Virus genome (UHGV): UHGV-0113213
Source of the DNA: a virus
DNA: 52,407 nucleotides
Direction: 5' to 3' (one strand)
In this document: in pieces, positions 1 to 52,407 of the stretch
Layout of the letters: each line of letters starts with the position of its first letter
Position numbering within the stretch: the stretch's first letter is position 1
Notes under the pieces: generated by a model
Seen by the model: the letters and a program-made list of their open reading frames with translations, nothing else
What the model was told of the DNA's origin: nothing
Database searches by the model: none
Position numbers and translations under genes: made by a program

Positions 1-544
1 TATCCAGCGAATCATTAAAGGGTATCCACACATCCGGCAGCGGCTGTAAAACATACGCGTAAGGCTGCGCCGTCTGATTGGCGTATTCGTGGGCTTCGTC
101 TCTGTATGTCTTAGCTGAATCGGCTGCGCTTGTCGCTGTTGTTGCAGCGTTGGTTGCAGTGGTAGCTGATTGTGATGCTAATTTTGAGGCTGAAATCACA
201 TCTTTGTTGTCGCTAAAAAATTCAACTGCGTCCGCTATTTCTGATTCTTTGCCCTGATAGTAACGCAGTGTTTCGGCTACATCCTGAGCAAGACCATCCA
301 CAGAGATCGAATCTGAAAGCAGGATACTAAATTTAGTTCCAGCCGGAATAGCAGGACTTGCCGCAGGTGTTACTGATAAACTTGTTGCGCTTTTTACCTC
401 TGTGATTGAGAAAATCTGCACCGGATTGCTAATGGCAATAAGGGTGCAACCAACCCTGATCAGAGATAATGCGGCATTGAATTCAGTCCCCGTTCCGGTA
501 ACTGTTTTTCCGCTAACGGCTATCGTGCCTGTTGTGTAAATCAT
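1..544 (-). CDS. tail fibre protein, N-terminal part (ORF runs off the left edge)
   Basis: Own translation from ATG at 544: MIYTTGTIAVSGKTVTGTGTEFNAALSLIRVGC... It stays open to position 2. GGAG SD lies 8 nt upstream. Ala/Thr/Ser-rich shaft-like stretch (SQSATTATNAATTATSAADSAK). Next gene after J. Absent from the ORF track because it is truncated. Confidence 0.6.
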   Translation of the reverse strand, partial: MIYTTGTIAVSGKTVTGTGTEFNAALSLIRVGCTLIAISNPVQIFSITEVKSATSLSVTPAASPAIPAGTKFSILLSDSISVDGLAQDVAETLRYYQGKESEIADAVEFFSDNKDVISASKLASQSATTATNAATTATSAADSAKTYRDEAHEYANQTAQPYAYVLQPLPDVWIPFNDSLD

Positions 545-582
545 CGCAATGACTCCATTATGTTAATTAACCTGGTAATTTT

Positions 583-625
583 ACCATTTTGTGATCTGTG
601 TTACATTTCTGGCTTATACAAAATG
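583..625. promoter_or_regulatory. divergent intergenic control region: phage motif pair flanking a CRP-like palindrome
   Basis: CCATTTTGTGATC (583-595), TGTGATCTGTGTTACA (589-604, 12/16 to the CRP core) and TTATACAAAATGT (613-625). Lies between the tail fibre start (544, -) and the lipoprotein gene (722, +). Confidence 0.5.
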
Positions 626-721
626 TATTTATTGATTTATATCAATATCCGAAATGTTGTTTTGTCGGATATTTAAGCCACCGGATGAACCTGGCGAGCT
701 AACGAGAATGGGGATTCAAAA

Positions 722-970
722 ATGAAAAACATGCTCAAAGTGGTATTATTCGCTGCGGCTGTTGCTCTTACTGGTTGTGCTGTTGACAAAGATGCTGCAT
801 TGCACAACCTGCCAAATAGCGGAGTAATTCCTCAAGAAATTGTCTATGATGCTAATGGTCATCTTGTCTATGACACTGAAAAACTTCCATATACTGGTCA
901 ATGGTGTCATGAACTAGATCACAATATGCGCCGCATCGGTAGCCCGTCGAATTGTGTAGCTAACTACTAA
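722..970 (+). CDS. small lipoprotein (moron) between J and the tail fibre
   Basis: 82 aa. Signal peptide plus lipobox: MKNMLKVVLFAAAVALTG|C. Opposite strand to the tail genes, with its own terminator. Confidence 0.8.
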   Translation: MKNMLKVVLFAAAVALTGCAVDKDAALHNLPNSGVIPQEIVYDANGHLVYDTEKLPYTGQWCHELDHNMRRIGSPSNCVANY

Positions 971-973
971 AAG

Positions 974-1003
974 AAAACCCCGCGCAAAGCGGGGTTATTT
1001 TTA
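974..1003. terminator. bidirectional rho-independent terminator
   Basis: Stem CCCCGC(978-983)/GCGGGG(989-994), loop GCAAA. T-run follows on the plus strand (TTATTTTTA) and on the minus strand (TTTTCTTTT). Sits between convergent genes. Confidence 0.75.
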
Positions 1004-4000
1004 TGACCACGATCCAGAGCTTCTTGTGACAAGGACTAGGCCTGGTCTCCTTATTGCCGCTGATGATGTATTTGTGTAGTTTTCTGTAACAGTTACGGAA
1101 ACATGCTGAGATGTAATACCTGAAACACAATGAACGGCAACGTCTGACTTGTGGGGCGTTGATGCCGCCCTTTCTATGTCTATAGTCTTTGAATTTCCGT
1201 TAATGTTTATGGTTACGTTAATGCGTCCCGACTGGTTATATGTATAGTAAGCAAGGTTATAAGGTATCATTACATAAACCGTTTTCGATAAAGCAGATGA
1301 TGATGAATCCCAATAATTTTTGGTTACACTCCTGCTACCTGACCCTGATTGCGCAGGGAATGTTGCCTCTGGAATTACTGACATACTCGCAACGTCACCA
1401 ACAAAGGATGTAGCTTCTACAGTGCCTCTGAATTTACCGTCAGTCGCGTAAACAGTACCGTTAAACACACCAGAATTAGCGTATACCGTGCCGCGTACTG
1501 TAACGTTGTTAAATGTAGCCCAGCCATCTTTAACTATTGCCCAACCTTGATCGCTACCGTTCCAATTGTATGACGTTATGACATTGCCTATTTTTGCATT
1601 GTCGATTGAACCGTCTTTAATAAACGCTTCGCGCACATACATTGCGCCGTTAGTGACATAGAAAGGTGTCTGATATGTGCCGTTTGCGGCAGTCATTAAC
1701 ACGAATCGGTCAACAAGGAAAATGCACTGCGATTGAACATCAGTACCGCTGCCAGTGAGGCCAAGTGACATTCCTGTTGCGTATTTCATACCGTTGTTAT
1801 CAGTGGCAATCTTGATTGAATATGACGCATCAACGTTACCTTTAAAATCGGTTAACGCTTTCGATGTTGTCTCGATCGCTGTTGTGTTTCCGTTAACGGT
1901 CACTTTCAATTGATCAATTTTTGTCGATAATGCCTCATCTGCCGTTGACATGGCCTGCGACCATTCCGTGATGCTTGAGTTTACATCGTCGAAAGATGCC
2001 GATATTTGAACAAATTTTTCAGCACTTGATGCCTCGTGAGTTGCGAGCGCCGTTGATATATCTGTTATTTTTGCTGAAATGTTTTCATTAATATTGGCTT
2101 CAAGTGATGCTATAGCCTCCGCGCGGGCCTGTGTTTCGTCTGCTATTGCTGTGTCAATCCTTGCTATTTCCGCTTTTGTTTTTATCTGGCCTTTCCTGTA
2201 TTTTGCCTCAATAACGGTGCTCATCTTGCTTTGCGCTATTGAGTTGTTGATAAGTGCAATCGAGGCGTTTTGCAGACTTGCTTTCGCCTGTTCTATCTTG
2301 TCACTGTTTTTATCAACATCACTTTCAACAGAACCAAGCTCCGCACTGATGCCTGATATTGCCTGGGCGCGAGCGCTTGATTCGTCGGCGATAGCTTGAT
2401 CAAGGCGGCTAACACTGGCATTTGTGCTATTTTCAAGCGTTGTTAAATCAGCTTTAACATCTGTTATTGCGTCGCTTCTTGCCTGCGTTTCATCTGATAT
2501 TGCTTTATCGAGACGAGAAACGCTCGCGTCAGTTTTGTTTTCCAGGCTGCTGATACTGGCGTTAACGTTGCTTATAGCCTCCGTTCTAGCCTGCGTTTCG
2601 GTTGCGATTGCTTTGTCAACGCGGGCGATTTCCCCTTTGGTGCTGGAGTCCATTGCGTTCATTTCTGCTGTGATGGTTTCCAGTGATTCCGCTGTCGCTT
2701 TTTTCTCATCTGCGATAACGTTGTCGATACGGTCAATCTGTGCCTTTGTTTCGTTGCGACCTTTCTTATATTGAGCGGTAAGAGTAACCCGCGTGTTAGT
2801 TTGAGCAAGCGAGTTGTTGATCAGAGCAAGCGAAGCGTTTTGTAAACTTGCTTTTGTCTGTGCCAGTTCGTTATTAACGTTTTCGTTTGATACCTCTAAT
2901 GAGTCTATTCTTACCTCATGTTTGCCTATTCCATCGGCGTTTTCTTCGACTTTTTTATAAAGGTCTTCGGTGTCTTTTTTAAGTGTATCTGTATCAGCTT
3001 TAAGGCCATCTGTAGCTGTTTTAAGGTCGGCGGTTGCTGTTTTAAGGTCGGCGGTTGCGCTTTCTATAATATCAGTGCGATCACCAAGATCCTTAATATC
3101 ACTTACCAATTCCTTAAATTGCTCTGAGTTCATCACGTCTTTGGTGACATAGTCGCTGATTTCATCGAAGTTTTCAGTTGGCTTACCTGACGCCTCAACG
3201 AAGTCTGACACGCCAAAGGCATTGCGCGTGCGCACATAAACGTAATAAGTATGGCCCGTGTTCATTCCACCGAACGTCCACTGATACCCGCGCCCGGTAA
3301 ACTGCGCAGACGTGGTTATTTTTGCAGGATCTGTAATCTGGTTTTTCCCTGCATAGTAGAACTCATACGCTGTATCAGTTGTTAGCGTTGTTTTGCTTAT
3401 CGGGTACACTGTAGCCTGAAATACACCTGGAACCCAGTTAACGCCTATTGGCGAGGCTGGTGCACCAATAACAAGATCAACAATACTTTCAGCGCCCTTC
3501 ATGCCAGTATCATTTCTTCCGCGAACGCCTAACGAATACGCGCCAGCGTCGATGCCATAAAAATCATAACTGTATTTCGTTGTTTCGTAGCTTTTAACAA
3601 CCGCACCATCTGTGTTATATATGCGGATCTCAAAGGTCATGCGATGTGTTGTTGTCTGTGTCTCCCATGTTGCGCGGCATTGAACCGTTTCAGATCCAAT
3701 GTTTACCACCTTCAGATTTTCAATGCTCGGCACGCGGAAGTGATTAAGCGTGTCGTTGTTGATTTCAAATATAGCGCCTTCATCGACTACTGCTTGTTTG
3801 TTCGGGTCATGTTGCGCTGCTTCGATGGTGTACACGCTGTTGTTTTCAGTTTCTGCTACGCTGATGATTCGACATAAAACGGGTTTTGCAGATTCGGTTG
3901 ATACAGCAAAAACAGTACCGTTCCGAATCCATGCCGGGGCTGCTGCCAGTGTGATTTTGTTCCCGTTAACACCAGTGATCTGATGTTTTTTAAATTTGCC

Positions 4001-5578
4001 ATCGCCATCAAGTAAACTGATGGTGTCGCCTGCTGCAATGTATTCTGAATCGACTTTATCGACCGTTATCACTTTCCCATTGTTCGCCACGATACGACCG
4101 CCTAAACGCGCGCCTGCGCGGTTATTGTCGAGGATCTCGATTATATCCCCTGGCGTAAAGTGAATCGCATCACGGGCCATTTTAAACGTGAATTTTGACG
4201 GCTCGCGTTTTGCTGTTTCTATCAGCCATTTACCAGCGCGGTGCGCTTGCCCGCGTGAAGTGCACCCGAACGCCTCCAACGTGGTTTCGTTATAACCATC
4301 ACGGGCGATTAGCTCATCATCTGCCACATACTCTTTTGATTGCTCCCAGCCGTTTTCCGGGTCAGTCCATGATACAATCACGGCGTTGTAGCATTCTGCT
4401 CGGGCGATACTTGAACGAGTGAACGCACCATCAACGACGTTTGCGTTTGTGATGGTGGCGATCGGGTCTTGTGGCGCATCAATCATCACGGTAAGGCGTT
4501 GTCCGTCCCATAACGCGATGCCTCGGAACATCCCGGCGATATTGTCCAGTAAATCGCGGGCGCTCATTTGCTCTGTAATGTAAGCATTAAGCGTCATGCG
4601 AGGCTCAAGGCCACCGTAACCATCATCAACCAACTGGTCGCAGTATCGGGAGAGCGTATATAATGCGCCGTCGTCAACGTCAATATAGCCAGCATGGCGG
4701 GCAAGACCGAAACGCTCGTTTTTAACCAGGTAACGGAAGATCCACGCGGGGTTATTGGTGTACGCCTTCTTGAAGCCGCCAAGCCACAAACCGGAATAAG
4801 TGCGCGTTTCCGGGCTATAGTTATCAGGAACGTCAACAATCAGCCCGCGCAGGTGATAAGTGCGGGTAGGTGTATCAGTGTACTGATCATGATCAATAAC
4901 CGCGCCAGCTACAGCTGTGTGGGGATATGACAAATTATCGTCGATTATTTCGCTGTAACTACTCCATCTCGTATCATTCTGCAATAGATCGCTTGTGCTA
5001 TCGGCCGTTACACGGCGAACGCGAATATCAAACGGCTTTTCATCTGGTGCATTGATAATATGCGCTTCAAGATATTCTCCTCTGATCTTGCCGGGGCCTA
5101 TAGTGACATCTTTAACAAGCGTCCACGTAGAAGAAGATGAAGGCTTGACATCAATCATCATCATAACCGATGTGTTATGTTGATTGCTTTGCTCGTCAGA
5201 TTGTACAAGTGAATCGACGCCGATATTCAGGCGAACGCGCGTAACGTTAGGATCTGATACAGTCCTGATTATTGGGGTATCGTGTTTCACCTGAGCGTTA
5301 ACAATAACGGTTGATTCAATGGCGTTAAAACCGTTAATAGGTGATTGATCTAACGTGCCGTTACGCCACGCCACGCTAACACCAGGGACACTTGTATTGC
5401 CGTTCGCGTCTGTAACAGGTGTATCATTAAGCATCACGCTATTTAATGGCGCTTTTGTATTTACAGGTCCATAAATCGGACCTTCAGAAATAATATCAAG
5501 TACACGATAAAATTGTTTATGGTATAGATTATCGTTAATTAAAGTCGGTGTTTTTGCTTTACCGCCGCCGCTACTCAT
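1001..5578 (-). CDS. J: central tail fibre / host specificity protein J, with a long coiled-coil C-terminal extension
   Basis: 1525 aa. The N-terminus aligns by eye with lambda J (KDNL..Q...V.D.ISEGPI.GPV......V.LN.TPV.D..GNT). FN3-like segment, then about 400 aa of heptad-like repeats and a beta-rich tip. Position after I. Confidence 0.9.
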   Translation of the reverse strand: MSSGGGKAKTPTLINDNLYHKQFYRVLDIISEGPIYGPVNTKAPLNSVMLNDTPVTDANGNTSVPGVSVAWRNGTLDQSPINGFNAIESTVIVNAQVKHDTPIIRTVSDPNVTRVRLNIGVDSLVQSDEQSNQHNTSVMMMIDVKPSSSSTWTLVKDVTIGPGKIRGEYLEAHIINAPDEKPFDIRVRRVTADSTSDLLQNDTRWSSYSEIIDDNLSYPHTAVAGAVIDHDQYTDTPTRTYHLRGLIVDVPDNYSPETRTYSGLWLGGFKKAYTNNPAWIFRYLVKNERFGLARHAGYIDVDDGALYTLSRYCDQLVDDGYGGLEPRMTLNAYITEQMSARDLLDNIAGMFRGIALWDGQRLTVMIDAPQDPIATITNANVVDGAFTRSSIARAECYNAVIVSWTDPENGWEQSKEYVADDELIARDGYNETTLEAFGCTSRGQAHRAGKWLIETAKREPSKFTFKMARDAIHFTPGDIIEILDNNRAGARLGGRIVANNGKVITVDKVDSEYIAAGDTISLLDGDGKFKKHQITGVNGNKITLAAAPAWIRNGTVFAVSTESAKPVLCRIISVAETENNSVYTIEAAQHDPNKQAVVDEGAIFEINNDTLNHFRVPSIENLKVVNIGSETVQCRATWETQTTTHRMTFEIRIYNTDGAVVKSYETTKYSYDFYGIDAGAYSLGVRGRNDTGMKGAESIVDLVIGAPASPIGVNWVPGVFQATVYPISKTTLTTDTAYEFYYAGKNQITDPAKITTSAQFTGRGYQWTFGGMNTGHTYYVYVRTRNAFGVSDFVEASGKPTENFDEISDYVTKDVMNSEQFKELVSDIKDLGDRTDIIESATADLKTATADLKTATDGLKADTDTLKKDTEDLYKKVEENADGIGKHEVRIDSLEVSNENVNNELAQTKASLQNASLALINNSLAQTNTRVTLTAQYKKGRNETKAQIDRIDNVIADEKKATAESLETITAEMNAMDSSTKGEIARVDKAIATETQARTEAISNVNASISSLENKTDASVSRLDKAISDETQARSDAITDVKADLTTLENSTNASVSRLDQAIADESSARAQAISGISAELGSVESDVDKNSDKIEQAKASLQNASIALINNSIAQSKMSTVIEAKYRKGQIKTKAEIARIDTAIADETQARAEAIASLEANINENISAKITDISTALATHEASSAEKFVQISASFDDVNSSITEWSQAMSTADEALSTKIDQLKVTVNGNTTAIETTSKALTDFKGNVDASYSIKIATDNNGMKYATGMSLGLTGSGTDVQSQCIFLVDRFVLMTAANGTYQTPFYVTNGAMYVREAFIKDGSIDNAKIGNVITSYNWNGSDQGWAIVKDGWATFNNVTVRGTVYANSGVFNGTVYATDGKFRGTVEATSFVGDVASMSVIPEATFPAQSGSGSRSVTKNYWDSSSSALSKTVYVMIPYNLAYYTYNQSGRINVTININGNSKTIDIERAASTPHKSDVAVHCVSGITSQHVSVTVTENYTNTSSAAIRRPGLVLVTRSSGSWS

Positions 5579-5592
5579 GGTTAATTCTCCTG

Positions 5593-6123
5593 TTAACTTA
5601 CAACGTCTAAGGCGTCTTTATTGTTTGTTGTGTCTATGCCTAACGATCCGACGTTTGAACCTACTTTCATTTCTCCTAATAGGATTGGCACTGGTCTACC
5701 CTGTCCTACCCTGTTTTCTATGCTGGTGTAAGTGTTATTAGTTATGGTGTTATCCTGCGCGCTTTCTGATGATGTTTTTACCTTCATGTTGCGAGACATA
5801 AAAATAGAAAAAGCGACGCTGACAACTGATATACCAATCATAATCCAGCCAATCACACCAATACCTGCAATACCACCTTCAACTATTGGCGCAATAATTA
5901 CCGTAGTTCCATCTGGATATTTGCTATTAACAGCCGCTGGCGCGGTCTTTTCGTTGTAATCTTTCCCGGCAATTCGTAAGCGCAAAGGTGTATTTAAAAA
6001 CGCCTTTTTAAATTCCTGATTCTGCGCGGTCAATAAGCGAAGCCCTTGCGCTGGCGTTTCAACGTTTAAACACACTTTGCTGTAATATCTTCGAAGATTG
6101 CCCGTAAATCTAAATTTGAGCAT
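5593..6123 (-). CDS. I: tail assembly protein I
   Basis: 176 aa. Lambda I-like: central Gly/Ile-rich hydrophobic segment and C-terminal VPILLGEMKVGSNV (lambda: VLPVLYGEMRVGSRV). Position K-I-J. Confidence 0.8.
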   Translation of the reverse strand: MLKFRFTGNLRRYYSKVCLNVETPAQGLRLLTAQNQEFKKAFLNTPLRLRIAGKDYNEKTAPAAVNSKYPDGTTVIIAPIVEGGIAGIGVIGWIMIGISVVSVAFSIFMSRNMKVKTSSESAQDNTITNNTYTSIENRVGQGRPVPILLGEMKVGSNVGSLGIDTTNNKDALDVVS

Positions 6124-6797
6124 TTATCAGATCTCCATATTGAATGCGTTTGTCGAACATAAGCAGGCCGCATTTGCTCGCGGCGGCTTAATAATCCGGC
6201 ATGGTCATGATGCAAAACCGTGTTATCACCCAGGTAAATCATTGCGTGACACGGGTCAGCGCCTTTGAATGGCTGGCGAATGATCACATCACCAGGCTGT
6301 ATGCTTTGCGCATCAACCTGATAAAACCCGTTCAATGGCAGGTTTTTTAAATACAGGTTTTCACCGCGAAGCCACCAGCCATCAAGGCGCTCGAAGTCAG
6401 GCAGATCTACACCGCAAAGGTGATATGCGTCGCGGAAAAGCGCGTAACAGTCTGTCGTTCCGTGTACGAATTTACGGCCTAGCAGGTGCGCAACCGGACG
6501 GAATTTCCTGATCTTGCCGCCGGAATATAAAAACCAGGGTAGCCCGGAAATAACCTGTTGCTGTCGATCCCGCGCTGACAATACAGGAATATCACCAACG
6601 TGGGAGTGGAAAACGGCGGTTATAACGCCCAATTCGTCCGCCTTGATGTAATCGTCCGGCGAAATCTTGAAGCTGTTGTAAGGCGTTTCAGACACGTTAG
6701 CGCACGGGTAAAAATACTCGTTATCTATTACAAGTCCGCAAACTTCCTCAAACGGATGCGCGGCGGCATAACGCGACATTTTGTCTTCCATCCCCAT
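6066..6797 (-). CDS. K: tail tip assembly protein K (MPN/JAMM + NlpC/P60)
   Basis: Strong recalled similarity to lambda K (HSH.G, DLPW, TDCY.LFRDAYHL.G..MPDF, QPGDV, HHA.IY.GD). The likely start is the ATG at 6797, 2 nt after the L stop. The track ORF extends to 6872. Confidence 0.88.
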   Translation of the reverse strand: MGMEDKMSRYAAAHPFEEVCGLVIDNEYFYPCANVSETPYNSFKISPDDYIKADELGVITAVFHSHVGDIPVLSARDRQQQVISGLPWFLYSGGKIRKFRPVAHLLGRKFVHGTTDCYALFRDAYHLCGVDLPDFERLDGWWLRGENLYLKNLPLNGFYQVDAQSIQPGDVIIRQPFKGADPCHAMIYLGDNTVLHHDHAGLLSRREQMRPAYVRQTHSIWRSDKCSNLDLRAIFEDITAKCV

Positions 6798-6799
6798 GA

Positions 6800-7504
6800 T
6801 TAACCTACCTTGCTGGAACCAGGGAAACAGGAGATCGGCAGTGCTGCCGGACGCGGGAAACGCAAACGGCAACCGCTAAGGCGGTGGCTGCATTTGTCTA
6901 ACGTTGGGTCACTTGTTGGTGTATCTTTATCAGTTGCGACCGGGCCGCCAGAATACATGCACCCGTCGCCTCTGTATTGCCACTGACAAACGTCAGCAAG
7001 GATGGTGCGCCCTGGGATAACGGCTTTATCTGCATCAATTGGCGTTGACAATTCATATTGCACCTGATCCGCTGTTTCTTCGCTCATTGCTTCAACGACG
7101 TAAAAAGATACAGCCTCAATAGATGGATCTGCGTCTGGATTGCCGTTAGGGAAGTTAACGGCGTCCAGGTATTTAACCTCCACCTGGCGGCGCGTAACCT
7201 TCATGCCTCTTAGGTCGTTGAAATCGTTATTCATCCCCGTAATGAGTCCGCCGATGTTGGCTACAACCATTTGAGGGCGCGAATAAACGCCTTCGTTTTT
7301 CATTTCGAAGCCAGTAGCCTCGATCGGGTAGCTGTTGTAAGCCACACCCTTCCAGATAACCGGGCCGTAATAGCCATTCGCGCCGGAATGGAAGCGGATA
7401 ACCTCGCCACCCAGGGGCGTGAGGTCTAATTCAAACAAGTCAATTACCGCGCCGACTCCGGCATCGACGGAATCAATAATCATTTCTCTCGGAATATTGC
7501 GCAT
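6800..7504 (-). CDS. L: minor tail protein L
   Basis: 234 aa. Lambda L-like: FLDAVNF.NGN..ADP, GR.ILA..C.W.YRGD.C.YSG, cysteine cluster CSH.LSGC. Confidence 0.9.
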   Translation of the reverse strand: MRNIPREMIIDSVDAGVGAVIDLFELDLTPLGGEVIRFHSGANGYYGPVIWKGVAYNSYPIEATGFEMKNEGVYSRPQMVVANIGGLITGMNNDFNDLRGMKVTRRQVEVKYLDAVNFPNGNPDADPSIEAVSFYVVEAMSEETADQVQYELSTPIDADKAVIPGRTILADVCQWQYRGDGCMYSGGPVATDKDTPTSDPTLDKCSHRLSGCRLRFPRPAALPISCFPGSSKVG

Positions 7505-7522
7505 TTTCTCACCTTGTCATTC

Positions 7523-7587
7523 TGTGATCTGCGTCACGCTAAATCATACCAAAATGGATTGATCGCGGTTTTTACAATATGTATATT
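7523..7587 (+). promoter_or_regulatory. sigma70-type promoter for the plus-strand cassette, with an upstream CRP-like palindrome
   Basis: TGTGATCTGCGTCACG (7523-7538); TACCAAAATGG motif variant (7547-7557); -35 TTGATC (7559-7564), 17-nt spacer, -10 TATATT (7582-7587). On the minus strand the same region reads TGGTATGAT (extended -10) facing L. Confidence 0.6.
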
Positions 7588-7633
7588 TTACTCAAACGGA
7601 AGCATAGTTAACAAAATGGCGCGGAGGTGCGTT

Positions 7634-7822
7634 ATGACTGAAAAGCTATGGAAGTTGACGGTATTCATGACAGACGGTAGGGAAAAGGTTATCGCCCTGT
7701 ATGACGACGAGGGTGAAGCATTGGTTGACGCGCTTTTACTTGCTGAGGATGACCGCCTTTTGGGATACCAGATCGAACCTGTCAAATATGAGGCTAACAA
7801 AAATGAAAAAATACAGTCTTGA
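7634..7822 (+). CDS. hypothetical small protein (paralog of the next ORF)
   Basis: 62 aa from the ATG at 7634, with GGAGG 6 nt upstream. Shares W/Y.L.V....G......L.D.E..AL...........PVKY.AN with 7803..8150. Confidence 0.6.
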   Translation: MTEKLWKLTVFMTDGREKVIALYDDEGEALVDALLLAEDDRLLGYQIEPVKYEANKNEKIQS

Positions 7823-8150
7823 TGTGTGGTTAAGTGGTAGCAAGGAGTGTTTCGGATTATTTGATAGCGAAGAAGTAGCCCTGGAAGAAGGCAGGATTCT
7901 TGAATGTAGTTTAGGCCATCCAGTGAAATATGCTGCTAATCCGGTACAGATAGTTGATGAGGTGGAAGATATGAACCCGAAAGATATTAATGGTAGCTTC
8001 ACTGCTTATTATGCAGATTCTATGGACCAGTCTTGCCCTGGTGAAATACACGCAAAAGGTTTCCCGGCTGACGATCCAGAAGCAAAACGCGAATACGAAA
8101 AAGCGGCGAAAGATTTCTGTATCGATAACCTTTCAGCATTCGATAAATAA
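7803..8150 (+). CDS. hypothetical protein (paralog of 7634..7822, with a C-terminal extension)
   Basis: 115 aa from the internal ATG at 7803 of track ORF 7701..8150. The start overlaps the previous ORF's end. Acidic. Confidence 0.6.
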   Translation: MKKYSLDVWLSGSKECFGLFDSEEVALEEGRILECSLGHPVKYAANPVQIVDEVEDMNPKDINGSFTAYYADSMDQSCPGEIHAKGFPADDPEAKREYEKAAKDFCIDNLSAFDK

Positions 8151-8159
8151 GGCGGCAAC

Positions 8160-8408
8160 ATGGGGCGGCGCAATCACGGTGATTATGTGTACACGTTGAA
8201 ACAGGCCGCCCGCCTCATCGGTTATCATGAACACGAATTTATTGATTTGCTGATTGAGCGCGGGATACTGTACCAGGTCTGTTTAACGCTGTACCCGAAA
8301 GCGAAATACCTACATGAAAAGTTATTCATCATCATGACGGATGAAAACCAGGTTAACCATTCATTCGTCACTGATAAGGGCGTTAATTATCTGCGTGATA
8401 ACTTATAG
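8160..8408 (+). CDS. KilAC-domain-only protein (antirepressor C-terminal domain-like)
   Basis: 82 aa. YTLKQAARLIG..EHEFIDLLIERGILY....LYPKAKYLHEKLF......VT.KGVNYL matches my recollection of the KilA-C pattern. No Bro-N/ANT/KilA-N domain is attached. Confidence 0.55.
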   Translation: MGRRNHGDYVYTLKQAARLIGYHEHEFIDLLIERGILYQVCLTLYPKAKYLHEKLFIIMTDENQVNHSFVTDKGVNYLRDNL

Positions 8409-8530
8409 GTGACTGATTATAAAAATAAAAGTTTTGGCGCTAATAATAATGGGGTTGATAGTATTTGGCGTTCATGCTGTAGATCTGGACTGGAAAACGA
8501 TAGCAGAAAATATAGCATTAATGGAAATAG

Positions 8531-8560
8531 AATAAAAATAACCCCGCTTCGCGCGGGGTC
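8531..8560 (-). terminator. rho-independent terminator after the small gene downstream of M
   Basis: Stem ACCCCGC(8541-8547)/GCGGGGT(8553-8559), followed on the minus strand by TATTTTTATT. Confidence 0.7.
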
Positions 8561-8564
8561 GTGT

Positions 8565-8762
8565 TTATACGCCATCAACCAAAAATAAAACCTCCTTCCC
8601 TTCCCGGGATCTACACCCAACGTACCCATCACCAACGTCGTGAAGATACCATATATCGCCGTTGTCAGCTTTTACAGTAAGGTCGTTGATCTCATAGTCG
8701 TCAAACAATGTAAAAGCGTAAGTTTTGTCAACTACACAAGTCCCGTACATAACAACCCCCAT
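8565..8762 (-). CDS. small protein, dispersed member of the D-x-x-G-x-x-W family
   Basis: 65 aa. Start overlaps the M stop (TAATG). ...C........F.....Y.I..L.VKADNGDIWYLHD resembles the four tandem genes at 28676-29581. Confidence 0.6.
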   Translation of the reverse strand: MGVVMYGTCVVDKTYAFTLFDDYEINDLTVKADNGDIWYLHDVGDGYVGCRSREGKEVLFLVDGV

Positions 8763-9115
8763 TAGCCAACAACTTGCTCAAACGTTGCGTTTAGCGTGTA
8801 CAAAGGCCCGTCTTTAGTCATACTCCATTGCCGACAGACAAAAAGCCTTTGCACGTTATCCATTGACGGCGACCAGTAAAAAGCCTCGACCGCGCCGCGC
8901 GCCCTCAAGAATGCTTCCGCCTGGATTGCTACGTTTCCACCATCACCACATCCGGCGCTACTGCCTTTAAACACCAGGGTGTAGCTATCAAGCAATGGAT
9001 TGATACCTTTTACCTGTCTTTGCTCATAACCATCGCCCAGCTTAACAACAGATACGTCTGGCTTCCTGGTCACGCTGTAGCTTCTTTGCGGCGTCCATCT
9101 GAACACTTCCGGCAT
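8762..9115 (-). CDS. M: minor tail protein M
   Basis: 117 aa. Lambda M-like: FRW.P.........V..V.LGDGY.QR, C-terminal FEQVV. Confidence 0.85.
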   Translation of the reverse strand: MPEVFRWTPQRSYSVTRKPDVSVVKLGDGYEQRQVKGINPLLDSYTLVFKGSSAGCGDGGNVAIQAEAFLRARGAVEAFYWSPSMDNVQRLFVCRQWSMTKDGPLYTLNATFEQVVG

Positions 9116-9147
9116 AAAACCCCCACAAGTTACATTTTGTATATATC

Positions 9148-9174
9148 TTTACGCGCTTCTACGCGAAAAATAAG
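9148..9174. repeat. conserved 27-nt hairpin element, copy 1 (copy 2 at 21418-21443)
   Basis: TTTACGCGCTTCTACGCGAAAAATAAG versus TTTACGCGTTGCTACGCGAAAAATAGA (23/27 identical). Can fold as TTT.CGCG-loop6-CGCG.AAA. Lies upstream of M on the minus strand. Confidence 0.6.
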
Positions 9175-9175
9175 A

Positions 9176-9192
9176 TCATTGTCACAATGATT
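9176..9192. promoter_or_regulatory. perfect 17-bp palindrome (candidate operator)
   Basis: ATCATTGTCACAATGAT has 8-bp arms around one central base. It sits immediately downstream of a minus-strand TATAAT (9190-9195). Confidence 0.35.
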
Positions 9193-9199
9193 ATAGCTA

Positions 9200-9242
9200 G
9201 TTTACAAAATGGCTTCACATAGCACGCAACAAGATGTATATA
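9200..9242 (+). promoter_or_regulatory. sigma70-type promoter of the 9283-9710 cassette
   Basis: GTTTACAAAATGG motif (9200-9212) abuts -35 TTCACA (9214-9219); 17-nt spacer; -10 TATATA (9237-9242). Confidence 0.6.
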
Positions 9243-9282
9243 GAAAGCAAGAAGAAAGTAGTACCAACGAAGGAGGCCCAAA

Positions 9283-9438
9283 ATGAAACGCTATGTAGTA
9301 GTAATGCTAAATAACGCATTCGAACAAGTGGAAATAGCAATCGTTAAGGGTTTCGACGACGCATTCAAATACGGTCAATTCATGATGAATGCGAAAGAAG
9401 ATGAATACCGGGACTTCTTCCTGAAGGCACTTAACTAA
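9283..9438 (+). CDS. hypothetical small protein
   Basis: 51 aa (below the track cutoff): MKRYVVVMLNNAFEQVEIAIVKGFDDAFKYGQFMMNAKEDEYRDFFLKALN. Strong SD AAGGAGG 7 nt upstream. Confidence 0.6.
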   Translation: MKRYVVVMLNNAFEQVEIAIVKGFDDAFKYGQFMMNAKEDEYRDFFLKALN

Positions 9439-9455
9439 GGATGATGGGGTGAGTT

Positions 9456-9710
9456 ATGAAACTGGTAGCGATTGACAGAAATCTGAAAGCACAGAAAAAC
9501 GCACAGGACCGGATCATCAAGAAAGGTAAGGAATTACTTAAAGCCTTTCTGAGAAAAGAAGTTTACCCCAAAAAGTTACGCGACGGTTACGGATACAAAA
9601 TGGATATCAATCTTGATTGGAGGCTGTTTAGCGAAGATTTGAAGGTTTGGTTAATTGTTGAGCACCGTGCCTATAACAAGTTATGTGGCGTGAAAGGCAC
9701 TCATAAGTGA
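9456..9710 (+). CDS. hypothetical basic protein
   Basis: 84 aa, Lys-rich. GGGGTGAG SD. Second gene of the cassette inserted between H and M. Confidence 0.6.
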   Translation: MKLVAIDRNLKAQKNAQDRIIKKGKELLKAFLRKEVYPKKLRDGYGYKMDINLDWRLFSEDLKVWLIVEHRAYNKLCGVKGTHK

Positions 9711-9765
9711 GTCGAGATATTCGAAAGGGGATATATCGCGCGGAATGGTCGTTTATAAATACGAA

Positions 9766-9800
9766 AAATAACCCCGGCATTGCACCGGGGTTTAGTTTAT
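9766..9800. terminator. bidirectional rho-independent terminator
   Basis: CCCCGG(9772-9777)...CCGGGG(9785-9790), flanked by AAAAATAA on the left and TTTAGTTTATTT on the right. Lies between the cassette end and the tape measure stop. Confidence 0.7.
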
Positions 9801-12139
9801 TTGCGGCGAGGTTGCAACATTCCGCCTGGTCTTTGAGATTCCCTTGTTATCATTTTCATGGCTACACGTTCCATTGTTAATTCAAGTCTGCGGCTGTCTT
9901 CGTCGCTGAATCCGTTCGTGGTCTGAATGCTGATACTGACAGGCATACTAATACCGCCACCGCCGCCAATATCACGGCCCGGAATAACTCTGCCGTTCTC
10001 GCCAGGGATCATATATTGATTGCCGTTAGATGTCTGGAATAGCTCCGGCCTGTTGTGTTCCCCTACGCGGTACATATTACCACCAATGACGCTACCACCA
10101 TTAAAGCGACCGCCGCCGAAAATTGACGTAGCCAGCGACATGATCGCAGTGAGCGCCGCCGAACCAGCCGCCGCCCAGCTACCGCCAGTTGACGCCGCAG
10201 TTGCCGCCGCTGCTGGGGCCGCCGCCGCAGCAATGCTTCCCTGAGCTGCTACCGCGCTTGCTGTTGTACTTGTTTGCGTGGCCTTGCTTTGTGTCTCCAT
10301 CATGATCTGATCTGCTATCCAGTTTGCAGCTATGTCTGAGAGTCTGTTACCGATATTGCCGAGTATATTGCTTCCTAAGTTAGCAAAAACATCACTCAAT
10401 GATTGAGTGCCGTTTAACAGGCCAACAAGCGCATTACTCATTCCGCCTTTAAGGCCATTAACACAATCACCGATAAGGCCGTTTGTGTCGCTTTGCGCCT
10501 GCCATTGTTCCCATTTCAGATCGCGGATCTGTTGCTCATAGGCTAACAATTCCTGTTTCTGTTGCGCTTCAGTAGCGCCCAGGTCTATAAGCATTTGCTT
10601 ACGGATGGCCCATTCATTTTGCGCCTGCTGGATGGGGTCAACTTCGCCTTTTAGCTGATCCATCGGGCTTACTATTTGTGACCATTTATCACGCAATTCA
10701 TCTACCGGAATTTGTGCTAATTCTTCTTTCAGTTCCTTGCCGATCCCTTTTTGCGCGGCGCGGTACTCAAGGAGCGTGATTTTACCCTGGGCAAATGCAG
10801 CATCAATGGCCTTGCCGTTCTCCAACGCTTTGCGCATGGCGGCGGCGTCTTTGTTGTACTGATCAGAAACGCTTATACCTTTGTCACCAAGCCGATCAGC
10901 TTCCGATTTCTTCTCTTTTTTCTGTTTTTTCGGCTTGTCTACTGGCTTGTCGAATCCGGTAATCGCTCCGTCATTGGCAGCATTCTGTTCATTTTTCCTT
11001 GCTTCTTCTGTAGCCTGGATTGCTGCGGTCAGATCATCCTGTAGTTGCATGACCTTGCCAACGGTCTTCCCGTATTTCTTCTCGTAGTTGCTGTTATATT
11101 CGTCGGTTTGCTCTCCTACTACCTCCTTCATCCATTTATAGCCATCCATTAGCGCCTTGATTGGCGTCACCATTGCGATGATCTTCTCTGCCACCTCTCC
11201 AGCCTTAACAGCCACATCATCAAACATGTCGATAAATTCGCTACCAGCCGTTTTGAGTGTGTCGAAGCAGGTTTTAGCGAATTTAGCGCCATCGCCAAGC
11301 CCTTTAACGCCTTTCGTGATCAAGTCGATAGCTGAAACAACGCCATCTGACACGCCAAAAAGATCATCCAACTGCTCAACAAGGCCCATAATTTCTACTT
11401 TAAGCTCATTGATAGCCATGCCGGATGTGCGCGGCAACTGAGCAAACTTATCGTTTGTTTCCTGCGTAGCCGCCTGTATTGCGTTAACCATCCTTTCAGC
11501 CGTGATCTTGCCGTCCAGCATTTCGGCGCGGAACTGGCCCATTGATAATCCCATATGGCGGGCCATTGTTTGTACGATGGTCGGCGTATTTTCAAGCAGG
11601 CTGTTAAATTCTTCGGCACGAAGAACACCGCCGTCGATAGACTGACGGAATTGACGCATTGAGTTAGACATCTGTTCCGCTGACGCGCCGCCTAATGCAC
11701 CCATTTTCTGAATAGTGCCAACCAGGTTAAGCAATTGCCCTTCCGTAGCGGAGGTGTTTTTTAGTGAGATAGCCAGGCCTTGCCATAATTCGCCAGTATC
11801 TTTCAGGCTCTGCCCCGTCTCCCTGGATATTGCTTTCAGGCCGTCGAAAACCCGTCCGGCGGACTCCGCATCGCCCGTAAGCATTTTGATTTTTACGCGA
11901 AGCATTTTTGCTTGCTCCGCCATATCCATAAATTGGCGCACAGCCTCCGCAGCAATTAGCAGATGGATAACCCTGGTCAGTGCCTTGATGGATGTTTTCA
12001 GGGTGTTTACCTGGCGGTCAGCCTGTTTTGCGCCGCGCTCTATACGATCAAAGGCCTGGTCTGCCTGTCGTTGTGCAACGAGAAGTTGACCAGTTTTCGC
12101 ATCAACTTCGTAATAAATTGTACCTACACTGGTAGCCAT
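9797..12139 (-). CDS. H: tail tape measure protein
   Basis: 780 aa. Long alpha-helical, Ala/Gln/Gly-rich, with a Gly/Ala-rich hydrophobic segment near the C-terminus. Position between the chaperone and M. Confidence 0.9.
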   Translation of the reverse strand: MATSVGTIYYEVDAKTGQLLVAQRQADQAFDRIERGAKQADRQVNTLKTSIKALTRVIHLLIAAEAVRQFMDMAEQAKMLRVKIKMLTGDAESAGRVFDGLKAISRETGQSLKDTGELWQGLAISLKNTSATEGQLLNLVGTIQKMGALGGASAEQMSNSMRQFRQSIDGGVLRAEEFNSLLENTPTIVQTMARHMGLSMGQFRAEMLDGKITAERMVNAIQAATQETNDKFAQLPRTSGMAINELKVEIMGLVEQLDDLFGVSDGVVSAIDLITKGVKGLGDGAKFAKTCFDTLKTAGSEFIDMFDDVAVKAGEVAEKIIAMVTPIKALMDGYKWMKEVVGEQTDEYNSNYEKKYGKTVGKVMQLQDDLTAAIQATEEARKNEQNAANDGAITGFDKPVDKPKKQKKEKKSEADRLGDKGISVSDQYNKDAAAMRKALENGKAIDAAFAQGKITLLEYRAAQKGIGKELKEELAQIPVDELRDKWSQIVSPMDQLKGEVDPIQQAQNEWAIRKQMLIDLGATEAQQKQELLAYEQQIRDLKWEQWQAQSDTNGLIGDCVNGLKGGMSNALVGLLNGTQSLSDVFANLGSNILGNIGNRLSDIAANWIADQIMMETQSKATQTSTTASAVAAQGSIAAAAAPAAAATAASTGGSWAAAGSAALTAIMSLATSIFGGGRFNGGSVIGGNMYRVGEHNRPELFQTSNGNQYMIPGENGRVIPGRDIGGGGGISMPVSISIQTTNGFSDEDSRRLELTMERVAMKMITRESQRPGGMLQPRRK

Positions 12140-12159
12140 GATTTAACCTCATGCAAAAA

Positions 12160-12221
12160 TGTGATCTGTGTATCTATTTTATACAAAATGGCTTTACTTC
12201 AACGACTCCATTTTGTATAAG
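12160..12221. promoter_or_regulatory. back-to-back divergent promoters built on a perfect 13-bp inverted repeat
   Basis: TGTGATCTGTGT (12160-12171). TTATACAAAATGG (12179-12191), 16-nt spacer, CCATTTTGTATAA (12208-12220). Plus strand: -35 TTTACT (12193-12198), 17 nt, -10 TATAAG (12216-12221). Minus strand: -10 TATAAA (12178-12183) facing H. Confidence 0.6.
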
Positions 12222-12266
12222 GAAGCTAAAGGGAATGGTCAGTAAATCAAGTTAGCGTGGTGGGTT

Positions 12267-12926
12267 ATGAAACGGTTAGCAAAAGTGGCAATGATTGCGG
12301 CGGTATTGGGTCTGGTTGGTTGCAATGAGGATAATGAAAAAGCGCCTATAGTGACCAATCAAGAGCAACAAGCATTAGTAGAGAAAAATGCTAAATGGCT
12401 TGCAGAACAACAAGCAAAACAAGCCGCATACGATGCACAGTTAGAAAAAGAAAATGCTGGTAAACAGTGGCTTGTAGTTGAAAGAAAAGATGATATGCAG
12501 GACGCAAAAAACGTATTCCTTTTTGTGAAAGCAGAACAATTCAGCGGAAGTCTTGATGCTTTCCCGACACTGAAGGCACAGGATAAGAATAAACCGGTAT
12601 TAACAATCGCTTGCCAGGGTAATAAAACAAAAATGTTCGTAGCATGGTCACACCATGTAACTGACGCCGGGGACACTACTTATATTAACTACCGGATCGG
12701 CGTTCACAAAGCTGTAGCTACTGAGTGGTGGCGGTCAACTAATTATAAAGCTCTTGGATTATGGGACGGCAAAAAAGCCATCCCAATGATTAAAAAACTG
12801 GTTAACGAAAAACAATTCATCATTGAAGTAGTGCCGGAAGCTGGCGACATTGAGAAAGCAGTGTTTAACATTGATGGTCTTTATAACCACATCGACAAAG
12901 TGAAAAACGCTTGCAACTGGAATTAA
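12267..12926 (+). CDS. lipoprotein (moron)
   Basis: 219 aa. MKRLAKVAMIAAVLGLVG|C lipobox. Gln/Ala/Lys-rich linker followed by a globular domain. Confidence 0.8.
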   Translation: MKRLAKVAMIAAVLGLVGCNEDNEKAPIVTNQEQQALVEKNAKWLAEQQAKQAAYDAQLEKENAGKQWLVVERKDDMQDAKNVFLFVKAEQFSGSLDAFPTLKAQDKNKPVLTIACQGNKTKMFVAWSHHVTDAGDTTYINYRIGVHKAVATEWWRSTNYKALGLWDGKKAIPMIKKLVNEKQFIIEVVPEAGDIEKAVFNIDGLYNHIDKVKNACNWN

Positions 12927-12936
12927 GGGGTAAATC

Positions 12937-13311
12937 ATGAAAAAAATAATCAAAGCGGTTCTCATTGGTGTTATGGCTTTAGCTCTTACAGGGTGCGCAA
13001 GATCAACTGATTTCGTTAAGTTAGCTGATAAAAATTTGCAAGTTGGAATGACTTGTGAGCAAGTGAATAAAATAATGGGGGAACCACAAAGAATCGAGCA
13101 TGACGGTAATTATAGTTATCACGTATGGTATTCAGTAACCAGCACGATAGGATTTACTTACATGGATGTTGAAGAATTATCCCCTTCAAGGGTTATCGCA
13201 AAGTTTGATAACTGCATCCTAAAAGAATGGAAAGATCGCAGTAAGGCAAAGTCTGTATACAATACAATCACACACAGTTCACCAGGTACAGCAATTAAAG
13301 ATTTCAATTAG
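12937..13311 (+). CDS. lipoprotein with a BamE/SmpA-OmlA-like fold signature
   Basis: 124 aa. MKKIIKAVLIGVMALALTG|C lipobox. LQVGMTCEQVNKIMGEPQ resembles the BamE-type motif (recalled). Confidence 0.7.
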   Translation: MKKIIKAVLIGVMALALTGCARSTDFVKLADKNLQVGMTCEQVNKIMGEPQRIEHDGNYSYHVWYSVTSTIGFTYMDVEELSPSRVIAKFDNCILKEWKDRSKAKSVYNTITHSSPGTAIKDFN

Positions 13312-14011
13312 CAAAACGCCCGGATCTACCGGGCTTTTCTTGCTCACGATTTTTCATTCTTTCTAGTGCCTTTTTAGCGGCCTCCATTTGCTCGTCATAA
13401 GCACGTTTATTTATGTGAATGTTTGGCTTGCTTTTCTCGTTTCTTTCGTCTGGCGGCGTTTTAGCGCGTACAGCGGCCCTATATCCGGTCATTGTCATAT
13501 TCCATGCTTCCGATTCTGACAAGCCCAGGTGAGCAACGGCAGAATAGACGAATTCAAGGACGTTAAAAGTCGGCTTATATTCCCCTTCCGGGATTTCCCC
13601 GGACTCTTCTTCCGGGCCATCACCAATAAGACCGTGGTACATGCAGTGCTGCGCAAGCGTGATGATATCCTCGATCGGCATTAATCCGGGCTTTAACTTT
13701 AACTTACCCGAAGGAGTAAACCAGCATTCGCCCAATAACGGGCCTATTTCGTCGTCTGAGCAACATTTCAGGATGTGCATTGATGTCTGAACTATTTCAC
13801 CATAACACCGCGCCAGAATGCGATTGCGTAGGTCTGGATCTGCTGGCAATCGTGATGGATATTTGCCGCCGTGGATAAGTGCGAAATATTCGACAAGCTC
13901 ACTATCGTTGCCGATTTTAGCCATCGCAGCAAAGCAAGGATTAAACTCATAGCGCTTACCGTTCACCACGGCAGCAAATTGTCCTGTACGAACATGGATC
14001 ATAGTATTCAC
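13304..14011 (-). CDS. tail assembly chaperone (G/GT-equivalent position)
   Basis: 235 aa, located between the tail tube and tape measure genes. Acidic middle, basic C-terminus. A single continuous ORF; I could not find a convincing slippery site. Confidence 0.5.
   Translation of the reverse strand: MNTMIHVRTGQFAAVVNGKRYEFNPCFAAMAKIGNDSELVEYFALIHGGKYPSRLPADPDLRNRILARCYGEIVQTSMHILKCCSDDEIGPLLGECWFTPSGKLKLKPGLMPIEDIITLAQHCMYHGLIGDGPEEESGEIPEGEYKPTFNVLEFVYSAVAHLGLSESEAWNMTMTGYRAAVRAKTPPDERNEKSKPNIHINKRAYDEQMEAAKKALERMKNREQEKPGRSGRFAN
13315..13342 (+). terminator. rho-independent terminator of the lipoprotein cassette
   Basis: GCCCGG(13318-13323) ATCTA CCGGGC(13329-13334) followed by TTTTCTTG. 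Embedded in the 3' end of the convergent minus-strand ORF. Confidence 0.7.
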
Positions 14012-14013
14012 CT

Positions 14014-14040
14014 TAAAAGAAAAGGGGCCAAATGGCCCCG
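14014..14040 (-). terminator. rho-independent terminator after the major tail gene
   Basis: GGGGCC(14024-14029) AAAT GGCCCC(14034-14039), followed on the minus strand by TTTTCTTTT. Confidence 0.75.
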
Positions 14041-14057
14041 ATTGTTAATATTGGCTG

Positions 14058-14534
14058 TTATGCTGGCGGAACGTCGCCTACCGTTACCTTGCCAGCGCTT
14101 TCGCACTCAATAGACCAGGTGGAAACATCATCATGCGGATCTTCTTCTTTAAAGGAAGTGCAAAGGAATGGGCCTTCAGTTACGTCTACAGGAGAAACGA
14201 TCTTCAGCCATACATAAGGTTGTGATCCGGTGGTTTCACCTGGCGTAATTACGTGGCGTTTCAGCGCTTTCTGATTATGGATTTCTTCAGTGCGGGACAC
14301 ACCGTCGCCGGAGAAAGAAACGGATTTGTAAGTAACCATTGATTCTTTCGTGTAATCGGCTGATTTATCGGCGGTGGCGTCAGCGGTTTCCCATTCAACG
14401 GAAAGTGTTTTACCACGCATCATGCCTAACGCTTTGTACGCTTCAGCTTCCGGCTTCGCATTTGGACAAGCGATAGCGAAGAATACAGCAACGTCACGGC
14501 CTGTAAACGTGCCTTTTTCGCAAGTCTGAGACAT
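14058..14534 (-). CDS. major tail (tube) protein
   Basis: 158 aa. Position, size and a strong downstream terminator. Resembles TP901-1/phi13-type tail tube proteins (recalled, not searched). Confidence 0.7.
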   Translation of the reverse strand: MSQTCEKGTFTGRDVAVFFAIACPNAKPEAEAYKALGMMRGKTLSVEWETADATADKSADYTKESMVTYKSVSFSGDGVSRTEEIHNQKALKRHVITPGETTGSQPYVWLKIVSPVDVTEGPFLCTSFKEEDPHDDVSTWSIECESAGKVTVGDVPPA

Positions 14535-14547
14535 GTTTAGTTACCTC

Positions 14548-14934
14548 TTATCTGGATATTATGGTTTGAAAAGCTACGGTAAAAATAAAGCGCCCTTCTC
14601 TCGTCTGCATTGCGGGAATAGCGCCAACTGGCTTCATGTGTGTAATTTTATCAGTTTTATACTCGGTTATCATACTTTGACGTATTGCGTCGGCGAGGTC
14701 TTCCACTTCACTAATATTTGCATCGTTACGCGCTGAAATAACCAGGATGCGAAAATAGTCACGGGTTATCGCCTCTTCTCCCGCCGCGCCGCCGTTTTGC
14801 TGTATGACAATATATCTGCTGTTATTCGAATTGGATCGCTCATTCCAGAAACGGGCCTGCAAAATATAACCTTCGTCGTACCCGTGGGATTTAATCCAAT
14901 CCCTTATTTCGTCGTAAACCTCGCTGCGTTTCAT
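14548..14934 (-). CDS. tail terminator / tail completion protein (by position)
   Basis: 128 aa, immediately upstream of the tube gene and translationally coupled to the upstream gene. Confidence 0.45.
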   Translation of the reverse strand: MKRSEVYDEIRDWIKSHGYDEGYILQARFWNERSNSNNSRYIVIQQNGGAAGEEAITRDYFRILVISARNDANISEVEDLADAIRQSMITEYKTDKITHMKPVGAIPAMQTREGRFIFTVAFQTIISR

Positions 14935-15371
14935 GTCTTGTAACCTTCTATAATCGTTTTATAAATATCGTCTGCGTTATCTGGTTCCTCGAATGCTTTG
15001 CGCAAAAATTCAGGCTCCGCGTTCGGATCCCAGTAATTACCCTTACCAGTACCGCCGCCAAATTCGACGCCTTCTCTGGTTTTACCGAAATGTTCGCGCG
15101 GCTGGCCTTTTAATGTGCCCGGCATGTCATGCACCCATTCAGCGTAGCGGGCGGTATAACCCAGACGTAATTGCATACCCTCAGGAGTGTCACCTATATA
15201 CTGGAATTGACTGTTAATTAAAAAACCAGTATCGATCGGCGTCATATTTGCAGCAAATCCACCAGCAACAAGCCCCACTCGCCATAATACATCGTGCGTT
15301 TTTCTGTCTGTAATTTCCTTTAGCTCCTGCTTCAATCGCTCCCTGACGCGTTTAACGCCCTTAATAGGCAT
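14931..15371 (-). CDS. HK97 gp10-like head-tail joining protein
   Basis: 146 aa. YTARYAEWVHD and general layout recall the HK97 gp10 family. Position in the connector module. Confidence 0.55.
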   Translation of the reverse strand: MPIKGVKRVRERLKQELKEITDRKTHDVLWRVGLVAGGFAANMTPIDTGFLINSQFQYIGDTPEGMQLRLGYTARYAEWVHDMPGTLKGQPREHFGKTREGVEFGGGTGKGNYWDPNAEPEFLRKAFEEPDNADDIYKTIIEGYKT

Positions 15372-15373
15372 AA

Positions 15374-15763
15374 TTAACCCCCTGTTACGATCTTATAATC
15401 CGGCGTGTCGTTAAACATGCTCATGTCCCATTCAACGATTCCGGTTATAAAGTTGGCCCCAGCCGCCAGCGGGTCGGAAATAGCAGTAGTGTCACCAGTG
15501 GCAAGCATCCATCCTTTTTCAGGGAGCTGCACTGGCTGCATCTTGTGAAGCAGTTCGGTATATACGGTTATCGTGTTGCTAACCTCATTCCCGTTTGCGT
15601 CTGTTGCGGTTCCGTCAGTACGCTCCCATGCACAATCTACCAGGTATGGCGCACCGTATACGTCGGAGTTTGTCCAGTCGTCACGCGTTACGGGGTAAAT
15701 GGTGGCTAATGCCTTGTAACTGAATCTCGCGATCTTACTCATAGCCATAGCTCCATTTAACAA
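15374..15763 (-). CDS. head-tail connector/closure protein (by position)
   Basis: 129 aa. The true start may be an internal Met (15748 or 15742) just after the upstream stop at 15735. Confidence 0.4.
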   Translation of the reverse strand: MLNGAMAMSKIARFSYKALATIYPVTRDDWTNSDVYGAPYLVDCAWERTDGTATDANGNEVSNTITVYTELLHKMQPVQLPEKGWMLATGDTTAISDPLAAGANFITGIVEWDMSMFNDTPDYKIVTGG

Positions 15764-15920
15764 TTTTCGGATGGGTTTTCGCCACGCGCGGGCAAAGAAT
15801 TACCCATTCGCCAGCATCATTGAGGTAGGCGGCTACCTGTCGCCCGGTGTCTGTCTTCACCCATACGCGGGTAAACAGTTTCGGCAATAACGGATCCGGT
15901 AATGTCAGGTCGTTCCACAT
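15735..15920 (-). CDS. hypothetical small structural-module protein
   Basis: 61 aa, tightly packed between connector genes. Confidence 0.45.
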   Translation of the reverse strand: MWNDLTLPDPLLPKLFTRVWVKTDTGRQVAAYLNDAGEWVILCPRVAKTHPKIVKWSYGYE

Positions 15921-15922
15921 TG

Positions 15923-16309
15923 TTACATCCTCCCACTTTTACCTATCCAAAGCCCTGCGTGCGCGGTGTTTTCTGGATCTGCTGGAATCAGTTCGGCTGT
16001 ACAGTGATGTTTATCAATGGAGTAAAGCAACGAATAGGCCGCCTTCCATCGTTTGTTGAAATCGACATAGCGGTATGACTGACTCGCACCGTTCGGCCCA
16101 GTCTGCGAGGAAACGTATTTATCAGCCTGGCTTAGTCCTAACAGGCCAATCAGATAAAGCTGAATCAATGTTGCAGTGGAGGCCGGATAGTTGGCATCAA
16201 GGCATTCATTAACGCTATTTGCCTGCTCCACCAGCAAAGATAAGATAATGTCTGGCAGGTCAATACCCTGGCTTTCAAGATATTCCCGCGCCTGTTCTGT
16301 AGTGACCAT
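15923..16309 (-). CDS. head-tail connector (gp6-like) protein
   Basis: 128 aa from the ATG at 16309 (GGAG SD). The track ORF extends to 16345, across the capsid terminator. First gene after the capsid gene. Confidence 0.5.
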   Translation of the reverse strand: MVTTEQAREYLESQGIDLPDIILSLLVEQANSVNECLDANYPASTATLIQLYLIGLLGLSQADKYVSSQTGPNGASQSYRYVDFNKRWKAAYSLLYSIDKHHCTAELIPADPENTAHAGLWIGKSGRM

Positions 16310-16327
16310 TTTGTTTGCTCCACATAC

Positions 16328-16356
16328 AAAAAAAATCCCCGGCATCGCGCCGGGGA
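16328..16356 (-). terminator. rho-independent terminator after the major capsid gene
   Basis: CCCCGGC(16337-16343)...GCCGGGG(16349-16355), followed on the minus strand by ATTTTTTTT. Confidence 0.75.
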
Positions 16357-16374
16357 GTTACAGGAAATACGAAA

Positions 16375-17427
16375 TTATTTGTGACCGTAAACAACACCGG
16401 AACGGCCCAGCATGTCGCAGGTGATTTGTAAGCCTTCGGCAGACATGATTTTGAAGTTGTAGTTATCGGTAGGCATGGTGCGCGGCAGAGGCACTACGCC
16501 AGTAGTCATACCAACCAGCGGGGTAATGACGTTGCGGCGGCGTTGATAGGCAATGAACTCGTTGCCTTTCAGTGCATAGGTCTGACGGATTTCTTTAACC
16601 GGAATGAACGGTTTAACGATATTCAGAACACTGCCTACGACAGTCCCGTTTGCAATGTGCGGCGCTGCCAGGTTAGCCATAATTTCAGGTGACACCCACA
16701 TGAGATCATACTGGTCAACGCGGTTGTTGCGGGCCATAACACCGAATGCACCAGTGGTGAAGAATTTGATGAGAGCATCGAATCCGTCAGTGGTGAGATC
16801 TTCGGAGGTCATGACTAGTTGCTGGGTATTGCGGTGATTTTTAATACCCTGGCCAGGTTTACCGTTGACGTTGATTTTTGCGTTACCGTTAAGGTAATAA
16901 TCAACGCGGGCCTTGTTGAATTTTTGCAGTTTCAGGCGCTGGCTATCCAGTGCAAGGTCAATACCAACAGTTTTCAGACCTTCGGAATGACGCCAGCTGA
17001 CACCGTAACCCGCTGCGAACATCGGGATCGGGTCGCCATCGCTGCCATATTCAGTGTGATCGAAGCCATGCGGGGCTTGACCATCGATACTAACGACAAC
17101 TTCATCGTTAATATCACCGGATACGCTGTACATTTTCTCGGTTTTACCGATTGGCAATACGGTTTGCACAGCCATCAAATCGTTTACGATTTCAATACCA
17201 GTCTCTTCGGTGCTCATTTCGATAATCTGGTTATCGACAGCTTTCCAGAACTCCTGATCGAAGCCGCCAACGGCATTACATGCCAGGATGTCAGCGGTCA
17301 TGTTTGCCATATTTGCGGCAATAAGAGCGCCGTCCTGATCATTGAACATGTTGCGCTGCGCCCAAAGGTGATCCCACTGGGCACGAATGCGGCTGTTGGT
17401 AGCAAGGTTGTGTTTATTAAACAACAT
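16375..17427 (-). CDS. major capsid protein (DUF2184-type coat protein)
   Basis: 350 aa. Position after the scaffold and decoration genes, with a strong terminator. Family assignment is recalled from the co-occurrence of DUF2213 scaffold and DUF2184 coat. Confidence 0.75.
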   Translation of the reverse strand: MLFNKHNLATNSRIRAQWDHLWAQRNMFNDQDGALIAANMANMTADILACNAVGGFDQEFWKAVDNQIIEMSTEETGIEIVNDLMAVQTVLPIGKTEKMYSVSGDINDEVVVSIDGQAPHGFDHTEYGSDGDPIPMFAAGYGVSWRHSEGLKTVGIDLALDSQRLKLQKFNKARVDYYLNGNAKINVNGKPGQGIKNHRNTQQLVMTSEDLTTDGFDALIKFFTTGAFGVMARNNRVDQYDLMWVSPEIMANLAAPHIANGTVVGSVLNIVKPFIPVKEIRQTYALKGNEFIAYQRRRNVITPLVGMTTGVVPLPRTMPTDNYNFKIMSAEGLQITCDMLGRSGVVYGHK

Positions 17428-17446
17428 AGTTTTTCACCTCTTATTA

Positions 17447-17848
17447 TTATGCAACGCGGACACGTACAAAATCAGCCGCTTCAAGGGTTACAGTTTCCTG
17501 GCAGAAAGCGAAAACAGGTTCATCAGATGTAACCAATTTAAAGCCACCTTCACCAATGGTGATGGCAGCGTCTTTGGTGTAAGCACCTTCAGGAAGCAGA
17601 ATCGCAAATTCACGTCCTTCTTCTGCGTAGTCAGCAACCACGGAATGACCAACCGGGATCGCATCTTCAATGCCTAAACCTTCATGGTATGCCGGGTTAA
17701 CAACATAAATACGTCCTGTGGTATCAGTTGCGGCAGCGAATTTACCAGACGCCATTTTTACCGGAGTACCCGGCTTAAGTGCTGCGGCAGATACTGCTGT
17801 TTCAGTAACGGATTTGCCGTCAATATTTACACGACGAAAACGGGCCAT
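17447..17848 (-). CDS. head decoration / capsid accessory protein
   Basis: 133 aa, beta-rich, located between the scaffold and coat genes. Confidence 0.45.
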   Translation of the reverse strand: MARFRRVNIDGKSVTETAVSAAALKPGTPVKMASGKFAAATDTTGRIYVVNPAYHEGLGIEDAIPVGHSVVADYAEEGREFAILLPEGAYTKDAAITIGEGGFKLVTSDEPVFAFCQETVTLEAADFVRVRVA

Positions 17849-17858
17849 AATTCACCTC

Positions 17859-19145
17859 TTATGCGAAATAGTTGTTAATGTCAGGGGTGGCAGGTTTATT
17901 TCCACCAGCGGCTGAGTTTGCTGCCATTGGTGCTGCTTTACCCAGGGATTTAAACATTGCGTCTAACGCTTCACCACTTAATGCGTTAGCAACAATTTCG
18001 CCGTGTACTTTTGCTACTGCGGCGCGTTTTTCTGCTTCTTCTTTATTTGCGTTTGCTGCGATCTCTTCTTTAATCGCTTTCTGATTGGTCTGTAATTCTT
18101 CAACGCTTGCCTGTACTGGTTTTAATGCCTCTGCTACTGCATTAGCGATATTGGCGGATAAGCCTTCGTTAATTTCTTTTACCAGTTCGGCGCGTTCTTC
18201 TTTGGTCAAAGGCATGGGATCGTCCTCCGATTTATTGGCCTTAATTTTTTCATTCAGGGAGAAAAGATTAGAAAGGTGTTCAGCGAACTGCGTAAACCAG
18301 GATTTACTTTCCTCGTTGGTTGCAAGCTCGCCATTATTGAGAATAATTTTATCAGCCTGTTTTTCATATGCGCAAACTTGAGCACTTTCTGTATTAGTGG
18401 CGATCGTCACTTCTTTATCAGTGAAGTCCACCACATACACGTAATCGGCATCAGGAAATAATTCACGCGCCGCGTCGGTTAATTGTTTCTCAAGCGTACG
18501 GTAACTGTTTTCTTTCATTGCCACCGCCATTAACGGTTTCGCCTGGTCAGTATTAACCATCAACCCTACACCCTGTTCAGGTGATGCGGCTGGCGGCTCA
18601 TGCAGCAAAATAGCGTCATGGTCGATCGACATAATTTTTACTACATGGTCAGCGCCCTGGGCTTTCATCTCTTCAGTAGCTGGCATACGCTGACGATATA
18701 CAGCGACGGACGACCAGATAGGATCTTTGCTTTCTCCTTTCTCCAGTGCTTCCAGTCGGGTTAATAATTCACGCCCCTGTTCTGAATGGCTGGCTGTTTC
18801 AATATCCACCCATTTTTCCACATAAACACGATTGCCGCGTAATTCAACGTTTCTGTTCCACGCTCCACAAAACCCGGTGTTCAATCCTTCCGGGCTAAAT
18901 GCGGAAACAAATTTACCGTCAACGGTAGGATGACCCAGCGGGGCGAGTGTCCCCTCCAGTGACTGGTAATTAGCGATAATTTCAGCTTCCGGGTAATATT
19001 CACGATTCATAACGATATTGAATGGCAGCGTATATGATGGCACAACAATGTGCTCGCGTCCGTTATAAGTTTCCCGGCGTATGGTATTAGCGGTTAATTT
19101 GGTATTAACCTGAATCAGTTCTTTACTCACGGTTTTTACTCCCAA
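17859..19145 (-). CDS. capsid scaffolding (possibly protease-scaffold) protein
   Basis: 428 aa. Globular N-terminal half, then an Ala/Glu/Lys-rich helical C-terminal half (EERAELVKEINEGLSANIANAVAEALKPVQASVEELQ...). Confidence 0.6.
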   Translation of the reverse strand: MGVKTVSKELIQVNTKLTANTIRRETYNGREHIVVPSYTLPFNIVMNREYYPEAEIIANYQSLEGTLAPLGHPTVDGKFVSAFSPEGLNTGFCGAWNRNVELRGNRVYVEKWVDIETASHSEQGRELLTRLEALEKGESKDPIWSSVAVYRQRMPATEEMKAQGADHVVKIMSIDHDAILLHEPPAASPEQGVGLMVNTDQAKPLMAVAMKENSYRTLEKQLTDAARELFPDADYVYVVDFTDKEVTIATNTESAQVCAYEKQADKIILNNGELATNEESKSWFTQFAEHLSNLFSLNEKIKANKSEDDPMPLTKEERAELVKEINEGLSANIANAVAEALKPVQASVEELQTNQKAIKEEIAANANKEEAEKRAAVAKVHGEIVANALSGEALDAMFKSLGKAAPMAANSAAGGNKPATPDINNYFA

Positions 19146-20077
19146 TCTTCGCCATATTTAGCGTGCGCAACTTTATAGTTTTCTTGCGCCCGATCTAATA
19201 TTCGTTCGTTTAATATGTTACCGTCTTCGTCAACTAATACGGTAATCGTGCTACATTTGCAGTTAATTGAATTAGGGGATCTACTCCACCATTCGCGCTG
19301 CTCATCTATGGTGTATGTTTTACCGTGCCGCTGCGCGTGCGATAGCCTGGTAGTCGGTGATAATGCCGAAATGTGCATTTGCATAGTGCGCAGATTAAAT
19401 TCTTCTGTCGCCGCTTCTGCCTCATCCATACGCGCTGTGCGTAACGCTGTGCATATTTCAGTTCGAGCAATACGTTTACACCTGTATAGCGGTAATTGCG
19501 TCTCCTGATTCAATGTGCGCGCTATTTCCAGTGGGTTTAAACCACGGGCCATGCCTTCAGTTAATCGCCGGGCCATATCCTTTTTGATCTGTGCGGTCAG
19601 CCCGCGCATTTCCTCAAATACACGGGTACGGACCAGAGCAAGGCGTGTTCGGTAAGTTGTACTGGATAACACGGCAGATACATCGGGATAAACGCTTGAG
19701 TACGTGACAGACTGGTTAGCAAGGTTGGCGTATTCCTGTGCCGTGCCTCGCAGATACGCGACCTTCACGTATTCCTGCCAGAACCAAAAACTTTCCGGGT
19801 CGGTTAGCTCGAATATCTCATCAATCATGTCGCTGGCGTCCTCCAGCATGTCGTGCAATTCATCCATGTAAATCTGGAAGGTATATTTCTTATTAACAGC
19901 CAGGCTATATTGTATTTTGTCCAGTATGGCGATATATGGATCGGCTACTTTTTTCAGGCAGGATTTGAAACGCTTAATAGCGCCAGACCTCAACCTCCCT
20001 GTCATGGTCGGGTCTTCGGTGTTAGATGGCATTATCGCGGCTGGAGGTATTCGCCTGATTATTTTCTTCACCTTCAT
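19136..20077 (-). CDS. head morphogenesis protein (Mu F / SPP1 gp7 family)
   Basis: 313 aa. RIARTEICTALRTARMDEA-type motif. Directly after the portal gene. The start may be an internal Met at 20032 or 20005, because the ORF overlaps the portal end. Confidence 0.75.
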   Translation of the reverse strand: MKVKKIIRRIPPAAIMPSNTEDPTMTGRLRSGAIKRFKSCLKKVADPYIAILDKIQYSLAVNKKYTFQIYMDELHDMLEDASDMIDEIFELTDPESFWFWQEYVKVAYLRGTAQEYANLANQSVTYSSVYPDVSAVLSSTTYRTRLALVRTRVFEEMRGLTAQIKKDMARRLTEGMARGLNPLEIARTLNQETQLPLYRCKRIARTEICTALRTARMDEAEAATEEFNLRTMQMHISALSPTTRLSHAQRHGKTYTIDEQREWWSRSPNSINCKCSTITVLVDEDGNILNERILDRAQENYKVAHAKYGEDWE

Positions 20078-21395
20078 TGTCGTTTTCCTCGTCGTCCAGT
20101 TCTACTTCCTGCGTTGGCCCTTCATACCCGGCAGCCTCGCGGATCTCGTCACCGTCGAATACTTGTTCACCTGTGGCGAGACATGCCTGATTGATTTGCG
20201 CCATTTTGTATGCCGCGTCGAGTAGCTCGGCTTTCGTCATGGCGTTAAGGTCGTCCCACAGTACCGACACGTCGACTGGCATACTGATAAGGCGGAGATC
20301 TGCCATCTTGCGGAATAGTTCCTCAAGCTCGCCTCCTATTTCCTCCCGGCGGGTCATACAGCGGTTATTGAAGTAGCGGAGGTCTTCGGTTGATGCACGC
20401 TCACCCTGCTGATTCCCAACCAGGATACGCGTTGGAATGTCGATACCAGCGGCGGCGGTTTGCAGGTTGACGTCATAGGTAGCTGATGGATCCGCCACGG
20501 CAGTAACCAGCGGGCTAACGGTAGCTCCCTGTAATGCCATCATCACATCATTCCCTTTGTTTATATCCTCTGCCGCTTCATTGAATTTTTCGCGCAGCTC
20601 TGTAACGTCGCAACCGTATGTCGCAGCCAGGGAACGGAAATCAATCTCTTTGTCGAATGAGATAGCTAGTTGACGCGCTGCGTTTTTCAGAAAGGATTCA
20701 CCGCTACCGCCTTCCACTTTCTCCAGCGATACAAAAGCGTTATAGGACGGCTCAAGGAAAGCGATGGCATCATCAGAATAATCACCGAAGATAAATATGC
20801 GATCTGGATGTATCTTTCTTGCTATGGTCTTACTGTTAATGCGCTCCTTGTATTCCCACCATGTCGGCAGGCCATAGCTTTCACTTTCCGGATCTTCTTC
20901 GAAGTCCTTCGGTGTAAGAGCACCAGCCCATACAGGGGTAAATTTGGCAATGCCTACACCTTTCGTCACTGGCTGATCCCACGGCTGGTTATCCCTGACG
21001 TGAATTAACAGGCCAGCATAACGACCAATGAGGCGGCGGCGATCGCATTCAGCTATGACGCGCCAGAAACGATTATCAAATCGTTTTTTGATTTCTCTTT
21101 CCCACGGCGTTTCCTTTTTTGCTTTCTCGTCTTCCGTACCTTCGATCAGCGTTGGCCTGGTGCGCCAGCACGTAGTGATGATCTTCTCAATAGCACCGTG
21201 AGCGATACCACCGCGACGATACAGTTTGTATAAATCGGCATAGGTGATTTCTTCTTTGAATCCGTATTCACTCCACGCAGCATCACGCTTTGCATCAATA
21301 CCCATTGAGAAAGGATGCGCGGCGGCATAGCGTGCAAAGGCCGCCTGACGTTGTGACAAGGCAGCATTAACCGCCAATTCTAAATTGGATGGCAT
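20022..21395 (-). CDS. portal protein
   Basis: 457 aa from the ATG at 21395 (AGGAG SD). The track ORF starts at 21416. Size, acidic C-terminus and position between TerL and the Mu-F-like gene. Confidence 0.8.
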   Translation of the reverse strand: MPSNLELAVNAALSQRQAAFARYAAAHPFSMGIDAKRDAAWSEYGFKEEITYADLYKLYRRGGIAHGAIEKIITTCWRTRPTLIEGTEDEKAKKETPWEREIKKRFDNRFWRVIAECDRRRLIGRYAGLLIHVRDNQPWDQPVTKGVGIAKFTPVWAGALTPKDFEEDPESESYGLPTWWEYKERINSKTIARKIHPDRIFIFGDYSDDAIAFLEPSYNAFVSLEKVEGGSGESFLKNAARQLAISFDKEIDFRSLAATYGCDVTELREKFNEAAEDINKGNDVMMALQGATVSPLVTAVADPSATYDVNLQTAAAGIDIPTRILVGNQQGERASTEDLRYFNNRCMTRREEIGGELEELFRKMADLRLISMPVDVSVLWDDLNAMTKAELLDAAYKMAQINQACLATGEQVFDGDEIREAAGYEGPTQEVELDDEENDNEGEENNQANTSSRDNAI

Positions 21396-21417
21396 AATGT
21401 TTACTCCTGAATGCATG

Positions 21418-21443
21418 TTTACGCGTTGCTACGCGAAAAATAG
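21418..21443. repeat. conserved hairpin element, copy 2 (see 9148-9174)
   Basis: TTTACGCGTTGCTACGCGAAAAATAG, in the 78-nt gap between TerL and portal. Confidence 0.6.
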
Positions 21444-21473
21444 AAAAATTCGTGATGGATTGTGAGATGTTTT

Positions 21474-22988
21474 TTAAAATCCGCGCAGGCGCTTAGGTAA
21501 CATAAGGCCCATTGCCTGTGGCTGGCTTAATTCAGTGATACCCCACACCATAGCGTCGAGGCGGTCAGGTGATTTTTTAGCGGTAGCTGGCACGTATTCC
21601 ATCATTTGATTTTCCAGCGTGTACAGGCTGCCTGTGTGGGCCACCCTTCCTTGTGCATACAGTGCCGATATTGGCTCGGCGCGGGCGAATTTACCCTTGC
21701 TTGCGTGCACCTTAACAATGCGGCCTTTGAATCCGGCGTTACGTAGCGTGGCCTCTGCCATATCACCACCCTGGTTGGTTTCGATAACCATCGCGTCAGC
21801 TTCATGGATGTTGTAGGCGTTCATTGCTGCTTGCGCCCAGTCATTAGGTGACATGCGTCCTGAGTAGTCACCGTCTACTGAATACTGAGCATTCTTGCCA
21901 CCACCATAAGCGGAACAGGCTACAATCCCTGTTTCGTCTGACTCATCAGATGATGTTGTCGCCGGGTCGATGGCTATCACCGTGCGAATTTTCTCCTGCG
22001 TTATCTGCATCCTGTGCGCGGCGGTTATCATCGCTTCAGTCCACAATGCGCCCTCTTGATCGAACTTGCGCGGACACTGCATATATTGAGCTTCGAATGT
22101 TCGGCGATGTGATTTAAGAGTTGATTCATCTTTATCACTATGCTTATGCAACCATAGCCAGCCATCCGGCAGGTTGTGAGGAACAGGAATAGCAAATTTG
22201 TTTTCCGGGTACAGATCCCAATAGTCAAGACTGTTGTCGATCTTCACTGGCAGGCAAAGGTGATGCCATTTCTCACCACTACCGCCACGTAACAGGTAGC
22301 CGGATAAATCATCGTAGTGGATACGCTGCATGATGACGATCACTGGCGTTGTTTGCACAGCCAGGCGCGAAGAAAGCGTGTCGTTGTAATTGGTATTAAC
22401 CTGCTTTCGCACCACATCAGAATAAGCGTCAGCTGGTTTCAGGGGGTCATCAATAATCATTGCGCCGTTAAACCCAGGTTCCATGTACCCGGCGCGGAAC
22501 CCTGTCACCTGTCCAAGCGATGACGTCGCATACACGCCGCCACCCTGAGTGGTCCACCACAGGTTTTTCGCGTTCGAATCGTTGCGCATTTGCATAGGCC
22601 ACAATTCCTGATATTGCGGCATCGTGATTATGTTTCTTGTCTCTGAGGAATTAAGCAAGGCGAGTCCGTGTGAATACGATACATGCAGGAATCTGGTGCG
22701 GGGTTCTATTGCGAGGCAGCGGGCCATCATGTGAATTGTGGCAATCATTGTTTTGCCATAGCCCGGTGGGATGTTGATTATCAACCTGGTGATTTCACCA
22801 TTAATAACTCGTTGTAGCGTATCGGCAATTATTCTGTGATGACGCCCAACCAAAAAGTCCTTGCCAACCTGTTGCTTATAAAAGTAGGAACTAAAAAACA
22901 AAGGTGCTGATATGTCTTTGGGGGCACAACCTTTAACACACAACCCCCTTAGAACCTCTCTGTCAATCTTTGTCGTCGCAGTCTCCAT
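21474..22988 (-). CDS. terL: terminase large subunit
   Basis: 504 aa. Walker A-like IPPGYGKT, a DD(P) Walker B region and a C-terminal nuclease-like half. Confidence 0.9.
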   Translation of the reverse strand: METATTKIDREVLRGLCVKGCAPKDISAPLFFSSYFYKQQVGKDFLVGRHHRIIADTLQRVINGEITRLIINIPPGYGKTMIATIHMMARCLAIEPRTRFLHVSYSHGLALLNSSETRNIITMPQYQELWPMQMRNDSNAKNLWWTTQGGGVYATSSLGQVTGFRAGYMEPGFNGAMIIDDPLKPADAYSDVVRKQVNTNYNDTLSSRLAVQTTPVIVIMQRIHYDDLSGYLLRGGSGEKWHHLCLPVKIDNSLDYWDLYPENKFAIPVPHNLPDGWLWLHKHSDKDESTLKSHRRTFEAQYMQCPRKFDQEGALWTEAMITAAHRMQITQEKIRTVIAIDPATTSSDESDETGIVACSAYGGGKNAQYSVDGDYSGRMSPNDWAQAAMNAYNIHEADAMVIETNQGGDMAEATLRNAGFKGRIVKVHASKGKFARAEPISALYAQGRVAHTGSLYTLENQMMEYVPATAKKSPDRLDAMVWGITELSQPQAMGLMLPKRLRGF

Positions 22989-23478
22989 GAGTATTGTACT
23001 CCTTATTCAGGTTATCGATTATCTCAAGGACAGTAGTCTGATTTACTTCTACCTGGACGGGCGCTTCTTCCCTGTTACCTACGATCTCCTGCGTGACGCG
23101 CTCACCATATTTACGCGGTTGCAGTTTTGCCAGTAACCATTTACGAGTTTCAATCATCAGTTGATGGCGGCGGCATTGGTCTTTATCGGTGTTCTCCGCT
23201 GCGTCTGCTATGTCGATAATCTCATCAGCCAATATCTCAAAACCGATCTCCTTCGCGCGCATGTACATGTCCGAGAACTCCGGCACGTCTCTGAACCATT
23301 TAAGGATTGTTGAACGCGCAGGCATATCAGGCATCTTCGAAATTTTGTTAATACTCTGACCGTCCGCCACCAGCTCACAGATTTCTAATGCCTTTTCTTC
23401 GGTATAACCATGCGGACGGCCCGTCTTTTTGGCTGCTGGCTTTTTATCGTCAGCATTTGCCTTTTTAGTGCGGGCCAT
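22963..23478 (-). CDS. terS: terminase small subunit
   Basis: 171 aa. Basic N-terminus, HTH (SINKISKMPDMPARSTILKWF), RKWLLAKL..RKYGE motif. Overlaps the TerL start. Confidence 0.8.
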   Translation of the reverse strand: MARTKKANADDKKPAAKKTGRPHGYTEEKALEICELVADGQSINKISKMPDMPARSTILKWFRDVPEFSDMYMRAKEIGFEILADEIIDIADAAENTDKDQCRRHQLMIETRKWLLAKLQPRKYGERVTQEIVGNREEAPVQVEVNQTTVLEIIDNLNKEYNTHGDCDDKD

Positions 23479-23488
23479 AATTCACCTC

Positions 23489-23632
23489 TTAATCATCTTT
23501 ACCAAATCTTAATTTAAATTCATTCATCATCTTTTCTACTTCCTGTTCGGAAAGATAGATGGTTTCATTATTTTCTGCTGAATCAAGTGCCTTTCTTATT
23601 TCATCTGCTATTTTTAGTTCTTCATCGTTCAT
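23489..23632 (-). CDS. hypothetical acidic small protein
   Basis: 47 aa from the ATG at 23632 (GAGGTG SD): MNDEELKIADEIRKALDSAENNETIYLSEQEVEKMMNEFKLRFGKDD. Confidence 0.55.
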   Translation of the reverse strand: MNDEELKIADEIRKALDSAENNETIYLSEQEVEKMMNEFKLRFGKDD

Positions 23633-23643
23633 ATCGTCACCTC

Positions 23644-23727
23644 TTAATATTTGTTGATGATATATACGCAAGCCACAAAACTTGCGCAATATGTTAATAC
23701 TTCCAACCAGTCGAATAGCTCTTTCAT
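23644..23727 (-). CDS. hydrophobic micropeptide, array member 11 of 11 (27 aa)
   Basis: MKELFDWLEVLTYCASFVACVYIINKY. ATGA overlap with member 10. Confidence 0.55.
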   Translation of the reverse strand: MKELFDWLEVLTYCASFVACVYIINKY

Positions 23728-23867
23728 TGTTGCCCCTTGAATATATGCTTCGCTTCTCTGTAAATTAGCGCACCAGTCATTACAATCGCGTATACGCATA
23801 ACATTAACGCGACGATAAGCACGCCAGAACAAAGCAAAAACATCAGTAGATCGATAAATTCAAACAT
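23724..23867 (-). CDS. hydrophobic micropeptide, array member 10 (47 aa)
   Basis: MFEFIDLLMFLLCSGVLIVALMLCVYAIVMTGALIYREAKHIFKGQQ. GGTGAG lies 8 nt upstream. Confidence 0.6.
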   Translation of the reverse strand: MFEFIDLLMFLLCSGVLIVALMLCVYAIVMTGALIYREAKHIFKGQQ

Positions 23868-23875
23868 AATATTTC

Positions 23876-23944
23876 TCACCAGGAGAAAACAATAACAACC
23901 AACAGTGCGCTTATAGCTATAATTAAGAAATCACTATCAGACAT
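23876..23944 (-). CDS. hydrophobic micropeptide, array member 9 (22 aa)
   Basis: MSDSDFLIIAISALLVVIVFSW. The start lies inside the end of member 8. Confidence 0.5.
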   Translation of the reverse strand: MSDSDFLIIAISALLVVIVFSW

Positions 23945-24011
23945 TGATAATTACCAAGATAATAAATAACGCAACTGTACACACGATCAACATAATATCA
24001 ATAGCGTTCAT
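23937..24011 (-). CDS. hydrophobic micropeptide, array member 8 (24 aa)
   Basis: MNAIDIMLIVCTVALFIILVIINV. GGTGAG SD. Confidence 0.55.
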   Translation of the reverse strand: MNAIDIMLIVCTVALFIILVIINV

Positions 24012-24019
24012 TCGCTCAC

Positions 24020-24088
24020 CTACTGAGTCAGTGCTGTCATGGTAAGAACAATCGCGACAATCAGGAAAAAGAAATCAAGCCATTTCAT
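24020..24088 (-). CDS. hydrophobic micropeptide, array member 7 (22 aa)
   Basis: MKWLDFFFLIVAIVLTMTALTQ. AGGAG SD 6 nt upstream. Confidence 0.6.
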   Translation of the reverse strand: MKWLDFFFLIVAIVLTMTALTQ

Positions 24089-24103
24089 TTTAACTCCTGA
24101 GAT

Positions 24104-24175
24104 TCAGTTAACACTTAAAAGCACCGCAACGATGACAATCACTATAATCATGCAAAAGAAGTCTGCTTCTCTCAT
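24104..24175 (-). CDS. hydrophobic micropeptide, array member 6 (23 aa)
   Basis: MREADFFCMIIVIVIVAVLLSVN. ATGA overlap with member 5. Confidence 0.55.
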   Translation of the reverse strand: MREADFFCMIIVIVIVAVLLSVN

Positions 24176-24252
24176 CTTTTTAGCCCTCGATAAAAATCAA
24201 CAGCAATGACTACAACTACAGCCACCAGCAATAGCATTTCGTATGCGTTCAT
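24172..24252 (-). CDS. hydrophobic micropeptide, array member 5 (26 aa)
   Basis: MNAYEMLLLVAVVVVIAVDFYRGLKR. ATGA overlap with member 4. Confidence 0.55.
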   Translation of the reverse strand: MNAYEMLLLVAVVVVIAVDFYRGLKR

Positions 24253-24347
24253 TTGATGCTACCCATAACAAGGCCGATGATAATAATTATGGCGACAATG
24301 CCTAACATCATTCCGAACATAATCGCCATCAGTTCGAATATATCCAT
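24249..24347 (-). CDS. hydrophobic micropeptide, array member 4 (32 aa)
   Basis: MDIFELMAIMFGMMLGIVAIIIIIGLVMGSIK. 3-nt gap after member 3. Confidence 0.55.
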   Translation of the reverse strand: MDIFELMAIMFGMMLGIVAIIIIIGLVMGSIK

Positions 24348-24350
24348 GCT

Positions 24351-24425
24351 TCAGCTTTCAATGAATATCATGATCGCCAGCCATACGGCGACGCATAAGG
24401 AAAGGATGATTAGCGGGTCAATCAT
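24351..24425 (-). CDS. hydrophobic micropeptide, array member 3 (24 aa)
   Basis: MIDPLIILSLCVAVWLAIMIFIES. GGTGGGGTGA SD. Confidence 0.55.
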   Translation of the reverse strand: MIDPLIILSLCVAVWLAIMIFIES

Positions 24426-24429
24426 ATTT

Positions 24430-24540
24430 TCACCCCACCAAATACTTGATATATACGTTTATCAGCGCAACTATAATAGAACCAGCAAGAAACACAGAAA
24501 CGCCGATTAATACGGCAATGATGTAAGCGGCCATAATCAT
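24430..24540 (-). CDS. hydrophobic micropeptide, array member 2 (36 aa)
   Basis: MIMAAYIIAVLIGVSVFLAGSIIVALINVYIKYLVG. TAATG overlap with member 1. Confidence 0.55.
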   Translation of the reverse strand: MIMAAYIIAVLIGVSVFLAGSIIVALINVYIKYLVG

Positions 24541-24602
24541 TACTTCCACAACAAAAACAATATTACAGCCGCCGCCATTCCGATAAATAAATAAGCGTCC
24601 AT
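24540..24602 (-). CDS. hydrophobic micropeptide, array member 1 (20 aa)
   Basis: MDAYLFIGMAAAVILFLLWK. The ATG lies 2 nt after the stop of the HExxH gene. Confidence 0.5.
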   Translation of the reverse strand: MDAYLFIGMAAAVILFLLWK

Positions 24603-24604
24603 AA

Positions 24605-25189
24605 TCAGCCTCGTTTAAAGCTCATTACACGCGGTACAAGCGCCTCTTTTGCTTTAGGCTTACGTTTGCCTTTCTTGGCTGGTTTTTTCTCTTCTTTCGG
24701 CTCCTCTGCCTGCTCTACTGCCTGTTCTGCTGCATCAGTCGCCTTTTCCGCCTGCTCCAATGCCTGCTCAACGACTTCAGCGGCCTGCATAGCTGCCAAC
24801 TGTGCTTCGTTAGATTCAGCCAGGATCGGGAAGAATGCATCAAAGATGCGGCCCACCATGTAAGCATATGTCTCGTTTGCCGGATGGCTTGGTTCTGTAG
24901 TCGCTACGACACCGACATCACTTAAAACGTGGAATGTAGTGTGAGCCGCTTCATGTACCAGCGTACCAAGCTCATTATCGAATACTGCGATCACGTAGAA
25001 GTTACCGCCTTTCTCGCCAGTGCAAGTAAGTGTTAAACCTCCTGCCAGTTCAAAATCAGGTTCGATTGGGATCCCTGCCTTTTCGCAAAATTCATAGAAC
25101 ATGTCACGAGTCGGGCAGAAGAAAACTGTTGTATGCTCGAAGAGCGGGACTTTGAATTGAGGCAACTTAATGCCTTTACCCTTAGCCAT
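24605..25189 (-). CDS. HExxH-motif protein (putative zinc metallopeptidase) with an acidic coiled and Lys-rich tail
   Basis: 194 aa. GTLVHEAAHTTFHV contains HEAAH plus a downstream His. The C-terminus runs AEQAVEQAEEPKEEKKPAKKGKRKPKAKE. Confidence 0.5.
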   Translation of the reverse strand: MAKGKGIKLPQFKVPLFEHTTVFFCPTRDMFYEFCEKAGIPIEPDFELAGGLTLTCTGEKGGNFYVIAVFDNELGTLVHEAAHTTFHVLSDVGVVATTEPSHPANETYAYMVGRIFDAFFPILAESNEAQLAAMQAAEVVEQALEQAEKATDAAEQAVEQAEEPKEEKKPAKKGKRKPKAKEALVPRVMSFKRG

Positions 25190-25526
25190 CAGAATATTCC
25201 TCTATCCTGAAAAATATAACCCCCGCAAAACTGGACACCGCAGGGAGTGAAAACAGATATAAAACACTGAAAACGGCGCTTAGTGAGTACCGTTTGCAGA
25301 ATTTTATAAAACTGGACCTGCTTAACATCTCTGATAAACAGATCCGGGCGCTCGTCCTACGCGTGGCAGGTGAGTAAATGGCGCTTTCTTCTACCCAGGT
25401 AGCGCCGTACCTGTTAATGAGGTTGTTTACCCGGTATTACGTGTTTTTGAATTTCCGCCGTCGCTCGCGGGAAGGATTGACCCGGTTATGGCTGGCTGGC
25501 AGAAACGGCGACACGTCCACGAGCTG

Positions 25527-26015
25527 TTATTCTTTACGCAAGCACTGCGTTTTGATGTAGTCCTGTAGGCCAGTGATCTGTGCGTCTTTTATTTTTAGTT
25601 GTTCTCTGAGGGATAGATAAGCCGATTTAGCGTCGGCAGTAGGTTCGCAGGTGGCTCCATCAATGCGGCTGGAGGTTCCGGTATTACTGTCTGTTCGCAT
25701 TGGCACGGCGTTGACGCGCAACCGGATAGTACCGTTATCAATGCCAGTGCGCAGATCGGCAATGTCAGATCTGATAGCTTTAATCTCATCGTGATACCTC
25801 TTATCAAGTTTTGACAGTTCGGCGTTTCGCTCCTTCATCTGCTGAATAGTGTTACTTGCTGTCTTCAGTGCGCCTTTCGTCACCGTGACTTCTTCCTGTA
25901 ACCTTGTCGCCTCACCCTGGTAATAACACGTTACGGCGGTTAGTCCGGCAATAATGCAAACAACAGCGGCGATAATTAACGCCTTCACCTTGTCCACGTT
26001 TCCCCCCATTCGCAA
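25527..26015 (-). CDS. Rz: i-spanin (Rz-like)
   Basis: 162 aa. N-terminal TM ([17 protein letters not shown]), coiled-coil periplasmic domain. Overlaps the endolysin end. Confidence 0.8.
25595..25789 (-). CDS. Rz1: o-spanin (Rz1-like), embedded in the Rz frame
   Basis: 64 aa from the internal Met: [23 protein letters not shown]|C lipobox, Pro-rich mature part. Fully nested in a different frame of the i-spanin gene. Confidence 0.75.
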   Translation of the reverse strand: MRLKLSDLTLPICALALITVLSGCASTPCQCEQTVIPEPPAALMEPPANLLPTLNRLIYPSENN

Positions 26016-26476
26016 ACGGCATATTCAACATCTCGGCGGTTTACCAGGCCTTGCCACTTCTTACCACCAGCGTATACCCAGCGTTTAAGCTGTGCGCACG
26101 CCTCTGATTTCTTACCGTCATTGAGTAGCTTTAATAAGGTTGATGTTTTGAAGTTGGTTGCGCCTACGTTATAGGCGAATGAATAAAGCGCAGCGCGGGT
26201 AAAATCTGATATTTCGACTTTGATATATGGGTTAATCGCTTTTGCGGTTTTGTGGAGATCTTTGTTTAACAAAGTATCGCATTCTGATTGCGTGTAAGTC
26301 TTACCAAGCATGATGTCTTTTCCGGTGTGACCATAGCAAACAGTCCATACACCGATAACATCACGATAAGGATCGTACTCCACGCCCTCTAATGGTTTAA
26401 CCATCACAGCCGCAATAGCGATCGCCCCACCAGCCGCCGCAGCAATAATTTTATTCTTCAGCGATTGGCTAATCAT
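25985..26476 (-). CDS. R: SAR endolysin (T4-lysozyme-fold muramidase)
   Basis: 163 aa from the ATG at 26476, which follows the holin stop. Weakly hydrophobic Gly/Ala-rich N-terminus [17 protein letters not shown]. Catalytic E-x8-D-x5-T ([16 protein letters not shown]). Confidence 0.85.
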
Positions 26477-26477
26477 G

Positions 26478-26678
26478 TTACTTATTCCCCATTCGCGCGT
26501 CGTGTTCCTCTTGCGCTCGCTTGTTCTCCTGTGATTTGAAGTAATAGTTAACGGCAAATGTGCCTATGGTTGATAAGATACCCACAAAGACAGCAATATC
26601 ATTAATGGTTATCGCGCCGAAAAAAGCAGTTACGGCCCCGGTCACATACGCGCACGCCTCCCGTATTCTGTCGAACAT
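26478..26678 (-). CDS. S: holin (two-TM, pinholin-like)
   Basis: 66 aa, two hydrophobic helices, charged C-terminus ([15 protein letters not shown]). Directly precedes the SAR endolysin. Confidence 0.75.
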
Positions 26679-26694
26679 AGATTTTCCTCCAACA

Positions 26695-26722
26695 AAGCAA
26701 AAACCCGGCTCGTGGCCGGGTA
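26695..26722 (-). terminator. rho-independent terminator immediately upstream of the lysis cassette (tR'-like)
   Basis: CCCGGCC ACGA GCCGGG on the minus strand, followed by TTTTTGCTTTGTT, then GGAGG and the holin ATG. Confidence 0.65.
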
Positions 26723-26783
26723 ATTACAATTTCGCATTGTTAGGAAATATTTTAATCTATTTGTTTTTTATGCGCGATTATGG

Positions 26784-26966
26784 CTACAAATCACTAACTT
26801 TCACCAAATCGCCATTATCAAGCCAGATTTTAATTGTTTCTCGCGTCGTCTTGATGATTGGCGCTACCCACTCACCATCGCTAACGCAAACGCGAATATC
26901 ACCACCCTCTATGCGATAAAACATCTTGTCGATTAGTGTTACGGCGTATATACCATCTTCAATCAT
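26784..26966 (-). CDS. hypothetical small protein
   Basis: 60 aa, last ORF of the accessory block. Start overlaps the upstream stop (ATGA). Confidence 0.5.
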   Translation of the reverse strand: MIEDGIYAVTLIDKMFYRIEGGDIRVCVSDGEWVAPIIKTTRETIKIWLDNGDLVKVSDL

Positions 26967-27157
26967 TTCTTGCGCTCCTTAATAACCCTTTTGATCTGCG
27001 CGCGCGCGGCATCTACGAGAGCAATAAACACCGCTACAGGCCAGAAAGGAATCTCAAGACCACCACGATCGAGATCATTAGATTTGATAAAACAAGACAT
27101 CAGGATAGCGCCAGCAATATAAAGGAGAAACACAGCAATGATAAGACATTCAATCAT
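26963..27157 (-). CDS. small membrane protein
   Basis: 64 aa. Two hydrophobic segments (MIECLIIAVFLLYIAGAILMSCF; IPFWPVAVFIALV), basic tail. Confidence 0.55.
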   Translation of the reverse strand: MIECLIIAVFLLYIAGAILMSCFIKSNDLDRGGLEIPFWPVAVFIALVDAARAQIKRVIKERKK

Positions 27158-27290
27158 CCTCTTTCTCCCCGCCTAAATATTGATATATTTCTTCAGCATT
27201 TTCCCCGCGCTCAAAACAATAATGTTCAAACATGCGCCAATTTTCACTAAGAAACATAACAATAAAATTGTTAACGTATTCGTCATCCAT
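27150..27290 (-). CDS. hypothetical acidic small protein
   Basis: 46 aa (below the cutoff): MDDEYVNNFIVMFLSENWRMFEHYCFERGENAEEIYQYLGGEKEDD. Fills the gap exactly and overlaps the next start. Confidence 0.5.
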   Translation of the reverse strand: MDDEYVNNFIVMFLSENWRMFEHYCFERGENAEEIYQYLGGEKEDD

Positions 27291-27292
27291 AG

Positions 27293-27544
27293 TTAATCAT
27301 CCTCTTCATCATCTTCTTGTTCAGCCAGGAAATCATCTACGGCACGGTAAGTAACTGGAGGGATATATTCGAAGTCATCCGTATCAAGATCGAGCGTCCG
27401 GCTGTCGCCGTCGTCGTCCAGCGTATTCATCCCTAATTCACCGAAAGGGCCGTACCCAATGTGGCCCAGGTATTCGCAACCAATCGTAAACCCAGGGTAT
27501 TCGCCTTTACACCGGATTTTGTAAGGTTTATTTGATGCGCTCAA
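27293..27544 (-). CDS. hypothetical protein with a poly-acidic C-terminus
   Basis: The likely start is the TTG at 27544 (GGAGGG 8 nt upstream). The track ORF's upstream ATG would overlap the previous gene by 77 nt. Confidence 0.5.
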   Translation of the reverse strand: MSASNKPYKIRCKGEYPGFTIGCEYLGHIGYGPFGELGMNTLDDDGDSRTLDLDTDDFEYIPPVTYRAVDDFLAEQEDDEEDD

Positions 27545-27851
27545 TTTCCGACCCTCCACTTTCTGCTTTAGTGATTTTGTATTCTGCCGCCAGTTCAGCG
27601 CCAAGCAATTCCACTTCCATATTAGCGATACCCTGGAACATCAGATAGGCAAAAACTAGGCTTTTAATTCTATCCGGGTCTTCAAGATGGTCTGCATTAA
27701 AAGGCGGTTCCGATACGTGGAAGCATTTAACATGCGCATCGTCTTCAGTGGCTACACAGAAACATGCGCCAGGTTGCCCGGCGAATTCCCCCAATCTTTC
27801 TTCGTTCGGTAAAGTACCACGGAAAACTTTAACGCTGATAAATTTAGTCAT
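27528..27851 (-). CDS. hypothetical protein
   Basis: 107 aa, same-strand operon member. Confidence 0.55.
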   Translation of the reverse strand: MTKFISVKVFRGTLPNEERLGEFAGQPGACFCVATEDDAHVKCFHVSEPPFNADHLEDPDRIKSLVFAYLMFQGIANMEVELLGAELAAEYKITKAESGGSEIERIK

Positions 27852-27854
27852 TGT

Positions 27855-28109
27855 TTATTCTCCTTCGTAAAGAGTTGCCACCAGTTCGGCATCTGTTAGC
27901 GTGTTATAATCTGTATAAAACCCGCAACGCATAAGTGAAGAAAGGCCAGCCACTTTGCACCACATAGGGGTCGATTCGCTCAAATATTCATTCTCCCTTT
28001 TTTCGCTGTATTCCAGTTCATAAAACCGACTATTGTTAACAACCTCAATTACACGGCTGTATGTGCCATCAAGCCTACTAACTCCGCGCCATAGTCTGAT
28101 CACAACCAT
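27855..28109 (-). CDS. hypothetical protein
   Basis: 84 aa from the ATG at 28109 (GGAG SD). Confidence 0.5.
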   Translation of the reverse strand: MVVIRLWRGVSRLDGTYSRVIEVVNNSRFYELEYSEKRENEYLSESTPMWCKVAGLSSLMRCGFYTDYNTLTDAELVATLYEGE

Positions 28110-28148
28110 AATTTCTACTCCGTTTGATGGGGCCATTCTGCCCCGTGT

Positions 28149-28289
28149 TTATTCTTCTTCTCCTCCTCTAAATCCTAAGCACTCCGCGTATTCGTCAATG
28201 CTTAATGCTTCTTCACCTGGTGCCAATACTTCAAAGTAGCGGGCGTATAGTTCGAAAACCCAGGCCGGATATTTAGCGTTAGCGTTCAT
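28149..28289 (-). CDS. hypothetical acidic small protein
   Basis: 46 aa: MNANAKYPAWVFELYARYFEVLAPGEEALSIDEYAECLGFRGGEEE. GGGGG SD. Confidence 0.5.
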   Translation of the reverse strand: MNANAKYPAWVFELYARYFEVLAPGEEALSIDEYAECLGFRGGEEE

Positions 28290-28298
28290 GGTTCCCCC

Positions 28299-28577
28299 TT
28301 ATGCCATGCGTGCAAATTCAAGTGATTTGCATTCGTAGTCTTCCTCTGCCTGTTCGATGACTGCCATCATCATTTCGTTTGCGTTGTTGAATGCGTTGCT
28401 TTGTGCGAACTTGTCGGCTCCACCTTCTTCTTCGAACTCCGCGTTGTTTGCTGCAATGTAGTGATATTCGATGTTGTTCAGGTAAGGGCTTGCAGCGTGT
28501 GCTGGGTCTTCTTTCTCCACCATCTCCCAAAATGCGTTTAAGCGAGATTCGACTTCTTTGTTAATCCAGCGTTTCAT
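28299..28577 (-). CDS. hypothetical acidic protein
   Basis: 92 aa. GGAGGG SD. First gene downstream of the 28613-28674 promoter module. Confidence 0.6.
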   Translation of the reverse strand: MKRWINKEVESRLNAFWEMVEKEDPAHAASPYLNNIEYHYIAANNAEFEEEGGADKFAQSNAFNNANEMMMAVIEQAEEDYECKSLEFARMA

Positions 28578-28612
28578 TTTTCTACCCTCCGCATCGTTCT
28601 CTCTTCAGCTTC

Positions 28613-28674
28613 TTTATAACAAAATGGCACTGCCGAAACAATGCCATTTCGTAAACCTTGTGATACAGATCACA
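28613..28674 (-). promoter_or_regulatory. internal promoter module with a near-consensus CRP site
   Basis: Minus strand: AAATGTGATCTGTATCACA (core 28659-28674, 14/16 to TGTGATCTAGATCACA), then 25 nt from the centre to -35 TTGTTT (28636-28641), a 17-nt spacer containing CCATTTTG, and -10 TATAAA (28613-28618). Confidence 0.6.
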
Positions 28675-28675
28675 T

Positions 28676-28903
28676 TTACGTTTCTTCCGTAAAAGTAACC
28701 TTCATCGCCCCATCCGAACTACGGACAACATAACGACCAATACCGCCTAGCGGCCCTGCATACCATAAGTGACCGTAAGTGTCAGTCACGACGATAAACG
28801 GAAATTTAGGAGACAATCCCATCGGTTTTTCAGCCGTGTACTGTGCTCCTTCCTCAAAACAACCTAATCCCGATTCGTTACACGTTAAAATCATTTTATG
28901 CAC
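28676..28903 (-). CDS. small protein, D-x-x-G-x-x-W family member
   Basis: 75 aa. C..S...CF..G..Y.........FIVVTDTYGHLWY. Confidence 0.6.
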   Translation of the reverse strand: MHKMILTCNESGLGCFEEGAQYTAEKPMGLSPKFPFIVVTDTYGHLWYAGPLGGIGRYVVRSSDGAMKVTFTEET

Positions 28904-29135
28904 CTACATACGAAAACGCAGCAAAAGCACCACCACAAGCCCGCGCATAAACAAGCGCAGTTCCACATCCCATCTTATAAAATCGCCATAACTGGCCCTG
29001 GTCGTCAGTAATGGCGTGAATATATTCCTGATCCTTTGCGTCAAACAATGCCGCTCCGACTTCGTAGATCTTGCCATTCTTAAAAAACGCGCTGCATCGT
29101 GAGTATGTGCACTGGTATCTCTGATTCTGTCTCAT
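28896..29135 (-). CDS. small protein, D-x-x-G-x-x-W family member
   Basis: 79 aa. C..S.CS.FF.NGKIYEV......YIHAITDDQGQLWRFY. Confidence 0.6.
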   Translation of the reverse strand: MRQNQRYQCTYSRCSAFFKNGKIYEVGAALFDAKDQEYIHAITDDQGQLWRFYKMGCGTALVYARACGGAFAAFSYVGA

Positions 29136-29144
29136 AACACTACC

Positions 29145-29360
29145 TCACCACTTAACAAAACGCGCGATCGGTTCCGTACTGAACTGGCTGGCAACGTGTC
29201 CACGCGCGTAACAATCCCAATAGCGCCACGCGTCTCCGTGGTCGTCTTTAATGTATTGGGTGTTAAGTTCATCACCAGTCAGGTGAGCTACGGTATATAT
29301 TCCGCCAACCTCAAAGCATGATGATTTTGATTCAGTGCATCTAACATACATGATATTCAT
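29145..29360 (-). CDS. small protein, D-x-x-G-x-x-W family member
   Basis: 71 aa. VRCTESKSSCFEVGGIYTV......QYIKDDHGDAWRYW. Confidence 0.6.
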   Translation of the reverse strand: MNIMYVRCTESKSSCFEVGGIYTVAHLTGDELNTQYIKDDHGDAWRYWDCYARGHVASQFSTEPIARFVKW

Positions 29361-29581
29361 TCCTTATTTGCATTTATAAATAGCGCAACTGGCACACCAT
29401 TACCGCCAACGCCATCAACGAATCCGCTACCATTGAGATCGTTATAAAAAAACCACGGATCGCCATCTTCATCATAAATGTACTGAATATCGTTAGTTCT
29501 GCTTATTAGCGTTTCTATGTCGTAAATCTCATCAACCACAAAAAGATTAGGGAAACGAGACTTTATACATTTTACAAACAT
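29357..29581 (-). CDS. small protein, D-x-x-G-x-x-W family member
   Basis: 74 aa. VKCIKSRFPNLFVVDEIYDI......QYIYDEDGDPWFFY. Confidence 0.6.
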   Translation of the reverse strand: MFVKCIKSRFPNLFVVDEIYDIETLISRTNDIQYIYDEDGDPWFFYNDLNGSGFVDGVGGNGVPVALFINANKE

Positions 29582-29832
29582 CAGAAAACCCCTTTATAAT
29601 CGACCGTGTATTTTACCACCAATTTCCACTCGCTATAGTTTTCCATGTCGCGCGGCTGCCAGCCTTTCATGCCTACAGCACTACGCGCAGCGTGGCGGCG
29701 ATAATCGTCATTAAGATCGGCAATGCACCACGGTTGAAGGAAGAACATATAATTCGCTTCGTTAACCAGAATAGCCATCATCCGTCCAGTGGCCTTATCT
29801 TTCGCCCTGAAATAACTTACCTTGATTTTCAT
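29581..29832 (-). CDS. hypothetical protein
   Basis: 83 aa, ATGA-coupled to its neighbours. Confidence 0.5.
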   Translation of the reverse strand: MKIKVSYFRAKDKATGRMMAILVNEANYMFFLQPWCIADLNDDYRRHAARSAVGMKGWQPRDMENYSEWKLVVKYTVDYKGVF

Positions 29833-30044
29833 TTTAATACCTCGTCGATCAGCATTTCTTCTTCCAGGTTAGCCGGACGTTTACGGAATATCCCGGCAAA
29901 AACCAGGTCATCAAGTAGGTCTTTGCGTTTAAATAGCCACTCTTTCATTATTACCCCGTCATCGCTGCGATATACGACGCCGTTTTTCAAAAAATAAAAA
30001 GTGCTGGTATTTGTTTGAAGGTATAAATCTTCGTAAACGTCCAT
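29829..30044 (-). CDS. hypothetical protein
   Basis: 71 aa, operon member. Confidence 0.5.
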   Translation of the reverse strand: MDVYEDLYLQTNTSTFYFLKNGVVYRSDDGVIMKEWLFKRKDLLDDLVFAGIFRKRPANLEEEMLIDEVLK

Positions 30045-30048
30045 GATA

Positions 30049-30276
30049 TTAACCCTCGACTACTTGCAAGCCGCGCCCCTTATCGCCTACGAAGTCGCCC
30101 AGGCTAAACGTATATGACCACGCCGGGTTAATGTAGTAATCATCAGCACCGTGAGCGATAAGGTCTTTACCCAAAATGACGCAGGTCACATCATCAGAAT
30201 GAACAACGTCTACCGTTTCCCCTACCACGCGTTTTAATGATGGGTAGCCGTGATCGTGCAAGAATTTAACTTTCAT
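30049..30276 (-). CDS. hypothetical protein
   Basis: 75 aa, operon member. Confidence 0.5.
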   Translation of the reverse strand: MKVKFLHDHGYPSLKRVVGETVDVVHSDDVTCVILGKDLIAHGADDYYINPAWSYTFSLGDFVGDKGRGLQVVEG

Positions 30277-30560
30277 ATTTCTTTCCCTTTATAAGTAACA
30301 GCATCAGCGATCAACAATACCGCCAGCAATTCACCGTCATGTAACGGGTCTGGAATAGCAAAAAATATGTCGCTGTTTTTGTCCGGCACTACTACGCGCA
30401 TATTTCCCTGTTTGTCTTCATGCACGAACCACGGCTTTTCGTGTGGCTCAAACATGCCGAAAAGTAATTTAAGATCTATTTCTTCACCCTTCGTGAATAA
30501 CGACACATCAGTTGTAGTGATAACTAACGCTTTCTGATCTGCTGTTTTCTTCGCTCTCAT
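30273..30560 (-). CDS. hypothetical protein
   Basis: 95 aa. Contains F.KG....L...........PWFVHEDKQGN, possibly distantly related to the D-x-x-G family. Confidence 0.5.
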   Translation of the reverse strand: MRAKKTADQKALVITTTDVSLFTKGEEIDLKLLFGMFEPHEKPWFVHEDKQGNMRVVVPDKNSDIFFAIPDPLHDGELLAVLLIADAVTYKGKEI

Positions 30561-30790
30561 TCCTCTGTCTCCCAGCGGTCTATGCTGATTAAAAAGTCCC
30601 GGATAGCGTGTCGCTCGTCGCGCGTCGGTTTACGCTTCCGGTAAATTTTGAAATCGAACCATTCTTTTTCTTGTTCGAAGTCCAGATCGTAAGCAAGCGC
30701 CTCGATATATCCGCAGTCGTGATACTGGTAAGCCACGCCAGCACGAACAAAAAAGCGGGTTTTATCCCGCTTGTGTTCATAGATACACAT
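30557..30790 (-). CDS. hypothetical protein
   Basis: 77 aa from the internal ATG at 30790 (GGGG SD), which avoids overlap with the upstream gene. The track ORF starts at 30835. Confidence 0.45.
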   Translation of the reverse strand: MCIYEHKRDKTRFFVRAGVAYQYHDCGYIEALAYDLDFEQEKEWFDFKIYRKRKPTRDERHAIRDFLISIDRWETEE

Positions 30791-30800
30791 ATTTGCCCCA

Positions 30801-31031
30801 CTATGCAGTTGTGTAACTATCAACCAGCTTTTCATCCTTCATTCTGGAAAGCTGCATGATATTCATCGTGTAGCCGTTGTCAGAGAAAAGCCACTCCGCA
30901 GCCTTGCGACGAAAAACAATATCATCATGGTTACGTGTCCATGTAGCTATCACAACGCGTTTCCCGTTAGTGGCGAACATAGATAACGCGTTATCAACTA
31001 CGTCGATAGCCTGCCAGATTTTTAGTTCCAT
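30801..31031 (-). CDS. hypothetical protein
   Basis: 76 aa, operon member. Confidence 0.5.
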   Translation of the reverse strand: MELKIWQAIDVVDNALSMFATNGKRVVIATWTRNHDDIVFRRKAAEWLFSDNGYTMNIMQLSRMKDEKLVDSYTTA

Positions 31032-31387
31032 GATTTATCTCCGTAGATTTTGAATAGTTCACACGCTTCCTGATTTTCAAGTATATTCATATGCAGGTCA
31101 CGCAGGCGGCGCATTGTGCGGAATCGCGGTCTGAACTCCTGGCTACGTTTAATGTATTTGCCGCCAATTGAATAAATATGCCCGTATGCGTACCATCTGT
31201 TGCCTACCCATATATCATATTCTTTTCCTTCGTAATTAAATTTTATAGTTAGCTCGCCTACTTCAACTATTAACCCTTTATCAATGATGTCATTAAGCAT
31301 TTCGTCCCATTCTTTGAGGAATGGTTGCTGATAAAAACCAAAAAGCGTATTTGCAGCATGGCAAAGATAATCAATGATTATTTGCAT
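31022..31387 (-). CDS. hypothetical protein
   Basis: 121 aa, operon member. Confidence 0.5.
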   Translation of the reverse strand: MQIIIDYLCHAANTLFGFYQQPFLKEWDEMLNDIIDKGLIVEVGELTIKFNYEGKEYDIWVGNRWYAYGHIYSIGGKYIKRSQEFRPRFRTMRRLRDLHMNILENQEACELFKIYGDKSWN

Positions 31388-31391
31388 ATTA

Positions 31392-31604
31392 TCACCACAT
31401 CATGTAATAAACGTTCTCGTCAGCTAATGCGTCCGCTACATCCTGCGTCATGTGCCTGACTTCAAGGAAAAAATCCTCATCATGCCATTCACTAACAAGC
31501 ATACGCGCCCATTTACGGCGGCGGCGCTTATTGTGTCGTAGATCATCAAAAGTCATTAATGCTTTGTCATATGCCCTTACAAGGCGTTTACGGTTACTTT
31601 TCAT
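31392..31604 (-). CDS. hypothetical basic protein
   Basis: 70 aa from the ATG at 31604 (ATGA overlap with the upstream stop). Confidence 0.45.
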   Translation of the reverse strand: MKSNRKRLVRAYDKALMTFDDLRHNKRRRRKWARMLVSEWHDEDFFLEVRHMTQDVADALADENVYYMMW

Positions 31605-31909
31605 TGCTCGACCCACCTTAACATCCAATTCACATCACATTTAATTGCGAATACTCTCACCGGATCAGTGCCGAATAATGGATGTGTGATAGTTTTCACT
31701 TCGTACCCAAAATAAGGAAGGTTAATAATCCTGTGTTTTTCGTGGTTGGCAGGGTATCCCCATTTAATAATCAGGCGCTCATATTCCCGCCCTTCCAGAC
31801 GTTTACGCCAATAGTCATTATAAAGCCGGTATTCCTCCACCTTCTTTCCCGCCCGGATAGCGTGGAAATATTCCCCTTTCAGATTCAAATGCAGGTCTTT
31901 ACTTGCCAT
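31601..31909 (-). CDS. ASCH-domain-like protein
   Basis: 102 aa from Met13. LHLNLKGEYFHAIRAGKKVEEYR and ...VFAIK recall the ASCH beta-barrel pattern. Confidence 0.5.
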   Translation of the reverse strand: MASKDLHLNLKGEYFHAIRAGKKVEEYRLYNDYWRKRLEGREYERLIIKWGYPANHEKHRIINLPYFGYEVKTITHPLFGTDPVRVFAIKCDVNWMLRWVEQ

Positions 31910-32081
31910 CGCTATGATCCTGTAAACAGTCGTTATAGCCTTCAATATATCCGGTTAATCCGGTATTACTCACTGACCATTCAGCCGAACGGCGTTTGAT
32001 GGCCTTGTCCATCGTCATTTCATCGCCTGGTCCGCCTGGCTCAATGTATTTTCTTAAATCCCTTACTATCCACGCCATCAA
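31899..32081 (-). CDS. hypothetical protein
   Basis: 60 aa, operon member. Confidence 0.4.
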   Translation of the reverse strand: MMAWIVRDLRKYIEPGGPGDEMTMDKAIKRRSAEWSVSNTGLTGYIEGYNDCLQDHSDGK

Positions 32082-32156
32082 TGATGCGTATCACTGCACA
32101 CACGCGCCGTTAATGTCAGGTCATTGACCAGCTTTGCAAATAGATGTTCTTTTAAT

Positions 32157-32504
32157 TTAGGCTTCATTGTCGTCACCTTCGAAATACTGCTCAATCGCAC
32201 GTTTGACGTTCATTTCTCGCTGATAATTGTTACCGCTATAGATTGCGGCTGCCGATACGTGATCGATAATTTGCTGTAATAAATAAGGATGAATTTTTAT
32301 TTTTTCATCAAGGACAATGCGAGATGGCTTAGGTGCTGTAGCAATATCATCAACGATTTCTATCTCACCACCTCCGCCGCAGCGAGGACAAACGAATTTA
32401 TCACCTTGATACAGCATGATGCCGCAACCTTTTTCGGTTTTTACGACCATGCCATCGTCGTCGCAGTTTTCGCAATACAGCCACCGAATATTAATTATTT
32501 TCAT
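32157..32504 (-). CDS. zinc-ribbon protein
   Basis: 115 aa from the ATG at 32504. CENC...(26)...CPRCGGGG, a four-Cys ribbon. Confidence 0.5.
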   Translation of the reverse strand: MKIINIRWLYCENCDDDGMVVKTEKGCGIMLYQGDKFVCPRCGGGGEIEIVDDIATAPKPSRIVLDEKIKIHPYLLQQIIDHVSAAAIYSGNNYQREMNVKRAIEQYFEGDDNEA

Positions 32505-32694
32505 TGTCGTTACTCCGTCCGTAAATATGGACAGGCTCAACTGGTACTGCTGGCAATTCGCCATCATTTAACTCGCTCGCCATGCCTAATATTAAACGCG
32601 CTTCAGCACCAGTGACTTTCTTGCACCATGCGTCGCCTGTTTTATCTTCAAATAAGATAACGGCAAACTGATCGTTTATTTCCAGCTTATCCAT
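32491..32694 (-). CDS. hypothetical small protein
   Basis: 67 aa. The start overlaps the Q stop. Contains ILFEDKTGDAWCK (the D-x-x-G-x-x-W motif). Confidence 0.5.
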   Translation of the reverse strand: MDKLEINDQFAVILFEDKTGDAWCKKVTGAEARLILGMASELNDGELPAVPVEPVHIYGRSNDNENN

Positions 32695-33422
32695 TATTCA
32701 CCCCGTGTCACTCGTTTGATTTCGCTTTCCGCGCGAGATTCTTCTTTGAATAGCTCCGCTATGGCGTCTTCATAGAAAACCCTGTATTTCTTCCACCATG
32801 TTGATCTGCTTACCGGGAAAACAAGCTGGTTAACAGCCTGCCGGACGAGATCTACAGGGAAACGCGAGTACCCGCGCCCGCCGCAGTGCTGGCACGTTTT
32901 GAATACTGGCATTTCCGCCGCTTCGCTGGCTGCTTTATCCGGTACTTCGCCACGCCCCTTGCACCTCTGGCAATGGTTTTTAACGTAGCCTTTGCCGTTG
33001 CACCGCGAGCAAACTGTCGATGTGTATTCACAATATGGATTCGGTAAAAGCCCGTTACCTCCGCACTTAGGGCAAACCTTTTCGGTAGCCGCACTTTGGC
33101 AGTAATCCCGAAACGCGAAAACGGCAACAAGAATAATAAGATCATTGCGTTGTTCTTCATTTAATTCCATCACGTATTCGTAATCTTTCGCCATAACCCT
33201 TAAACGCTCTGTAAGCAAAATTACGGCCCTGTGTTTTTCAGCTTGCGATAGCTCCATTTTCCCTAAAAAAGCACTATAGCCAAGCTCTACGCGCGATTGC
33301 GCCATACCAGCGGCGGTAAGCGCATCCGTCGTATTAAGTGCATCCGGGGATGTTCCCCGGCTTTCGTCTGATAATCGCGGTGATTTGGGAAAGTGGAATT
33401 TCAGAATGGATTCTAAATTCAT
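32694..33422 (-). CDS. Q: late-gene antiterminator Q-like protein with four DnaJ-type CxxCxGxG zinc knuckles
   Basis: 242 aa. CPKCGGNG, CSRCNGKG, CQRCKGRG, CQHCGGRG. The N-terminus MNLESILKFHFPKSP... resembles Q-family proteins of enterobacterial prophages as I recall them. Position after RusA. Confidence 0.65.
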   Translation of the reverse strand: MNLESILKFHFPKSPRLSDESRGTSPDALNTTDALTAAGMAQSRVELGYSAFLGKMELSQAEKHRAVILLTERLRVMAKDYEYVMELNEEQRNDLIILVAVFAFRDYCQSAATEKVCPKCGGNGLLPNPYCEYTSTVCSRCNGKGYVKNHCQRCKGRGEVPDKAASEAAEMPVFKTCQHCGGRGYSRFPVDLVRQAVNQLVFPVSRSTWWKKYRVFYEDAIAELFKEESRAESEIKRVTRGE

Positions 33423-33604
33423 TATTTACCCCCATAGCGAGCAATAAGGCGTTTGCGATCAGAAATGGTTTGCACCAGTTTTCTTTCAAGCTCTTTCAGC
33501 GCAAGTAATTCCTGCATGTGAAAAGCCTGGATTCGTCTGACTGTCGCTAAATCATGCTCGTCACGTTGAACATCTATTTGCAGATCTTTAATTTCGTTTT
33601 TCAT
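33422..33604 (-). CDS. hypothetical coiled-coil protein
   Basis: 60 aa, heptad-like, coupled on both sides. Confidence 0.5.
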   Translation of the reverse strand: MKNEIKDLQIDVQRDEHDLATVRRIQAFHMQELLALKELERKLVQTISDRKRLIARYGGK

Positions 33605-34008
33605 TGCTCACCCCACATATTAGTCGCATATTCGTTAATATCCGGTAGCAGGTCGCCGCGTTCGCATACCTTAATAAACAATCGCCCGCCTTTTACCTTC
33701 CGGCAGCGGACAATTTTTATTGAGTCGATTTGCCCATCATCATTCCAGAATCCGGCACAAGTAAGGCTGTCAAAAAGGCATTTTGGGATATTATCAAGAT
33801 CTCTGACCCGGTTATCCGGCGGCGCGGCATAAATGGCGATTGCCAGTCGGCAAGATAGGTTAATGTCTAAATTTAATAATTCGATGATGTCTTTTACTTG
33901 TTCCCGGTATTCCTTCCCCACTTCGCTGATATAGTGAAAACCTCGTGAATGTCGGTAATATCGGTTATTAGATGGCGGGTAAGGTAGGCTAAATGTATAC
34001 TCGTTCAT
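33601..34008 (-). CDS. rusA: Holliday junction resolvase RusA
   Basis: 135 aa. LPYPPSNNRYYRH..G....S..G..YR, RDLDN..K..FD.LT.AGFW.DD.Q, KGGRL. Close to E. coli RusA by eye. Confidence 0.9.
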   Translation of the reverse strand: MNEYTFSLPYPPSNNRYYRHSRGFHYISEVGKEYREQVKDIIELLNLDINLSCRLAIAIYAAPPDNRVRDLDNIPKCLFDSLTCAGFWNDDGQIDSIKIVRCRKVKGGRLFIKVCERGDLLPDINEYATNMWGEQ

Positions 34009-34610
34009 GCTGCCTTTCTCCTTAAGGCGTCCAATTTTGCCTGATAGATGTTTATTAGCTCCTTACATTCTGCGATCGTCCATTTATGCGTATCATTGTT
34101 GTTCTCCAGCGCTTCCACCCTGGCGAGGCCAATTTTTCGAATCAGTGCTGGGCGATAGGCTTGTATGTTTCCGTCTAATGTCTGATTGCAGTGCCTACAT
34201 TGTTTATGGACGTTATCTTCATTGAAGCGAAGGTGTCCGGCGGCGGCGACCGTCCTGTAATGCCCCGCATCGTATCCGCATTGCTCACCGTAGTAAGTCC
34301 CGCAGGATATGCACGGCAACCGCGCGTCACGTTCGCGGATATAGGCATTAAATACCGCTTGTGCCTGCTTTAACCAATAGCTACGCGGATTTAACTGCTT
34401 CCGCTTCCGGTTGCGTTCTTCCCGCTGGCTATCACGGCGTTTCTTCCGTTCCATAGCCTTCATAGCCTTCTCACGGTCGCGGCATAACTGGTCAAATTTC
34501 AGTTCTTCCAGGCATTCGTCGCTGCACCACGTTTGATTGTGATATTTAGGCTCAAAAAAAACGCCGCAGCATTTGCAACGGCGTCTTATTGGTTTCTTAG
34601 GGTTTTGCAT
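34005..34610 (-). CDS. ninG: NinG/Rap family recombination endonuclease
   Basis: 201 aa from the ATG at 34610. C.CCG..F, W.KQAQ..FN.YIR.RD....CISCG......DAGHY......LRF.E.N.H.QC..CN, as in lambda NinG. Confidence 0.85.
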   Translation of the reverse strand: MQNPKKPIRRRCKCCGVFFEPKYHNQTWCSDECLEELKFDQLCRDREKAMKAMERKKRRDSQREERNRKRKQLNPRSYWLKQAQAVFNAYIRERDARLPCISCGTYYGEQCGYDAGHYRTVAAAGHLRFNEDNVHKQCRHCNQTLDGNIQAYRPALIRKIGLARVEALENNNDTHKWTIAECKELINIYQAKLDALRRKAA

Positions 34611-34624
34611 AAAAACCACCCCAA

Positions 34625-34801
34625 TTATTTTTGATTCTCTGTTTCGTTCAGCCTTTCGGCGTGTCCGGCCCTTAGCGAGTGATCTACACATTCGTTGTAC
34701 TCGTTACATTCTCCTTTTTTCGTGCTGCATACATTGCACATTGCACGCATGACGCTTTCTCGTTCATAGTCGTCATGCCATTGGTAATCATCAAAAGACA
34801 T
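34625..34801 (-). CDS. Cys-rich small protein
   Basis: 58 aa (below the cutoff): MSFDDYQWHDDYERESVMRAMCNVCSTKKGECNEYNECVDHSLRAGHAERLNETENQK. AAGGAG SD. First ORF after the 34878-34959 promoter module. Confidence 0.55.
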   Translation of the reverse strand: MSFDDYQWHDDYERESVMRAMCNVCSTKKGECNEYNECVDHSLRAGHAERLNETENQK

Positions 34802-34877
34802 AATGCTCTCTCCTTTTCAGGTGATTTCTACGCATTTCAGCGCTGCCGGATTTTTAAAGAGCATTTTGTTTGCTTGA

Positions 34878-34959
34878 AGTATACAAAATGGATACCCCCA
34901 AACAAGGCAAAAAGCGCCATTATGTGATCCGCATCACGCAATGATGCCATTTTGTAAAC
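34878..34959 (-). promoter_or_regulatory. internal promoter module with a CRP-like site
   Basis: Minus strand: GTTTACAAAATGG (34947-34959), CGTGATGCGGATCACA (34923-34938), 25 nt from the centre to -35 TTGTTT (34900-34905), a 16-nt spacer ending CCATTTTG, and -10 TATACT (34878-34883). Confidence 0.6.
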
Positions 34960-34960
34960 T

Positions 34961-35725
34961 TTAGTCCGGTAAAATGCGGTTAAGCGTAGTACGAGTGATG
35001 GCCCGGTCGTTAGCCAGGAATACAGCACGGGCAAAGCCGCGCGGCGTTAGTGAGCGGATCATCTTAGTGCGTTTCGACTCTCCTCCTAACTTCGCGTGCT
35101 GTTTGCTGTCTTCCCATTCATCCGGCATAGGTACAGGCCGGAATAGCGGCTGCTTAAATCCATTCCCGCACCAGATACAAGTTTTCTTCGTGTATGCGTC
35201 GCGGGCAGCTATGTATTCAGGGAAAGCAGGGTGTTTGTCGTCTTCAGGCAGGTAGCCACCGTAAGCGCACGGGTTGAAGATAAAATCAGGTTTGCGCCAT
35301 AACGTTGACAGCGCACCTACCGGATTTTCCACCATCCACGGGACGTGGTACATATCAGCAAGCGTTTCTACCAGTTTTGCGTTGTATACCGCCTTCTGCT
35401 GGAAGTAAGGTTCTTTTTTCCGCTTATCAGCAAACCAGCGAGCGCCGGACACCGCAAGATCGTCGCACGGAGGAAAGCCCAGGATAATGTCAGGATCTGG
35501 ATAAACAGACAATTCAGGGGAGAACATTACCAGGAAATGGCTGTCAATCCATACGTTGATATACTCAATGTTCGGATGAATGATTTTGACGCCTTCATAA
35601 TCGCCGTGATTAGCGCCATCATAGTTGAAGCAATAGCATTTATAACCAGCGTCGGCCCAATCTTTAACGGCGTATCCGCTGCCGTCGTACAGCGACCACA
35701 CCACCCAATTTCTAAGCCCACTCAT
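34961..35725 (-). CDS. DNA (cytosine-5) methyltransferase, orphan
   Basis: 254 aa. Motif I LYDGSG, motif IV GFPPCDDLAVSG, motif VI MVENP. No restriction partner seen. Confidence 0.7.
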   Translation of the reverse strand: MSGLRNWVVWSLYDGSGYAVKDWADAGYKCYCFNYDGANHGDYEGVKIIHPNIEYINVWIDSHFLVMFSPELSVYPDPDIILGFPPCDDLAVSGARWFADKRKKEPYFQQKAVYNAKLVETLADMYHVPWMVENPVGALSTLWRKPDFIFNPCAYGGYLPEDDKHPAFPEYIAARDAYTKKTCIWCGNGFKQPLFRPVPMPDEWEDSKQHAKLGGESKRTKMIRSLTPRGFARAVFLANDRAITRTTLNRILPD

Positions 35726-36225
35726 TTCCTACCCTCGAACGTAAAGTAGCGGCGCATGATGATAGTGATCACCGTTACCGCCGCCATTTTTGAGATGAAT
35801 TGCATAGCTGATATTTCCGGCATGAATGCCATAAACGATAGCGTTGGGAAAATTAACGCATCGCCAATGGCGGACGCTATATTTGCAGGCCAGCGTTTAG
35901 AATCGAAATCACCAGGTAAAACCCGGTAAACGCCGCCAGAAATAAGCGCACCGGAAACAACCGCGACGAATGACGCGATCGCCACCATTCCGGCGTCGTA
36001 ATTTATCAGCACCGTGATTGCGCCAGCGGCGGCGCATGTTGTAGCCGACCATTTAAGGCCGCCGTCATATAACAGAAAATCACGAATCATCATATTGACA
36101 CACACGGCGGCTACCGTGGTGATCGGAATTACCCACGGGCCACAGTGGTTAACAATAAGATTGATGATAACGAAAACGGCGACATAAACGCAGGCTAATA
36201 ACCTGTCAATTGCCACCATCTTCAT
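35722..36225 (-). CDS. polytopic membrane protein, VUT/YhhQ-like (queuosine-precursor transporter family)
   Basis: 167 aa, about 5 TM segments. ANIASAIGDALIFPTLSFMAF resembles the conserved YhhQ/DUF165 segment (recalled). Shorter than YhhQ. Confidence 0.4.
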   Translation of the reverse strand: MKMVAIDRLLACVYVAVFVIINLIVNHCGPWVIPITTVAAVCVNMMIRDFLLYDGGLKWSATTCAAAGAITVLINYDAGMVAIASFVAVVSGALISGGVYRVLPGDFDSKRWPANIASAIGDALIFPTLSFMAFMPEISAMQFISKMAAVTVITIIMRRYFTFEGRK

Positions 36226-36525
36226 TTAGCTCTTCCTCCCGATACGCTAATATCTGTTCGGCCTTAAGCGCGTTATAAGCAATAAGGTCTATAAGAGTGT
36301 CGAGCGGATCAGTTCCATTAGCGAGAATAGCCCCTAAACGCGCTTCCTTGAGGCAAATCATTAGATCCCATACATCAAGTGGGGTTAAATTCGCATTCAT
36401 CTTAGCGTTGAAAATAGCCGCTATTTTTGGCGCTGATTTTTCTTCTTTTCGATCGTATCCGTTTTGCTCCCTCTTGCCTCGATAGTTTCAGCCGCAAGTC
36501 TCAGCAATTCAGCCGCTTTATTCAT
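36206..36525 (-). pseudogene. frameshifted small gene (G-x-R-x3-Y-G ... K-x-x-R ... D-x3-D-x3-Y family, DUF6378-like)
   Basis: Frame A starts at 36525 (MNKAAELLRLAAETIEARGSKTDT...) and stops at 36421. Frame B is open from 36487 (..RGKREQNGYDRKEEKSAPKIAAIFNAKMNANLTPLDVWDLMICLKEARL...) and runs to 36206. Together they read as one protein. Confidence 0.5.
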
Positions 36526-37057
36526 TTTCTGCACCTCTTGCATATAGCTCTTTACGTGTTATCTGCGTGAAAATACATTCATGTCTGCATCGTGGATGCC
36601 AGATCAGGAACAAGCTCCCCTTATTGTTCCCGCTTACTGGTTTCCCTGTTGCAGCATTGATAAACGCCAGCCGCCCGCGCGTGATTAATCGGCATTCGTT
36701 TGCCGTCTCCACGCCGTTCATAAACCAGCTAACAGAAATGTCAGCGGGCAATAACATTACGCATCCGATATGATTTCGGCTGTGTTCAAGCGCCGCTTTA
36801 TCAACGAATGGCCCCGGATTAGAATATGGCGGATTCATCCAGACATACTCACCAGGCATCGCCACCGCTCCCCACGGATAATGGAGCGTGTCCATTTCTT
36901 CGGTTATATATCGCGGTATTAATGCGTTTGCCTTGTTTGCCGCCACATCCGCGACGAACTCGAATTCTCGATCCATTCCTCTAAAAACGGGTTTTGGCGT
37001 TTGCCATAAGTCCTTTATTTCTTTCGGCGTATGGCTGCCGCCGTAATCATTTTTCAT
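36518..37057 (-). CDS. dam: phage N6-adenine DNA methyltransferase (Dam family)
   Basis: 179 aa. W.TP..VF......F.F..DVAA...NA, NPPYS, LLPA..S..WF. Confidence 0.85.
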   Translation of the reverse strand: MKNDYGGSHTPKEIKDLWQTPKPVFRGMDREFEFVADVAANKANALIPRYITEEMDTLHYPWGAVAMPGEYVWMNPPYSNPGPFVDKAALEHSRNHIGCVMLLPADISVSWFMNGVETANECRLITRGRLAFINAATGKPVSGNNKGSLFLIWHPRCRHECIFTQITRKELYARGAENE

Positions 37058-37066
37058 TACGCCCCC

Positions 37067-37555
37067 TTAGAAATAATCCTGATCTGTTCCCCAGCGGTTA
37101 TTCAGATACCCCACCAACCACACAAAACGCTCAATACTGATTAGCGGGGCGACCTTGCGATAATGCTTATCTAATATCAGCCGCGTGGCTTTATCGCTGT
37201 AGCCGTTCTTCTCTACCTCCGCTTTGCAGGCCGAAAGCGCGGCGCGGGCGGCAGTCTTTACGGCGTTAAATTGCGGCTCTGACATATTGAATAAGGCCAT
37301 AGGATCACCATGTGTCAGTCCAATCCGGCGCGGCAGTCCAGCAAAAACCAATGAATGCGCTAACAGCCAATAAAGCGCGGGCTGCAAAAAGAATATTCCC
37401 AATGTCGTTAAATTCAGGAAGCGACCACGTAATAAACATAGCCCCAGCATAATAACACCGATAACAGTCATGGCCGCCAGGAAAACAAAAAGCGTAGCCA
37501 AAAGCCACGCCCCCAACCAGTTAAAAAAGCTCTTAAGCATTTTAAACGTCCTCAA
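37067..37555 (-). CDS. membrane protein
   Basis: 162 aa, three N-terminal TM helices and a soluble C-terminal domain. Confidence 0.55.
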   Translation of the reverse strand: MRTFKMLKSFFNWLGAWLLATLFVFLAAMTVIGVIMLGLCLLRGRFLNLTTLGIFFLQPALYWLLAHSLVFAGLPRRIGLTHGDPMALFNMSEPQFNAVKTAARAALSACKAEVEKNGYSDKATRLILDKHYRKVAPLISIERFVWLVGYLNNRWGTDQDYF

Positions 37556-37745
37556 TTACCCCGCCTTTCACACGCTCTTTAATATCCCATACGTGAGGCT
37601 TGCATATTTCCTGATAATAGTGATCCGGCCTGCTGCCGAAATACCATTTGCCATCCATATAAAAATAAACGCCAGAATAATTTCCTGGCGCTGCCTTTGT
37701 TGCTGCTTCTGGAATTTTCCATTCCATGTAATGTTTAAATTTCAT
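37542..37745 (-). CDS. hypothetical protein
   Basis: 67 aa, operon member. Confidence 0.5.
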   Translation of the reverse strand: MKFKHYMEWKIPEAATKAAPGNYSGVYFYMDGKWYFGSRPDHYYQEICKPHVWDIKERVKGGVIEDV

Positions 37746-37929
37746 GAGTTTTTAAATAACCCCTTCTGAATGCTTTGATGTAAAGTCCTAGCCTTCTTAT
37801 ATGCTGAACGCCATCAATGATGCGCACTAAATAAATTGCACCGTTTGTGTCAGATACAAAATGACAGCCAAAACCAATACCAACCAACTTCAGGTTGTCA
37901 GGTATTCTATAATCAGTTTTCTGTTCCAT
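37735..37929 (-). CDS. hypothetical protein
   Basis: 64 aa, operon member. Confidence 0.5.
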   Translation of the reverse strand: MEQKTDYRIPDNLKLVGIGFGCHFVSDTNGAIYLVRIIDGVQHIRRLGLYIKAFRRGYLKTHEI

Positions 37930-37932
37930 GCC

Positions 37933-38025
37933 TCACCTCATATGGTATTCAATAAACCACCTGATAAACAGACATAAGGCAATAAAACCCCAGCAACAGC
38001 ACATATAAAACAATGTGTCGTCCAT
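37933..38025 (-). CDS. hydrophobic micropeptide (30 aa)
   Basis: MDDTLFYMCCCWGFIALCLFIRWFIEYHMR. The ATG lies 2 nt after the upstream stop, and the stop lies 3 nt before the next ATG. Confidence 0.5.
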   Translation of the reverse strand: MDDTLFYMCCCWGFIALCLFIRWFIEYHMR

Positions 38026-38027
38026 AA

Positions 38028-38246
38028 TTAAGCCTCAATAACACCGTAATCGAACGTGCCTAAATACCGTTCGATACTTACAACCTCAATACCATCAATG
38101 CACCGTTTCCACACAGACACCTGGCTTTCATTTTCTCTGAAGTGCATATTAGAAAGCACTTCATCGGCTGGGTAGCCTTTCCCGGCGACGTAGGCATCGT
38201 GACCTACGCCACCTTCTACGCAATAAAGCATCAATTCGCGTTCCAT
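38028..38246 (-). CDS. hypothetical protein
   Basis: 72 aa from the ATG at 38246 (GGAGG SD). The track ORF's longer N-terminus would cover the promoter module. Confidence 0.5.
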   Translation of the reverse strand: MERELMLYCVEGGVGHDAYVAGKGYPADEVLSNMHFRENESQVSVWKRCIDGIEVVSIERYLGTFDYGVIEA

Positions 38247-38280
38247 CTTGTTTCCTCCGTGCCGTAAACCTCTTAATTTC

Positions 38281-38341
38281 AGTTTACAAAACGGATATGC
38301 GATCGCAATACAAAATGTATATTTATGTGATCGCAATCACG
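38281..38341 (-). promoter_or_regulatory. internal promoter module with a CRP-like site
   Basis: Minus strand: CGTGATTGCGATCACA (38326-38341), 25 nt from the centre to -35 TTGCGA (38303-38308), a 16-nt spacer ending CCGTTTTG, and -10 TAAACT (38281-38286). Confidence 0.55.
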
Positions 38342-38344
38342 CTG

Positions 38345-38965
38345 TTAATGCAGTACACGTTTTTCCTGTTCATGAATAGGCTGTGCACTTTTCATTGCTT
38401 CGTTAAGCGTAGCTATAGCCGCCTGTACGCCGAATTCATTAGCGCGCATATCATCGCCAACAAATTTTCCGTAAAGCACCGGAATAAACGCCTTAACGTT
38501 CACTTCTTCGTGTCCTTCCTCAATAAATTTCTGCAACATCTTAACCTCAAAGACCTTTTTCATCAGGCCGCGCATAGAATGCAGTGAAACACTGCCAAGC
38601 AGATCCTTGTTCAACGGGAAAATAACAGCACTTCCGAACGCGAGCGGATCAACATCTTCCGGCACTGGTGCGCGTCCGAATTCCTCCTCCATGCGTCTTA
38701 CGAAAGTGAGGCAGAACACATAACGCGCTACCGATGTTTTTTCTTCCATGCTTAAAGACACGTAATCGCGGATTGATGCATTCATCATAATATCGACAAT
38801 CTGTAGCGCCAGATTTAAGTCACTGTCATACACTCCTGCTTCCATATCTTTTAAAACTTCGTGATAATCCTTAGTTACCACTTCGTGAAAGCTCGCGTCC
38901 TCTGTGTAGCGAGTAATTAACATGCCTTCGCTGCCGAGTGAATAAGCCGTTTTGATATTGTTCAT
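38345..38965 (-). CDS. hypothetical protein
   Basis: 206 aa from the ATG at 38965, just after the upstream stop at 38977. Confidence 0.55.
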   Translation of the reverse strand: MNNIKTAYSLGSEGMLITRYTEDASFHEVVTKDYHEVLKDMEAGVYDSDLNLALQIVDIMMNASIRDYVSLSMEEKTSVARYVFCLTFVRRMEEEFGRAPVPEDVDPLAFGSAVIFPLNKDLLGSVSLHSMRGLMKKVFEVKMLQKFIEEGHEEVNVKAFIPVLYGKFVGDDMRANEFGVQAAIATLNEAMKSAQPIHEQEKRVLH

Positions 38966-38976
38966 AATATTTACCC

Positions 38977-39309
38977 TTATAGTGGATGATGCCATTTCAT
39001 TTCAGTTTCTGAATTAAACGGGTTTCCTTCGCTTGAAAGGAATAAATCACGCTCCCGTTTCAGTTCTTCCGGGCTTATTTCTATTTCATCAATCTGACCG
39101 AACGATCCAGGCATCATCCGTTTTAAATCGGATAGCGGACGCATAAGGCCGCAGCCACGTAACAGCATGTCTATAGCGAATTGTCTACGCCCTGCTGCAT
39201 CATTAAAGCGACGCGCCCACGGGACACACACAATCCGGCGTTCGAACTCAATAAATAGTGATAGCTTGTTAGTCTGACTATCATAGGCCTTATGTAATTT
39301 AATTTTCAT
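38977..39309 (-). CDS. hypothetical protein
   Basis: 110 aa, operon member. Confidence 0.55.
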   Translation of the reverse strand: MKIKLHKAYDSQTNKLSLFIEFERRIVCVPWARRFNDAAGRRQFAIDMLLRGCGLMRPLSDLKRMMPGSFGQIDEIEISPEELKRERDLFLSSEGNPFNSETEMKWHHPL

Positions 39310-39490
39310 TTAACACCTCAACATATTGTTCAAGATGCCATCTCCCCACCTCATCATCTTCCTCATCAAATAATATTACTTGACCACCAGGCAAAAAAGA
39401 AAAGGCAGCTATAATAAACTCATAGCCATACCAAGTGCGGATCTTCTCACCGCCTTTCAGGTGTTTTACTTTCACTAATTTTATAGCCAT
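39299..39490 (-). CDS. hypothetical small protein
   Basis: 63 aa. Contains ILFDEEDDEVGRWHL (the D-x-x-G-x-W motif). Confidence 0.5.
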   Translation of the reverse strand: MAIKLVKVKHLKGGEKIRTWYGYEFIIAAFSFLPGGQVILFDEEDDEVGRWHLEQYVEVLNEN

Positions 39491-39753
39491 ACGCCGTACA
39501 TCCCATTCAGCCCGGCAAACAATTTCCGCCAGTGGTCTTCAACATAATCCCGGAACGGCTTAACGCGAACATTGCGGGCCTTCAGTTCAATCTTGTCAAA
39601 GAAACGAGGCTCAATAATCGTTCCATCCAGATATTTAACCAGGATCGGGCGCTCAAGATCGTTATATGTCTTGTTCAGCACAACCAGACCAGGGTCGCTA
39701 CGATATTCTGGCAAAACAACAAGATCGCCATCTTTTGCATTCCAAGTAACCAT
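39481..39753 (-). CDS. hypothetical protein
   Basis: 90 aa from the ATG at 39753 (the track uses the GTG at 39756). Confidence 0.5.
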   Translation of the reverse strand: MVTWNAKDGDLVVLPEYRSDPGLVVLNKTYNDLERPILVKYLDGTIIEPRFFDKIELKARNVRVKPFRDYVEDHWRKLFAGLNGMYGVWL

Positions 39754-39872
39754 CACATCGCCCCTTTACAAATAAAGCTAATCACCGCAGCAAGTGCGCC
39801 GCAAAACACAATCGTAAACAGGAAACAAATAACGCAAAAAGCGACCCTTACAATATTCTTGCAAACCTTCAT
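39753..39872 (-). CDS. hydrophobic Cys-rich micropeptide (39 aa)
   Basis: MKVCKNIVRVAFCVICFLFTIVFCGALAAVISFICKGAM. GGGGTGAG SD. The stop overlaps the next ATG. Confidence 0.5.
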   Translation of the reverse strand: MKVCKNIVRVAFCVICFLFTIVFCGALAAVISFICKGAM

Positions 39873-39875
39873 AAC

Positions 39876-39995
39876 TCACCCCAACAATGCAACAATTAAT
39901 TCAGCAATAAAAACGGCGACATAAAAAGAAGCTGTGATATAAATCACCCCAATAACGAAGGCGGCGGCTAATGCCGCAATTTTTACCATGCTCAT
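39876..39995 (-). CDS. hydrophobic micropeptide (39 aa)
   Basis: MSMVKIAALAAAFVIGVIYITASFYVAVFIAELIVALLG. ATGA overlap with the upstream gene. Confidence 0.5.
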   Translation of the reverse strand: MSMVKIAALAAAFVIGVIYITASFYVAVFIAELIVALLG

Positions 39996-40231
39996 TTATC
40001 AGCCTCCGCAATGAACTTATCAAGCCATTTGTTATTGGCCAGGCGTTCGGCATCTTCGCCAAATGTTTTACGTTCGCTTAATTCCTTGCGCGTTGGTATA
40101 GGCCATTTATCGTGCCACCCGGCAGACGTTTCGAACTCATACAGGCCGCCGTTAAAAGTGACATAGTCATCAGATGAGTCAGGCAGCTCTTTATCAACAT
40201 CTTTTTCTTCGATCATGATTTGATACCTCAT
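39992..40231 (-). CDS. hypothetical acidic protein
   Basis: 79 aa, ATGA-coupled. Confidence 0.5.
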   Translation of the reverse strand: MRYQIMIEEKDVDKELPDSSDDYVTFNGGLYEFETSAGWHDKWPIPTRKELSERKTFGEDAERLANNKWLDKFIAEADK

Positions 40232-40509
40232 TAATCGTTAATAACCTGGCCCATACGCCCGCGATATTTGCGCATACGTGGATCGACATATTCAGGCCAG
40301 TGCATATCCGGTTTTCTTTGCAGCGGATAAAAACTTGCCTGCCAGTTGTCGAACCATATTTGTTTTGCGTACAGGTCACTAAATCTTTTCGCCATCCGTT
40401 CCGCTGCCGTGCCGCATAAAAAAAGCCCGCGATCGATTTGATCACGGGCTTCTTTTAATACTTGCTCTTTTGTTCGTGGCGGTGGTGGCGGTTTTAGATA
40501 ATCAACCAT
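40231..40509 (-). CDS. hypothetical protein
   Basis: 92 aa, Pro-rich N-terminus, directly after ssb. Confidence 0.5.
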   Translation of the reverse strand: MVDYLKPPPPPRTKEQVLKEARDQIDRGLFLCGTAAERMAKRFSDLYAKQIWFDNWQASFYPLQRKPDMHWPEYVDPRMRKYRGRMGQVIND

Positions 40510-40524
40510 CGCTAACCTATTGGA

Positions 40525-40929
40525 TCAAAACGGGATATCGTCATCAAAGTCCATCGGCGGATTATTCCCGTTATTATTCTGCTGCTGCGGAGGCGCTTTC
40601 TGCTGCTGGCCTTGTTGGTTAACGTTCATGAATTCAAATTCGTTAACCGCCACTTCTACCGCCGTTCCCTTCGTGCCGTCGTTCCGGTCATATTGCCGAA
40701 CATCCAGGCGACCGCTTACCACTATTTTTCCACCCTTGCGGATATGTGGCGCTAATTTTTCCGCACGCTCACCAAATACCAGGCAAGTGACCCACATTGT
40801 CCGCTTATTATCGCCGTAGCCATTCGTTACAGCTAACGGAAAACTACCAATCGCTTTCCCGTTTTGTGTGTAGCGAACCTCCATATCATTACCGATATTC
40901 CCGCCCAGCGTGATTGAATTTAAACTCAT
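40525..40929 (-). CDS. ssb: single-stranded DNA-binding protein
   Basis: 134 aa. OB-fold N-terminus, Gln/Pro/Asn-rich linker, canonical acidic tail DFDDDIPF. Confidence 0.92.
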   Translation of the reverse strand: MSLNSITLGGNIGNDMEVRYTQNGKAIGSFPLAVTNGYGDNKRTMWVTCLVFGERAEKLAPHIRKGGKIVVSGRLDVRQYDRNDGTKGTAVEVAVNEFEFMNVNQQGQQQKAPPQQQNNNGNNPPMDFDDDIPF

Positions 40930-41573
40930 TAACCCATCTCCCCGTTAAGCTCTGCTACCCGGATGTCATAAACATCTTTTGCCTTGATTCGATGTTCCGA
41001 TCCTTCCGGTAGTAATTTCCAGCATTTGCCAAATATTTCACGCAGCTTGTTAGCGTCCTGCGCTTTCGCTGCTGCATCACAGAAACGTGCTAATACTTCA
41101 TCAGGATTTGGCGGCGCTTTCTGCTGCTGTGGTTGTTGTTTTGGTGGGTTTTTCTGCTGGCGAGGCTGCTGGCCTGTCTGCTTAGCGTATGCGTCAGTAT
41201 CAGGATCTCGCGCATCATCAATGCAGAATAAACCGTTCAAAGCGTATTTTCGCGCGTAACTTGATGTCGCACCTGTTAGCTGGCTTGCGTCCATTCCCTT
41301 CTTGCTTTCTTCTTCCCTGGCGTAAGCCGTTACCGCTATTTCGTCTTCACCGTCGCTTAGCGTCGCCGTAGCTTTCACATAATAGCGATTGCCGATCAGG
41401 ACAATTTCATCGCTTACAGTCAGCGTAATACTTTGAAGCAGTGGTTTAACCGCCTCTAAAATATCCTCCGCCGACCTGTAATTATATCCACCAAAATTAT
41501 TACGCTGATTTTTCGGCGCGTTCAGCGTTTGCTGAATCGTCCATAGCTTTTTATGTAACTCTGTTTTCACCAT
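40929..41573 (-). CDS. erf: Erf-family single-strand annealing recombinase
   Basis: 214 aa. Long stretches match my recollection of P22 Erf (LNAPKNQ.N.FG.Y.YRS.EDILE.VKPLL, SDEIVLIG.RYYVKATAT..DGE, KKGMDA.Q.TGATSSYARKY.LNGLF.IDDA.D.D). Confidence 0.9.
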   Translation of the reverse strand: MVKTELHKKLWTIQQTLNAPKNQRNNFGGYNYRSAEDILEAVKPLLQSITLTVSDEIVLIGNRYYVKATATLSDGEDEIAVTAYAREEESKKGMDASQLTGATSSYARKYALNGLFCIDDARDPDTDAYAKQTGQQPRQQKNPPKQQPQQQKAPPNPDEVLARFCDAAAKAQDANKLREIFGKCWKLLPEGSEHRIKAKDVYDIRVAELNGEMG

Positions 41574-41689
41574 TTAATCTCCCGTGCTGTTAACACTATG
41601 TATAAGGCTTTATTCGCGGCGCTCCACATTTCGGCATCGTGAAGCATTTCCGCTACTGCCAGTTTGAATTGAAGCGCCTGAATAACCAT
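41567..41689 (-). CDS. hypothetical small protein upstream of erf
   Basis: 40 aa: MVIQALQFKLAVAEMLHDAEMWSAANKALYIVLTAREIKW. GGAG SD. The stop overlaps the erf start. Confidence 0.45.
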   Translation of the reverse strand: MVIQALQFKLAVAEMLHDAEMWSAANKALYIVLTAREIKW

Positions 41690-41719
41690 AATGTCATCTC
41701 CGGATGTTTACATTTTGTA

Positions 41720-42010
41720 TTAATGGTAGCGGACTTTATCCAGGGGTTTTTCCCCTAAATGGCGTGGTTGCGTTGCGTGGTAGTAGCTGCCGCTTTCATT
41801 TTCCGTATACCATTTTACTGATCCTTTGCGACGTTCTTTAATGCTATTTGGTTTGCATCTTTCCTCGTTTGCAAATCGAATAGCTTTATCCACATTGTCT
41901 GTTTTATTGATTGCAGGTGATGATTTTCTTTCGTTTTCTCTTTTTATCCTTCTGCGTTCCCTGGCATTCATTTTGCTATCACATTTACCATATATAATTG
42001 TAACGCTCAT
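41720..42010 (-). CDS. N: N-like transcription antiterminator (arginine-rich motif)
   Basis: 96 aa, first gene after PL. Residues 14-29, MNARERRRIKRENERK, resemble the ARMs of lambda N (MDAQTRRRERRAEKQ) and P22 N. boxA/boxB-like elements are present (see 43322-43354). Confidence 0.6.
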   Translation of the reverse strand: MSVTIIYGKCDSKMNARERRRIKRENERKSSPAINKTDNVDKAIRFANEERCKPNSIKERRKGSVKWYTENESGSYYHATQPRHLGEKPLDKVRYH

Positions 42011-42358
42011 AATCTGATCTCCGTATATCCTTGATGATACTTAATAAAAAATCATCTTCGTTAATTGCCGCACTTCCAGCGGCTGACCAGATTGTTAATG
42101 AGCGGCTTAACATCTTTCAACTAATCCCGCAATCATCGCCGTTCCCGGCGTGACCTTGCTCACTCCAAGCAAGCTGACTCGTCGCCTTGCGTGCGGTTTC
42201 GTGGGGGATGTAACGCTTTAAACACCCCATGCGCCTTGTTATCAGTGCCGCTTTCGGTCCCCCATCGGGGAGTTACTCCACGGTTGACAAGGTGTTAAGC
42301 CTGATTTTTAAAGTGCCAGGAAGTTGCTTTTGTTACCTGCGCCCTTCCTTTGACTCGC

Positions 42359-42401
42359 AATATACGCCCCGTAAAACATCGAGTCAATCCATTTTGTATA
42401 C
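42359..42401 (-). promoter_or_regulatory. PL-like early leftward promoter with an abutting phage motif
   Basis: Minus strand: GTATACAAAATGG (42389-42401), then -35 TTGACT (42382-42387), a 17-nt spacer and -10 TATATT (42359-42364). Confidence 0.65.
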
Positions 42402-42477
42402 TTTTTTAAAATATTTTATATGCCATTGATATTTAAATAATAAATAACGTTTTCTGTTTACGTTTTGGTGTTTTCCA

Positions 42478-42504
42478 GGCAAAGAAAAGCCGCCATTCGG
42501 CGGC
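42478..42504 (-). terminator. rho-independent terminator after the repressor gene
   Basis: GCCGCC(42489-42494) ATTC GGCGGC(42499-42504), followed on the minus strand by TTTTCTTT. Confidence 0.75.
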
Positions 42505-42510
42505 TAATGT

Positions 42511-43158
42511 TTATGGCAGGTTTACGATCTTCGCATCAACCACCACGCCTATAATTTTTGATTCTGGATTCATAGGGATTGGCGGATACAGCGGATTGAG
42601 CGAACGTAAAAGCCTTTGACCTCCATCAATAATCAACTGTTTAAACGTCGGTATCTGCCCTTCCTCAAGCTGGGCTATAACCAGTTTGCCGTCAATAGCT
42701 GGCGCGTGCGGGTCCACAAGTATCATCGTCCCCGCCGGGATGCTCAACCCCTGCGGCGCGTTCATTGATTCACCTTTGGCAACCAGCCAGTAACTGTCAT
42801 CTGAACAAATAACGCTAGTCGTAACGTGTCGTAATGCTGAACGCCTTGCGTCATCCATATTGTTTACTGTGTCCTTCCAGTCAATAACCGGGTAACTACC
42901 TAAATCACGCGGCGGCACGGCCTGAAGTGTATTAGAAACAGAATCATCAATGACCATGCCATCATGTGTAACAGTAAACTGCCGACGACCAAGCTCGCGC
43001 ATAATCCGCGCAATATCTTCAAGATTTGGCTCTCGGCGACCGTTCAGCCAGTGTGACAGGCCGCCTTTAGTTATCCCCATACGATCCGCGAGTGAATCCT
43101 GGCTCATGCCCTGCGCCCGCATGAGCTGCTTTGCTAAGTCATACCATTTTGTTTTCAT
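42511..43158 (-). CDS. cI: CI-type prophage repressor (HTH + S24 LexA-like peptidase)
   Basis: 215 aa. N-terminal HTH (SQDSLADRMGITKGGLSHWLNGRREP). C-terminal autocleavage domain with GESM (Ser) and a downstream Lys (FKQL). Confidence 0.88.
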   Translation of the reverse strand: MKTKWYDLAKQLMRAQGMSQDSLADRMGITKGGLSHWLNGRREPNLEDIARIMRELGRRQFTVTHDGMVIDDSVSNTLQAVPPRDLGSYPVIDWKDTVNNMDDARRSALRHVTTSVICSDDSYWLVAKGESMNAPQGLSIPAGTMILVDPHAPAIDGKLVIAQLEEGQIPTFKQLIIDGGQRLLRSLNPLYPPIPMNPESKIIGVVVDAKIVNLP

Positions 43159-43217
43159 GTCGCTACCCTATAACCTCAAAAAGTTTGATGCAAGTCACAA
43201 AACGTGTATTTTAAGCC

Positions 43218-43245
43218 TTGATCTTAAAATTCCATTTTGTAAACT
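43218..43245 (+). promoter_or_regulatory. PR-like early rightward promoter overlapped by the phage motif
   Basis: -35 TTGATC (43218-43223), a 16-nt spacer ending CCATTTTG, -10 TAAACT (43240-43245). An alternative is TTGATG (43185)-16-TATTTT (43207). Exact motif CCATTTTGTAAAC at 43232-43244. Confidence 0.5.
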
Positions 43246-43321
43246 TGCAGACAAGGTAAGGCCATACTTGCAAAGACGCAAGGAAAAAGATAACGGAAGG
43301 CACAAAAAGGCACTTACCTTA

Positions 43322-43354
43322 TGCTCTTTAAAAATCCGGTGTCGCTGCGAAGCG
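43322..43354 (+). promoter_or_regulatory. nutR-like site: boxA plus a boxB hairpin
   Basis: TGCTCTTTAAAAA (43322-43334) against the boxA consensus (C/T)GCTCTTTAACAA. 8 nt later, CGCT-GCGA-AGCG (43343-43354): a 4-bp stem with a GNRA loop. Confidence 0.55.
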
Positions 43355-43463
43355 AAAAACAAATATCACGCAACGGCGGGATCTGTTGAGCGGTCAGTCA
43401 CTGCTATCTAATGCTAATGGGATGCCCGCCCGCGCGTTCACTCTAACCATAGGAGAAAATGCG

Positions 43464-43730
43464 ATGAGTATAAACATGATTAGTAAAGCATGGAACGTAA
43501 AACTTAATAGCCCGATTCAAAAACTTGTCTTAATGGCTCTGGCTGAAAAGGCAGATAACAAAGGACGGGTACATGATGCATCACGCAAAGAAGTAGCCGC
43601 AATGTGTGAACTTCCTGTTCATACGGTACATGATGCCTTCGCCGCGTTAATGGATAAAGGATTTGTTTGTCGTCTTGATGCATTCAGTGATGTCTATGTA
43701 GTGATGTTGCCGGGGGGGGATGATCTATGA
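43464..43730 (+). CDS. winged-helix/HTH protein (HTH_36-like), first gene of the rightward operon
   Basis: 88 aa from the ATG at 43464 (AGGAG SD). AWNVKLNSPIQKLVLMALAEKADNKGRV...S..EVAAMCELPVHTVHDAFAAL..KGFV. Confidence 0.6.
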   Translation: MSINMISKAWNVKLNSPIQKLVLMALAEKADNKGRVHDASRKEVAAMCELPVHTVHDAFAALMDKGFVCRLDAFSDVYVVMLPGGDDL

Positions 43731-44773
43731 AGTGGTTTAAGCATGACAGCGATGCGAACCGCGATGAAAAACTTCAAAACGTTTTGTTAGATTATGGCCT
43801 GGAAGGGTACGGGCTTTATTGGTATTGCCTCGAACTAATAACTTATGACGTAGATCAGCACAATCTGAATTTTGACCTACGACATGACGCGAGAATCATT
43901 GCGCGAAACGTCGGATCGACTGAAAAACGTATAGAAGAAATGATGAAATACTTCATCGAAATTGGTTTGTTTGAATGTTCTCAAGGCCACATAACTTGTT
44001 TAAAGTTATTGAAAAGGCTTGATCAATCAATGACTTCTAAAAGCGCGTACAGGGCCGCCATAAACACAGCTAAGGAGCAATTAAAATTAGAAAAGTTAAT
44101 CAATCCAACACAAAAAGGTCATGATAGGGTCATGACCGGGTCAGGAAAGGGTCATGAATTAGAAGTAGAAGAAGAAAGAGAAAAAGATATATACACTTCG
44201 TGTATTGTCGAAAATGAACAAAAAATGTTCAATCGGGATGGCGTAAACGAAGCGGCATTGCGTTGTCTTTCCTTCTACAACGACAAGGCAGGATGCAAAT
44301 GTCGTGATGCGAAGCCATTCATAGAACTACTGACAGAAACAAAAACACGTAAAGCATATACTGAGGAAGAAATCACATTAGTAATCGAGTGGGCTTTAAC
44401 GCAATGGCGTAGCCGTGGTGGAACACCTAAGCCTATCAACATTTGCCGGGTAACTAAATTTGATGGGTATCTGGCTGATGCTGAACAATGGCGCAAACTG
44501 TCAGCCACTGCAAACGCTGCCGATGTGGTGGAAGCATTTAACAGCACGTTTGACGGTCTGTTACCACATGCCGAACTGGATCGGGATCTTGAACGTAAGA
44601 TCTATGCGTTCACTGACTACCTGAAAGACAAAAGCATCACTGGCTTTATTGCTTACTTTGAGGCGTTCAAAAACACGGCTTCAGATTTTTACTTCGGCAA
44701 TGGCTTTACTGCGACACTGGATTTTCTACTTAAACCAAAAACGCTACGTGATACACGATGTGGCGCTCTTTGA
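43727..44773 (+). CDS. replisome organiser / replication initiator (DUF4373-like N-terminus)
   Basis: 348 aa. MKWFKHDSDANRDEKL..LL..YGLEGYGLYWYCLELI. Contains an internal iteron array. Precedes the helicase module. Confidence 0.65.
   Translation: MKWFKHDSDANRDEKLQNVLLDYGLEGYGLYWYCLELITYDVDQHNLNFDLRHDARIIARNVGSTEKRIEEMMKYFIEIGLFECSQGHITCLKLLKRLDQSMTSKSAYRAAINTAKEQLKLEKLINPTQKGHDRVMTGSGKGHELEVEEEREKDIYTSCIVENEQKMFNRDGVNEAALRCLSFYNDKAGCKCRDAKPFIELLTETKTRKAYTEEEITLVIEWALTQWRSRGGTPKPINICRVTKFDGYLADAEQWRKLSATANAADVVEAFNSTFDGLLPHAELDRDLERKIYAFTDYLKDKSITGFIAYFEAFKNTASDFYFGNGFTATLDFLLKPKTLRDTRCGAL
44117..44160 (+). repeat. candidate replication origin iterons inside the initiator gene
   Basis: Four direct 11-bp units, GGTCATGATAG GGTCATGACCG GGTCAGGAAAG GGTCATGAATT (one helical turn apart), followed by a purine/AT-rich tract at 44161-44200. 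Confidence 0.6.
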
Positions 44774-44905
44774 CCAATCACGATCCGCAAAAATCCAAAA
44801 TTACCCACAAACAACCTCACCAGCTAGCTAAATCGCATGTGGTGCTACACTTGCTTACCTTTTTGCGATTAGCTCGTTATAGAGCGTTACAGAGAGGATT
44901 TTAAA

Positions 44906-45007
44906 ATGGACGGTAAACACGTTTTCGCCCTGGCTTTTGCCATCGCTGCGGCAATCGCTGTTAACGTCGCCTTGTTCGGCGGATTGTATCTGCTAGTTAA
45001 TCCATAA
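44906..45007 (+). CDS. hydrophobic micropeptide (33 aa)
   Basis: MDGKHVFALAFAIAAAIAVNVALFGGLYLLVNP. GAGAGG lies 10 nt upstream. Confidence 0.45.
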   Translation: MDGKHVFALAFAIAAAIAVNVALFGGLYLLVNP

Positions 45008-45147
45008 CTACCCTTCTACCTTAAAAATCGAAAATTAGCCACATGATTGCGCTTCTGGCGCAAAAAAGACACTGCAACCTTACAAGTGGGTTACGCGGTG
45101 GGTTTTTGCGTTGTAGCGCGTCTGAGGCGTTTTAAGGAGTTGGATCG

Positions 45148-46071
45148 ATGCGCAAGTTAACACATGATGAACAGGTTGCGGCTATCGCTAAGGTTAATCA
45201 TGATGTCGAAGTGCTTGGGGAAATTGTCAATAACAGGACAAAAGTATCCTGCCGCTGCAAGGTTTGCAGTCACGAATGGTCGGCTAGACCTTACAATCTT
45301 AAAAGCGGTTACGGCTGCCCGAAATGCGCCGGAAAGATGAAATTATCACACGAAGAACAGGTTGCCGCTATCGAGAAGGTTAATTCTGATGTCGAAGTGA
45401 TTGGCGAAATAATAAACGGCGATACAAAAGCATTATGCCGCTGCAAAGTTTGTAATCACGAATGGTCGGCTAAACCTAACAACCTAAAAAACGGGCGCGG
45501 CTGCCCGAAATGTAAAGGTTTAAAAATCGCACAAAGACGAACATTATCACACGAAGAACATTTATCCGCTATCACTAAGGTAAATCATGATATTGAAGTA
45601 TTGGGAGAAATAATAAACGATAGGACAAAAGTATTATGTCGATGCAAGGTTTGTGATCATAAGTGGTCGCCTAGACCTTATGCTATTAAAAGCGGGCAAG
45701 GCTGCCCGAAATGTGCGAAACACGGTTTTTTGTCACACAATTTCGGCAAACTTTACATCATGGTTGATGATCCTGAAGTGCCTACACAAATGAAAATCGG
45801 CGTAAGCGTTAATGAGAACAAGCGAAGAAATCGGGTATTAAAAAGCGCACATAAATCAGGCGTTAGAATCCCTGATTTATGTGTCGTGAAAACGTTAGAA
45901 GGTCCAACCGAAAATATCCATGAATTAGAAAGCACGATGCATAAATATTTCAGCAATTATAAAATTAACTTTCCTGTAAAATTTGATGGCAGTAATGAGT
46001 TTTTCTATTACAGGCCGGAAGTATTCGACATGGTAGAAGAAGCATATAAAGAGATTGTTTGCTGTCAATGA
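45148..46071 (+). CDS. triple zinc-ribbon repeat protein with a C-terminal T5orf172 (GIY-YIG-like) domain
   Basis: 307 aa. Three repeats of about 65 aa (LSHEEQVAAI.KVN.DVEV.GEI.N..TK..CRCKVC.HEWSA.P.NLK.G.GCPKC.G). The C-terminus KLYIMVDDP...KIGVS.N...R...L........P.L.....EGP.ENIHELESTMHKYF...K......GSNEFFY is T5orf172-like (recalled). Confidence 0.6.
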   Translation: MRKLTHDEQVAAIAKVNHDVEVLGEIVNNRTKVSCRCKVCSHEWSARPYNLKSGYGCPKCAGKMKLSHEEQVAAIEKVNSDVEVIGEIINGDTKALCRCKVCNHEWSAKPNNLKNGRGCPKCKGLKIAQRRTLSHEEHLSAITKVNHDIEVLGEIINDRTKVLCRCKVCDHKWSPRPYAIKSGQGCPKCAKHGFLSHNFGKLYIMVDDPEVPTQMKIGVSVNENKRRNRVLKSAHKSGVRIPDLCVVKTLEGPTENIHELESTMHKYFSNYKINFPVKFDGSNEFFYYRPEVFDMVEEAYKEIVCCQ

Positions 46072-46104
46072 ATATACAAAATGTAAACATGAGGAAATAA
46101 CAAC

Positions 46105-47223
46105 ATGTCACAAAGAAAGATAAGCGATGAGCAATTGATCGCTGAATATAACAACGGTTTAACGTACAAGCAGATCGCTGAAAAATATGGCATGTCAAAA
46201 CGCAACGTCGAGCGCCTGGGCGCAAAGCTGGCGAAACGCGGTTTAATATCCACGCGTCGCGCGCCGGGTTTTGGCGTCAATGGCGAGTCATTGCTAGTTG
46301 ATAAGGATGGCAATGTGATTATGCGCTGGATTAAAACAGCCCGTGATCGCGATGAAATGGAAAGGCTAATGCAAGCGGCTTGCGATGCTTTCACGGAAGA
46401 CATGCCACGCGCTGAGGCTGTGCCAGTGCCGGAAATTGATTTCCAAAAAAGCCTGGCTCTTTATCCGGTATTCGATCTGCATATCGGTGCGCTTGCGCAT
46501 AAAGCTGAATGCGGTGAGAGCTACGACACCGGGATCGCCGAACGTGTGTTAAATGACTTCTTCGACTACGCGGTGGGCGCTGCGCCAATGTCTGAAAAGG
46601 CTGTTTTGTTGTTAGGAGGTGATATTCTTCACACTGACGGCCTGTTACCAGTGACGCCATCAAGCAATCACGTCCTGGATTGCGATTCACGCTACGCAAA
46701 ACTGGTTTACGTGGCGATCCGGTCGGTCCGGCGTGCGGTCGGGAAGATGTTACTAAATCATAAGTATGTCGAGATCCAGACATTATCCGGTAATCACGAC
46801 CAATCAGGGATGATCTGGCTACGTGCGGCGCTGGCGGCTTTTTACGAAGATGAACCGCGCGTAACTGTTGATGTGTCCCCTGCTATCGTTCACCACACAC
46901 AGTACGGCAAAACATTCCTTGCTTACCACCACGGACACACCATCAAAAAACCAGAAAATTTGTTGTCTGCCTGCGTCTCTGACTGGCGGGAGGATTTCGG
47001 CAAGTCGTCGGCGGTTTACGCTCATTGCGGACACTGGCATCACCAACGGCTGATTGAATCATCGTTAGGCGTTGTTGAGTATCACGGCACGTTAGCTGGC
47101 AAAGACGCTTATTCAACAAATGGCGGCTGGCGGTCGCGTCGGCTGGCTGCGGTAATAATTTACAGTCCTGATCATGGGGAAATCGGGCGCTTTGTTTATT
47201 ACCCTGAATATTCCATTTTGTAA
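46105..47223 (+). CDS. HTH + calcineurin-like metallophosphoesterase protein
   Basis: 372 aa. N-terminal HTH (LTYKQIAEKYGMSKRNVERL). Phosphoesterase motifs DLHIG, GGDILH, SGNHD, HHGH, GHWHH. Confidence 0.65.
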   Translation: MSQRKISDEQLIAEYNNGLTYKQIAEKYGMSKRNVERLGAKLAKRGLISTRRAPGFGVNGESLLVDKDGNVIMRWIKTARDRDEMERLMQAACDAFTEDMPRAEAVPVPEIDFQKSLALYPVFDLHIGALAHKAECGESYDTGIAERVLNDFFDYAVGAAPMSEKAVLLLGGDILHTDGLLPVTPSSNHVLDCDSRYAKLVYVAIRSVRRAVGKMLLNHKYVEIQTLSGNHDQSGMIWLRAALAAFYEDEPRVTVDVSPAIVHHTQYGKTFLAYHHGHTIKKPENLLSACVSDWREDFGKSSAVYAHCGHWHHQRLIESSLGVVEYHGTLAGKDAYSTNGGWRSRRLAAVIIYSPDHGEIGRFVYYPEYSIL

Positions 47224-47241
47224 ACCGGAGGCGATACCATA

Positions 47242-48663
47242 ATGATAACCGAACAAGTAAACTCATTGCGGCAAGAAAGAGAATCTGCGGTTATCGGTGG
47301 CCTGCTGTTAGGTGGGCTTACTCCTAACGCGCAAGACGTTCTCGCTACTCTAGATCCTGAAGTATTCACTATTCCGCTATATAAGCGGGCTTTTGAAATT
47401 ATCCGTGCGCAAGCCAGAAACAGAAATCTCATCGACGCGTTACTGGTTGGTGATGAGATTGGTAATGAAAACTTTGTGCCGCTAATGCAAACGGCGCGAT
47501 CGTGCCCTTCTGCTGCCAACCTGAAGGGGTACGCACAGTTACTACGTGAAGAGCACCAACGTCGGCAGATGTTGGAACTCATCGACGATATGCGCTACAA
47601 ACTGGAAACTGGGACACTTGAGGTCGTCAAAGAGACGATGAAAGATTTTGATTCCCGGTATTCAAAATTAAAGGTAACAAAAGATCAGATTATCCCGGTG
47701 CTGTTGCGAGATGCTGTCCAGGAATACACGGAAGTGCTAAGTAAACGCATGGAGTGTGGCGTGAACTCTGACAACATCAAAACAGGGATTGACCCACTCG
47801 ACGAAATGTTAGGCGGCATTAACGCTACTGATATGGTGCTTATCGCCGGACGCCCAGGGTCTGGTAAATCGGCGTTGGCGTTGGCAATTGCCCGCGCGGC
47901 GGCTGAACGCCAATACCCTGGCGGAGAAGGTCAGCGGGTAGGCGTTTTGCTGTTCACGCTTGAAATGTCGCTCGATCAGATGACTGAACGCGCTATCGCT
48001 GGCGCAGGGAACTTGTCAACGGATTGCCTACGTAATCCGGTAAAACTGGATGACGAAGGGTGGGCGCACGTTGCCCAGGGGATGAGCGCACTTGCCGATC
48101 TCGACGTGTGGATTGTTGACGCATCACAGTTAACGGTCGAGGAAATACGCGCCACCACGGAACGGATGAAACAGGACCATCCTAACCTGGGAATGGTAAT
48201 GATTGACTACATCGGGTTAATGAAGCTGGCTAAGGCCGAACGTCATGATCTCGCCGTAGGGCAATTGTCGTGGTCATTGAAAATGATGGCGAAAGAGTTG
48301 CGCGTGCCAGTGGCGGCGCTGGCGCAATTATCCCGCCGCGTTGAAGAACGACCGAACAAGCGCCCTAACAATTCTGATCTGCGTGATTCCGGCAATCTGG
48401 AACAAGACGCAGACAGGATCATCATGGTCTACCGCGACGGCTACTACAACGAACAATCAGTTGCACGCGAGTACATGGAGATCATCGTTTCAAAAAACCG
48501 TCACGGGAAAACGGGTACTGTTTACCAGCGGTTTGATGATAACGGCAACATTTTACCATGCGACCAGGCCCGCGCGGCGTCCGCGTGTATCCAGTCAATG
48601 CAACAACGTCAGGCGACAAGCCGATTCTCCCAGCGAAATAACCAGACAAACTCATCTTTTTAA
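47242..48663 (+). CDS. dnaB: replicative DNA helicase (DnaB family)
   Basis: 473 aa. Walker A GRPGSGKS, IDYIGLM, SQLSR..E.R..KRP..SDLR.SG..EQDAD. Confidence 0.92.
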   Translation: MITEQVNSLRQERESAVIGGLLLGGLTPNAQDVLATLDPEVFTIPLYKRAFEIIRAQARNRNLIDALLVGDEIGNENFVPLMQTARSCPSAANLKGYAQLLREEHQRRQMLELIDDMRYKLETGTLEVVKETMKDFDSRYSKLKVTKDQIIPVLLRDAVQEYTEVLSKRMECGVNSDNIKTGIDPLDEMLGGINATDMVLIAGRPGSGKSALALAIARAAAERQYPGGEGQRVGVLLFTLEMSLDQMTERAIAGAGNLSTDCLRNPVKLDDEGWAHVAQGMSALADLDVWIVDASQLTVEEIRATTERMKQDHPNLGMVMIDYIGLMKLAKAERHDLAVGQLSWSLKMMAKELRVPVAALAQLSRRVEERPNKRPNNSDLRDSGNLEQDADRIIMVYRDGYYNEQSVAREYMEIIVSKNRHGKTGTVYQRFDDNGNILPCDQARAASACIQSMQQRQATSRFSQRNNQTNSSF

Positions 48664-48739
48664 TTAACTTGAGAAACGGCTTACCGGAAAGTTTACCGCT
48701 TTCTGGTGGCTGTTTTCGCGCTTAAATCGAGGCTAAAAA

Positions 48740-49297
48740 ATGAGCGTTGAACTTGAAACAAAAATTATCAATATCCTTGAACTTGATGGCATCGACACAA
48801 TGCACCAGCTACGCCAGAAAACAGGATTATCAGCGGAATATGACGAAGCTGGATGTTTGCCTGAGACAATTAAACACCTGATAGACGCTGGTATTGTTGA
48901 GCGTGTGTATACATATTTTGGACCGCGCCGCCGCTTGCTGGGGTATCGAATTAAATATTTGTATGCTCAACGGCGCGATCGTGTGGCGGCGTTATTTAGT
49001 GACTACAGCGTTAAAAAGCGTATGCGTGACATTAGCGCGGAAACTGGTATTCCGTGGAATTACCTGTCGCGCACGCTGCGTTTAATGGTACTTGATGAAA
49101 CGCTTTGCATAGACACCAATAAACACGGCCTTAACTTTTACTCACTGTTTAAACCTGGGCGCTTTGGTCACGCTAATGATCTCGCGTTTAATTTTGACAG
49201 CCGCCTGAATGAATACCGGAAAAATAACGGCCTGTTACCGGATAAACCAGTATTTGAGATCGAAAAACTTAACGGTGAAACGGGGTTAGAATTATGA
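48740..49297 (+). CDS. hypothetical protein (winged-helix-like repeats)
   Basis: 185 aa, operon member after dnaB. Confidence 0.5.
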   Translation: MSVELETKIINILELDGIDTMHQLRQKTGLSAEYDEAGCLPETIKHLIDAGIVERVYTYFGPRRRLLGYRIKYLYAQRRDRVAALFSDYSVKKRMRDISAETGIPWNYLSRTLRLMVLDETLCIDTNKHGLNFYSLFKPGRFGHANDLAFNFDSRLNEYRKNNGLLPDKPVFEIEKLNGETGLEL

Positions 49298-49500
49298 GAC
49301 GGGTAATCTTTTATTCAGTTGAAACGTTTATCGACGATACGCGCGTTTATTATCCGTGGGAAGTATACGACGCAAAGGTGTATACACCGCCACTGATGCG
49401 GAAATATAAACACGTAAAATTTAACCGGGTTTTTGTGCCAATGCACGATGCATTGCGGGCGCTGCGTGGGGAATTGCGAAACACAATGCGGATTGTGTAA
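49294..49500 (+). CDS. hypothetical protein
   Basis: 68 aa, ATGA-coupled. Confidence 0.5.
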   Translation: MRRVIFYSVETFIDDTRVYYPWEVYDAKVYTPPLMRKYKHVKFNRVFVPMHDALRALRGELRNTMRIV

Positions 49501-49508
49501 GGGGAGTT

Positions 49509-49706
49509 ATGGACAAGGAACTGGATTTAACTGTTGAAGACCTGAGCACGATTGCGGAATACATGCGCGGCGATGATCCTGATCGCCCTGTTGTCGTTGA
49601 TATGAAAAAACTTAAAAACGATTTTATGGCTAGTTCAAGGCTCATTTCTTTATGGGCGATCATGTATGCGCGTGCACCGCGTGAAAATAGTAACGGTGTA
49701 TCATGA
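49509..49706 (+). CDS. hypothetical protein
   Basis: 65 aa, coupled to ninB. Confidence 0.5.
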   Translation: MDKELDLTVEDLSTIAEYMRGDDPDRPVVVDMKKLKNDFMASSRLISLWAIMYARAPRENSNGVS

Positions 49707-50134
49707 AACAAATTAGATTTGAAATAGTTAATGACGCTGTGAAAGAAAATGCTATCAGGCAGATAAGGGAAATACAGCCTGATAGCAAAAGCCCGCTGAT
49801 AATTACCATCCAGGAGAAAACCCGCTCGCTAAGCCAAAATGCGTTGCTTTGGGCGCTGTTGACCGACATTAGCGATCAGGTTAATTGGTACGGTAAGAAG
49901 CTGTCGCCGGAAGACTGGAAAGCGGTATTCACTGCCGGACTTAAGAAATATGGCGTAGTCCCTAACCTGGATAAATCAGGCTTCGTTGTATTGGGAACGT
50001 CTACAAGTCGAATGAGTAAATCAGAATTCAGCGAACTAATCGAATTGATTTACTCGTTCGGTGCGGAGCATGATGTTCAATGGTCGGGTGATACGAAATT
50101 AAATGAGGAATTCATAAAACGCTGGGGGCAATAA
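49703..50134 (+). CDS. ninB: recombination protein NinB (Orf family)
   Basis: 143 aa. Aligns by eye with lambda NinB (F.I.......NAI..I..I.PD...P....IQE..RSL.QN..LWA.L.D.S.QV.W.G..L...WK.VFTA.LK....VPNL...GFVV.G.STSRM...EF.EL.EL...FG). Confidence 0.9.
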   Translation: MKQIRFEIVNDAVKENAIRQIREIQPDSKSPLIITIQEKTRSLSQNALLWALLTDISDQVNWYGKKLSPEDWKAVFTAGLKKYGVVPNLDKSGFVVLGTSTSRMSKSEFSELIELIYSFGAEHDVQWSGDTKLNEEFIKRWGQ

Positions 50135-50310
50135 TGGCGCGTTATTATATGGCTAAACCTACCGGAATTTTGTATAAGATTGATGGCGAATACGTTTTTT
50201 ATTTTCACAACCAGGCGCGAGAGTGGCGATTGTGTCACGCGCACTTTCAGCACGAAATAGAAAACCACCCTGAATATTTTATTAAGGTTGACAATGTAAC
50301 GGTGGCGTAA
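50134..50310 (+). CDS. hypothetical small protein
   Basis: 58 aa (below the cutoff): MARYYMAKPTGILYKIDGEYVFYFHNQAREWRLCHAHFQHEIENHPEYFIKVDNVTVA. TAATG overlap with ninB. Confidence 0.5.
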   Translation: MARYYMAKPTGILYKIDGEYVFYFHNQAREWRLCHAHFQHEIENHPEYFIKVDNVTVA

Positions 50311-50325
50311 CTGAGGATAGGCAAA

Positions 50326-50973
50326 ATGAATAAACTTAAAGCAATTGGCGTAATTCGCCATCGTGTAGACCCGGACTACCCTTCTTTTGAGGTTGCCACA
50401 TACCGCAACGAATACCAATATGGATCATCTTTCCTTGTGGGTGTTCGCGCTGATACTGGCGGCACTTATTCAGTTATGGCGGCTTCATGTGTTTTTGAAG
50501 AATATAAAAATATAGATGATGACGGCATGAATAAAGAAAGTGAAATCATTGATGAATTAATCGAAGATGAGCGGCATGATTGCGATAAACCGGAAGTTAC
50601 AGAATGGAAGGCAGGAGAAAAGCCGCCGTGCGGAGTGTGGCTTGATTGCATTGGATCAAGAAGCGATATAGTGATTGATGTCGTTAAGTTTTTCTACCTG
50701 GGCGATAAGTGGTCTATTGCTCACAGTAAATTAGATACAGGTATTGAAACACCAATTGCATGGAAACAATACTCGTACCGCATTCACATTGACCCGAAAG
50801 AAAAAGCACTGGCGGAAATTGCGTTTGCGCTGGCTACTAAGGTGATTGGTGAAGATGCGGCAAAAGAAATTAATTTTAACCGCGACAACGAATTTTCATG
50901 CGATTATCGCAACATGGCGCAAGCTATTATCGACGGATGTATCGGACACGTTGAATACACGGGAGGTAAATAA
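50326..50973 (+). CDS. hypothetical protein
   Basis: 215 aa, operon member. Confidence 0.55.
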   Translation: MNKLKAIGVIRHRVDPDYPSFEVATYRNEYQYGSSFLVGVRADTGGTYSVMAASCVFEEYKNIDDDGMNKESEIIDELIEDERHDCDKPEVTEWKAGEKPPCGVWLDCIGSRSDIVIDVVKFFYLGDKWSIAHSKLDTGIETPIAWKQYSYRIHIDPKEKALAEIAFALATKVIGEDAAKEINFNRDNEFSCDYRNMAQAIIDGCIGHVEYTGGK

Positions 50974-51203
50974 TGGATAAAACAGGGACAATCCTTCTTA
51001 GTCGCCCTGCCATCTGCCGGATGCTTGGTGGAATTAGCAGGGGAACATTTTATTTATGGCGTAAAAAATGGGAACGGAACGGAACTCCGTTCCCCGACCC
51101 GGTTGATGTACTTGGTAACGGTCGTGGCGTTATGTACCGCTATCAGGACGTAATGCAGTTCTTTGATCAGATTGGTTTAACGTCAGCCAAAGATAATACA
51201 TAA
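50973..51203 (+). CDS. AlpA-family HTH protein (likely excisionase / regulator)
   Basis: 76 aa. LLSRPAICRMLGGISRGTFYLWRKK....FP.PV resembles the AlpA/Xis pattern. Converges on and overlaps the integrase 3' end. Confidence 0.65.
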   Translation: MDKTGTILLSRPAICRMLGGISRGTFYLWRKKWERNGTPFPDPVDVLGNGRGVMYRYQDVMQFFDQIGLTSAKDNT

Positions 51204-52357
51204 TCAGCAAACTTATTTAGCGCCTCCTTTTGTTCGTCAAGATAATCGTATTTATCGTACACCGCCAGTATTCCCCTTAATGAATGGCCTAAGATCTTTT
51301 CCGCAATATGTACCGGAACACCTATAGCTGAAAGGTGTGTCCGGCACGTCCTGCGGAGGTCGTGACAGGACCATGATTTACCGCCCATCCTTTTACGCAC
51401 GAAGATTGCGGCTACTTTTATCACCGATGCGTTTACTGGCCTGTTACCGCCGTTAATCACTGGCGGGAACACGTAATCATACTCATGGGAGGATAACACC
51501 TCCCTGAGCATTTTTATCGACAAATCTGATAATCCCCGCCTGATTTCACTTCTTGTCTTCGCCACCGCTGCCGGGACGGTCCACACCCCGTTATCCAGGT
51601 CGAGGTGCTCCCTTCTCATTTTCTGCAACTCCCCCACCCTGCACCCGGTGAGCAATAATAGCTTTAATGCTATCTTGTTCTGACGGTAGATCTGCGAATC
51701 ATCCACCGTTCGCCAGAAATGGCCTATTTCATCGCATGATAAATAACGCTCGCCAACCGCATAATTTTCGCCAACGTCAATAACCCTGATATTGTTTATC
51801 GCTGTACTGGTCATTAGCCCGCGCCTGATAGCGCTGTTCACAACAATCTTCATTCGCTTAAGTATCAGTCCCGCCGTAACCGCGTGGCCCGCCGCAGTGA
51901 TCTCGCCGAATATGTCCATCCATTGTTTCGTACTGACATCATCGGCAATATACTCACCGAATTTATCGACAACATGGCGCTTAAGCGCGCTCCTGACGTC
52001 ATTATATGCAACCAGCTTAATAACGTTCGGCAGGGATAAATAGTCACTCACAATGGCGCTTATTGTTAATTTGCCACGCTCAATACTTATCGCTTGCTTT
52101 ACTGAAACGGTTGGATTCTTCCCCTTCGCTAATAGTTCTTTGTATTCTGCCACCGCGTGGCGTGCATCTTTCAACGTCATGCTGCCGTAATCGCCGATCT
52201 TCATCCTTACAGGCTTACCGTTGAACCTGTACCGGAACTGGAAAATAATTTTCCCTTTCGGGCTTATCCTGGCAGACAAGCCATCGCGATCTGCTATCTC
52301 GTTCGGGCCGTCATATGGCTTGTTTGCTATTGCGCGTAATTTCGTATCCGTCAGCAT
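51167..52357 (-). CDS. int: tyrosine integrase (P4-like, with an N-terminal arm-binding domain)
   Basis: 396 aa. MLTDTKLRA......G...I.D..GL.ARISPKG...F.FRYRF.GK. Catalytic-domain residues R...HDLRRT...GH...Y. Confidence 0.9.
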   Translation of the reverse strand: MLTDTKLRAIANKPYDGPNEIADRDGLSARISPKGKIIFQFRYRFNGKPVRMKIGDYGSMTLKDARHAVAEYKELLAKGKNPTVSVKQAISIERGKLTISAIVSDYLSLPNVIKLVAYNDVRSALKRHVVDKFGEYIADDVSTKQWMDIFGEITAAGHAVTAGLILKRMKIVVNSAIRRGLMTSTAINNIRVIDVGENYAVGERYLSCDEIGHFWRTVDDSQIYRQNKIALKLLLLTGCRVGELQKMRREHLDLDNGVWTVPAAVAKTRSEIRRGLSDLSIKMLREVLSSHEYDYVFPPVINGGNRPVNASVIKVAAIFVRKRMGGKSWSCHDLRRTCRTHLSAIGVPVHIAEKILGHSLRGILAVYDKYDYLDEQKEALNKFADYVLSLADVKPI

Positions 52358-52407
52358 TCTGATACCTCTTTTTGGTCACGATTTGGTACACAGTTTTATC
52401 TGAACGG

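Follow-up and report, generated by a model that had tools for sequence, protein, structure and literature searches.

Bacteria make membrane proteins so small that annotation pipelines miss them. Those of the AcrZ, MgrB and MgtS class, like the hydrophobic intergenic small open reading frames (ORFs) of Enterobacteriaceae grouped as 'Entero67K' microprotein clusters (PMC11188072; for a review, see PMC12648545), have fewer than 50 amino acids and a single hydrophobic helix. They can be detected by purifying selection and by Shine-Dalgarno (SD) sites, and they are presumed to bind larger membrane proteins. Their genes are scattered singly and often have their own regulation.

Phages make small membrane proteins as well, and to our knowledge almost all late-expressed ones of known role regulate lysis. 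Holins usually have 60-150 amino acids and a charged C-terminal domain, lie beside the endolysin gene and number one to three per phage. Multi-component sets of small membrane holins and antiholins stand beside the lysis genes of P2 (lysA/B), P1 (lydB), Mu (gp19-25), Ms6 (gp4/gp5) and SPP1. In the systems of P2, P1, Mu and Ms6, as in lambda S105/S107, small late proteins made near the endolysin act helix against helix in the inner membrane.

Three other kinds of gene invite comparison. The toxins of tandem type I systems (ibs/sib, ldr/rdl and hok/sok) and of prophage type I pairs are very small hydrophobic peptides, sometimes encoded in tandem; each unit has its own promoter, a long 5' untranslated region and an antisense RNA, and the copies are obvious DNA repeats. 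The staphylococcal psm-alpha1-4 genes and those for aureocin A70 stand back to back in one operon and encode leaderless peptides of 20-35 amino acids; such peptides, amphipathic and as a rule cationic, leave the cell through dedicated ABC exporters. A moron is a self-contained unit of promoter, gene and terminator that is usually expressed in the lysogen. Lambda bor, in the Rz-cos region, is the precedent for a moron in a hot-spot between lysis and packaging genes.

Here we analyse a phage locus that shares features with all of these. The window is a stretch of 52,407 nucleotides, UHGV virus genome UHGV-0113213, and its phage belongs with the temperate coliphages of the mEp021/mEpimmI group. 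Like the AcrZ class, the ORFs of the locus encode fewer than 50 amino acids with a single hydrophobic helix; in contrast to that class, 11 units are chained head to tail and reshuffled as cassettes among relatives. Their products are hydrophobic throughout and have heads that are acidic or neutral, which sets them apart by description from the psm-alpha and leaderless bacteriocin peptides, homology having been sought through Pfam and NCBIfam. No exporter or immunity gene lies next to the array; the neighbours are only gp49, TerS, TerL and the lysis genes. Standard annotation leaves about 1 kb empty at this point in a common group of gut coliphages, despite up to a dozen genes under selection.

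Layout of the array and architecture of its products

Eleven ATG-started ORFs of 20-47 amino acids, found both in an ORF listing with a minimum of 20 amino acids and in an independent ORF census, fill 96% of positions 23644-24602 on the minus strand (Table 1). The initial annotation had translated eleven peptides from this stretch by hand, and their sequences, lengths and coordinates were all reproduced. So was its scheme of junctions: one TAATG overlap (A/B), three ATGA overlaps (E/F, F/G and L/M), one start inside the preceding ORF (I/J, an 8-nt overlap) and gaps of 3-15 nt elsewhere, for an overall spacing of -8 to +15 nt. Successive units make use of all three reading frames. Only for the second peptide did we have to amend the reading. 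The 36-amino-acid ORF is there, but its first ATG is probably not the start: relatives read 'MDAY...' at the second ATG (24534), so the likely product is the 34-amino-acid 'MAAY...'.

The array had been placed between the lysis and packaging modules, and it does lie there, within one co-oriented and tightly coupled chain that runs from the lysis cassette with gp49 to TerS. The chain is longer than had been stated. On one side, the gene for a gp49-like protein with an invariant HEAAH motif (HExxH type) stops 2 nt ahead of the ATG of micro-ORF A. On the other, micro-ORF M is followed by an 11-nt gap, a soluble 47-amino-acid ORF (23632-23489, here cassette N), a 10-nt gap and then TerS. The phage's class II holin (PF16080; 66 amino acids) is encoded directly upstream of the lysozyme, and the array is not beside the endolysin: it comes after Rz, a spacer of about 340 nt and gp49.

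Table 1. Positions, products and conservation of the array units and flanking genes (KD15, best 15-residue Kyte-Doolittle window).
Feature	Position	Strand	Product	Remarks	Occurrence among 51 loci	dN/dS
gp49-like	24605..25189	-	194 aa, soluble	mEp021 gp49 homologue; upstream neighbour, outside array		
Micro-ORF A	24540..24602	-	20 aa, MDAYLFIGMAAAVILFLLWK	accessory family, several length variants; GAGG SD 7 nt upstream; KD15 2.67	family in 35/51	
Micro-ORF B	24430..24540	-	36 aa from first ATG	conserved start probably ATG 24534 (34 aa)	family in 44/51	
Micro-ORF C	24351..24425	-	24 aa, MIDPLIILSLCVAVWLAIMIFIES	core family; GGGGTGA SD	present in 49/51; intact in 48/48 where found	0.23
Micro-ORF E	24249..24347	-	32 aa, MDIFELMAIMFGMMLGIVAIIIIIGLVMGSIK	accessory; GxxxG motifs	found in 24; same stop in 18/24	0.14
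Micro-ORF F	24172..24252	-	26 aa, MNAYEMLLLVAVVVVIAVDFYRGLKR	core family; basic tail; ATGA overlap with E	intact in 47/47	0.22
Micro-ORF G	24104..24175	-	23 aa, MREADFFCMIIVIVIVAVLLSVN	accessory; ATGA overlap with F; 87-nt whole-unit indel in relatives	intact in 18/18	0.22
Micro-ORF H	24020..24088	-	22 aa, MKWLDFFFLIVAIVLTMTALTQ	core family; AGGAG SD	intact in 47/48	0.10
Micro-ORF I	23937..24011	-	24 aa, MNAIDIMLIVCTVALFIILVIINV	accessory, linked to J; AGGTGA SD	start and stop kept in 26/26	0.29
Micro-ORF J	23876..23944	-	22 aa, MSDSDFLIIAISALLVVIVFSW	start 8 nt inside I		0.36
Micro-ORF L	23724..23867	-	47 aa, MFEFIDLL...YREAKHIFKGQQ	rare accessory; long hydrophobic stretch, basic tail; 138-nt whole-unit indel	intact in 11/11	0.16
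Micro-ORF M	23644..23727	-	27 aa, MKELFDWLEVLTYCASFVACVYIINKY	universal family; ATGA overlap with L; least hydrophobic of array	present in 51/51	0.05
Cassette N	23489..23632	-	47 aa, soluble, acidic (MNDEELK...)	WP_185737921.1; part of same variable chain; 155-nt whole-unit indel	found in 9	0.31
TerS	22963..23478	-	small terminase subunit (Sf6-type)	Pfam PF20901, E=1.5e-37; downstream anchor, 10 nt after N		

Every one of the 11 array ORFs encodes a single strongly hydrophobic segment. The KD15 score is at least 2.18 in all 11 peptides and at least 2.67 in 10 (range 2.18-3.61). Across the whole 52-kb window there are 13 ORFs of up to 60 amino acids with a KD15 of at least 2.5, and the array holds 10 of them. 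The common plan first described, a single hydrophobic helix behind a mostly acidic head and sometimes before a basic tail, holds up, with heads that are acidic or neutral and tails that are often basic. In the 15 membrane families of related phages, uncharged stretches span 13-30 residues, the net charge of the N-terminal flank is zero or negative in 15 of 15, and 13 of the 15 have a C-terminal flank of zero or positive net charge. Short basic tails occur only in L (YREAKHIFKGQQ) and F (YRGLKR). In families C, G, H, I, J and K the peptide stops inside the helix or directly behind it, and for want of a basic C-terminal flank its orientation cannot really be predicted. On a Hessa-type scale, F, D and M come out as only marginally hydrophobic. 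These properties make it very probable that the products insert as single-pass peptides in the inner membrane. They resemble recognized small membrane proteins in having an ORF of at most 50 codons under purifying selection, a ribosome-binding site and one membrane helix, from which we infer translation.

Evidence that the micro-ORFs are genes

Short hydrophobic ORFs may arise by chance in T-rich DNA, and several controls exclude that explanation here. Among 2000 dinucleotide-preserving shuffles of the 959 nt, the mean number of hydrophobic ATG-started ORFs of at least 20 amino acids is 1.1 (sd 0.96, maximum 5), compared with the 11 observed, and the highest ORF coverage is 0.69, compared with 96%. 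The antisense strand of the same stretch has none. Nor does a run of three or more such ORFs appear at 74 loci of other phages with a distantly related (Sf6-type) TerS.

Relatives provide a further test. Had the claim of genuine genes been wrong, frameshifts and stops with no conservation of frame might be expected in homologous regions; in 51 related loci, the same start and stop are kept in nearly every locus where a family occurs. Per-family dN/dS lies between 0.05 and 0.36, and that of the flanking genes between 0.06 and 0.08. Pooled over families, the sense frame gives 0.18 with 0 stops, and the other five frames, our wrong-frame controls, give 0.31-1.70 with 96-547 stops. Variable sites fall at codon positions 1, 2 and 3 in the numbers 72, 45 and 140, an excess at the third position (p=8e-18). 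Replacements within the hydrophobic cores exchange one hydrophobic residue for another in 70 of 85 cases, and conservation is specific to each family, extending to invariant head motifs and to Cys and Gly positions. SD-like motifs stand ahead of 136 of the 150 distinct starts (91%), as against 83 of 293 control ATGs, and of 118 distinct junctions 100 either overlap or leave a gap of at most 20 nt. The array ORFs are almost certainly real coding micro-genes, a judgement that takes their translation from the conservation and the SD motifs.

Three other interpretations of the stretch were considered and rejected. PGAP annotates a 129-amino-acid coding sequence on the plus strand across the array in E. 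coli LSU61, which we judge spurious: antisense ORFs across the array range from 38 to 129 amino acids without fixed ends, and the antisense frames carry many stops across haplotypes. A broken gene for a polytopic membrane protein does not fit, as the concatenated 303-amino-acid product has no Pfam match and the units occupy all three frames. An RNA element or repeat array can also be set aside. Rfam gives no family at its gathering score anywhere in the window, TRF finds no tandem repeats, and the direct repeats in the array are short and at chance level, those in the heads of A and B excepted.

Variation of the array among related phages

The 51 loci contain about 15 membrane families and one soluble family, combined in 39 array configurations of 3-12 units per phage whose order is always constant. 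Families C, F, H and M form a near-universal core; about eleven further membrane families are optional, and most units are missing from some phage in the set. Arrays differ by whole-unit insertions or deletions of 87, 91, 138 and 155 nt that leave no fragments behind. I and J travel together (both in 33 loci, I alone in 4, J alone in 0, neither in 12; p=2e-8). The peptide of M is identical even between loci whose gp49 proteins are only 59-64% identical, and the mEp021 variant of M is 44% identical.

HNH endonucleases and the soluble cassette N insert at the array locus too, which makes it a plasticity zone. GC content is 35-40% in the array and 46-53% in its flanks. Presence or absence between collinear relatives and deviant base composition, both seen here, are the marks by which morons are recognized. 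Plaque-forming isolates also differ in their units (mEp021, mEp010, mEp013, mEp044, mEp554 and MagusPhagus). The array is thus a compact natural test bed for small membrane proteins, in which the gain or loss of single genes of 22-47 amino acids could be linked to phenotypes such as host range, the timing of lysis or the ability to withstand defence systems. Roughly 35 complete E. coli genomes have the prophage.

The variation is confined to a narrow group. In tblastn searches of 50,697 phage records, matches to L and M are confined to phages of the mEpimmI group, and MagusPhagus is the only match to L. Even the most distant gp49 homologues, at 59-64% identity, come from phages of this group and have the array beside them; a search of genome contigs with gp49 returned no match. 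Among 5.8 billion non-redundant proteins, micro-ORF L accounts for just 11 clusters, and all those with a named source are from E. coli. By exact-sequence lookup in a collection of 15 billion proteins, 9 of 10 window peptides are absent, micro-ORF E being the sole one present. On the comparison of the 51 loci and these searches, the array is an accessory region specific to the mEp021/mEpimmI lineage and variable cassette by cassette.

Public annotation almost entirely omits the array, and of the units here PGAP annotates only cassette N. The initial annotation knew of no described system with this layout, and our searches agree. No array peptide has a family in Pfam, PHROGs, NCBIfam or PADLOC; hits in Pfam and NCBIfam at E values up to 1-10 are noise only, with no relation to any named small protein. 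The best PHROG match of micro-ORF L is a weak and non-significant one to a holin (phrog_920, E=0.18), and the other peptides have none. The mEpimmI genome paper does not mention the array ORFs (PMC11893012), and the open-access literature text yielded no analogue of tandem small membrane proteins in phages. Two of our observations go beyond that first description: the cassette-wise hypervariability around a four-member core, and the confinement to one phage lineage.

Candidate functions and origin

In our preferred reading, to which we assign a probability of roughly 45%, the chained membrane micro-genes encode swappable helices that bind membrane proteins. The micro-genes would be read from the late transcript, each start being reached through its SD site or by termination-reinitiation at the ATGA and TAATG overlaps, which would make one coupled translation unit of gp49, the peptides, the soluble 47-amino-acid protein and terminase. 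Late co-expression is likely, to judge from position and orientation. Once the peptides have inserted, the N-terminus, acidic or neutral, would lie on the outside and the often basic C-terminus on the inside, and each helix would pack against a specific membrane protein late in infection. That the peptides modulate membrane proteins by binding their helices is, in our estimation, an even bet.

The choice of target is more tentative. Because array content varies freely on an invariant lysis cassette, we favour host inner-membrane proteins, such as membrane-acting abortive-infection or defence effectors, or the channels of superinfecting phages; the array would then be a swappable repertoire and no part of the lysis clock. 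We would still put host targets at somewhat worse than even odds against phage ones. Known anti-defence proteins are mostly soluble, which counts against host-defence targets, and an invariant phage partner, the conserved holin for instance, would explain the low dN/dS as well as a host partner would. If host membrane defence effectors or the holin are indeed targets, the peptides would represent a new class of very small phage effectors.

The main rival ties the array to lysis. Antiholin-like or holin-cofactor-like helices would pack on the class II holin, or on the membrane anchors of spanin or endolysin, and govern when or how sharply the holin triggers, with array content as a rheostat for lysis time. 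Since almost all late small phage membrane proteins of known role regulate lysis, this explanation is favoured a priori, and like those proteins the array lies near the endolysin and would act helix on helix in the inner membrane. Holin-lysozyme-Rz lies about 1 kb upstream of the array on the same strand, and one late transcript probably covers both; a conserved partner would account for the low dN/dS of the peptides; and the holin match of L, weak as it is, points the same way. The variation tells against it. The holin is nearly invariant (dN/dS 0.06), yet 12 array configurations are found among the 13 loci whose holin is identical, from two families (a B variant and M) up to twelve, so tuning specific to the holin allele loses ground. 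The array is also parted from the lysis genes by the spacer, which contains a predicted terminator in mEp021, and by gp49, in mEp013 by an HNH gene as well. The units are far more numerous and much smaller than holins and separate from the phage's own PF16080 holin, and most lack the charged C-terminal domain typical of holins. On this evidence we consider a lysis-timing role unlikely. Mimicry of the holin was rejected: the peptides show no similarity to the membrane segments of holin or Rz (holin z at most 2).

A bolder form of the preferred reading takes the array as a combinatorial library of transmembrane helices, the membrane counterpart of anti-defence islands, in which each cassette of 20-30 residues neutralizes one effector or channel of the host inner membrane, be it the pore-former of an abortive-infection system or the entry route of rival phages. 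The chain would at the same time be a nursery where new micro-genes, arising as local duplicates or de novo out of T-rich DNA, are expressed at once. We regard this joint proposal as a long shot.

The peptides might instead be generic membrane-damaging toxins of the type I, Ibs or Hok kind that depolarize or permeabilize the inner membrane for host shut-off or holin triggering, with copy number setting the dose. All 11 peptides have fewer than 60 amino acids and a single hydrophobic helix, as type I toxins do, and the size (20-26 amino acids) and extreme hydrophobicity recall the Ibs and ShoB classes; many units in a row and their variable number would suit a dose effect. Against this, Pfam and NCBIfam give no match to a type I toxin family, Rfam finds no antitoxin sRNA anywhere in the window, and gaps of at most 15 nt leave no room for an antisense promoter at each gene. 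Promoter-like sites number 4 in the array, one of them on the plus strand, as against 7.8 in shuffles, by a consensus scan that a novel antisense RNA could escape. With neither room nor signal for antisense RNAs and no family match, a type-I-toxin-like role loses ground. The units also differ from such toxins in being translationally coupled and free of DNA repeats, and most of the peptides have few or no basic residues. The family-specific conservation and the obligatory pairing of I with J suggest specific partners rather than bulk damage to the membrane. We find the toxin explanation improbable.

Slightly worse placed are morons made in the lysogen, for superinfection exclusion at the inner membrane or as a fitness factor. 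The array occupies the same niche as the lambda Rz-cos region, an accessory hot-spot between lysis and packaging genes, and has the presence/absence polymorphism and low GC of moron loci. mEpimmI phages carry exclusion genes elsewhere, namely Lpp and Rep (PMC11893012). We detected no promoter or terminator belonging to the array, no sigma-70-like promoter upstream of gp49 or the array and no flanking terminator, and a role in the lysogen is unsupported for that reason. Units chained to late genes by translational coupling are, moreover, the opposite of autonomous moron cassettes.

Already largely refuted, and now very improbable indeed, is the idea that the array has no function of its own and merely retains ribosomes (against Rho and polarity, or for TerS translation), is the wreck of a polytopic gene or is open T-rich filler: the chain does bring ribosomes to TerS, few of the units are required in every phage and T-rich, AT-rich sequence readily gives hydrophobic ORFs (PMC11188072), but purifying selection acts on amino acids in the sense frame only, with conservative replacements, exact starts and stops across 51 loci and indels without fragments, and the shuffles, the unmatched 303-amino-acid concatenate and the use of all three frames stand against chance or decay.

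The origin of the units bears on gene birth, for hydrophobic micro-genes have been duplicated here, and may also have arisen de novo, within a coupled operon. The initial annotation saw a tandemly amplified and diverged family. That description survives only within G/H/K, within D/F and in the heads of A and B; most families are not detectably related, and the array contains no tandem repeats at the nucleotide level. The array appears to have arisen in part by local duplication. Measured by composition-corrected similarity, micro-ORF G is a paralogue of H and K (z 6.2-7.9) and micro-ORF F of a D variant (z 7.7). The DNA encoding the heads of A and B is a 16-nt direct repeat, 94% identical.

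Coding potential of the micro-ORF chain

The 11 ATG-started minus-strand ORFs that the initial annotation had translated by hand at 23644-24602 were recovered exactly by an ORF listing and by an independent ORF census. They are lettered by family; families D and K are missing from the window. The junctions, too, are as first described: TAATG joins A to B, ATGA joins E to F, F to G and L to M, I shares its last 8 nt with J, and the other gaps measure 3-15 nt. The chain is longer than had been stated. The 194-aa ORF upstream, which encodes a soluble homologue of mEp021 gp49, stops 2 nt ahead of A; 3' of M, an 11-nt gap leads to the soluble cassette N and a further 10-nt gap to the small terminase gene (TerS). 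From 25189 to terminase the longest untranslated gap is at most 15 nt, and successive array units use all three reading frames.

Features of the chain in the window, with family occupancy among 51 homologous loci
Feature	Coordinates	Strand	Product	Loci (of 51)
gp49-like ORF upstream of A	24605-25189	-	194 aa	
Micro-ORF A	24602-24540	-	20 aa	35
Micro-ORF B	24540-24430	-	36 aa	44
Micro-ORF C	24425-24351	-	24 aa	49
Micro-ORF E	24347-24249	-	32 aa	24
Micro-ORF F	24252-24172	-	26 aa	48
Micro-ORF G	24175-24104	-	23 aa	21
Micro-ORF H	24088-24020	-	22 aa	49
Micro-ORF I	24011-23937	-	24 aa	38
Micro-ORF J	23944-23876	-	22 aa	38
Micro-ORF L	23867-23724	-	47 aa	11
Micro-ORF M	23727-23644	-	27 aa	51
Cassette N	23632-23489	-	47 aa, soluble, acidic	9
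TerS	22963-23478	-	PF20901, E=1.5e-37	

Could such a chain arise by chance? Together, the 11 hydrophobic ORFs take up 96% of the stretch of 959 nt. Dinucleotide-preserving shuffles (n = 2000) gave a mean of 1.1 such ORFs (ATG start, at least 20 aa, a score of at least 2.0 in a 15-residue Kyte-Doolittle window, KD15) and a maximum of 5, with coverage never above 0.69; the antisense strand of the same stretch has none by these criteria. At a KD15 of at least 2.5, the whole 52-kb window holds 13 ORFs of up to 60 aa, 10 of them inside the array. Runs of at least three adjacent hydrophobic micro-ORFs were found on neither strand in 74 loci of other phages encoding distantly related small terminases (33-44% identity); six mEp021-group loci fetched alongside them had runs of 3-11.

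The window falls in the mEp021/mEpimmI group, whose temperate coliphages are Nus-dependent and non-lambdoid. It matched the members MagusPhagus, mEp010, mEp013, mEp021, mEp044, mEp515 and mEp554, as well as 35 complete E. coli genomes, the closest being strain M15 (97.9%). The 51 homologous loci come from GenBank and RefSeq, from IMG/VR probed with the gp49-like protein, and from two further, more distant contigs, in which gp49 identity is down to 59-64%. Between gp49 stop and TerS start they span 318-1154 nt.

Among the loci that have a given family, start and stop are kept in every one for C (48/48), F (47/47), G (18/18), I (26/26) and L (11/11), and in nearly every one for H (47/48), D (33/34) and M (42/46). 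Frame conservation and synonymous bias bear out the proposed genes: for the pooled membrane families, sense-frame dN/dS is 0.18 and no haplotype carries a stop, against 0.31-1.70 and 96-547 stops in the other five frames. By family, dN/dS (Nei-Gojobori) is lowest for M (0.05) and highest for J (0.36); in the same phages, values for holin, gp49 N-domain and TerS are 0.06-0.08. Segregating sites fall 72/45/140 at codon positions 1/2/3 (chi-square p=8e-18). At strongly hydrophobic consensus positions, 70 of 85 replacements bring in a different hydrophobic residue and 2 a charged residue; conservation is highest in the N-terminal heads. Of 150 distinct starts, 136 have a Shine-Dalgarno-like tetramer 4-18 nt upstream; for the remaining ATGs of this DNA the figure is 83 of 293. 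Distinct junctions number 118, and 100 of them overlap or are no longer than 20 nt. On this comparative sequence evidence, we conclude that the array ORFs are genuine micro-genes in a coupled chain, each for a very hydrophobic peptide with a single helix.

These genes have largely escaped annotation. PGAP passes over all 11 hydrophobic ORFs and calls just the soluble N; in records based on PHANOTATE some units are called, frequently with incorrect boundaries. The paper on the mEp021/mEpimmI group (PMC11893012) does not mention the array ORFs, and no description of such an arrangement was found there or in searches of open-access literature. In E. coli O157:H7 LSU61, PGAP places a 129-aa 'hypothetical protein' (WP_171877280.1, L010 2189-2578 (+)) antisense to the array. 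This call looks spurious and appears to displace real genes: antisense ORFs in 49 loci measure anywhere between 38 and 129 aa, their ends are not conserved, and other haplotypes have stop-rich antisense frames.

Properties of the peptides

The plan noted at the outset, a short, mostly acidic head, one hydrophobic helix and sometimes a basic tail, is matched by charge and uncharged-stretch analysis. An uncharged stretch, 13-30 residues long, is present in every family but N. The N-terminal flank has zero or negative net charge in all 15 membrane families, with an acidic residue among the first six of the commonest variant in 13; the C-terminal flank is neutral or positive in 13 of 15. Basic tails are clear in A, B, D, E, F, L and M. 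Because of the positive-inside rule, these tailed peptides are predicted to be single-pass with N-out/C-in topology, like Pf3 coat protein; the rule predicts no orientation for C, G, H, I, J and K. GxxxG-type motifs occur in A, B, E and X, and conserved cysteines within the helix in C, G, I, L and M.

No peptide matched Pfam, PHROGs, NCBIfam or PADLOC, nor did a 303-aa concatenate. Exact look-up in a 15-billion-protein collection found E and none of the nine other window peptides searched; L lay outside that look-up, but a separate search returned a 47-aa protein identical to it. L forms only 11 clusters at 90% identity, and all those bearing a source name are E. coli. In tblastn against 50,697 phage records, L and M matched solely within the mEp021/mEpimmI group.

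Variation in cassette content

Family order is fixed (X/Y-A-B-C-D-E-F-G-H-I-J-K-L-M-N) and content is variable: the 51 loci have 39 configurations, with 3-12 membrane units per phage (median 9). Of families absent from the window's array, D occurs in 34 loci, K in 16, X in 9 and Y in 2. In pairwise alignments, arrays are separated by whole-unit indels (G 87 nt, D 91, L 138, N 155). As comparison of the loci shows, the coupled chain combines a small core with a large optional repertoire of micro-genes. I and J (23876-24011 (-)) are almost always gained or lost together (both in 33 loci, I only in 4, J only in 0, neither in 12; p=2e-8) and may form a two-peptide functional unit. M is near-universal, immediately precedes TerS and is the least hydrophobic; its role may be distinct.

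Is the array a tandemly amplified, diverged family, as initially proposed? Only in part. After correction for composition, G, H and K are significantly similar to one another (z 6.2-7.9), as are F and a D variant (z 7.7), and the A and B heads have a 16-nt repeat in common. The remaining families have no relationship detectable by this measure, and no tandem DNA repeats were found in the array. Local duplication thus explains some of the array, not all.

GC content is 35-40% within the array and 46-53% around it. In several relatives HNH endonuclease genes are inserted nearby: between gp49 and the array in mEp013 (L007 2258-2743), between lysozyme and Rz (L058 2752-3273), and between TerS and the large terminase gene, TerL (L059 5250-5753). 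Insertions at three places mark the lysis-packaging junction as a plasticity zone, a hot-spot for selfish insertions. TerS itself has two C-terminal versions in the window and its relatives: one of 171 aa, overlapping a 504-aa TerL, and one of 161 aa, 2 nt from a TerL with an annotated 1479-nt CDS. Exchange of the two versions among phages does not follow array content, a sign of mosaic recombination at the array's downstream edge.

Expression and possible function

Upstream of the array lie a 66-aa class II holin, lysozyme, Rz/Rz1, a spacer of ~340 nt and gp49. No long ORF is conserved in the spacer (25190-25527 (-), from Rz stop to gp49 start); in relatives, PHANOTATE predicts various ORFs of 30-43 aa there, and the homologous stretch of mEp021 carries an annotated rho-independent terminator. 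Signals that control the late operon may lie in this spacer. Consensus scans turned up neither a promoter nor a terminator that could convincingly be assigned to the array itself. Promoter-like sites are rarer than in shuffles, and Rfam gave no match. The simplest reading is that the array is co-transcribed with the late genes and translated by coupling.

What might the peptides do? We favor, at a probability of about 0.35, a repertoire of host-directed helix binders. The peptides would insert in the inner membrane late in infection and act by helix-helix binding to membrane proteins. Their targets would be variable host factors, for example defence or abortive-infection effectors that act on the membrane, or the routes by which competing phages enter. 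To our knowledge, nearly every small membrane protein that phages express late and whose function is known regulates lysis, which counts against this choice. Modulation of the lysis clock is the nearest competitor, though a rather doubtful one; an invariant holin partner would also explain the low dN/dS. However, an identical holin occurs in 13 phages with 12 different arrays, from two families (a B variant and M) to twelve, and the peptides are unrelated to holin membrane segments. Both observations argue against cassette-specific co-adaptation with the lysis machinery and fit better an accessory repertoire facing variable host factors. Nor do the peptides resemble holins: they lack a charged C-terminal domain and a profile match, and are not beside the endolysin.

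Generic depolarising toxins are unlikely, since family-specific conservation and I-J linkage favor specific partners over bulk membrane damage; unlike type I toxins, the array has no antisense RNA that we could find and no family match. Slightly less probable still are exclusion morons expressed in the lysogen; for these units, in contrast to classical morons, the scans detected no signals of their own. That the peptides lack any function of their own is very improbable, and the rest of the probability goes to something else.

In behaviour the units resemble small membrane proteins of bacteria and the conserved hydrophobic smORFs catalogued between genes in Enterobacteriaceae (PMC11188072, PMC12648545). 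The novelty lies in how they are organised. A phage late operon strings together as many as a dozen of these genes, drawn from some 15 membrane families; they are reshuffled as single units and restricted to one coliphage lineage. The array is a solid and experimentally tractable finding; the function of its peptides we only infer.

A second, smaller set lies in the early region, between a 91-aa ORF and the anti-RecBCD/ssb neighbourhood: two back-to-back, strongly hydrophobic 39-aa ORFs at 39753-39872 (-) and 39876-39995 (-), MKVCKNIVRVAFCVICFLF... and MSMVKIAALAAAFVIGVIY... Their mEp021 counterparts (43 and 37 aa) are diverged and intact, in an unannotated gap (L140 508-749). The pair indicates that the phage carries further unannotated membrane micro-genes.

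Follow-up and report, generated by a model that had tools for sequence, protein, structure and literature searches.

In the window, the 52,407-nt stretch of viral DNA (UHGV-0113213) that was analyzed here, 25 consecutive minus-strand ORFs fill the interval between a Q-family late antiterminator gene and the holin gene that opens the lysis cassette (Table 1). The run of small ORFs reported in a preliminary description of this DNA is real and as dense as claimed, but it had been put at about 26 ORFs; there are 25, and only 24 genes because one gene has been split into two ORFs by a 1-nt deletion. The ORF list and our tabulation give lengths of 40–136 aa. Only two gaps associated with the array are longer than 12 nt (98 nt at 28578–28675 and 105 nt at 26679–26783), neighboring ORFs share 4 nt (ATGA) at six junctions and 1 nt at two, and the array is partly translationally coupled. 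PHROG families were matched by 23 of the 25 ORFs, and dN/dS values of 0.08–0.40 in all 23 ORFs with usable orthologs indicate purifying selection. Domain and profile searches, including Pfam, found no housekeeping domain in any array ORF, no array ORF matched any PDB sequence, and no tRNA or toxin genes were found in the array. Part of the acidity previously ascribed to these proteins is a by-product of Shine–Dalgarno sequences within C-terminal codons, and the small membrane proteins mentioned in the plural come down to one clear case (o24, Kyte–Doolittle 2.68). The Q protein aligns with lambda Q over 99% of its length at 34% identity, and the holin is 91–100% identical in all relatives.

The window shares 84–88% nucleotide identity with seven mEp-group phages (six mEp isolates and MagusPhagus) and with 35 E. 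coli prophages. Its source is a temperate coliphage of the mEpimmI (mEp021-like) group described by Negrete-Mendez et al. (2025, PMC11893012). The searched passages of that paper distinguish core from flexible genes, the latter mainly in variable regions, and contain no analysis of the Q-to-holin interval, the late-promoter position or the paralog family described below. We compared the interval in 14 genomes, namely the window and 13 relatives.

Table 1. Features in and around the Q-to-holin interval of the window.
Feature	Position	Strand	Description
boxA-like GCTCTTTAA	34854-34862	minus	exact match; upstream of ninG, rusA, Q and array
Q	32694-33422	minus	Q-family late antiterminator, 242 aa; PF03589 E 1.7e-31; phrog_127 E 3.7e-79
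Whole array	26784-32694	minus	25 back-to-back ORFs, 24 small genes, ~6 kb
o01	32491-32694	minus	flexible; 67 aa, acidic; phrog_35000 E 3e-40
o02	32157-32567	minus	flexible; zinc-ribbon protein, CxxC ... CxxCGGGG; phrog_4446 E 6e-6
o03 + o04	31899-32200	minus	ORFs 32078-32200 and 31899-32081; one split phrog_29262 gene
o05	31601-31945	minus	ASCH-like, basic; phrog_625 E 6e-36
o06	31392-31628	minus	flexible; 78 aa, basic; phrog_8758; in 11/13 relatives
o07	31022-31387	minus	121 aa; phrog_16975 E 6e-61; in 11/13 relatives
Kernel segment	29581-31031	minus	five conserved genes plus flexible o10
o08	30801-31031	minus	kernel gene
o09	30557-30835	minus	kernel gene
o10	30273-30560	minus	flexible gene amid kernel
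o11	30049-30276	minus	kernel gene
o12	29829-30044	minus	kernel gene
o13	29581-29832	minus	kernel gene
o14	29357-29581	minus	tandem paralog
o15	29145-29360	minus	tandem paralog
o16	28896-29135	minus	tandem paralog
o17	28676-28903	minus	tandem paralog
CRP palindrome	28659-28674	.	perfect CRP consensus TGTGATCTGTATCACA
Mid-array hairpin	28617-28652	minus	intrinsic-terminator-like, with T-run; -20.8 kcal/mol, z-score -4.7
o18	28299-28577	minus	92 aa, net charge -11, four helices; phrog_7287
o19	28149-28289	minus	distal flexible gene
o20	27855-28136	minus	distal flexible gene
o21	27528-27851	minus	distal flexible gene
o22	27293-27604	minus	distal flexible gene
o23	27150-27290	minus	distal flexible gene
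o24	26963-27157	minus	distal flexible gene; membrane protein
o25	26784-26966	minus	distal flexible gene
Non-coding block	26679-26783	minus	105 bp; predicted late promoter, qut site and terminator
PR'-like motif	26736-26754	minus	TAAAAT (26749-26754), 7 nt, AACAAT (26736-26741)
tR' analog terminator (predicted)	26694-26721	minus	CCCGGCC-acgag-GCCGGG then TTTTTGCTTTG; -21.3 kcal/mol, z-score -4.6
Holin	26478-26678	minus	first lysis-cassette gene; phrog_20 E 5e-20

Among the genes nearest Q, o01 occurs in 10 of the 13 relatives (dN/dS 0.13), and strain M1/5 has an allele of 48% identity. The zinc-ribbon gene o02, present in 5/13 relatives, gave a weak Pfam DnaJ_CXXCXGXG match (E 0.0064) and probably starts at 32504, making a protein of 115 aa. 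ORFs o03 and o04 match positions 1–28 and 31–89 of the same PHROG profile and align with a single-base gap relative to three relatives; a pseudogene or, alternatively, a sequencing error would explain the split. The ASCH-like assignment of o05 drew only a weak Pfam ASCH match (E 0.024), although in RefSeq its orthologs bear the names ASCH or RNA-binding protein. Homologs of o05 with 50–60% identity are found in Stx, lambdoid, P22-like, P1 and phage 21 genomes.

The five kernel genes (o08, o09, o11, o12 and o13) are present in the same order in 13/13 relatives. The product of o12 is 93% identical to mEp021 gp41, whose record annotates it as a virion structural protein, and the o11–o12 pair has a counterpart, likewise two adjacent genes, in rV5-like myophages (~38% identity). 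Since five genes are universal and ordered, and one is virion-annotated in mEp021, part of the array is core. This kernel probably serves the phage itself.

The paralog family noted earlier was confirmed, with four tandem members related at blastp E values of 4e-7 to 7e-5 in four of the six pairs; copy number varies from 0 to 4 across relatives. Molecular modeling predicted six-stranded β-barrels of the type of Gp54 from phage Bas11 (PDB 9AXB), a fold prediction that was confident in only two of five runs. Gp54 is a non-essential protein and an alternative trigger of CapRel-SJ46, and its authors suggest that it may inhibit another defense (PMC11578894). The window paralogs differ from Gp54 in being four diverged tandem copies in a temperate phage, and no sequence similarity to it was detectable.

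Farther downstream, o18 matches a gene of rV5-like virulent myophages at ~70% nucleotide identity; AlphaFold2 modeled its product with a pLDDT of 88, and a PDB fold search with this model returned no match. The remaining genes, o19–o25, all match PHROG families without assigned function, are variably present, have divergent alleles and show dN/dS values of 0.08–0.40. The 98-nt gap before o18 had been described as a CRP-type promoter module. The palindrome TGTGATCTGTATCACA is there, and it is unique in the window against 0.01 expected by chance. The reading as a promoter module was not supported: the gap consists mainly of a conserved terminator-like hairpin, the core of which is kept in 11/14 genomes whatever genes flank it, compared with 5/14 for the CRP site. 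Records of mEp010, mEp044 and mEp554 annotate this hairpin as a terminator.

The non-coding block at the holin end was found by sequence search in mEp-group phages only. About 80 bp at the holin-proximal end of this block, containing the motif and the terminator, are near-invariant in 14/14 genomes despite differing upstream ORFs. The TAAAAT–7 nt–AACAAT motif is the only one of its kind between Q and the holin gene and is unique in the window. By analogy with lambda PR' (TAAATT, 6 nt, AACGAT), we infer that it comprises a −10 element and a sigma-70 pause-like element. HK225, SE1Spa and Eho49 have the same layout directly after their own Q genes, and the HK225 terminator lies only ~30 nt beyond the pause element. 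The terminator in the window has a conserved stem with changes confined to the loop, and the mEp021 record lists it as TERM_5. The predicted promoter has a poor −35 sequence, TCGCGC, in five genomes (the window and four relatives); the other nine read TTGTAG or TTGTGG there. A generic promoter scan did not flag the site.

In all 14 genomes, the Q stop codon overlaps the next start codon (TAATG or TGATG), even though the gene that comes next is one of four. Because Q is coupled to the next ORF and the sole PR'-like module lies by the holin gene, the array would belong to an antiterminated early operon, upstream of the late promoter, and would probably be delayed-early; the same two observations make the earlier proposal of expression early in the late phase unlikely. 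The boxA-like sequence lies at the nutR2 position described in the searched passages of PMC11893012. The virion annotation of the o12 ortholog counts against delayed-early expression, since late expression fits it better, and cargo of Stx phages does lie downstream of PR' (PMC6266700, PMC7547250). We nevertheless think it quite unlikely that the late promoter sits at or inside the end of Q and that the 24 genes open a Q-antiterminated late transcript as stx does. In 10/14 genomes the Q stop codon falls within a weak promoter-like sequence (ATCAAA, 16 nt, AATAAT), and genomes carrying o01 have AACGAT 16 nt further downstream, but this candidate promoter is not conserved where another gene follows Q. 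None of the 14 genomes has intergenic space after Q, the scan for terminators returned none immediately after Q, and the conserved PR'-like motif and terminator adjoin the holin gene instead. The sequence after the Q stop is wholly different in mEp021, mEp515, mEp044 and M1/5, so no conserved qut site can lie there, yet their Q proteins are 85–97% identical. It is also quite unlikely that the distal genes, from 28577 down to 26784, form a moron-type sub-block transcribed in the lysogen from a promoter of their own under cAMP–CRP control, with the mid-array terminator and the one upstream of the holin gene as its bounds. In favor of such a unit are the perfect and solitary CRP palindrome, whose center is ~61 bp upstream of a TATAAA in class-I geometry, and the terminator-like hairpins that bracket the sub-block. 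However, the CRP site is much less widely kept than the hairpin, the conserved final T is missing from the putative −10 element, a −35 element would fall within the hairpin, and the promoter scan did not flag the CRP-associated site. The distal genes are also as tightly packed as the proximal ones, on the same strand and in the same style.

Across the 14 genomes, the interval spans 2006–7256 bp and contains 8–29 ORFs in 39 protein clusters, with four to five genes universal and gene order conserved. This wide difference in content (2.0–7.3 kb), together with the absence of housekeeping domains, the genes in common with unrelated phages and the predicted fold that the tandem paralogs have in common with a defense-system trigger, bears out the description of an accessory-like block. 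Comparison of the interval among relatives had been set beforehand as a test of that description; the interval is not invariant, but its fixed order and the five genes found in every genome point the other way. Measured against the closest relative, the array exceeds the genome backbone in variability only moderately. The fixed order and five universal genes thus make the array accessory yet not free-for-all cargo. These two features, with purifying selection on all genes, one virion-annotated ortholog and a location between a late regulator and the lysis genes, would also suit conserved housekeeping, in which small proteins serve development (for example lysis timing or the late switch) or the virion and the variation is neutral decay. 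We regard this as unlikely: the isolated phages mEp021 and mEp515 are viable although they carry only eight of these ORFs, which makes at least 16 genes of the window dispensable, searches turned up no housekeeping domain, and several genes are common to unrelated virulent phages. The anti-defense role proposed earlier found no direct support, as no array ORF matched known anti-defense or defense families in PADLOC, NCBIfam or Pfam.

The nin region of lambda (ninA–ninI) lies between the P/ren genes and Q and comprises small, mostly dispensable, packed delayed-early ORFs that are mosaic among relatives, within an antiterminated rightward operon whose internal terminators are passed by N-modified polymerase. 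The array resembles it in its packed, mostly dispensable small ORFs, its probable delayed-early expression, its internal terminator-like hairpin and its mosaicism but lies downstream of Q, not upstream, so the site of action of Q would lie 2–7 kb away from its gene. Genes resembling ninF, ninG and rusA are present in the window upstream of Q, and profile searches found no lambda nin homologs among the array ORFs. In Stx and other lambdoid phages, the PR'-to-S interval likewise separates Q from the lysis genes and is variable in its accessory content (PMC6266700). There, however, the cargo comes after PR' and tR' and depends on Q, whereas here the PR'-like module follows the cargo, and the stx, tRNA and other cargo genes of that interval contrast with an array free of tRNA and toxin genes. 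Clusters of small, variable genes that are exchanged horizontally and flanked by conserved core genes are also typical of the anti-defense hotspots and accessory regions of Silas et al. (2023, bioRxiv 10.1101/2023.04.06.535777), and the array fits their accessory-region concept. Compared with a typical hotspot, the array is more constrained and contains no gene of demonstrated or homology-inferred counter-defense role; its five-gene kernel and strict order fit pure cargo poorly.

The explanation that we favor, with moderate confidence, is that the Q-to-holin interval is a lineage-specific accessory array, delayed-early in expression, with a PR'-like module at its holin end. The array would then form the distal end of a delayed-early operon in which the N-like Gp17 modifies transcription at nutR2, allowing RNA polymerase to read through the internal hairpin. 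Its products would appear at the same time as Q and ahead of the late genes, and Q would act at a distance downstream of its own gene. Content turns over by whole-gene gain, loss and allelic replacement at gene boundaries, in fixed order around the kernel. The flexible genes, which include zero to four Gp54-Bas11-like barrels, the ASCH-like protein and genes common to rV5-like virulent phages, would most probably serve to modulate the host or to compete with defenses and other phages.

By nucleotide similarity and synteny, the window belongs to the mEpimmI (mEp021-like) phages. MagusPhagus, mEp010, mEp013, mEp044, mEp554, mEp021 and mEp515 are 84–88% identical in nucleotide sequence to the window region, and the mEp isolates share with it the gene order ninG, rusA, Q, small-gene array, holin, lysozyme, Rz. 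The M1/5 prophage is 91–96% identical over nearly the full length, so the window is essentially a complete genome of this group. Of the 5426 complete E. coli genomes compared, 35 carry matching prophages, and mEpimmI phages are reportedly as common as lambdoid phages among human stool isolates. Negrete-Mendez et al. (2025, PMC11893012) describe the group as Nus-dependent but non-lambdoid; its members have a lambda-like Q, an N-like protein called Gp17 and three nut sites. Those parts of that description on which we draw give about 50 core genes and class about half of all genes as “flexible”, located “mainly in the variable regions”; we found no analysis of the Q-to-holin interval in them.

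The M1/5 prophage (locus L019) also holds opposite-strand inserts in its tail module, at 8530–9304, 10179–10606 and 13163–14152 of that locus, which encode a KilAC antirepressor-domain protein, a ParE-like toxin and a TagO-like protein. RefSeq names one of its head genes (L019 20899–22272) “anti-CBASS protein Acb1 family protein”. We rejected this as a lead; the window orthologue is a portal protein, and the Acb1 name is probably an annotation artefact.

The interval 26784–32694 is filled by 25 ORFs of 40–136 aa, numbered here o01 to o25 from Q to holin, and all relevant genes lie on the minus strand. The gene upstream of this array, previously called Q-like, is a lambda-family Q: in addition to its PF03589 match, it aligns with lambda Q at 34% identity over 99% of its length (E 2e-30). 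Only two gaps in the array exceed 12 nt, one of 98 nt (28578–28675) and one of 105 nt (26679–26783), and neighboring ORFs overlap by 4 nt (ATGA) at six junctions and by 1 nt at two. Compared with M1/5, MagusPhagus and 2017C-4173W12, a phrog_29262 gene (31899–32200, −) lacks 1 nt and is thereby broken into two ORFs (32078–32200 and 31899–32081); it is a pseudogene unless the deletion is a sequencing error. Since these two ORFs are halves of one gene, the 25 ORFs represent 24 genes. The dense run reported in the preliminary description is real, with a slightly lower count than its approximately 26 ORFs. The array ORFs are genes, not chance reading frames. Values of dN/dS were 0.08–0.40 across the 23 ORFs with usable orthologues, and 23 of the 25 ORFs matched PHROG families, every one of unknown function. 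No Rfam families or tRNA genes were detected in the window.

Features of the array and its surroundings, with coordinates in the window
Feature	Coordinates	Strand	Evidence or remark
Q-family antiterminator	32694–33422	−	PF03589, E 1.7e-31; phrog_127
Kernel gene o08	30801–31031	−	universal cluster
Kernel gene o09	30557–30835	−	universal cluster
Kernel gene o11	30049–30276	−	universal cluster
Kernel gene o12	29829–30044	−	universal cluster
Kernel gene o13	29581–29832	−	universal cluster
Mid-array hairpin and T-run	28617–28652	−	−20.8 kcal/mol, z-score −4.7
PR'-like motif	TAAAAT 26749–26754, 7 nt, AACAAT 26736–26741	−	lambda-type pattern
Holin-side terminator hairpin	26694–26721	−	−21.3 kcal/mol, z-score −4.6
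Lysis cassette downstream of array (holin, then lysozyme, Rz)	26478–26678 (holin)	−	PHROG match, relatives' annotations
Portal protein	20022–21416	−	PF06381; no NCBIfam match

We compared the Q-to-holin interval of the window (6018 bp) with those of 13 relatives. Lengths ranged from 2006 bp with 8 ORFs (mEp021 and mEp515) to 7256 bp with 29 ORFs (strain Ecol_244), and the 286 interval ORFs of the 14 genomes fell into 39 clusters. The flanks are conserved among the relatives, at 85–97% identity for Q and 91–100% for the holin. Of the 39 clusters, four are present in every genome; a fifth is present in 13, with a divergent allele in the other one. Together the five form a small kernel (see table). 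One kernel gene, o12, is 93% identical to mEp021 gp41, a “virion structural protein” in its GenBank record. Gene order is constant throughout. Whole genes are carried by some genomes and missing from others, and alleles of a gene can diverge, as in the first array ORF, with 48% versus 95% identity. An accessory block with cargo turnover had been proposed, with an invariant and syntenic block as the outcome that would speak against it. Half of that outcome was seen: the block is indeed syntenic, but it varies widely around its small conserved kernel.

The two phages with the shortest interval, mEp021 and mEp515, are plaque-forming isolates, which makes at least 16 window genes dispensable. The Q stop codon and the start codon of the following gene overlap (TAATG or TGATG; 32691–32697, −) at the identical position in all 14 genomes, although four unrelated genes fill the slot that follows. 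So exact a junction shared by unrelated genes implies that gene exchange takes place precisely at gene boundaries. The array is a true accessory region, with a small conserved kernel, in a phage group that was defined only recently. In its variable content between conserved core flanks, it resembles the accessory region of Silas et al.

In lambda, HK225, SE1Spa and Erwinia phage Eho49, the late-switch layout starts approximately 25–60 nt past the Q stop. It consists of a −35 element, 17 nt, a −10 element, 5–6 nt, a −10-like AAC(G/A)nT element and an intrinsic terminator, which in HK225 lies only approximately 30 nt beyond the −10-like element. The Q proteins of HK225, SE1Spa and Eho49 are 34–39% identical to that of the window. 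There is no room for such a layout right after Q in the 14 genomes, since the Q stop overlaps the next start codon. A late promoter at the Q stop itself was considered, and a weak match does span the junction in 10 of the 14 genomes. We rejected it: the downstream sequence is unrelated wherever the next gene differs, so the junction offers no qut common to Q proteins that are otherwise so similar.

At the other end of the array, approximately 80 bp at the holin end of the 105-bp gap are nearly invariant in all 14 genomes despite differing upstream ORFs. TAAAAT-7 nt-AACAAT occurs nowhere else in the window and is the sole lambda-type match in the Q-to-holin interval. Together with the terminator, this motif corresponds in layout to lambda, HK225, SE1Spa and Eho49. 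The tail of the holin-side terminator, TTTTTGCTTTG, is similar to the tails in the comparison phages, and the mEp021 record annotates a terminator at the same place. We infer that this conserved block is the equivalent of PR'/qut/tR', the lambda late promoter, Q site and terminator, and that the array sits between Q and its predicted site of action. A lambda-type late promoter lies immediately downstream of Q, whereas the putative module of the window is 5.9 kb away. If the promoter call is right, it would give a constitutive terminated RNA of approximately 50 nt, as at the PR' of lambda and Stx phages. At the −35 position, nine genomes have TTGTAG or TTGTGG, whereas the window shares the weak TCGCGC with four more. 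The −35 and spacer segment (26755–26790, −) exists in two versions, which go along with the two Q sequence types in 11 of the 14 genomes. The remaining three break the pattern; we therefore dropped specificity between promoter version and Q type, and the association is only partial. An A/U hairpin, ACAAU-GCGAA-AUUGU, is kept in all 14 genomes between AACAAT and the terminator (26726–26740, −).

The location of this module bears on when the array is expressed. Exact copies of a boxA-like sequence, GCTCTTTAA, lie at 34854–34862 (−) and 43323–43331 (+), the positions expected for nutR2 and nutL; the nutR2 position has been published for the mEp021 group (PMC11893012). Because the boxA-like sequence stands at the upstream nutR2 position, Gp17-modified polymerase would read ninG, rusA, Q and the array from nutR2. 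Such read-through would make the array delayed-early, like the nin region of lambda. The array is thus probably expressed early, not late. The preliminary description placed its expression “early in the late phase”, which fits poorly with a Q gene coupled to the next ORF and a PR'-like module on the holin side of the array.

The 98-nt gap had been described as a CRP-type promoter module. A perfect CRP palindrome is present (28659–28674), 2 nt past a stop codon and just upstream of the mid-array hairpin; it is unique in the window, with 0.01 expected by chance. A class-I CRP promoter could be placed here, but its −10 element would lack the final T and its −35 element would fall inside the hairpin. 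The palindrome occurs in only 5 of the 14 genomes, whereas the hairpin core is kept in 11, irrespective of the neighboring genes, and is labeled a terminator in three mEp records. The palindrome is real, and we downgraded the promoter reading; the module is mainly a terminator-like hairpin. Considered as a moron, the distal sub-block is bracketed by terminator-like hairpins, and the putative promoter at its CRP site is weak and confined to those five genomes.

None of the 24 ORFs searched gave a match above threshold in Pfam, NCBIfam or PADLOC. The best curated match was to ASCH (o05, 31601–31945; E 0.024), below the Pfam threshold. RefSeq nevertheless names the o05 orthologues “ASCH domain-containing” or “RNA-binding protein”. 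The 24 ORFs, concatenated into one query of 2018 aa (unorthodox, though local matches would still be reported), found no match among PDB sequences at E up to 1. Outside the mEp group, few array genes recur. o05 has homologues that are 50–60% identical in Stx, lambdoid, P22-like, P1 and phage 21 genomes. o18 (28299–28577), an acidic protein of 92 aa, has approximately 70% nucleotide identity to a gene of rV5-like virulent myophages, and the adjacent kernel pair o11 and o12 is approximately 38% identical to an adjacent pair in the same kind of phage. The myophage homologues of these three genes point to gene exchange between a temperate and a virulent group of E. coli phages. Word-indexed homologue searches returned 13 close relatives for o18 and 7 for o15, one of the tandem paralogs.

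Many of the array ORFs are acidic, and the preliminary description took such proteins as typical of DNA mimics and anti-restriction factors. We found no support for the DNA-mimic reading. The o18 model (four helices, pLDDT 88) gave nothing meaningful against the PDB in Foldseek. Several ORFs have an acidic C-terminal tail (EEE, EDD, TEE, EGE) encoded just where the following gene has its Shine-Dalgarno sequence, for example in the 27293–27290 region, and part of the “poly-acidic” character is thus a coding by-product of translational coupling. In the searches of PDB, Pfam, NCBIfam and PADLOC, neither the sequences of the array ORFs nor the o18 fold showed similarity to Ocr, ArdA, Tad, Acb, Gad, Acr or other anti-defence and DNA-mimic members. 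An anti-defence function for the array is hypothetical.

The paralog family is real. Its four tandem ORFs (28676–29581) match each other in blastp at E 4e-7 to 7e-5 in four of six pairs and share invariant C, S, F, Y, I, D, G and W positions. The 14 genomes carry between 0 and 4 copies in this slot. An exhaustive profile search found approximately 15 small-protein clusters among 1.84 billion representatives, which makes this a very small family; long repeat proteins also appeared, with low scores, and were set aside as noise from the D-x-x-G-x-x-W motif. In structural models, the paralogs are predicted to fit the six-stranded beta-barrel of the Gp54-Bas11 type, with its prominent beta1–beta2 loop. 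Sequence comparison showed no similarity to Gp54: hhalign gave the paralogs and Gp54 a probability of 0.2%, and a profile search against PDB sequences did not retrieve 9AXB even at E up to 10. F-x-x-G and G-x-x-W align loosely with the Gp54 escape-mutation sites G24 and W43, to which we attach little weight. Even close Gp54 homologues are unable to activate CapRel (PMC11578894). Through its predicted fold, the family is linked indirectly to phage-defence biology. In BFVD, the paralog model matched many uncharacterised small proteins of enterobacterial siphophages at TM 0.7–0.8, often several per genome, and the modeled match to Gp54 suggests that this rare barrel may be a widespread accessory fold in enterobacterial phages.

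Taken together, the original observation is confirmed, and its interpretation was partly right. The array is a new, previously unanalysed case of nin-like or accessory regions, and its architectural twist would be the separation of Q from its predicted site of action by 2–7 kb. We consider it rather unlikely, if conceivable, that Q and its site were pulled apart to give an early “expansion slot” for counter-defence genes, in which the tandem, copy-number-variable Gp54-like barrels would be a diversifying family that inhibits or decoys host immunity proteins, CapRel-type toxin-antitoxin fusions for instance, by binding their sensor domains. The practical value of the finding is an experimental shortlist, not a new principle. 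The array is the largest block of flexible, unstudied mEpimmI genes beside a regulatory switch that is well understood. Should the late promoter lie downstream of the array, these phages would offer a natural series of 2–7 kb inserts between Q and its site, as well as a compact set of early, dispensable small proteins to be screened for host takeover and counter-defence.

Follow-up and report, generated by a model that had tools for sequence, protein, structure and literature searches.

Candidate CRP-assisted promoter cassettes in an mEpimmI-family prophage of gut Escherichia coli

Three similar modules on the minus strand of a prophage raise the question whether a phage operon carries internal promoters that respond to the host activator CRP. 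The initial annotation of this DNA had proposed so from palindromes placed 25 nt, centre to hexamer, upstream of −35-like sequences. The DNA analysed here (the window, 52,407 nt) is one complete prophage from gut E. coli that belongs to the mEpimmI family, typified by mEp021. Based on the sequence features described below, we consider it plausible, and close to an even call, that the modules serve as class I-like sigma-70 promoter cassettes assisted by CRP and form one family in this prophage.

Re-reading of the sequence reproduced all coordinates, palindromes, hexamers and spacings of the three modules, including the distance of 25 nt in each. Module 1 consists of the CRP-like site AAATGTGATCTGTATCACAAGG (28656 to 28677; core TGTGATCTGTATCACA, 28674-28659) and a candidate core promoter (28613 to 28641) with the −35 hexamer TTGTTT (28641-28636), a 17-nt spacer ending in CCATTTTGT and the −10 hexamer TATAAA (28618-28613; alternatively TTATAA, 28619-28614), followed by a gene start (ATG) at 28577. 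Its geometry equals that of modules 2 and 3. Module 2 combines the site TTGCGTGATGCGGATCACATAA (34920 to 34941; core CGTGATGCGGATCACA, 34938-34923) with a predicted core promoter (34878 to 34905) made up of TTGTTT (34905-34900), a 16-nt spacer ending in CCATTTTG and TATACT (34883-34878), ahead of an ATG at 34801. For module 3, the site is CAGCGTGATTGCGATCACATAA (38323 to 38344; core CGTGATTGCGATCACA, 38341-38326), and the putative promoter (38281 to 38318) contains TACATTTTGTA, a palindromic copy of the motif described below that adjoins the −35 TTGCGA (38308-38303), a 16-nt spacer ending in CCGTTTTG and the −10 TAAACT (38286-38281), with the gene start at 38246. The cores of modules 1, 2 and 3 match the CRP core TGTGATCTAGATCACA at 14, 12 and 12 of 16 positions, as previously counted. 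They had been called 16-bp palindromes; the sites are real, but strict symmetry is confined to arms of 5 to 6 bp around four non-symmetric bases.

The abundance and the quality of these sites are both established. The exact sequence GTGAT-N4-ATCAC (GTGATNNNNATCAC) occurs four times in the window versus 0.05 expected, and TGTGAN6TCACA with at most one mismatch nine times versus 1.4 expected; none of 100 shuffles reached either count. As a check suggested by the initial annotation, we scored all 22-mers of the window (52,386 positions) with a CRP weight matrix trained on 18 published E. coli sites, which recovered the canonical consensus and gave these reference sites a leave-one-out median of 14.2 bits (n = 18). 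Modules 1, 2 and 3 ranked first, second and third (17.9, 17.4 and 17.0 bits), on a par with the lac site at 17.7 bits. The core hexamers are weak and stay below the threshold of a consensus promoter scan, which did not list those of module 1; promoters that depend on an activator would be expected to look like this. The site centres would lie at about −59.5 to −60.5, near the class I position, a placement based on the predicted −10 hexamers. This is 1 to 2 bp away from the optimal −61.5, which speaks against a CRP promoter. A UP-like element immediately 3' of a CRP site is known to loosen the class I spacing requirement (PMC4132738). The distance from site centre to −10 is 47 to 48 nt at five promoters, the early promoter P_L among them.

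Comparison with related phages showed an established but uneven pattern of conservation. Module 2 was compared in 37 distinct contexts, found through the adjacent nutR2 boxA and thus independently of the palindrome. All 37 keep YGTGAT-N4-RTCACA, with GTGAT and TCACA invariant around four hypervariable central nucleotides, and their sites score 15.9 to 21.1 bits. CTTGTT at the −35 position is invariant in most relatives and lies between two hypervariable islands, which show no covariation. Length is kept in 33 of 34 contexts, with 47 nt from the site to the −10. Module 1, in 19 relative contexts, retains the left half AAATGTGATCT, while the right half is often degenerate (−6.4 to 20.8 bits, median 16.0). 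Module 3 sites score 3.4 to 18.6 bits (median 14.5) in 23 contexts, seven of which have decayed through single half-site changes. Two findings weigh against CRP-dependent promoters here: about one-quarter to one-third of relatives carry decayed versions of the module 1 and module 3 sites, and the −10 of module 3 varies (TAAACT, TAAGCC, TGAACT).

The same architecture was found at the early promoter P_L (43184 to 43245, plus strand). The nutL site downstream (boxA, 43323-43339) independently establishes P_L as a promoter. Its site, TTTGATGCAAGTCACA (43184-43199), precedes the −35 TTGATC (43218-43223), a 16-nt spacer ending in CCATTTTG and the −10 TAAACT (43240-43245). All 13 contexts compared keep the half-sites TTTGA and TCACA unchanged; the site scores only 9.8 bits, and its left half departs from the consensus, which argues against CRP action at this promoter. 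A further cassette on the plus strand (12157 to 12221) lies upstream of a VasI/TagO-like gene (12267-12926; Pfam VasI match) and is here called the moron cassette. It contains, in order, the half-site AAATGTGATCT, the reverse motif TATACAAAATGG, the −35 TTTACT, the forward motif CCATTTTG and the −10 TATAAG. In the family formed by module 1 and the moron cassette, the conserved half reads AAATGTGATCT(A/G), in agreement with both the CRP consensus half-site and the bases flanking it.

The initial annotation had listed related sites at other offsets. Those at 7523-7538 and, as a half-site, at 12160-12175 are real, and the third is corrected from 589-604 to 590-605. A different offset applies to the first but not to the moron cassette, whose 48 nt from site to −10 equal those of P_L. 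In the cassette at 7523 to 7587 (plus strand), TGTGATCTGCGTCACG is followed by CCAAAATGGA abutting the −35 TTGATC (7559-7564), with 17 nt to the −10 TATATT (7582-7587). Its site (15.3 bits, rank 5 in the window) would be centred near −63.5, about 3 bp further from the promoter, a deviation that does not favour the CRP reading. The cassette at 590 to 626 (plus strand; 11.9 bits) is degenerate: it has TGTGATCTGTGTTACA and the reverse motif TTATACAAAATG, with no forward −10 motif downstream.

Beyond the CRP-like sites, the cassettes share the motif CCRTTTTGTAWA (also written TACAAAATGG or CCATTTTGTA), present in nine exact copies versus 0.05 expected in the window; seven of the nine point at a gene start 20 to 90 nt downstream. 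The spacer end CC(A/G)TTTTG noted before belongs to this over-represented motif, which also occurs in reverse beside −35 hexamers. One reverse copy of the CCATTTTGTAAA motif (34947 to 34958, plus strand) lies upstream of the module 2 palindrome. The claim of CRP-responsive promoters is supported in part, by matrix scores, conserved half-sites and fixed spacing. The three modules are members of a phage-wide cassette family and not a set of their own. A further point against the CRP reading is that two paralogous subfamilies can be told apart among the modules, so the shared spacing is partly inherited and not independently selected.

A phage-specific motif in every cassette suggests that a phage-encoded factor acts too, which counts against a purely CRP-based explanation. 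The palindromes may even be operators of a phage protein, such as a CI-like repressor, the MarR-like product of the first P_L-operon gene or an unrecognised small protein, with the likeness to CRP sites arising by coincidence or mimicry. GTGAT-N4-ATCAC is typical of 14-bp dimer operators, one copy (43184-43199) lies in the immunity region beside the repressor start, CCRTTTTGTAWA often forms inverted pairs around the −35, and several helix-turn-helix proteins are encoded in the window. We nevertheless regard this explanation as unlikely. P_R, a promoter that has to be under the control of the immunity repressor, has no such palindrome, and a centre near −60 suits an activator and not occlusion. 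Relatives of module 2 accept G for A before TCACA, which fits TGTGA-N6-TCACA as well as GTGAT-N4-ATCAC, in the module 1 family the agreement of the conserved half with the CRP half-site extends into the flanks (AAATGTGATCTA), and the three best CRP-matrix matches in 52 kb are the three modules. PGAP annotations of related prophages contain no Crp/Fnr-family protein, and a Crp/Fnr-type domain is absent from those regulators of the window that were scanned.

Module 1 also encodes a terminator-like hairpin, ACGAAAUGGCAUUGU-UUCG-GCAGUGCCAUUUUGU followed by UUAU (28619 to 28652, minus strand), with 15 bp, a UUCG loop and the U-tract AUUUUGUUAU behind it. The centroid structure has about −20 kcal/mol, and the 61-nt segment a minimum free energy of −20.8 kcal/mol (z = −4.1). 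The homologous element is an annotated ARNold terminator in mEp044, and matches to module 1 in mEp554 and mEp010 likewise overlap an annotated rho-independent terminator. Since the −35 and spacer lie inside this hairpin, module 1 may terminate transcription as well as, or instead of, initiating it. Conservation of the module could come from the hairpin alone, an observation that also counts against the CRP reading.

This raises the alternative that the main function of the modules lies in the RNA, where they would separate gene blocks as intrinsic terminators or attenuators, with hexamers and CRP likeness being incidental. In the 19 relatives, 99.3% of the cells of the module 1 hairpin pair, and the changes seen there are one-sided and wobble-compatible only; the module 2 palindrome, part of a longer imperfect 34-bp dyad that does not favour the CRP reading, lies within a hairpin fold (71 nt, −20.7 kcal/mol, z = −2.4) beside a T-run in the window; and deposited annotations comprise t4/TERM_4 in mEp021 besides the ARNold terminators. 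Still, we judge this alternative quite improbable. Outside module 2, the preferred RNA fold does not use the palindromes, and no fold involving the palindrome reaches significance at module 3, P_L or the moron cassette (z = −0.6 to −0.1). The T-run of module 2 is not conserved (TATTCAC or TTTACAC in relatives), and the right arm of the palindrome is non-complementary in most module 1 relatives. The module 1 hairpin shows no compensatory double changes in 19 relatives, and covariation is likewise missing around the −35 of module 2. Termination also leaves unexplained the invariant CTTGTT and the constant register of 47 to 48 nt, which also holds at P_L, a bona fide promoter.

Module 1 resembles the promoter-early stem-loop cassettes (PeSLs) of T4-type phages (PMC2839356, PMC4122927). 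Both are conserved intergenic cassettes (~100 bp in PeSLs) that span the interval between a stop codon and a Shine-Dalgarno sequence, both join a sigma-70-type promoter, in module 1 a candidate one, to a stem-loop overlapping the −35/−10 interval, and both lie in blocks of small unknown genes, where PeSLs are repeated and close relatives differ in gene content. By analogy, the hairpin probably insulates the downstream block from upstream transcription while the module restarts it. The two differ in that PeSL promoters are near-consensus without an activator site, whereas our modules have weak hexamers and a CRP-like site upstream; a convincing stem-loop is found in module 1 only, the carrier is a temperate siphovirus, and there is no sequence similarity. 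That the cassettes are kept mainly as homologous-recombination linkers shuffling small accessory genes, with any role in transcription being secondary, is very unlikely. In its favour, module 1 forms a conserved stretch of ~70 bp at a mosaic junction where the genes on either side change from relative to relative (at least three left and at least three right contexts), and the PeSL parallel and paralogous subfamilies inside one genome fit such a role. Against it, module 1 occurs once per genome without flanking pairs, conserved core genes flank modules 2 and 3, and recombination alone does not predict invariant half-sites and hexamers split by hypervariable spacers.

For the CRP-assisted cassettes that we favour, each unit fills the interval between one gene's stop codon and the ribosome-binding site of the following gene. 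It combines, in fixed register, TGTGA-N6-TCACA as the candidate CRP site, an A/T-rich stretch (in many cases with TACAAAATGG in reverse), a weak −35 hexamer TTGnnn, a spacer of 16 to 17 nt with CCRTTTTG at its end and a −10 hexamer TAnnnT. The occupancy of the sites by CRP, the activity and start sites of the promoters and the direction of regulation are inferred, as follows. As at lac P1, cAMP-CRP bound ~59.5 to 60.5 bp upstream of the predicted start would recruit RNA polymerase via the alpha C-terminal domain, which would occupy the A/T-rich stretch. The modules share with class I sigma-70 promoters of the lac P1 type a TGTGA-N6-TCACA site that scores like the lac site, a weak −35 about one helical turn downstream of the site centre, and A/T-rich DNA between the two. 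They differ in the predicted centre (−59.5/−60.5 versus −61.5), in lying inside a phage operon and not at catabolic genes, in the extra phage-specific motif in spacer and upstream region, and in that their CRP dependence is a prediction. Low glucose would then raise the activity of the weak internal promoters, P_L and the moron promoter, and phage gene expression would be tuned by carbon status, which is predicted and not proven. The suggested link from carbon status to lytic commitment is an extrapolation.

Transcripts from module 2 would run immediately into nutR2 (GCTCTTTAAAAATCCGG, 34846 to 34862, minus strand), whose boxA region begins 15 nt past the −10 and is carried by nutL as well. 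The site was placed downstream of the cytosine methyltransferase gene (PMC11893012). Transcripts from module 2 and P_L are thus modifiable by the N-like Gp17 (PMC11893012), and those from module 2 should not extend to ninG, rusA and Q unless Gp17 is present, so that expression of Q from this module should still need it. The boxA/boxB nut sites following module 2 and P_L recall pL-nutL and pR-nutR of lambda, where there is no third nut site preceded by a separate promoter. To our knowledge, no CRP site has been described for lambda pL or pR. The cassette at 12157-12221 is predicted to drive an opposite-strand accessory gene within the tail operon, as moron promoters of temperate phages do.

A precedent for host CRP acting directly on a phage promoter, and thereby linking the life cycle of the phage with the supply of sugar, is cAMP-CRP control of the pir promoter in phage T1 (PMC6737242). 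T1 is unrelated to the mEpimmI prophage, and there CRP was measured to inhibit one regulator gene, whereas activation of several promoters is predicted here. The window also holds a fourth exact palindrome (39933-39948), within a small ORF and without a promoter; the initial annotation had missed it, as it had the phage-wide motif, the decay of the module 1 and module 3 sites in some relatives, P_L and the moron promoter with their shared architecture and the module 1 hairpin.

Three minus-strand promoter cassettes, module 1 (28613-28674), module 2 (34878-34938) and module 3 (38281-38341), were re-read against the sequence, and the initial annotation proved accurate in each detail: the palindromes, the distance of 25 nt from palindrome centre to -35, the core hexamers (TTGTTT/TATAAA in module 1, TTGTTT/TATACT in module 2 and TTGCGA/TAAACT in module 3), the 16-17 nt spacers with CC(A/G)TTTTG at their end and the start codons (ATG) at 28577, 34801 and 38246 are exactly as claimed. 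The arrangement is real, statistically strong and evolutionarily conserved. Each module takes up the roughly 100 bp that separate the stop codon of the preceding gene from the ribosome-binding site and ATG of the following one, and in all three the site is followed by a sub-optimal sigma-70 core, with hexamers that fall under the 9/12 threshold of a consensus promoter scan. The window contains four exact occurrences of GTGAT-N4-ATCAC (GTGATNNNNATCAC; 0.05 expected) and nine of TGTGAN6TCACA with at most one mismatch (1.4 expected). One GATC (Dam) sequence is found in each palindrome (28668-28671, 34926-34929 and 38328-38331), and module 3 has a second at 38301-38304, in TGCGATCGCA; as some relatives lack it (e.g., TGTGATGAATGTCACA), GATC is not essential.

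By BLAST, the window belongs to the mEpimmI group of temperate, Nus-dependent, non-lambdoid Escherichia coli siphoviruses, with 85-89% identity to MagusPhagus, mEp010, mEp013, mEp021, mEp044, mEp515 and mEp554 and up to 94% to prophages found in 35 complete genomes of E. coli; the minus strand of the window is equivalent to the mEp021 plus strand. According to annotated relatives and our own ORF map, the minus strand carries the structural and lysis genes (up to ~27 kb), a block of small genes, Q (32694-33422), rusA (33601-34008) and, directly upstream of rusA, ninG (annotated start near 34609), followed by two methyltransferase genes, erf and ssb, the N-like gp17 (41720-42010) and the gene for a CI-like repressor (42511-43158). 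Plus-strand replication genes and the integrase region lie to the right of the repressor; a phage-encoded N6-adenine methyltransferase maps to 36518-37057 and a MarR-like protein to 43473-43730. The mEpimmI repressor, Gp17 and three nut sites have been described in an account from which promoters and operators are absent and in which CRP is nowhere mentioned; it reports that these phages are as common as lambdoid ones in human faecal isolates and are not induced by UV (PMC11893012). In four related E. coli genomes (L002, L004, L005 and L006) the prophage occupies the ogt-fnr region, with ogt directly adjoining it in three and a few kb away in M1/5. This places host fnr a few kb away from the integrase of the phage, which is probably a coincidence.

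For scoring, a CRP weight matrix was built from 18 non-redundant 22-mers in Table S1 of PMC5772556, with obvious OCR losses repaired, and symmetrised. Its consensus is the canonical AAATGTGATCTAGATCACATTT, and the reference sites score 6.8-20.0 bits when left out one at a time (median, 14.2). The lac site reaches 17.7 bits. The likeness to CRP sites proposed at the outset held under this matrix, with modules 1, 2 and 3 at 17.9, 17.4 and 17.0 bits, ranks 1 to 3 among 52,386 window positions; five positions exceed the reference median, compared with 0.23 in shuffles. G5, G7, C16 and C18 of the 22-mer are all present in the three modules. Rank 4 (15.7 bits) is the fourth exact GTGAT-N4-ATCAC, GGTGATTTATATCACA at 39933-39948, which falls within a small hydrophobic ORF, lacks a promoter motif downstream and is kept in L002 and L005.

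Class I CRP sites are centred near -61.5, or else near -71.5, -82.5 or -92.5. The centres in the modules precede the predicted -10 hexamer by 47-48 nt and hence lie, if this hexamer is taken as -12 to -7, at a predicted -59.5/-60.5, 1-2 bp short of -61.5. The DNA between site and -35 is A/T-rich and UP-like, and such DNA downstream of a CRP site has been reported to relax class I spacing (PMC4132738).

Relatives were collected from IMG/VR with two exact anchors, the -10 region of module 2 and the nut boxA, the latter independent of palindrome and promoter, and were supplemented with five annotated prophages or phages and mEp021. In module 2, YGTGAT-NNNN-RTCACA occurs in all 37 distinct contexts upstream of nutR2, each of which keeps the key bases of the CRP consensus, while the central four bases take at least 12 forms. 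Downstream follow, in order, a kept TAATGGCGC, 4-6 hypervariable positions, an essentially invariant CTTGTT (-35), five hypervariable positions and a kept GTATCCATTTTGTATACT; despite the substitution load, the length is constant in 33 of 34 contexts. A hairpin formed around the -35 by the hypervariable islands was rejected, since their complementarity is no better than chance, the best helix register being matched by 796 of 1,000 column shuffles. The islands are therefore read as free spacers round a constrained hexamer, and the pattern would be the footprint expected of a protein site with -35 and -10 held in register.

Module 3 keeps the register in 23 contexts with a varying -10, and seven of these, each with one substitution at a key base of a half-site, score at most 5 bits. 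In the 19 contexts of module 1 the left half is kept, often as AAATGTGATCTA, a perfect CRP half-site including flanks, and the right half is frequently degenerate (scores from -6.4 to 20.8 bits; median, 16.0). At the early promoter P_L, none of 13 contexts departs from TTTGA and TCACA in the halves, and the changes seen are central. Compared with all phage records by BLAST, the cassettes matched within the mEpimmI group only, and a genome-contig scan with the replication protein for relatives in other genera returned only unrelated N-terminal domain matches.

Each genome has 5-7 cassettes. P_L (43218-43245, plus strand; TTGATC, 16 nt ending in CCATTTTG, TAAACT) is flanked by the repressor start on one side and the nutL boxA GCTCTTTAAAAATCCGG (43323-43339) on the other, and its CRP-like site, TTTGATGCAAGTCACA, is centred 48 nt upstream of the -10 and scores 9.8 bits. 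A moron cassette (12157-12221) has the same register as P_L and precedes an oppositely oriented VasI/TagO-like gene in the tail operon; in related copies at 7523-7587 and 590-626 the offsets differ. The cassettes share a second element. Among the 10-mers of the window, the most over-represented are CATTTTGTAT, with 12 copies, and CCATTTTGTA, with 10, and the 12-mer CCRTTTTGTAWA, from the most over-represented word family, has nine exact copies (0.05 expected) at 9201, 12180, 12208, 34880, 34947, 38283, 42389, 43232 (marking P_L) and 47213. Seven of the nine aim at a gene start 20-90 nt downstream, and the other two are reverse copies beside other promoters; reverse copies abut -35 hexamers at the early promoter P_R, at a promoter at 7559 and in module 1. 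Some copies are near-palindromic (TACATTTTGTA). The 12-mer may serve as an extended -10/UP-like element, as an operator for a phage protein or as the U-tract of a terminator.

That modules 1 and 2 are terminators is what existing records suggest: TERM_4 of mEp021 (L001, 13088-13121) is annotated on the module 2 palindrome, ARNold terminator T7 of mEp044 (L102, 335-379) on the module 1 homologue, and the matches to module 1 in mEp554 and mEp010 also overlap an annotated terminator. In module 1, a hairpin distinct from the palindrome and much stronger than that of module 2, ACGAAAUGGCAUUGU-UUCG-GCAGUGCCAUUUUGU (28652-28619; approximately -20 kcal/mol, z = -4.1), is formed by a reverse and a forward motif copy and is followed by UUAU, so that the element has the form of a rho-independent terminator, GGCAUUGU-UUCG-GCAGUGCC and then AUUUUGUUAU. 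Across 19 relatives, 99.3% of cells pair; six pairs vary, each on one side only and by wobble-compatible transitions, with no double changes, which is consistent with, though no proof of, selection at the RNA level. As the proposed -35 lies within the stem, module 1 is best read as a predicted terminator-promoter composite.

The same arrangement is known from the PeSL cassettes of T4-type phages, in which the stem-loop is mostly found in the interval from -35 to -10 or across the -10 and for which both functions have been proven experimentally (PMC2839356, PMC4122927). Module 1 resembles them also in marking a site of differing gene content: some 70 bp of conserved sequence (region 28560-28720, with homologues in L003-L036) form an island between genes that are non-homologous from relative to relative, with at least three unrelated classes of neighbour on either side, and the gene downstream begins with ATGAAACGCTGG, ATGAAAAGCGAT or ATGAACGCTAAC, depending on the relative, which identifies a mosaic junction. 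The intergenic layout of stop codon, promoter, Shine-Dalgarno sequence and start is common to PeSL and all three modules. Cassettes of the PeSL kind are expected to be numerous in a genome, to border variable orphan genes and to bring about their shuffling; the 5-7 cassettes per genome here include a single copy of module 1.

The palindrome itself enters the minimum-energy fold in module 2 only (-20.7 kcal/mol over 71 nt, z = -2.4), and it was rejected as a shared RNA hairpin in general. Hairpin and U-tract are weak in module 2, where the T-run 3' of the hairpin is not kept among relatives, which renders the mEp021 annotation doubtful; the combination is missing in module 3 and P_L. Folding gave no significant structure involving the palindrome in module 3, P_L or the moron cassette and no stem-loop at all in module 3, and an Rfam scan of the whole window gave no family at gathering score. 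The two motif copies of the moron cassette form a separate A/U-rich hairpin (-14.6 kcal/mol, z = -4.2).

The palindrome was also considered as an immunity operator of the CI-like repressor. It is present at P_L, some 60 bp before the predicted start, as opposed to the overlap with the core expected of such an operator. P_R (TTGACT-17-TATATT, 42387-42359, minus strand), with the reverse motif TATACAAAATGG abutting its -35, has no palindrome within one mismatch of the pattern in its region, and the operator reading was rejected on this ground. The motif copy beside P_R at 42389-42400 (plus strand) is oriented as a plus-strand promoter with a -10 of TATACT; its predicted transcript would enter the repressor gene from the 3' side, heading for a bidirectional hairpin at 42488-42505, and may be antisense RNA to the repressor. 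By eye against textbook consensuses, IHF, Fis, LexA, LacI-family (TGTGA and TCACA four bases apart, versus six here, with the centre conserved) and FNR sites (TTGAT needed, GTGAT present) were rejected, as were sigma-32, sigma-54, sigma-28 and sigma-E promoters, for which spacing or key bases misfit and the bases are hypervariable in relatives.

CRP is favoured by the top three matrix ranks of the modules, by the variation seen, which TGTGA-N6-TCACA tolerates, and by the matching half-site flanks of module 1. It is further favoured by a position that suits an activator and would not occlude the promoter, by the weak core hexamers and by the UP-like DNA before the -35. The lack of the palindrome at P_R points the same way, as does the failure to find a phage protein of the Crp/Fnr family: none is annotated in related prophages, and the window regulators scanned contain no Crp/Fnr domain. 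Against CRP stand the predicted centre 1-2 bp short of -61.5, the erosion of the module 1 and 3 sites in some lineages, the moderate P_L site and the second, phage-specific motif in each cassette. On balance, a class I CRP promoter is the best single explanation of the modules, a prediction to which we give an even chance. The cassettes would then add to two known kinds of element, the CRP-dependent promoter and the promoter-terminator composite, in a phage family that was defined only recently and whose transcription signals had not been described.

In module 2, a CRP-assisted internal promoter before ninF, ninG, rusA and Q is plausible. Since nutR2, whose boxA is the same as that of nutL, begins 15 nt past the -10 of module 2, read-through to Q should still need Gp17, comparable to lambda pR-nutR. 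This nut site lies downstream of the cytosine methyltransferase gene (PMC11893012), and action of cAMP-CRP on a phage T1 promoter provides a precedent (PMC6737242). Within the 5' part of ninG, about 300 nt past the module 2 promoter, a weak hairpin with an eight-T run (34562-34580, minus strand) may terminate transcripts unmodified at nutR2.

At P_L, the CRP-like site lies 26-41 nt upstream of the repressor ATG (centre, ~33) and would overlap the stretch that must contain the promoter of the repressor itself. In that divergent region (43159-43200) the only plausible -35, TTGCAT, is overlapped by the CRP-like site, and a putative -10, TATAGG, ends 8 nt before the ATG, so that the repressor mRNA is perhaps nearly leaderless. 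A protein bound to the P_L palindrome could thus repress the repressor promoter.

It appears unlikely that the mEpimmI regulatory circuit as a whole takes host cAMP-CRP as a built-in input that tilts prophages to lysis. CRP would then co-activate P_L and with it the replication genes, the nutR2-linked promoter before Q, two internal promoters and the moron promoter; bound at P_L, over the putative repressor -35, it would lower repressor synthesis. Carbon limitation would push very common human-gut E. coli prophages, reported not to be UV-inducible, to lytic development, and the cassettes would at the same time be mobile units of promoter and terminator by which newly acquired genes come under this control.

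If the cassettes depend on CRP, even without this broader role, they would offer a concrete, testable route from gut nutrient status to prophage genes, namely the early replication operon, the block with the late activator Q and the accessory genes that the prophage expresses, and would correct the annotations that label two cassettes as terminators. GTGA/TCACA, CTTGTT and CCATTTTGTA are defined targets for mutagenesis, and if CRP is not involved, the cassettes still define a conserved regulatory unit of the mEpimmI family.

Two further regions carry related elements. At 7540-7620, apparent back-to-back divergent promoters are found, in which a minus-strand CCATTTTGGTATGAT (canonical extended -10) shares the motif with the UP-like region of a plus-strand TTGATC-17-TATATT; the palindrome at 7523-7538 would fall at about +1 to +20 of the predicted minus-strand promoter. 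On the minus strand at 9159-9215, a promoter-like copy, CCATTTTGTAAAC, leads into a perfect TATAAT, after which comes a weak CRP-like site, TGTGACAATGATCTTA (9186-9171; TGTGATGAAGATCTCA in MagusPhagus), in a predicted repressing position.

Follow-up and report, generated by a model that had tools for sequence, protein, structure and literature searches.

Four conserved genes predicted to encode single-helix membrane micro-proteins in the early operons of an mEpimmI coliphage

Location and annotation of the four ORFs

The window, meaning the whole stretch of 52,407 nucleotides that was analysed (virus genome UHGV-0113213), comes from an mEpimmI (mEp021-group) temperate coliphage of gut E. coli. 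It contains four ORFs of 30-39 codons, here named A to D, each encoding one predicted membrane-spanning helix. A, B and C are located in the long minus-strand early operon, which starts at an N-like antiterminator gene and includes erf, ssb and abc2. D is found on the plus strand, where it follows the replication gene within one operon and has its own SD. The sources for this operon context include the paper describing the mEpimmI group (PMC11893012), where A-D are not discussed and where the published proteomics covers virion proteins only.

37933..38025, minus strand: ORF A, 30 aa, MDDTLFYMCCCWGFIALCLFIRWFIEYHMR
38033..38036, minus strand: SD-like GAGG of A; motif kept in 42 of 43 genomes
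39753..39872, minus strand: ORF B, 39 aa, MKVCKNIVRVAFCVICFLFTIVFCGALAAVISFICKGAM
39875..39882, minus strand: SD-like GGGGTGAG of B, overlapping the stop codon of C; motif kept in 46 of 46 genomes
39876..39995, minus strand: ORF C, 39 aa, MSMVKIAALAAAFVIGVIYITASFYVAVFIAELIVALLG; one long hydrophobic helix (predicted)
40003..40007, minus strand: SD-like GGAGG of C, within the 3' end of the upstream 79-aa gene; motif kept in 45 of 45 genomes
44892..44898, plus strand: SD-like GAGAGGA of D; motif kept in 46 of 48 genomes
44906..45007, plus strand: ORF D, 33 aa, MDGKHVFALAFAIAAAIAVNVALFGGLYLLVNP

An earlier sequence-only reading of the window had reported the four ORFs with these coordinates, lengths and sequences, all of which are confirmed, but it credited B with seven cysteines and there are five (C4, C13, C16, C24 and C35). 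The predicted TM helix of A covers approximately residues 5-25, with an acidic N-terminus before it and a basic C-terminus after it. B has a basic N-terminus and one predicted TM helix, and C13, C16 and C24 are conserved. The single predicted TM helix of D has a mid-helix Asn20 and a Gly25-Gly26 pair, and the peptide ends in Asn-Pro.

Each ORF begins with ATG and has its SD-like motif 6-10 nt upstream. The tight minus-strand junctions that had been described, with ATGA-type overlaps or gaps of 2-3 nt, are borne out for A, B and C. A is separated from its neighbours by 2 nt upstream and 3 nt downstream, C overlaps the upstream gene in an ATGA that all 45 loci retain, the gap from C to B is 3 nt, and B runs 1 nt (TGATG) or 4 nt (GTGA) into the downstream gene. 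This geometry is conserved among relatives, where A-C have overlaps of 1-4 nt or gaps of 2-9 nt. D, which was also said to be wedged between genes, is flanked by non-coding spacers of about 132 nt upstream and about 140 nt downstream; the adjoining 48-aa ORF (44758-44904) is not conserved.

The suggestion that standard annotation misses such genes is right where NCBI's PGAP or the original mEp021 record is concerned, but not for PHANOTATE and MagusPhagus. PGAP omits A-D except for 40-aa variants of B, which fits the RefSeq ab initio limit of 40 aa (PMC11188072). All four are already listed as hypothetical proteins in PHANOTATE-based GenBank records and in the MagusPhagus annotation, and public protein collections contain the peptides from hundreds of contigs. 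PHANOTATE also over-calls here: it places non-conserved ORFs in the stretch from the replication gene to D. Searches with A-D in Pfam, PHROG, NCBIfam, PADLOC, PDB and Rfam gave no match above noise. One public record labels a variant of A as DUF2615, a label that our Pfam scan did not reproduce, and the mEp021 record annotates a terminator, TERM_2, over codons 7-12 of C.

Conservation and selection

A strict scan of the 52-kb window, requiring ATG, an SD-like motif at -16 to -4, a length of 30-45 aa and a 17-residue Kyte-Doolittle window of at least 2.2, matches exactly A, B, C and D. The four hits compare with a chance expectation of 0.13 +/- 0.34 and a maximum of 1 in 100 dinucleotide-preserving shuffles.

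Conservation of the frames in related genomes had been proposed as a check, and it was found. The survey comprised 7 sequenced relatives, 8 E. coli prophages and 30-41 IMG/VR contigs, giving 24-32 distinct DNA sequences per ORF. At 73-91% DNA identity, nearly all of the roughly 45 phages and prophages carry intact frames, with three defective alleles as exceptions, and changes in length are whole codons. A homologue of A is found in 44 of the 45 loci covering its slot and is intact in 43 of these 44; it is truncated in L025, and in L011 the slot holds a different ORF of 60 aa. B is intact in 46 of 46 loci and C in 45 of 46, the copy in L022 having no start. The B family alone comprises 71 clusters at 90% identity, with lengths of 37-48 aa (37-40 aa in 69 of the 71). 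Of 43 mEpimmI-like IMG/VR loci, 41 have D, which is replaced in L085; all 48 loci in which D was detected, with 32 unique DNA sequences, keep its frame open. As a negative control, a spacer of the same length beside D lacks stops in no more than 13, 2 and 4 of the 34 unique sequences in the respective frames. In three genomes the ATG of D has changed to ATA and the ORF opens instead at a TTG two codons upstream, which is a compensation for the lost start. Because A-D are occasionally defective or replaced (L025, L011, L022 and L085), they are dispensable accessory genes.

Selection acts on the proposed frames. The pN/pS in frame compared with the two other frames is 0.20 versus 0.78 and 2.34 for A, 0.40 versus 0.82 and 1.13 for B, 0.31 versus 0.97 and 1.41 for C, and 0.18 versus 2.09 and 1.53 for D. 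A neighbouring 90-aa gene used as control has 0.23, against 0.18-0.40 for A-D, all of these being pooled pairwise values from phylogenetically related, non-independent sequences. The excess of third-position changes, with the four ORFs pooled over the first seven genomes, is significant (P = 5e-6). Frames kept in about 45 relatives and frame-specific purifying selection thus uphold the view that A-D are real genes for small membrane proteins, the products being predicted, and the comparative data point to four independent, conserved protein-coding genes in early operons.

Predicted membrane character

Insertion energies were calculated as Hessa-scale sums, with values that are reportedly those of Hessa et al. 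2005. In each of A, B, C and D a hydrophobic stretch of 17-23 residues has a favourable estimated insertion energy, of -2.6, -4.0, -1.3 and -1.3 kcal/mol respectively. The non-hydrophobic micro-ORFs of the same operon have +5.5 to +17.5 kcal/mol, as against -1.3 to -4.0 for A-D. AlphaFold2, which was applied to B and C, predicts a continuous helix rather than a hairpin in both, at residues 4-38 in B (pLDDT 87.5) and 3-38 in C (pLDDT 96.5). The hydrophobic character of the peptides persists even where the sequence drifts. The comparative data show that the ORFs are real and conserved, selected in a specific frame and hydrophobic enough to insert, and A-D very probably are genes for single-pass membrane micro-proteins.

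The four differ in how the helix is conserved. The conserved residues of A lie on one face (P = 0.0012 at 100 degrees), and helix-face periodicity at 100 degrees was not significant in B, C or D. C is fast-evolving, with 43-54% identity to relatives and a Lys-to-Glu swap at position 32, so that general hydrophobicity fits better than a precise interface. A D-like gene with its own SD was found in an unrelated phage-like contig, L224, which is apparently of lytic type. Its product has the same length and 64% identity, and retains K4, the mid-helix Asn, FGG and LVNP. The conservation of A on one face and the motifs of D kept across lineages suggest specific packing of these helices.

Relation to the tandem array and the lysis genes

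The sequence-only reading regarded A-D as the same kind of gene as a tandem array of micropeptide genes on the minus strand (23724-24602). The likeness is real in composition and architecture: both have the same size class, a single hydrophobic helix and tight packing, and a short acidic head (M-D-...) is common to A, D and array members. It does not extend to homology, which was found neither among A-D nor between A-D and the array. The comparison that had been proposed to see whether they form one family gave a best pairwise z of 4.4 over 54 comparisons, and profile-profile alignment (hhalign) of two representative pairs, B with C and A with D, gave a probability of about 0.1%, although such short helices carry little signal and may hide a distant common origin. 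A-D are therefore best described, from their sequences, as four unrelated, lineage-restricted families. The array members are mostly 20-26 aa and lie between the lysis genes and terS, whereas A-D are 30-39 aa, single-copy and in early operons.

25.5-27.2 kb: lysis cassette, with endolysin at 25985-26557 and Rz-like spanin at 25527-26015

A total of at least 16 very small membrane proteins had been proposed for the phage. This is plausible with an array of about 10 members (mostly 5-11 in 40 related contigs, in a brief check), but the count includes a 64-aa ORF with two TM segments (26963-27157) that is probably the holin because it immediately precedes the endolysin and Rz-like spanin genes.

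A-D also behave as modules. A KilA-N gene is inserted exactly at the B/C junction with both genes intact, recombination joints coincide with the borders of A, and the D-like gene is found in L224.

Possible function

The ATGA and TGATG overlaps, the gaps of 2-9 nt and the SD motifs inside the preceding gene suggest that A, B and C are probably translated by coupling to the neighbouring genes. Expression of A-D would take place early in lytic growth or after induction; it would not be driven in the lysogen by their own promoters. Each helix would insert into the inner membrane, where it might pack onto another copy of itself or onto a larger membrane protein of host or phage, and alter the activity of that protein. 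The most likely role of A-D would thus be that of single-helix modulators of larger inner-membrane proteins in early lytic growth. Pfam, PHROGs, NCBIfam, PADLOC and PDB yielded no homologue of known function, and this mechanism is therefore proposed by analogy. Binding to a partner is proposed tentatively and falls slightly short of an even chance, and the account taken as a whole, with genes, expression, membrane location and partner binding, is somewhat favoured.

Alternatively, A-D might be membrane-active toxins or viroporin-like proteins, with self-assembled helices that perturb or depolarise the inner membrane in the manner of type I toxins or pinholins and thereby shut down host physiology or tune lysis timing, instead of acting on a particular partner protein. 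In size and composition they are similar to type I toxins and small holin-like proteins. Small-residue stripes, mid-helix Asn and GG pairs drive self-association of TM helices, and D has a small-residue stripe (A8, A12 and A16) together with Asn20 and the GG pair. The operon also encodes other membrane-active proteins, namely a two-TM protein and a homologue of Ipe, which causes vesiculation and cell death when overexpressed (PMC11893012). We nevertheless consider this explanation unlikely. The ORFs lie inside polycistronic operons with translational coupling and not in stand-alone loci. No opposite-strand promoter-like sites were seen near A-D in a consensus scan, which is weak evidence, and no antisense or sRNA family in Rfam matches there. 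The ORFs are also far from the lysis cassette, with a single TM helix and no dual-start motif, and the one-sided conservation of A suggests a specific contact.

Phage exclusion factors are commonly small inner-membrane proteins, and T4 Imm, P22 SieA and HK97 gp15 block DNA entry by superinfecting phages. A-D would share this form and might act in the same way or neutralise a membrane-bound host defence; they are accessory, lineage-restricted and mosaic, as arms-race genes would be, and a D-like gene is common to an unrelated, apparently lytic-type contig. However, no promoter of their own was detected, which makes expression in a repressed prophage unlikely, and D and A are under strong purifying selection (pN/pS about 0.2), unlike typical arms-race interfaces, which diversify. 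PADLOC gives no match, and the demonstrated exclusion factor of the group is a lipoprotein, Lpp (PMC11893012). A role in exclusion or anti-defence is therefore decidedly unlikely.

It is also conceivable that translation itself is what counts, by ribosome coupling or, for D, as a Pro-stop leader controlling a downstream structured RNA, and that the peptides are functionless. The overlaps and gaps of A-C have the classic geometry of coupling. A C-terminal Pro slows termination, and D ends in an invariant Asn-Pro-stop. The 140-nt spacer 3' of D is conserved and folds well (z = -3.6), and hairpins and a terminator follow the D-like gene in L224. Coupling requires no particular peptide, yet A-D are constrained over their whole length (pN/pS 0.18-0.40) and retain hydrophobicity where the sequence drifts. 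Covariation gives little support to the consensus fold of the spacer, and the RNA downstream in L224 is unrelated to that of the mEpimmI phages, whereas the peptide is 64% identical and equal in length. D is conserved as a whole peptide with no pattern limited to an arrest motif, and a hairpin within C is reshaped among relatives while the peptide pattern stays. Such a purely cis-acting role is very unlikely.

That A-D are not genes, being chance ORFs in T-rich spacers, over-predictions or, for C, the terminator TERM_2, is hardly credible and is strongly disfavoured by the comparative data; PHANOTATE does over-call between the replication gene and D, and TERM_2 of mEp021 is within C, but four ORFs against 0.13 expected, frames intact across 24-32 distinct sequences each with a constraint equal to that of the neighbouring gene, conserved SD-like motifs and the 71 clusters of B, nearly all of 37-40 aa, argue against it.

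Comparison with known systems

The best functional analogy for A-D as putative modulators is with the small membrane-protein regulators of bacteria, such as AcrZ (49 aa), MgrB (47), MgtS (31), PmrR (29), KdpF (29) and CydX (37) (PMC12648545). These have 30-50 residues, one TM helix and nearly no soluble domain, as predicted for A-D; they are likewise lineage-restricted and often unannotated, and they work by packing onto a larger membrane protein. A-D differ in being phage-encoded, in early lytic operons and, as it appears, coupled to phage genes, and no sequence similarity to the bacterial regulators was found.

Type I toxins (Hok, Ldr, TisB, Ibs, ShoB and DinQ) are likewise hydrophobic peptides with a single helix, 18-50 aa long, and prophages carry some of them (PMC12648545). 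They are similar to A-D in size and character but form stand-alone units with a long structured 5' UTR, whereas A-C are internal cistrons of a long operon and D belongs to the replication-gene operon, with no antisense RNA signal, opposite-strand promoter or homology found. Holins, pinholins and antiholins are small phage-encoded TM proteins like A-D, and the probable holin of the window is of this kind. Holins and pinholins are expected in the lysis cassette, beside endolysin and spanin; A-D map 11-18 kb away from it, at 37.9-45.0 kb, and have one predicted TM helix and 30-39 aa without a dual start or a highly charged C-terminal tail.

A-D belong to an already recognised class, the small phage membrane proteins. 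Families of small transmembrane genes in phage genomes have reportedly been described by Fremin et al. 2022, Cell Rep 39:110984. Hydrophobic intergenic microproteins are known from Enterobacteriaceae (PMC11188072). The small ORFs in both collections are of the same class as A-D, being conserved, below annotation cut-offs, enriched for hydrophobic or TM character and under purifying selection. Those collections are predictions at catalogue level, whereas the present analysis adds four named families set in the defined operon context of a characterised group, the mEpimmI phages.

Position and genomic setting

The sequence-only reading gave the positions, lengths and sequences of four hydrophobic micro-ORFs, here called A to D, and these are exact in all four cases. 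The seven cysteines that it counted in B are in fact five.

Micro-ORFs A to D and features of the flanking operons
37933-38025, minus strand: ORF A, 30 aa
39753-39872, minus strand: ORF B, 39 aa
39876-39995, minus strand: ORF C, 39 aa
44906-45007, plus strand: ORF D, 33 aa
42511-43158, minus strand: CI-like repressor gene
42387-42359, minus strand: strong promoter-like site after the CI-like repressor gene, with a terminator-like hairpin
41720-42010, minus strand: N-like gene, start of the long early operon
40929-41573, minus strand: erf, in the long minus-strand operon
40525-40929, minus strand: ssb, same operon
40231-40509, minus strand: abc2, same operon, with many small genes after it
36518-37057, minus strand: Dam-type methylase, same operon
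43727-44773, plus strand: replication gene of the divergent operon, followed by D

A, B and C lie within the long minus-strand operon and D in the divergent plus-strand operon. All four ORFs start with ATG and have an SD-like motif 6-10 nt upstream. They had been described as wedged tightly between their neighbours, which holds for A, B and C (overlaps of 1-4 nt or gaps of 2-9 nt) but not for D, which is free-standing. C overlaps the upstream gene by ATGA in 45 of 45 loci, the gap from C to B is 2-9 nt in 44 of 45, and B overlaps the next gene by 1 nt in 36 loci and by 4 nt in nine. A is separated by 2 nt from its upstream and by 3 nt from its downstream neighbour in 38 of 41 loci. A strict scan of the whole window (ATG, SD-like motif, 30-45 aa, 17-residue hydropathy >= 2.2) returned exactly A to D, compared with 0.13 +/- 0.34 expected from 100 dinucleotide-preserving shuffles.

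The 9-kb region around the four ORFs shows 85-91% identity to temperate coliphages of the mEp021 (mEpimmI) group, namely mEp515, mEp021, mEp010, mEp013, mEp044, mEp554 and MagusPhagus. Of 5,426 complete E. coli genomes, 35 have prophages that match it, and strain M1/5 comes nearest (98.8%, over a 2.6-kb stretch with A to C). The mEpimmI group, described in 2025, consists of siphoviruses that are Nus-dependent, non-lambdoid and prevalent in the gut, and whose antiterminator, Gp17, is lambda-N-like (PMC11893012).

Some neighbouring genes deserve mention in their own right. The 90-aa gene directly 3' of B (39481-39753, minus strand) is named 'toxin-antitoxin system toxin subunit' by PGAP in many prophages and 'putative toxin-antitoxin system subunit' in the mEp021 record; scans of Pfam, NCBIfam and PADLOC gave no support for the name, and the sole match was PHROG 28396 (unknown function). 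The 162-aa ORF at 37067-37555 (minus strand) is a 78-aa two-TM gene fused to a homologue of ipe, the mEp021 'inducer of pleiotropic effects'. The fusion comes about through the number of bases in a G homopolymer near 37443-37446, the shifted frame being open and joining ipe in frame. The tract has four G in the window, five in the IMG/VR locus L122 (two separate genes) and six in MagusPhagus (split ORFs); sequencing error, phase variation and a frameshift site are possible explanations. The first gene after D (45148-46071, plus strand) encodes three treble-clef zinc-ribbon/CapR-like repeats and a T5orf172 (GIY-YIG-like) domain, with a weak match to the PADLOC candidate PDC-S57, and its slot is variable among relatives.

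Conservation of the reading frames

Orthologous loci were taken from seven sequenced phages, eight prophages and those IMG/VR contigs that could be anchored on neighbouring genes, and the frames are kept open in nearly all of them. A homologue of A is present in 44 of the 45 loci covering its slot, one of them truncated, and the remaining locus has a different 60-aa ORF with a hydrophobic stretch. B is intact in all 46 loci and C in 45 of 46, with one lost start. The frame of D is open in 48 of 48 loci where it was found; it is present in 41 of 43 mEpimmI-like IMG/VR loci, the exceptions being one contig that ends before the slot and one with another gene. These counts cover 24-32 distinct DNA sequences for each gene, with DNA identities of 73-91%, and length changes are by whole codons only. 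The SD-like motifs are kept in nearly every genome. Three genomes have ATA in place of the ATG of D, and there the ORF opens with a TTG located two codons further upstream.

Pooled pairwise pN/pS in the proposed frame, which combines related sequences and is thus descriptive and not a formal test, is 0.20 for A, 0.40 for B, 0.31 for C and 0.18 for D, compared with 0.23 for the adjacent 90-aa gene and 0.78-2.34 for the A to D alignments shifted by one or two bases. As a local negative control, the 99 nt just 5' of the SD of D are stop-free in 13, 2 and 4 of 34 distinct sequences in the respective frames, against 32 of 32 for D itself. The proposed frames nevertheless stand out unambiguously from the shifted ones and from the spacer. 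A to D are thus very probably protein-coding, and that they are not genes at all can be dismissed as extremely improbable.

The ORFs also behave as mosaic modules: strain STEC308 has a KilA-N gene inserted precisely at the B-C junction, with both ORFs intact, and there are recombination joints at the borders of A.

Predicted products

Each of the four products is predicted to consist almost entirely of one hydrophobic helix. On the Hessa scale, the estimated energy of insertion is negative for A to D and strongly positive for non-hydrophobic micro-ORFs of the same operon. AlphaFold2 models a single continuous helix over residues 3-38 of C (pLDDT 96.5) and residues 4-38 of B (pLDDT 87.5). The acidic MDD head and basic RW...HMR tail of A suggest an N-out/C-in topology, and K2, K5 and R9 of B suggest that its N-terminus is inside and its C-terminus outside. 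Frame conservation and predicted membrane helices together support the original reading as genes for very small membrane proteins, and the sequences allow high confidence that bacterial annotation pipelines pass over four genuine, conserved genes for single-pass membrane micro-proteins.

The invariant residues of A (M8, C11, W12, G13, A16, L19, F20, R22, W23, I25 and E26) lie on one helix face, with a conservation moment whose maximum falls at exactly 100 degrees per residue (P = 0.0012); the same periodicity is not significant in B, C or D. D is almost invariant. Its features are a stripe of small residues, Asn20 in mid-helix, a Gly-Gly pair and an Asn-Pro C-terminus, and its conserved positions include K4, N20, G25, G26 and P33. 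Those of B include C13, C16 and C24. A, with its conserved helix face, and D, near-invariant, with a mid-helix Asn and shared with an unrelated contig, are the best candidates for having a specific partner.

Relationships among the micro-proteins

It had been proposed to compare A to D with the members of the tandem array of hydrophobic micro-ORFs, as one possible family. No similarity was detectable among A to D or to array members (best pairwise z 4.4 over 54 comparisons), hhalign gave a probability of about 0.1% each for B against C and A against D, and Pfam, PHROGs, NCBIfam, PADLOC, PDB and Rfam contained no match to the four. Judged by sequence, they thus share a class and not a demonstrable family.

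At 90% identity the B family has 71 clusters with lengths of 37-48 aa, and every one comes from E. coli or from phage-sized contigs. Pattern scans of IMG/VR with A and D matched mEpimmI-type contigs only. tblastn is insensitive here, presumably owing to its low-complexity filter: C gave no match even in relatives carrying it, and D recovered just one relative. D forms just three 50%-identity clusters among 1.84 billion representatives. One of them is a 33-aa peptide 64% identical to D, with K4, N20, FGG and LVNP kept, encoded on an unrelated 16.6-kb contig (L224) that is packed with tiny same-strand genes with strong SD motifs; there the D-like gene is followed by a canonical terminator. This argues for D as an autonomous, transferable gene whose value is independent of the mEpimmI replication module and downstream RNA.

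L224 is ENA ERZ1767623 NODE_808, an unclassified phage-like contig with 18 tiny same-strand genes at positions 1-6102, each with a strong AAGAGGAAA-type SD. Besides the D-like gene it has two further micro-ORFs of hydrophobic character, of 33 and 38 aa, and one ORF of 30 aa whose tail is hydrophobic, and it shows weak nucleotide similarity (~70%) to rV5-like phages over a few hundred bases. A pair common to mEpimmI and L224, made up of a ~70-aa protein and a TM micro-ORF with the same 2-nt gap and similar C-termini, was considered and is not supported. BLASTP found no homology, and members of the 72-aa family occur in the mEpimmI lineage alone.

The array and the lysis region

The array (23724-24602, minus strand) has about ten hydrophobic micro-ORFs of 20-47 aa between an unknown 194-aa gene and terS, with some internal paralogy (r4-r5, z = 5.7). 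In 40 related contigs it mostly has 5-11 members, with recognisable orthologues and variable copy number, which makes the suggested total of about 16 small membrane proteins plausible. That total included a 64-aa ORF of the lysis region.

Features of the lysis region
26963-27157, minus strand: 64-aa two-TM ORF with a highly basic C-terminus, upstream of endolysin and spanin
25985-26557: endolysin
25527-26015: Rz-like spanin

Because it lies just upstream of the endolysin and spanin, this ORF is probably the holin; its PHROG matches are to unknown-function entries only. A further 37-aa hydrophobic ORF with an SD-like motif is found at 27173-27286.

Elements adjoining A, C and D

A and the downstream 64-aa gene (dn64) were considered as a functional pair. 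This was rejected, as their alleles do not co-vary: identical A alleles stand beside dn64 alleles of ~40% or ~90% identity (Spearman -0.04). The alleles of A instead follow those of the upstream 72-aa gene (rho 0.78), perhaps through linkage alone. The TGA stop of A, one GGC codon and the ATG of dn64 are all in one frame (37930-37932 / 37933-38025); this spacing is 3 nt in 38 of 41 loci and 4 nt in mEp013, and in a 96-aa public variant (P0015, four contigs) a Trp replaces the stop and A is fused to dn64.

The stretch around A appears to be a hotspot for small membrane-protein genes. Divergent mEpimmI members have additional small ORFs with hydrophobic stretches near A (contig loci L159 1913-2011, L161 and L162; L011 110-292; L159 1499-1681). 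Among these are a 32-aa ORF (MWLIDLILGCWLFALVGFVCYFAWEEGKHNGR) between the 72-aa gene and A, and a 60-aa ORF (MTNFERNHKSK...) that in RM9245 is found in the region lacking A.

A terminator-like hairpin within C (39961-39977, minus strand), built from its GCN alanine codons, coincides with 'TERM_2' of the mEp021 record. C as a terminator was rejected: the hairpin differs in geometry from one relative to another although the Ala-rich pattern of the peptide persists, and its T-tract is weak.

On the 5' side of D, the spacer from the replication gene (44774-44905) is conserved in sequence with a moderate fold (z = -2.3). A 48-aa ORF there (44758-44904, plus strand) was rejected as a fifth micro-gene since it is not conserved. 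Relatives have stops in every frame, and the PHANOTATE calls of 37-41 aa at this place in mEp515, mEp010, mEp013, mEp044 and mEp554 are therefore probably false positives. On the 3' side, a 140-nt intergenic element (45008-45147, plus strand) is conserved in sequence across mEpimmI genomes. Its fold in the window is strong (-49 kcal/mol, z = -3.6) and the consensus fold weak; it has a hairpin, GCGCY-TCT-GRCGC, with apparent compensatory changes. The hairpin was rejected as a repeated nut site, the motif occurring once in the window.

Annotation status

The expectation that standard annotation misses these genes is borne out for PGAP and the original mEp021 record, which lists none of the four, but not for PHANOTATE-annotated GenBank records, which have ORFs at all four positions as hypothetical proteins, or for MagusPhagus, where the stretch compared covers A to C and all three positions are so listed. 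PGAP has no calls at A, at C or at 39-aa alleles of B, and annotates only those B alleles that are 40 aa long. This fits the RefSeq ab initio limit of 40 aa (PMC11188072), which accounts for their absence from RefSeq prophage annotation. The exact peptides occur in public protein collections from hundreds of contigs, named hypothetical or putative membrane protein; the paper defining the group and its supplements make no mention of them (PMC11893012). PHANOTATE is itself unreliable in this region, as the calls that it makes in the spacer from the replication gene to D lack conservation. Genuine and false micro-genes are thus mixed in its output here, and each gene needs its own comparative test.

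Discussion

Their position suggests that transcription of A to C would start at the early promoter, with Gp17 antitermination, and that their translation would be coupled, while D would be translated from its own SD within the replication operon. A search for promoter-like sites belonging to A to D themselves gave none, and expression in the repressed prophage is for that reason unlikely. Each helix would then insert in the inner membrane and pack on a larger membrane protein or on itself, altering the activity of the partner during early lytic development, by analogy with bacterial small membrane proteins. Insertion followed by packing is tentatively put forward as the most economical mechanism, supported by the one-sided conservation of A and the polar and small-residue motifs of D.

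Other roles can be considered for the same hydrophobic helices. That they are membrane-perturbing toxins or viroporin-like peptides is unlikely, that they serve as exclusion or anti-defence factors is more doubtful still, and a purely cis-acting function as coupling or leader ORFs is very improbable.

In mEpimmI phages, single-helix membrane micro-proteins encoded across the genome (about ten in the array, A to D and the extras in divergent relatives) might account for more than a tenth of all genes, each of them specifically inhibiting or hijacking, within the membrane, a different machine of the host inner membrane, with D as a broadly useful module exchanged between temperate and lytic-type phages. 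This is a long shot. If true, transporters, the divisome, FtsH and membrane-bound defence systems would be candidate targets, and an intramembrane effector arsenal would be hidden from standard annotation.

mEpimmI phages are frequent in the human gut and their K-12 host is tractable, and A to D, with 30-39 codons and defined conserved residues, are cheap and concrete targets for studying the roles of phage micro-proteins in the host membrane. Small single-helix membrane proteins are an under-annotated class, of which four are here called real genes with high confidence. The class is at the same time well recognised and A to D are already deposited as hypothetical proteins, which makes the result solid but unsurprising.
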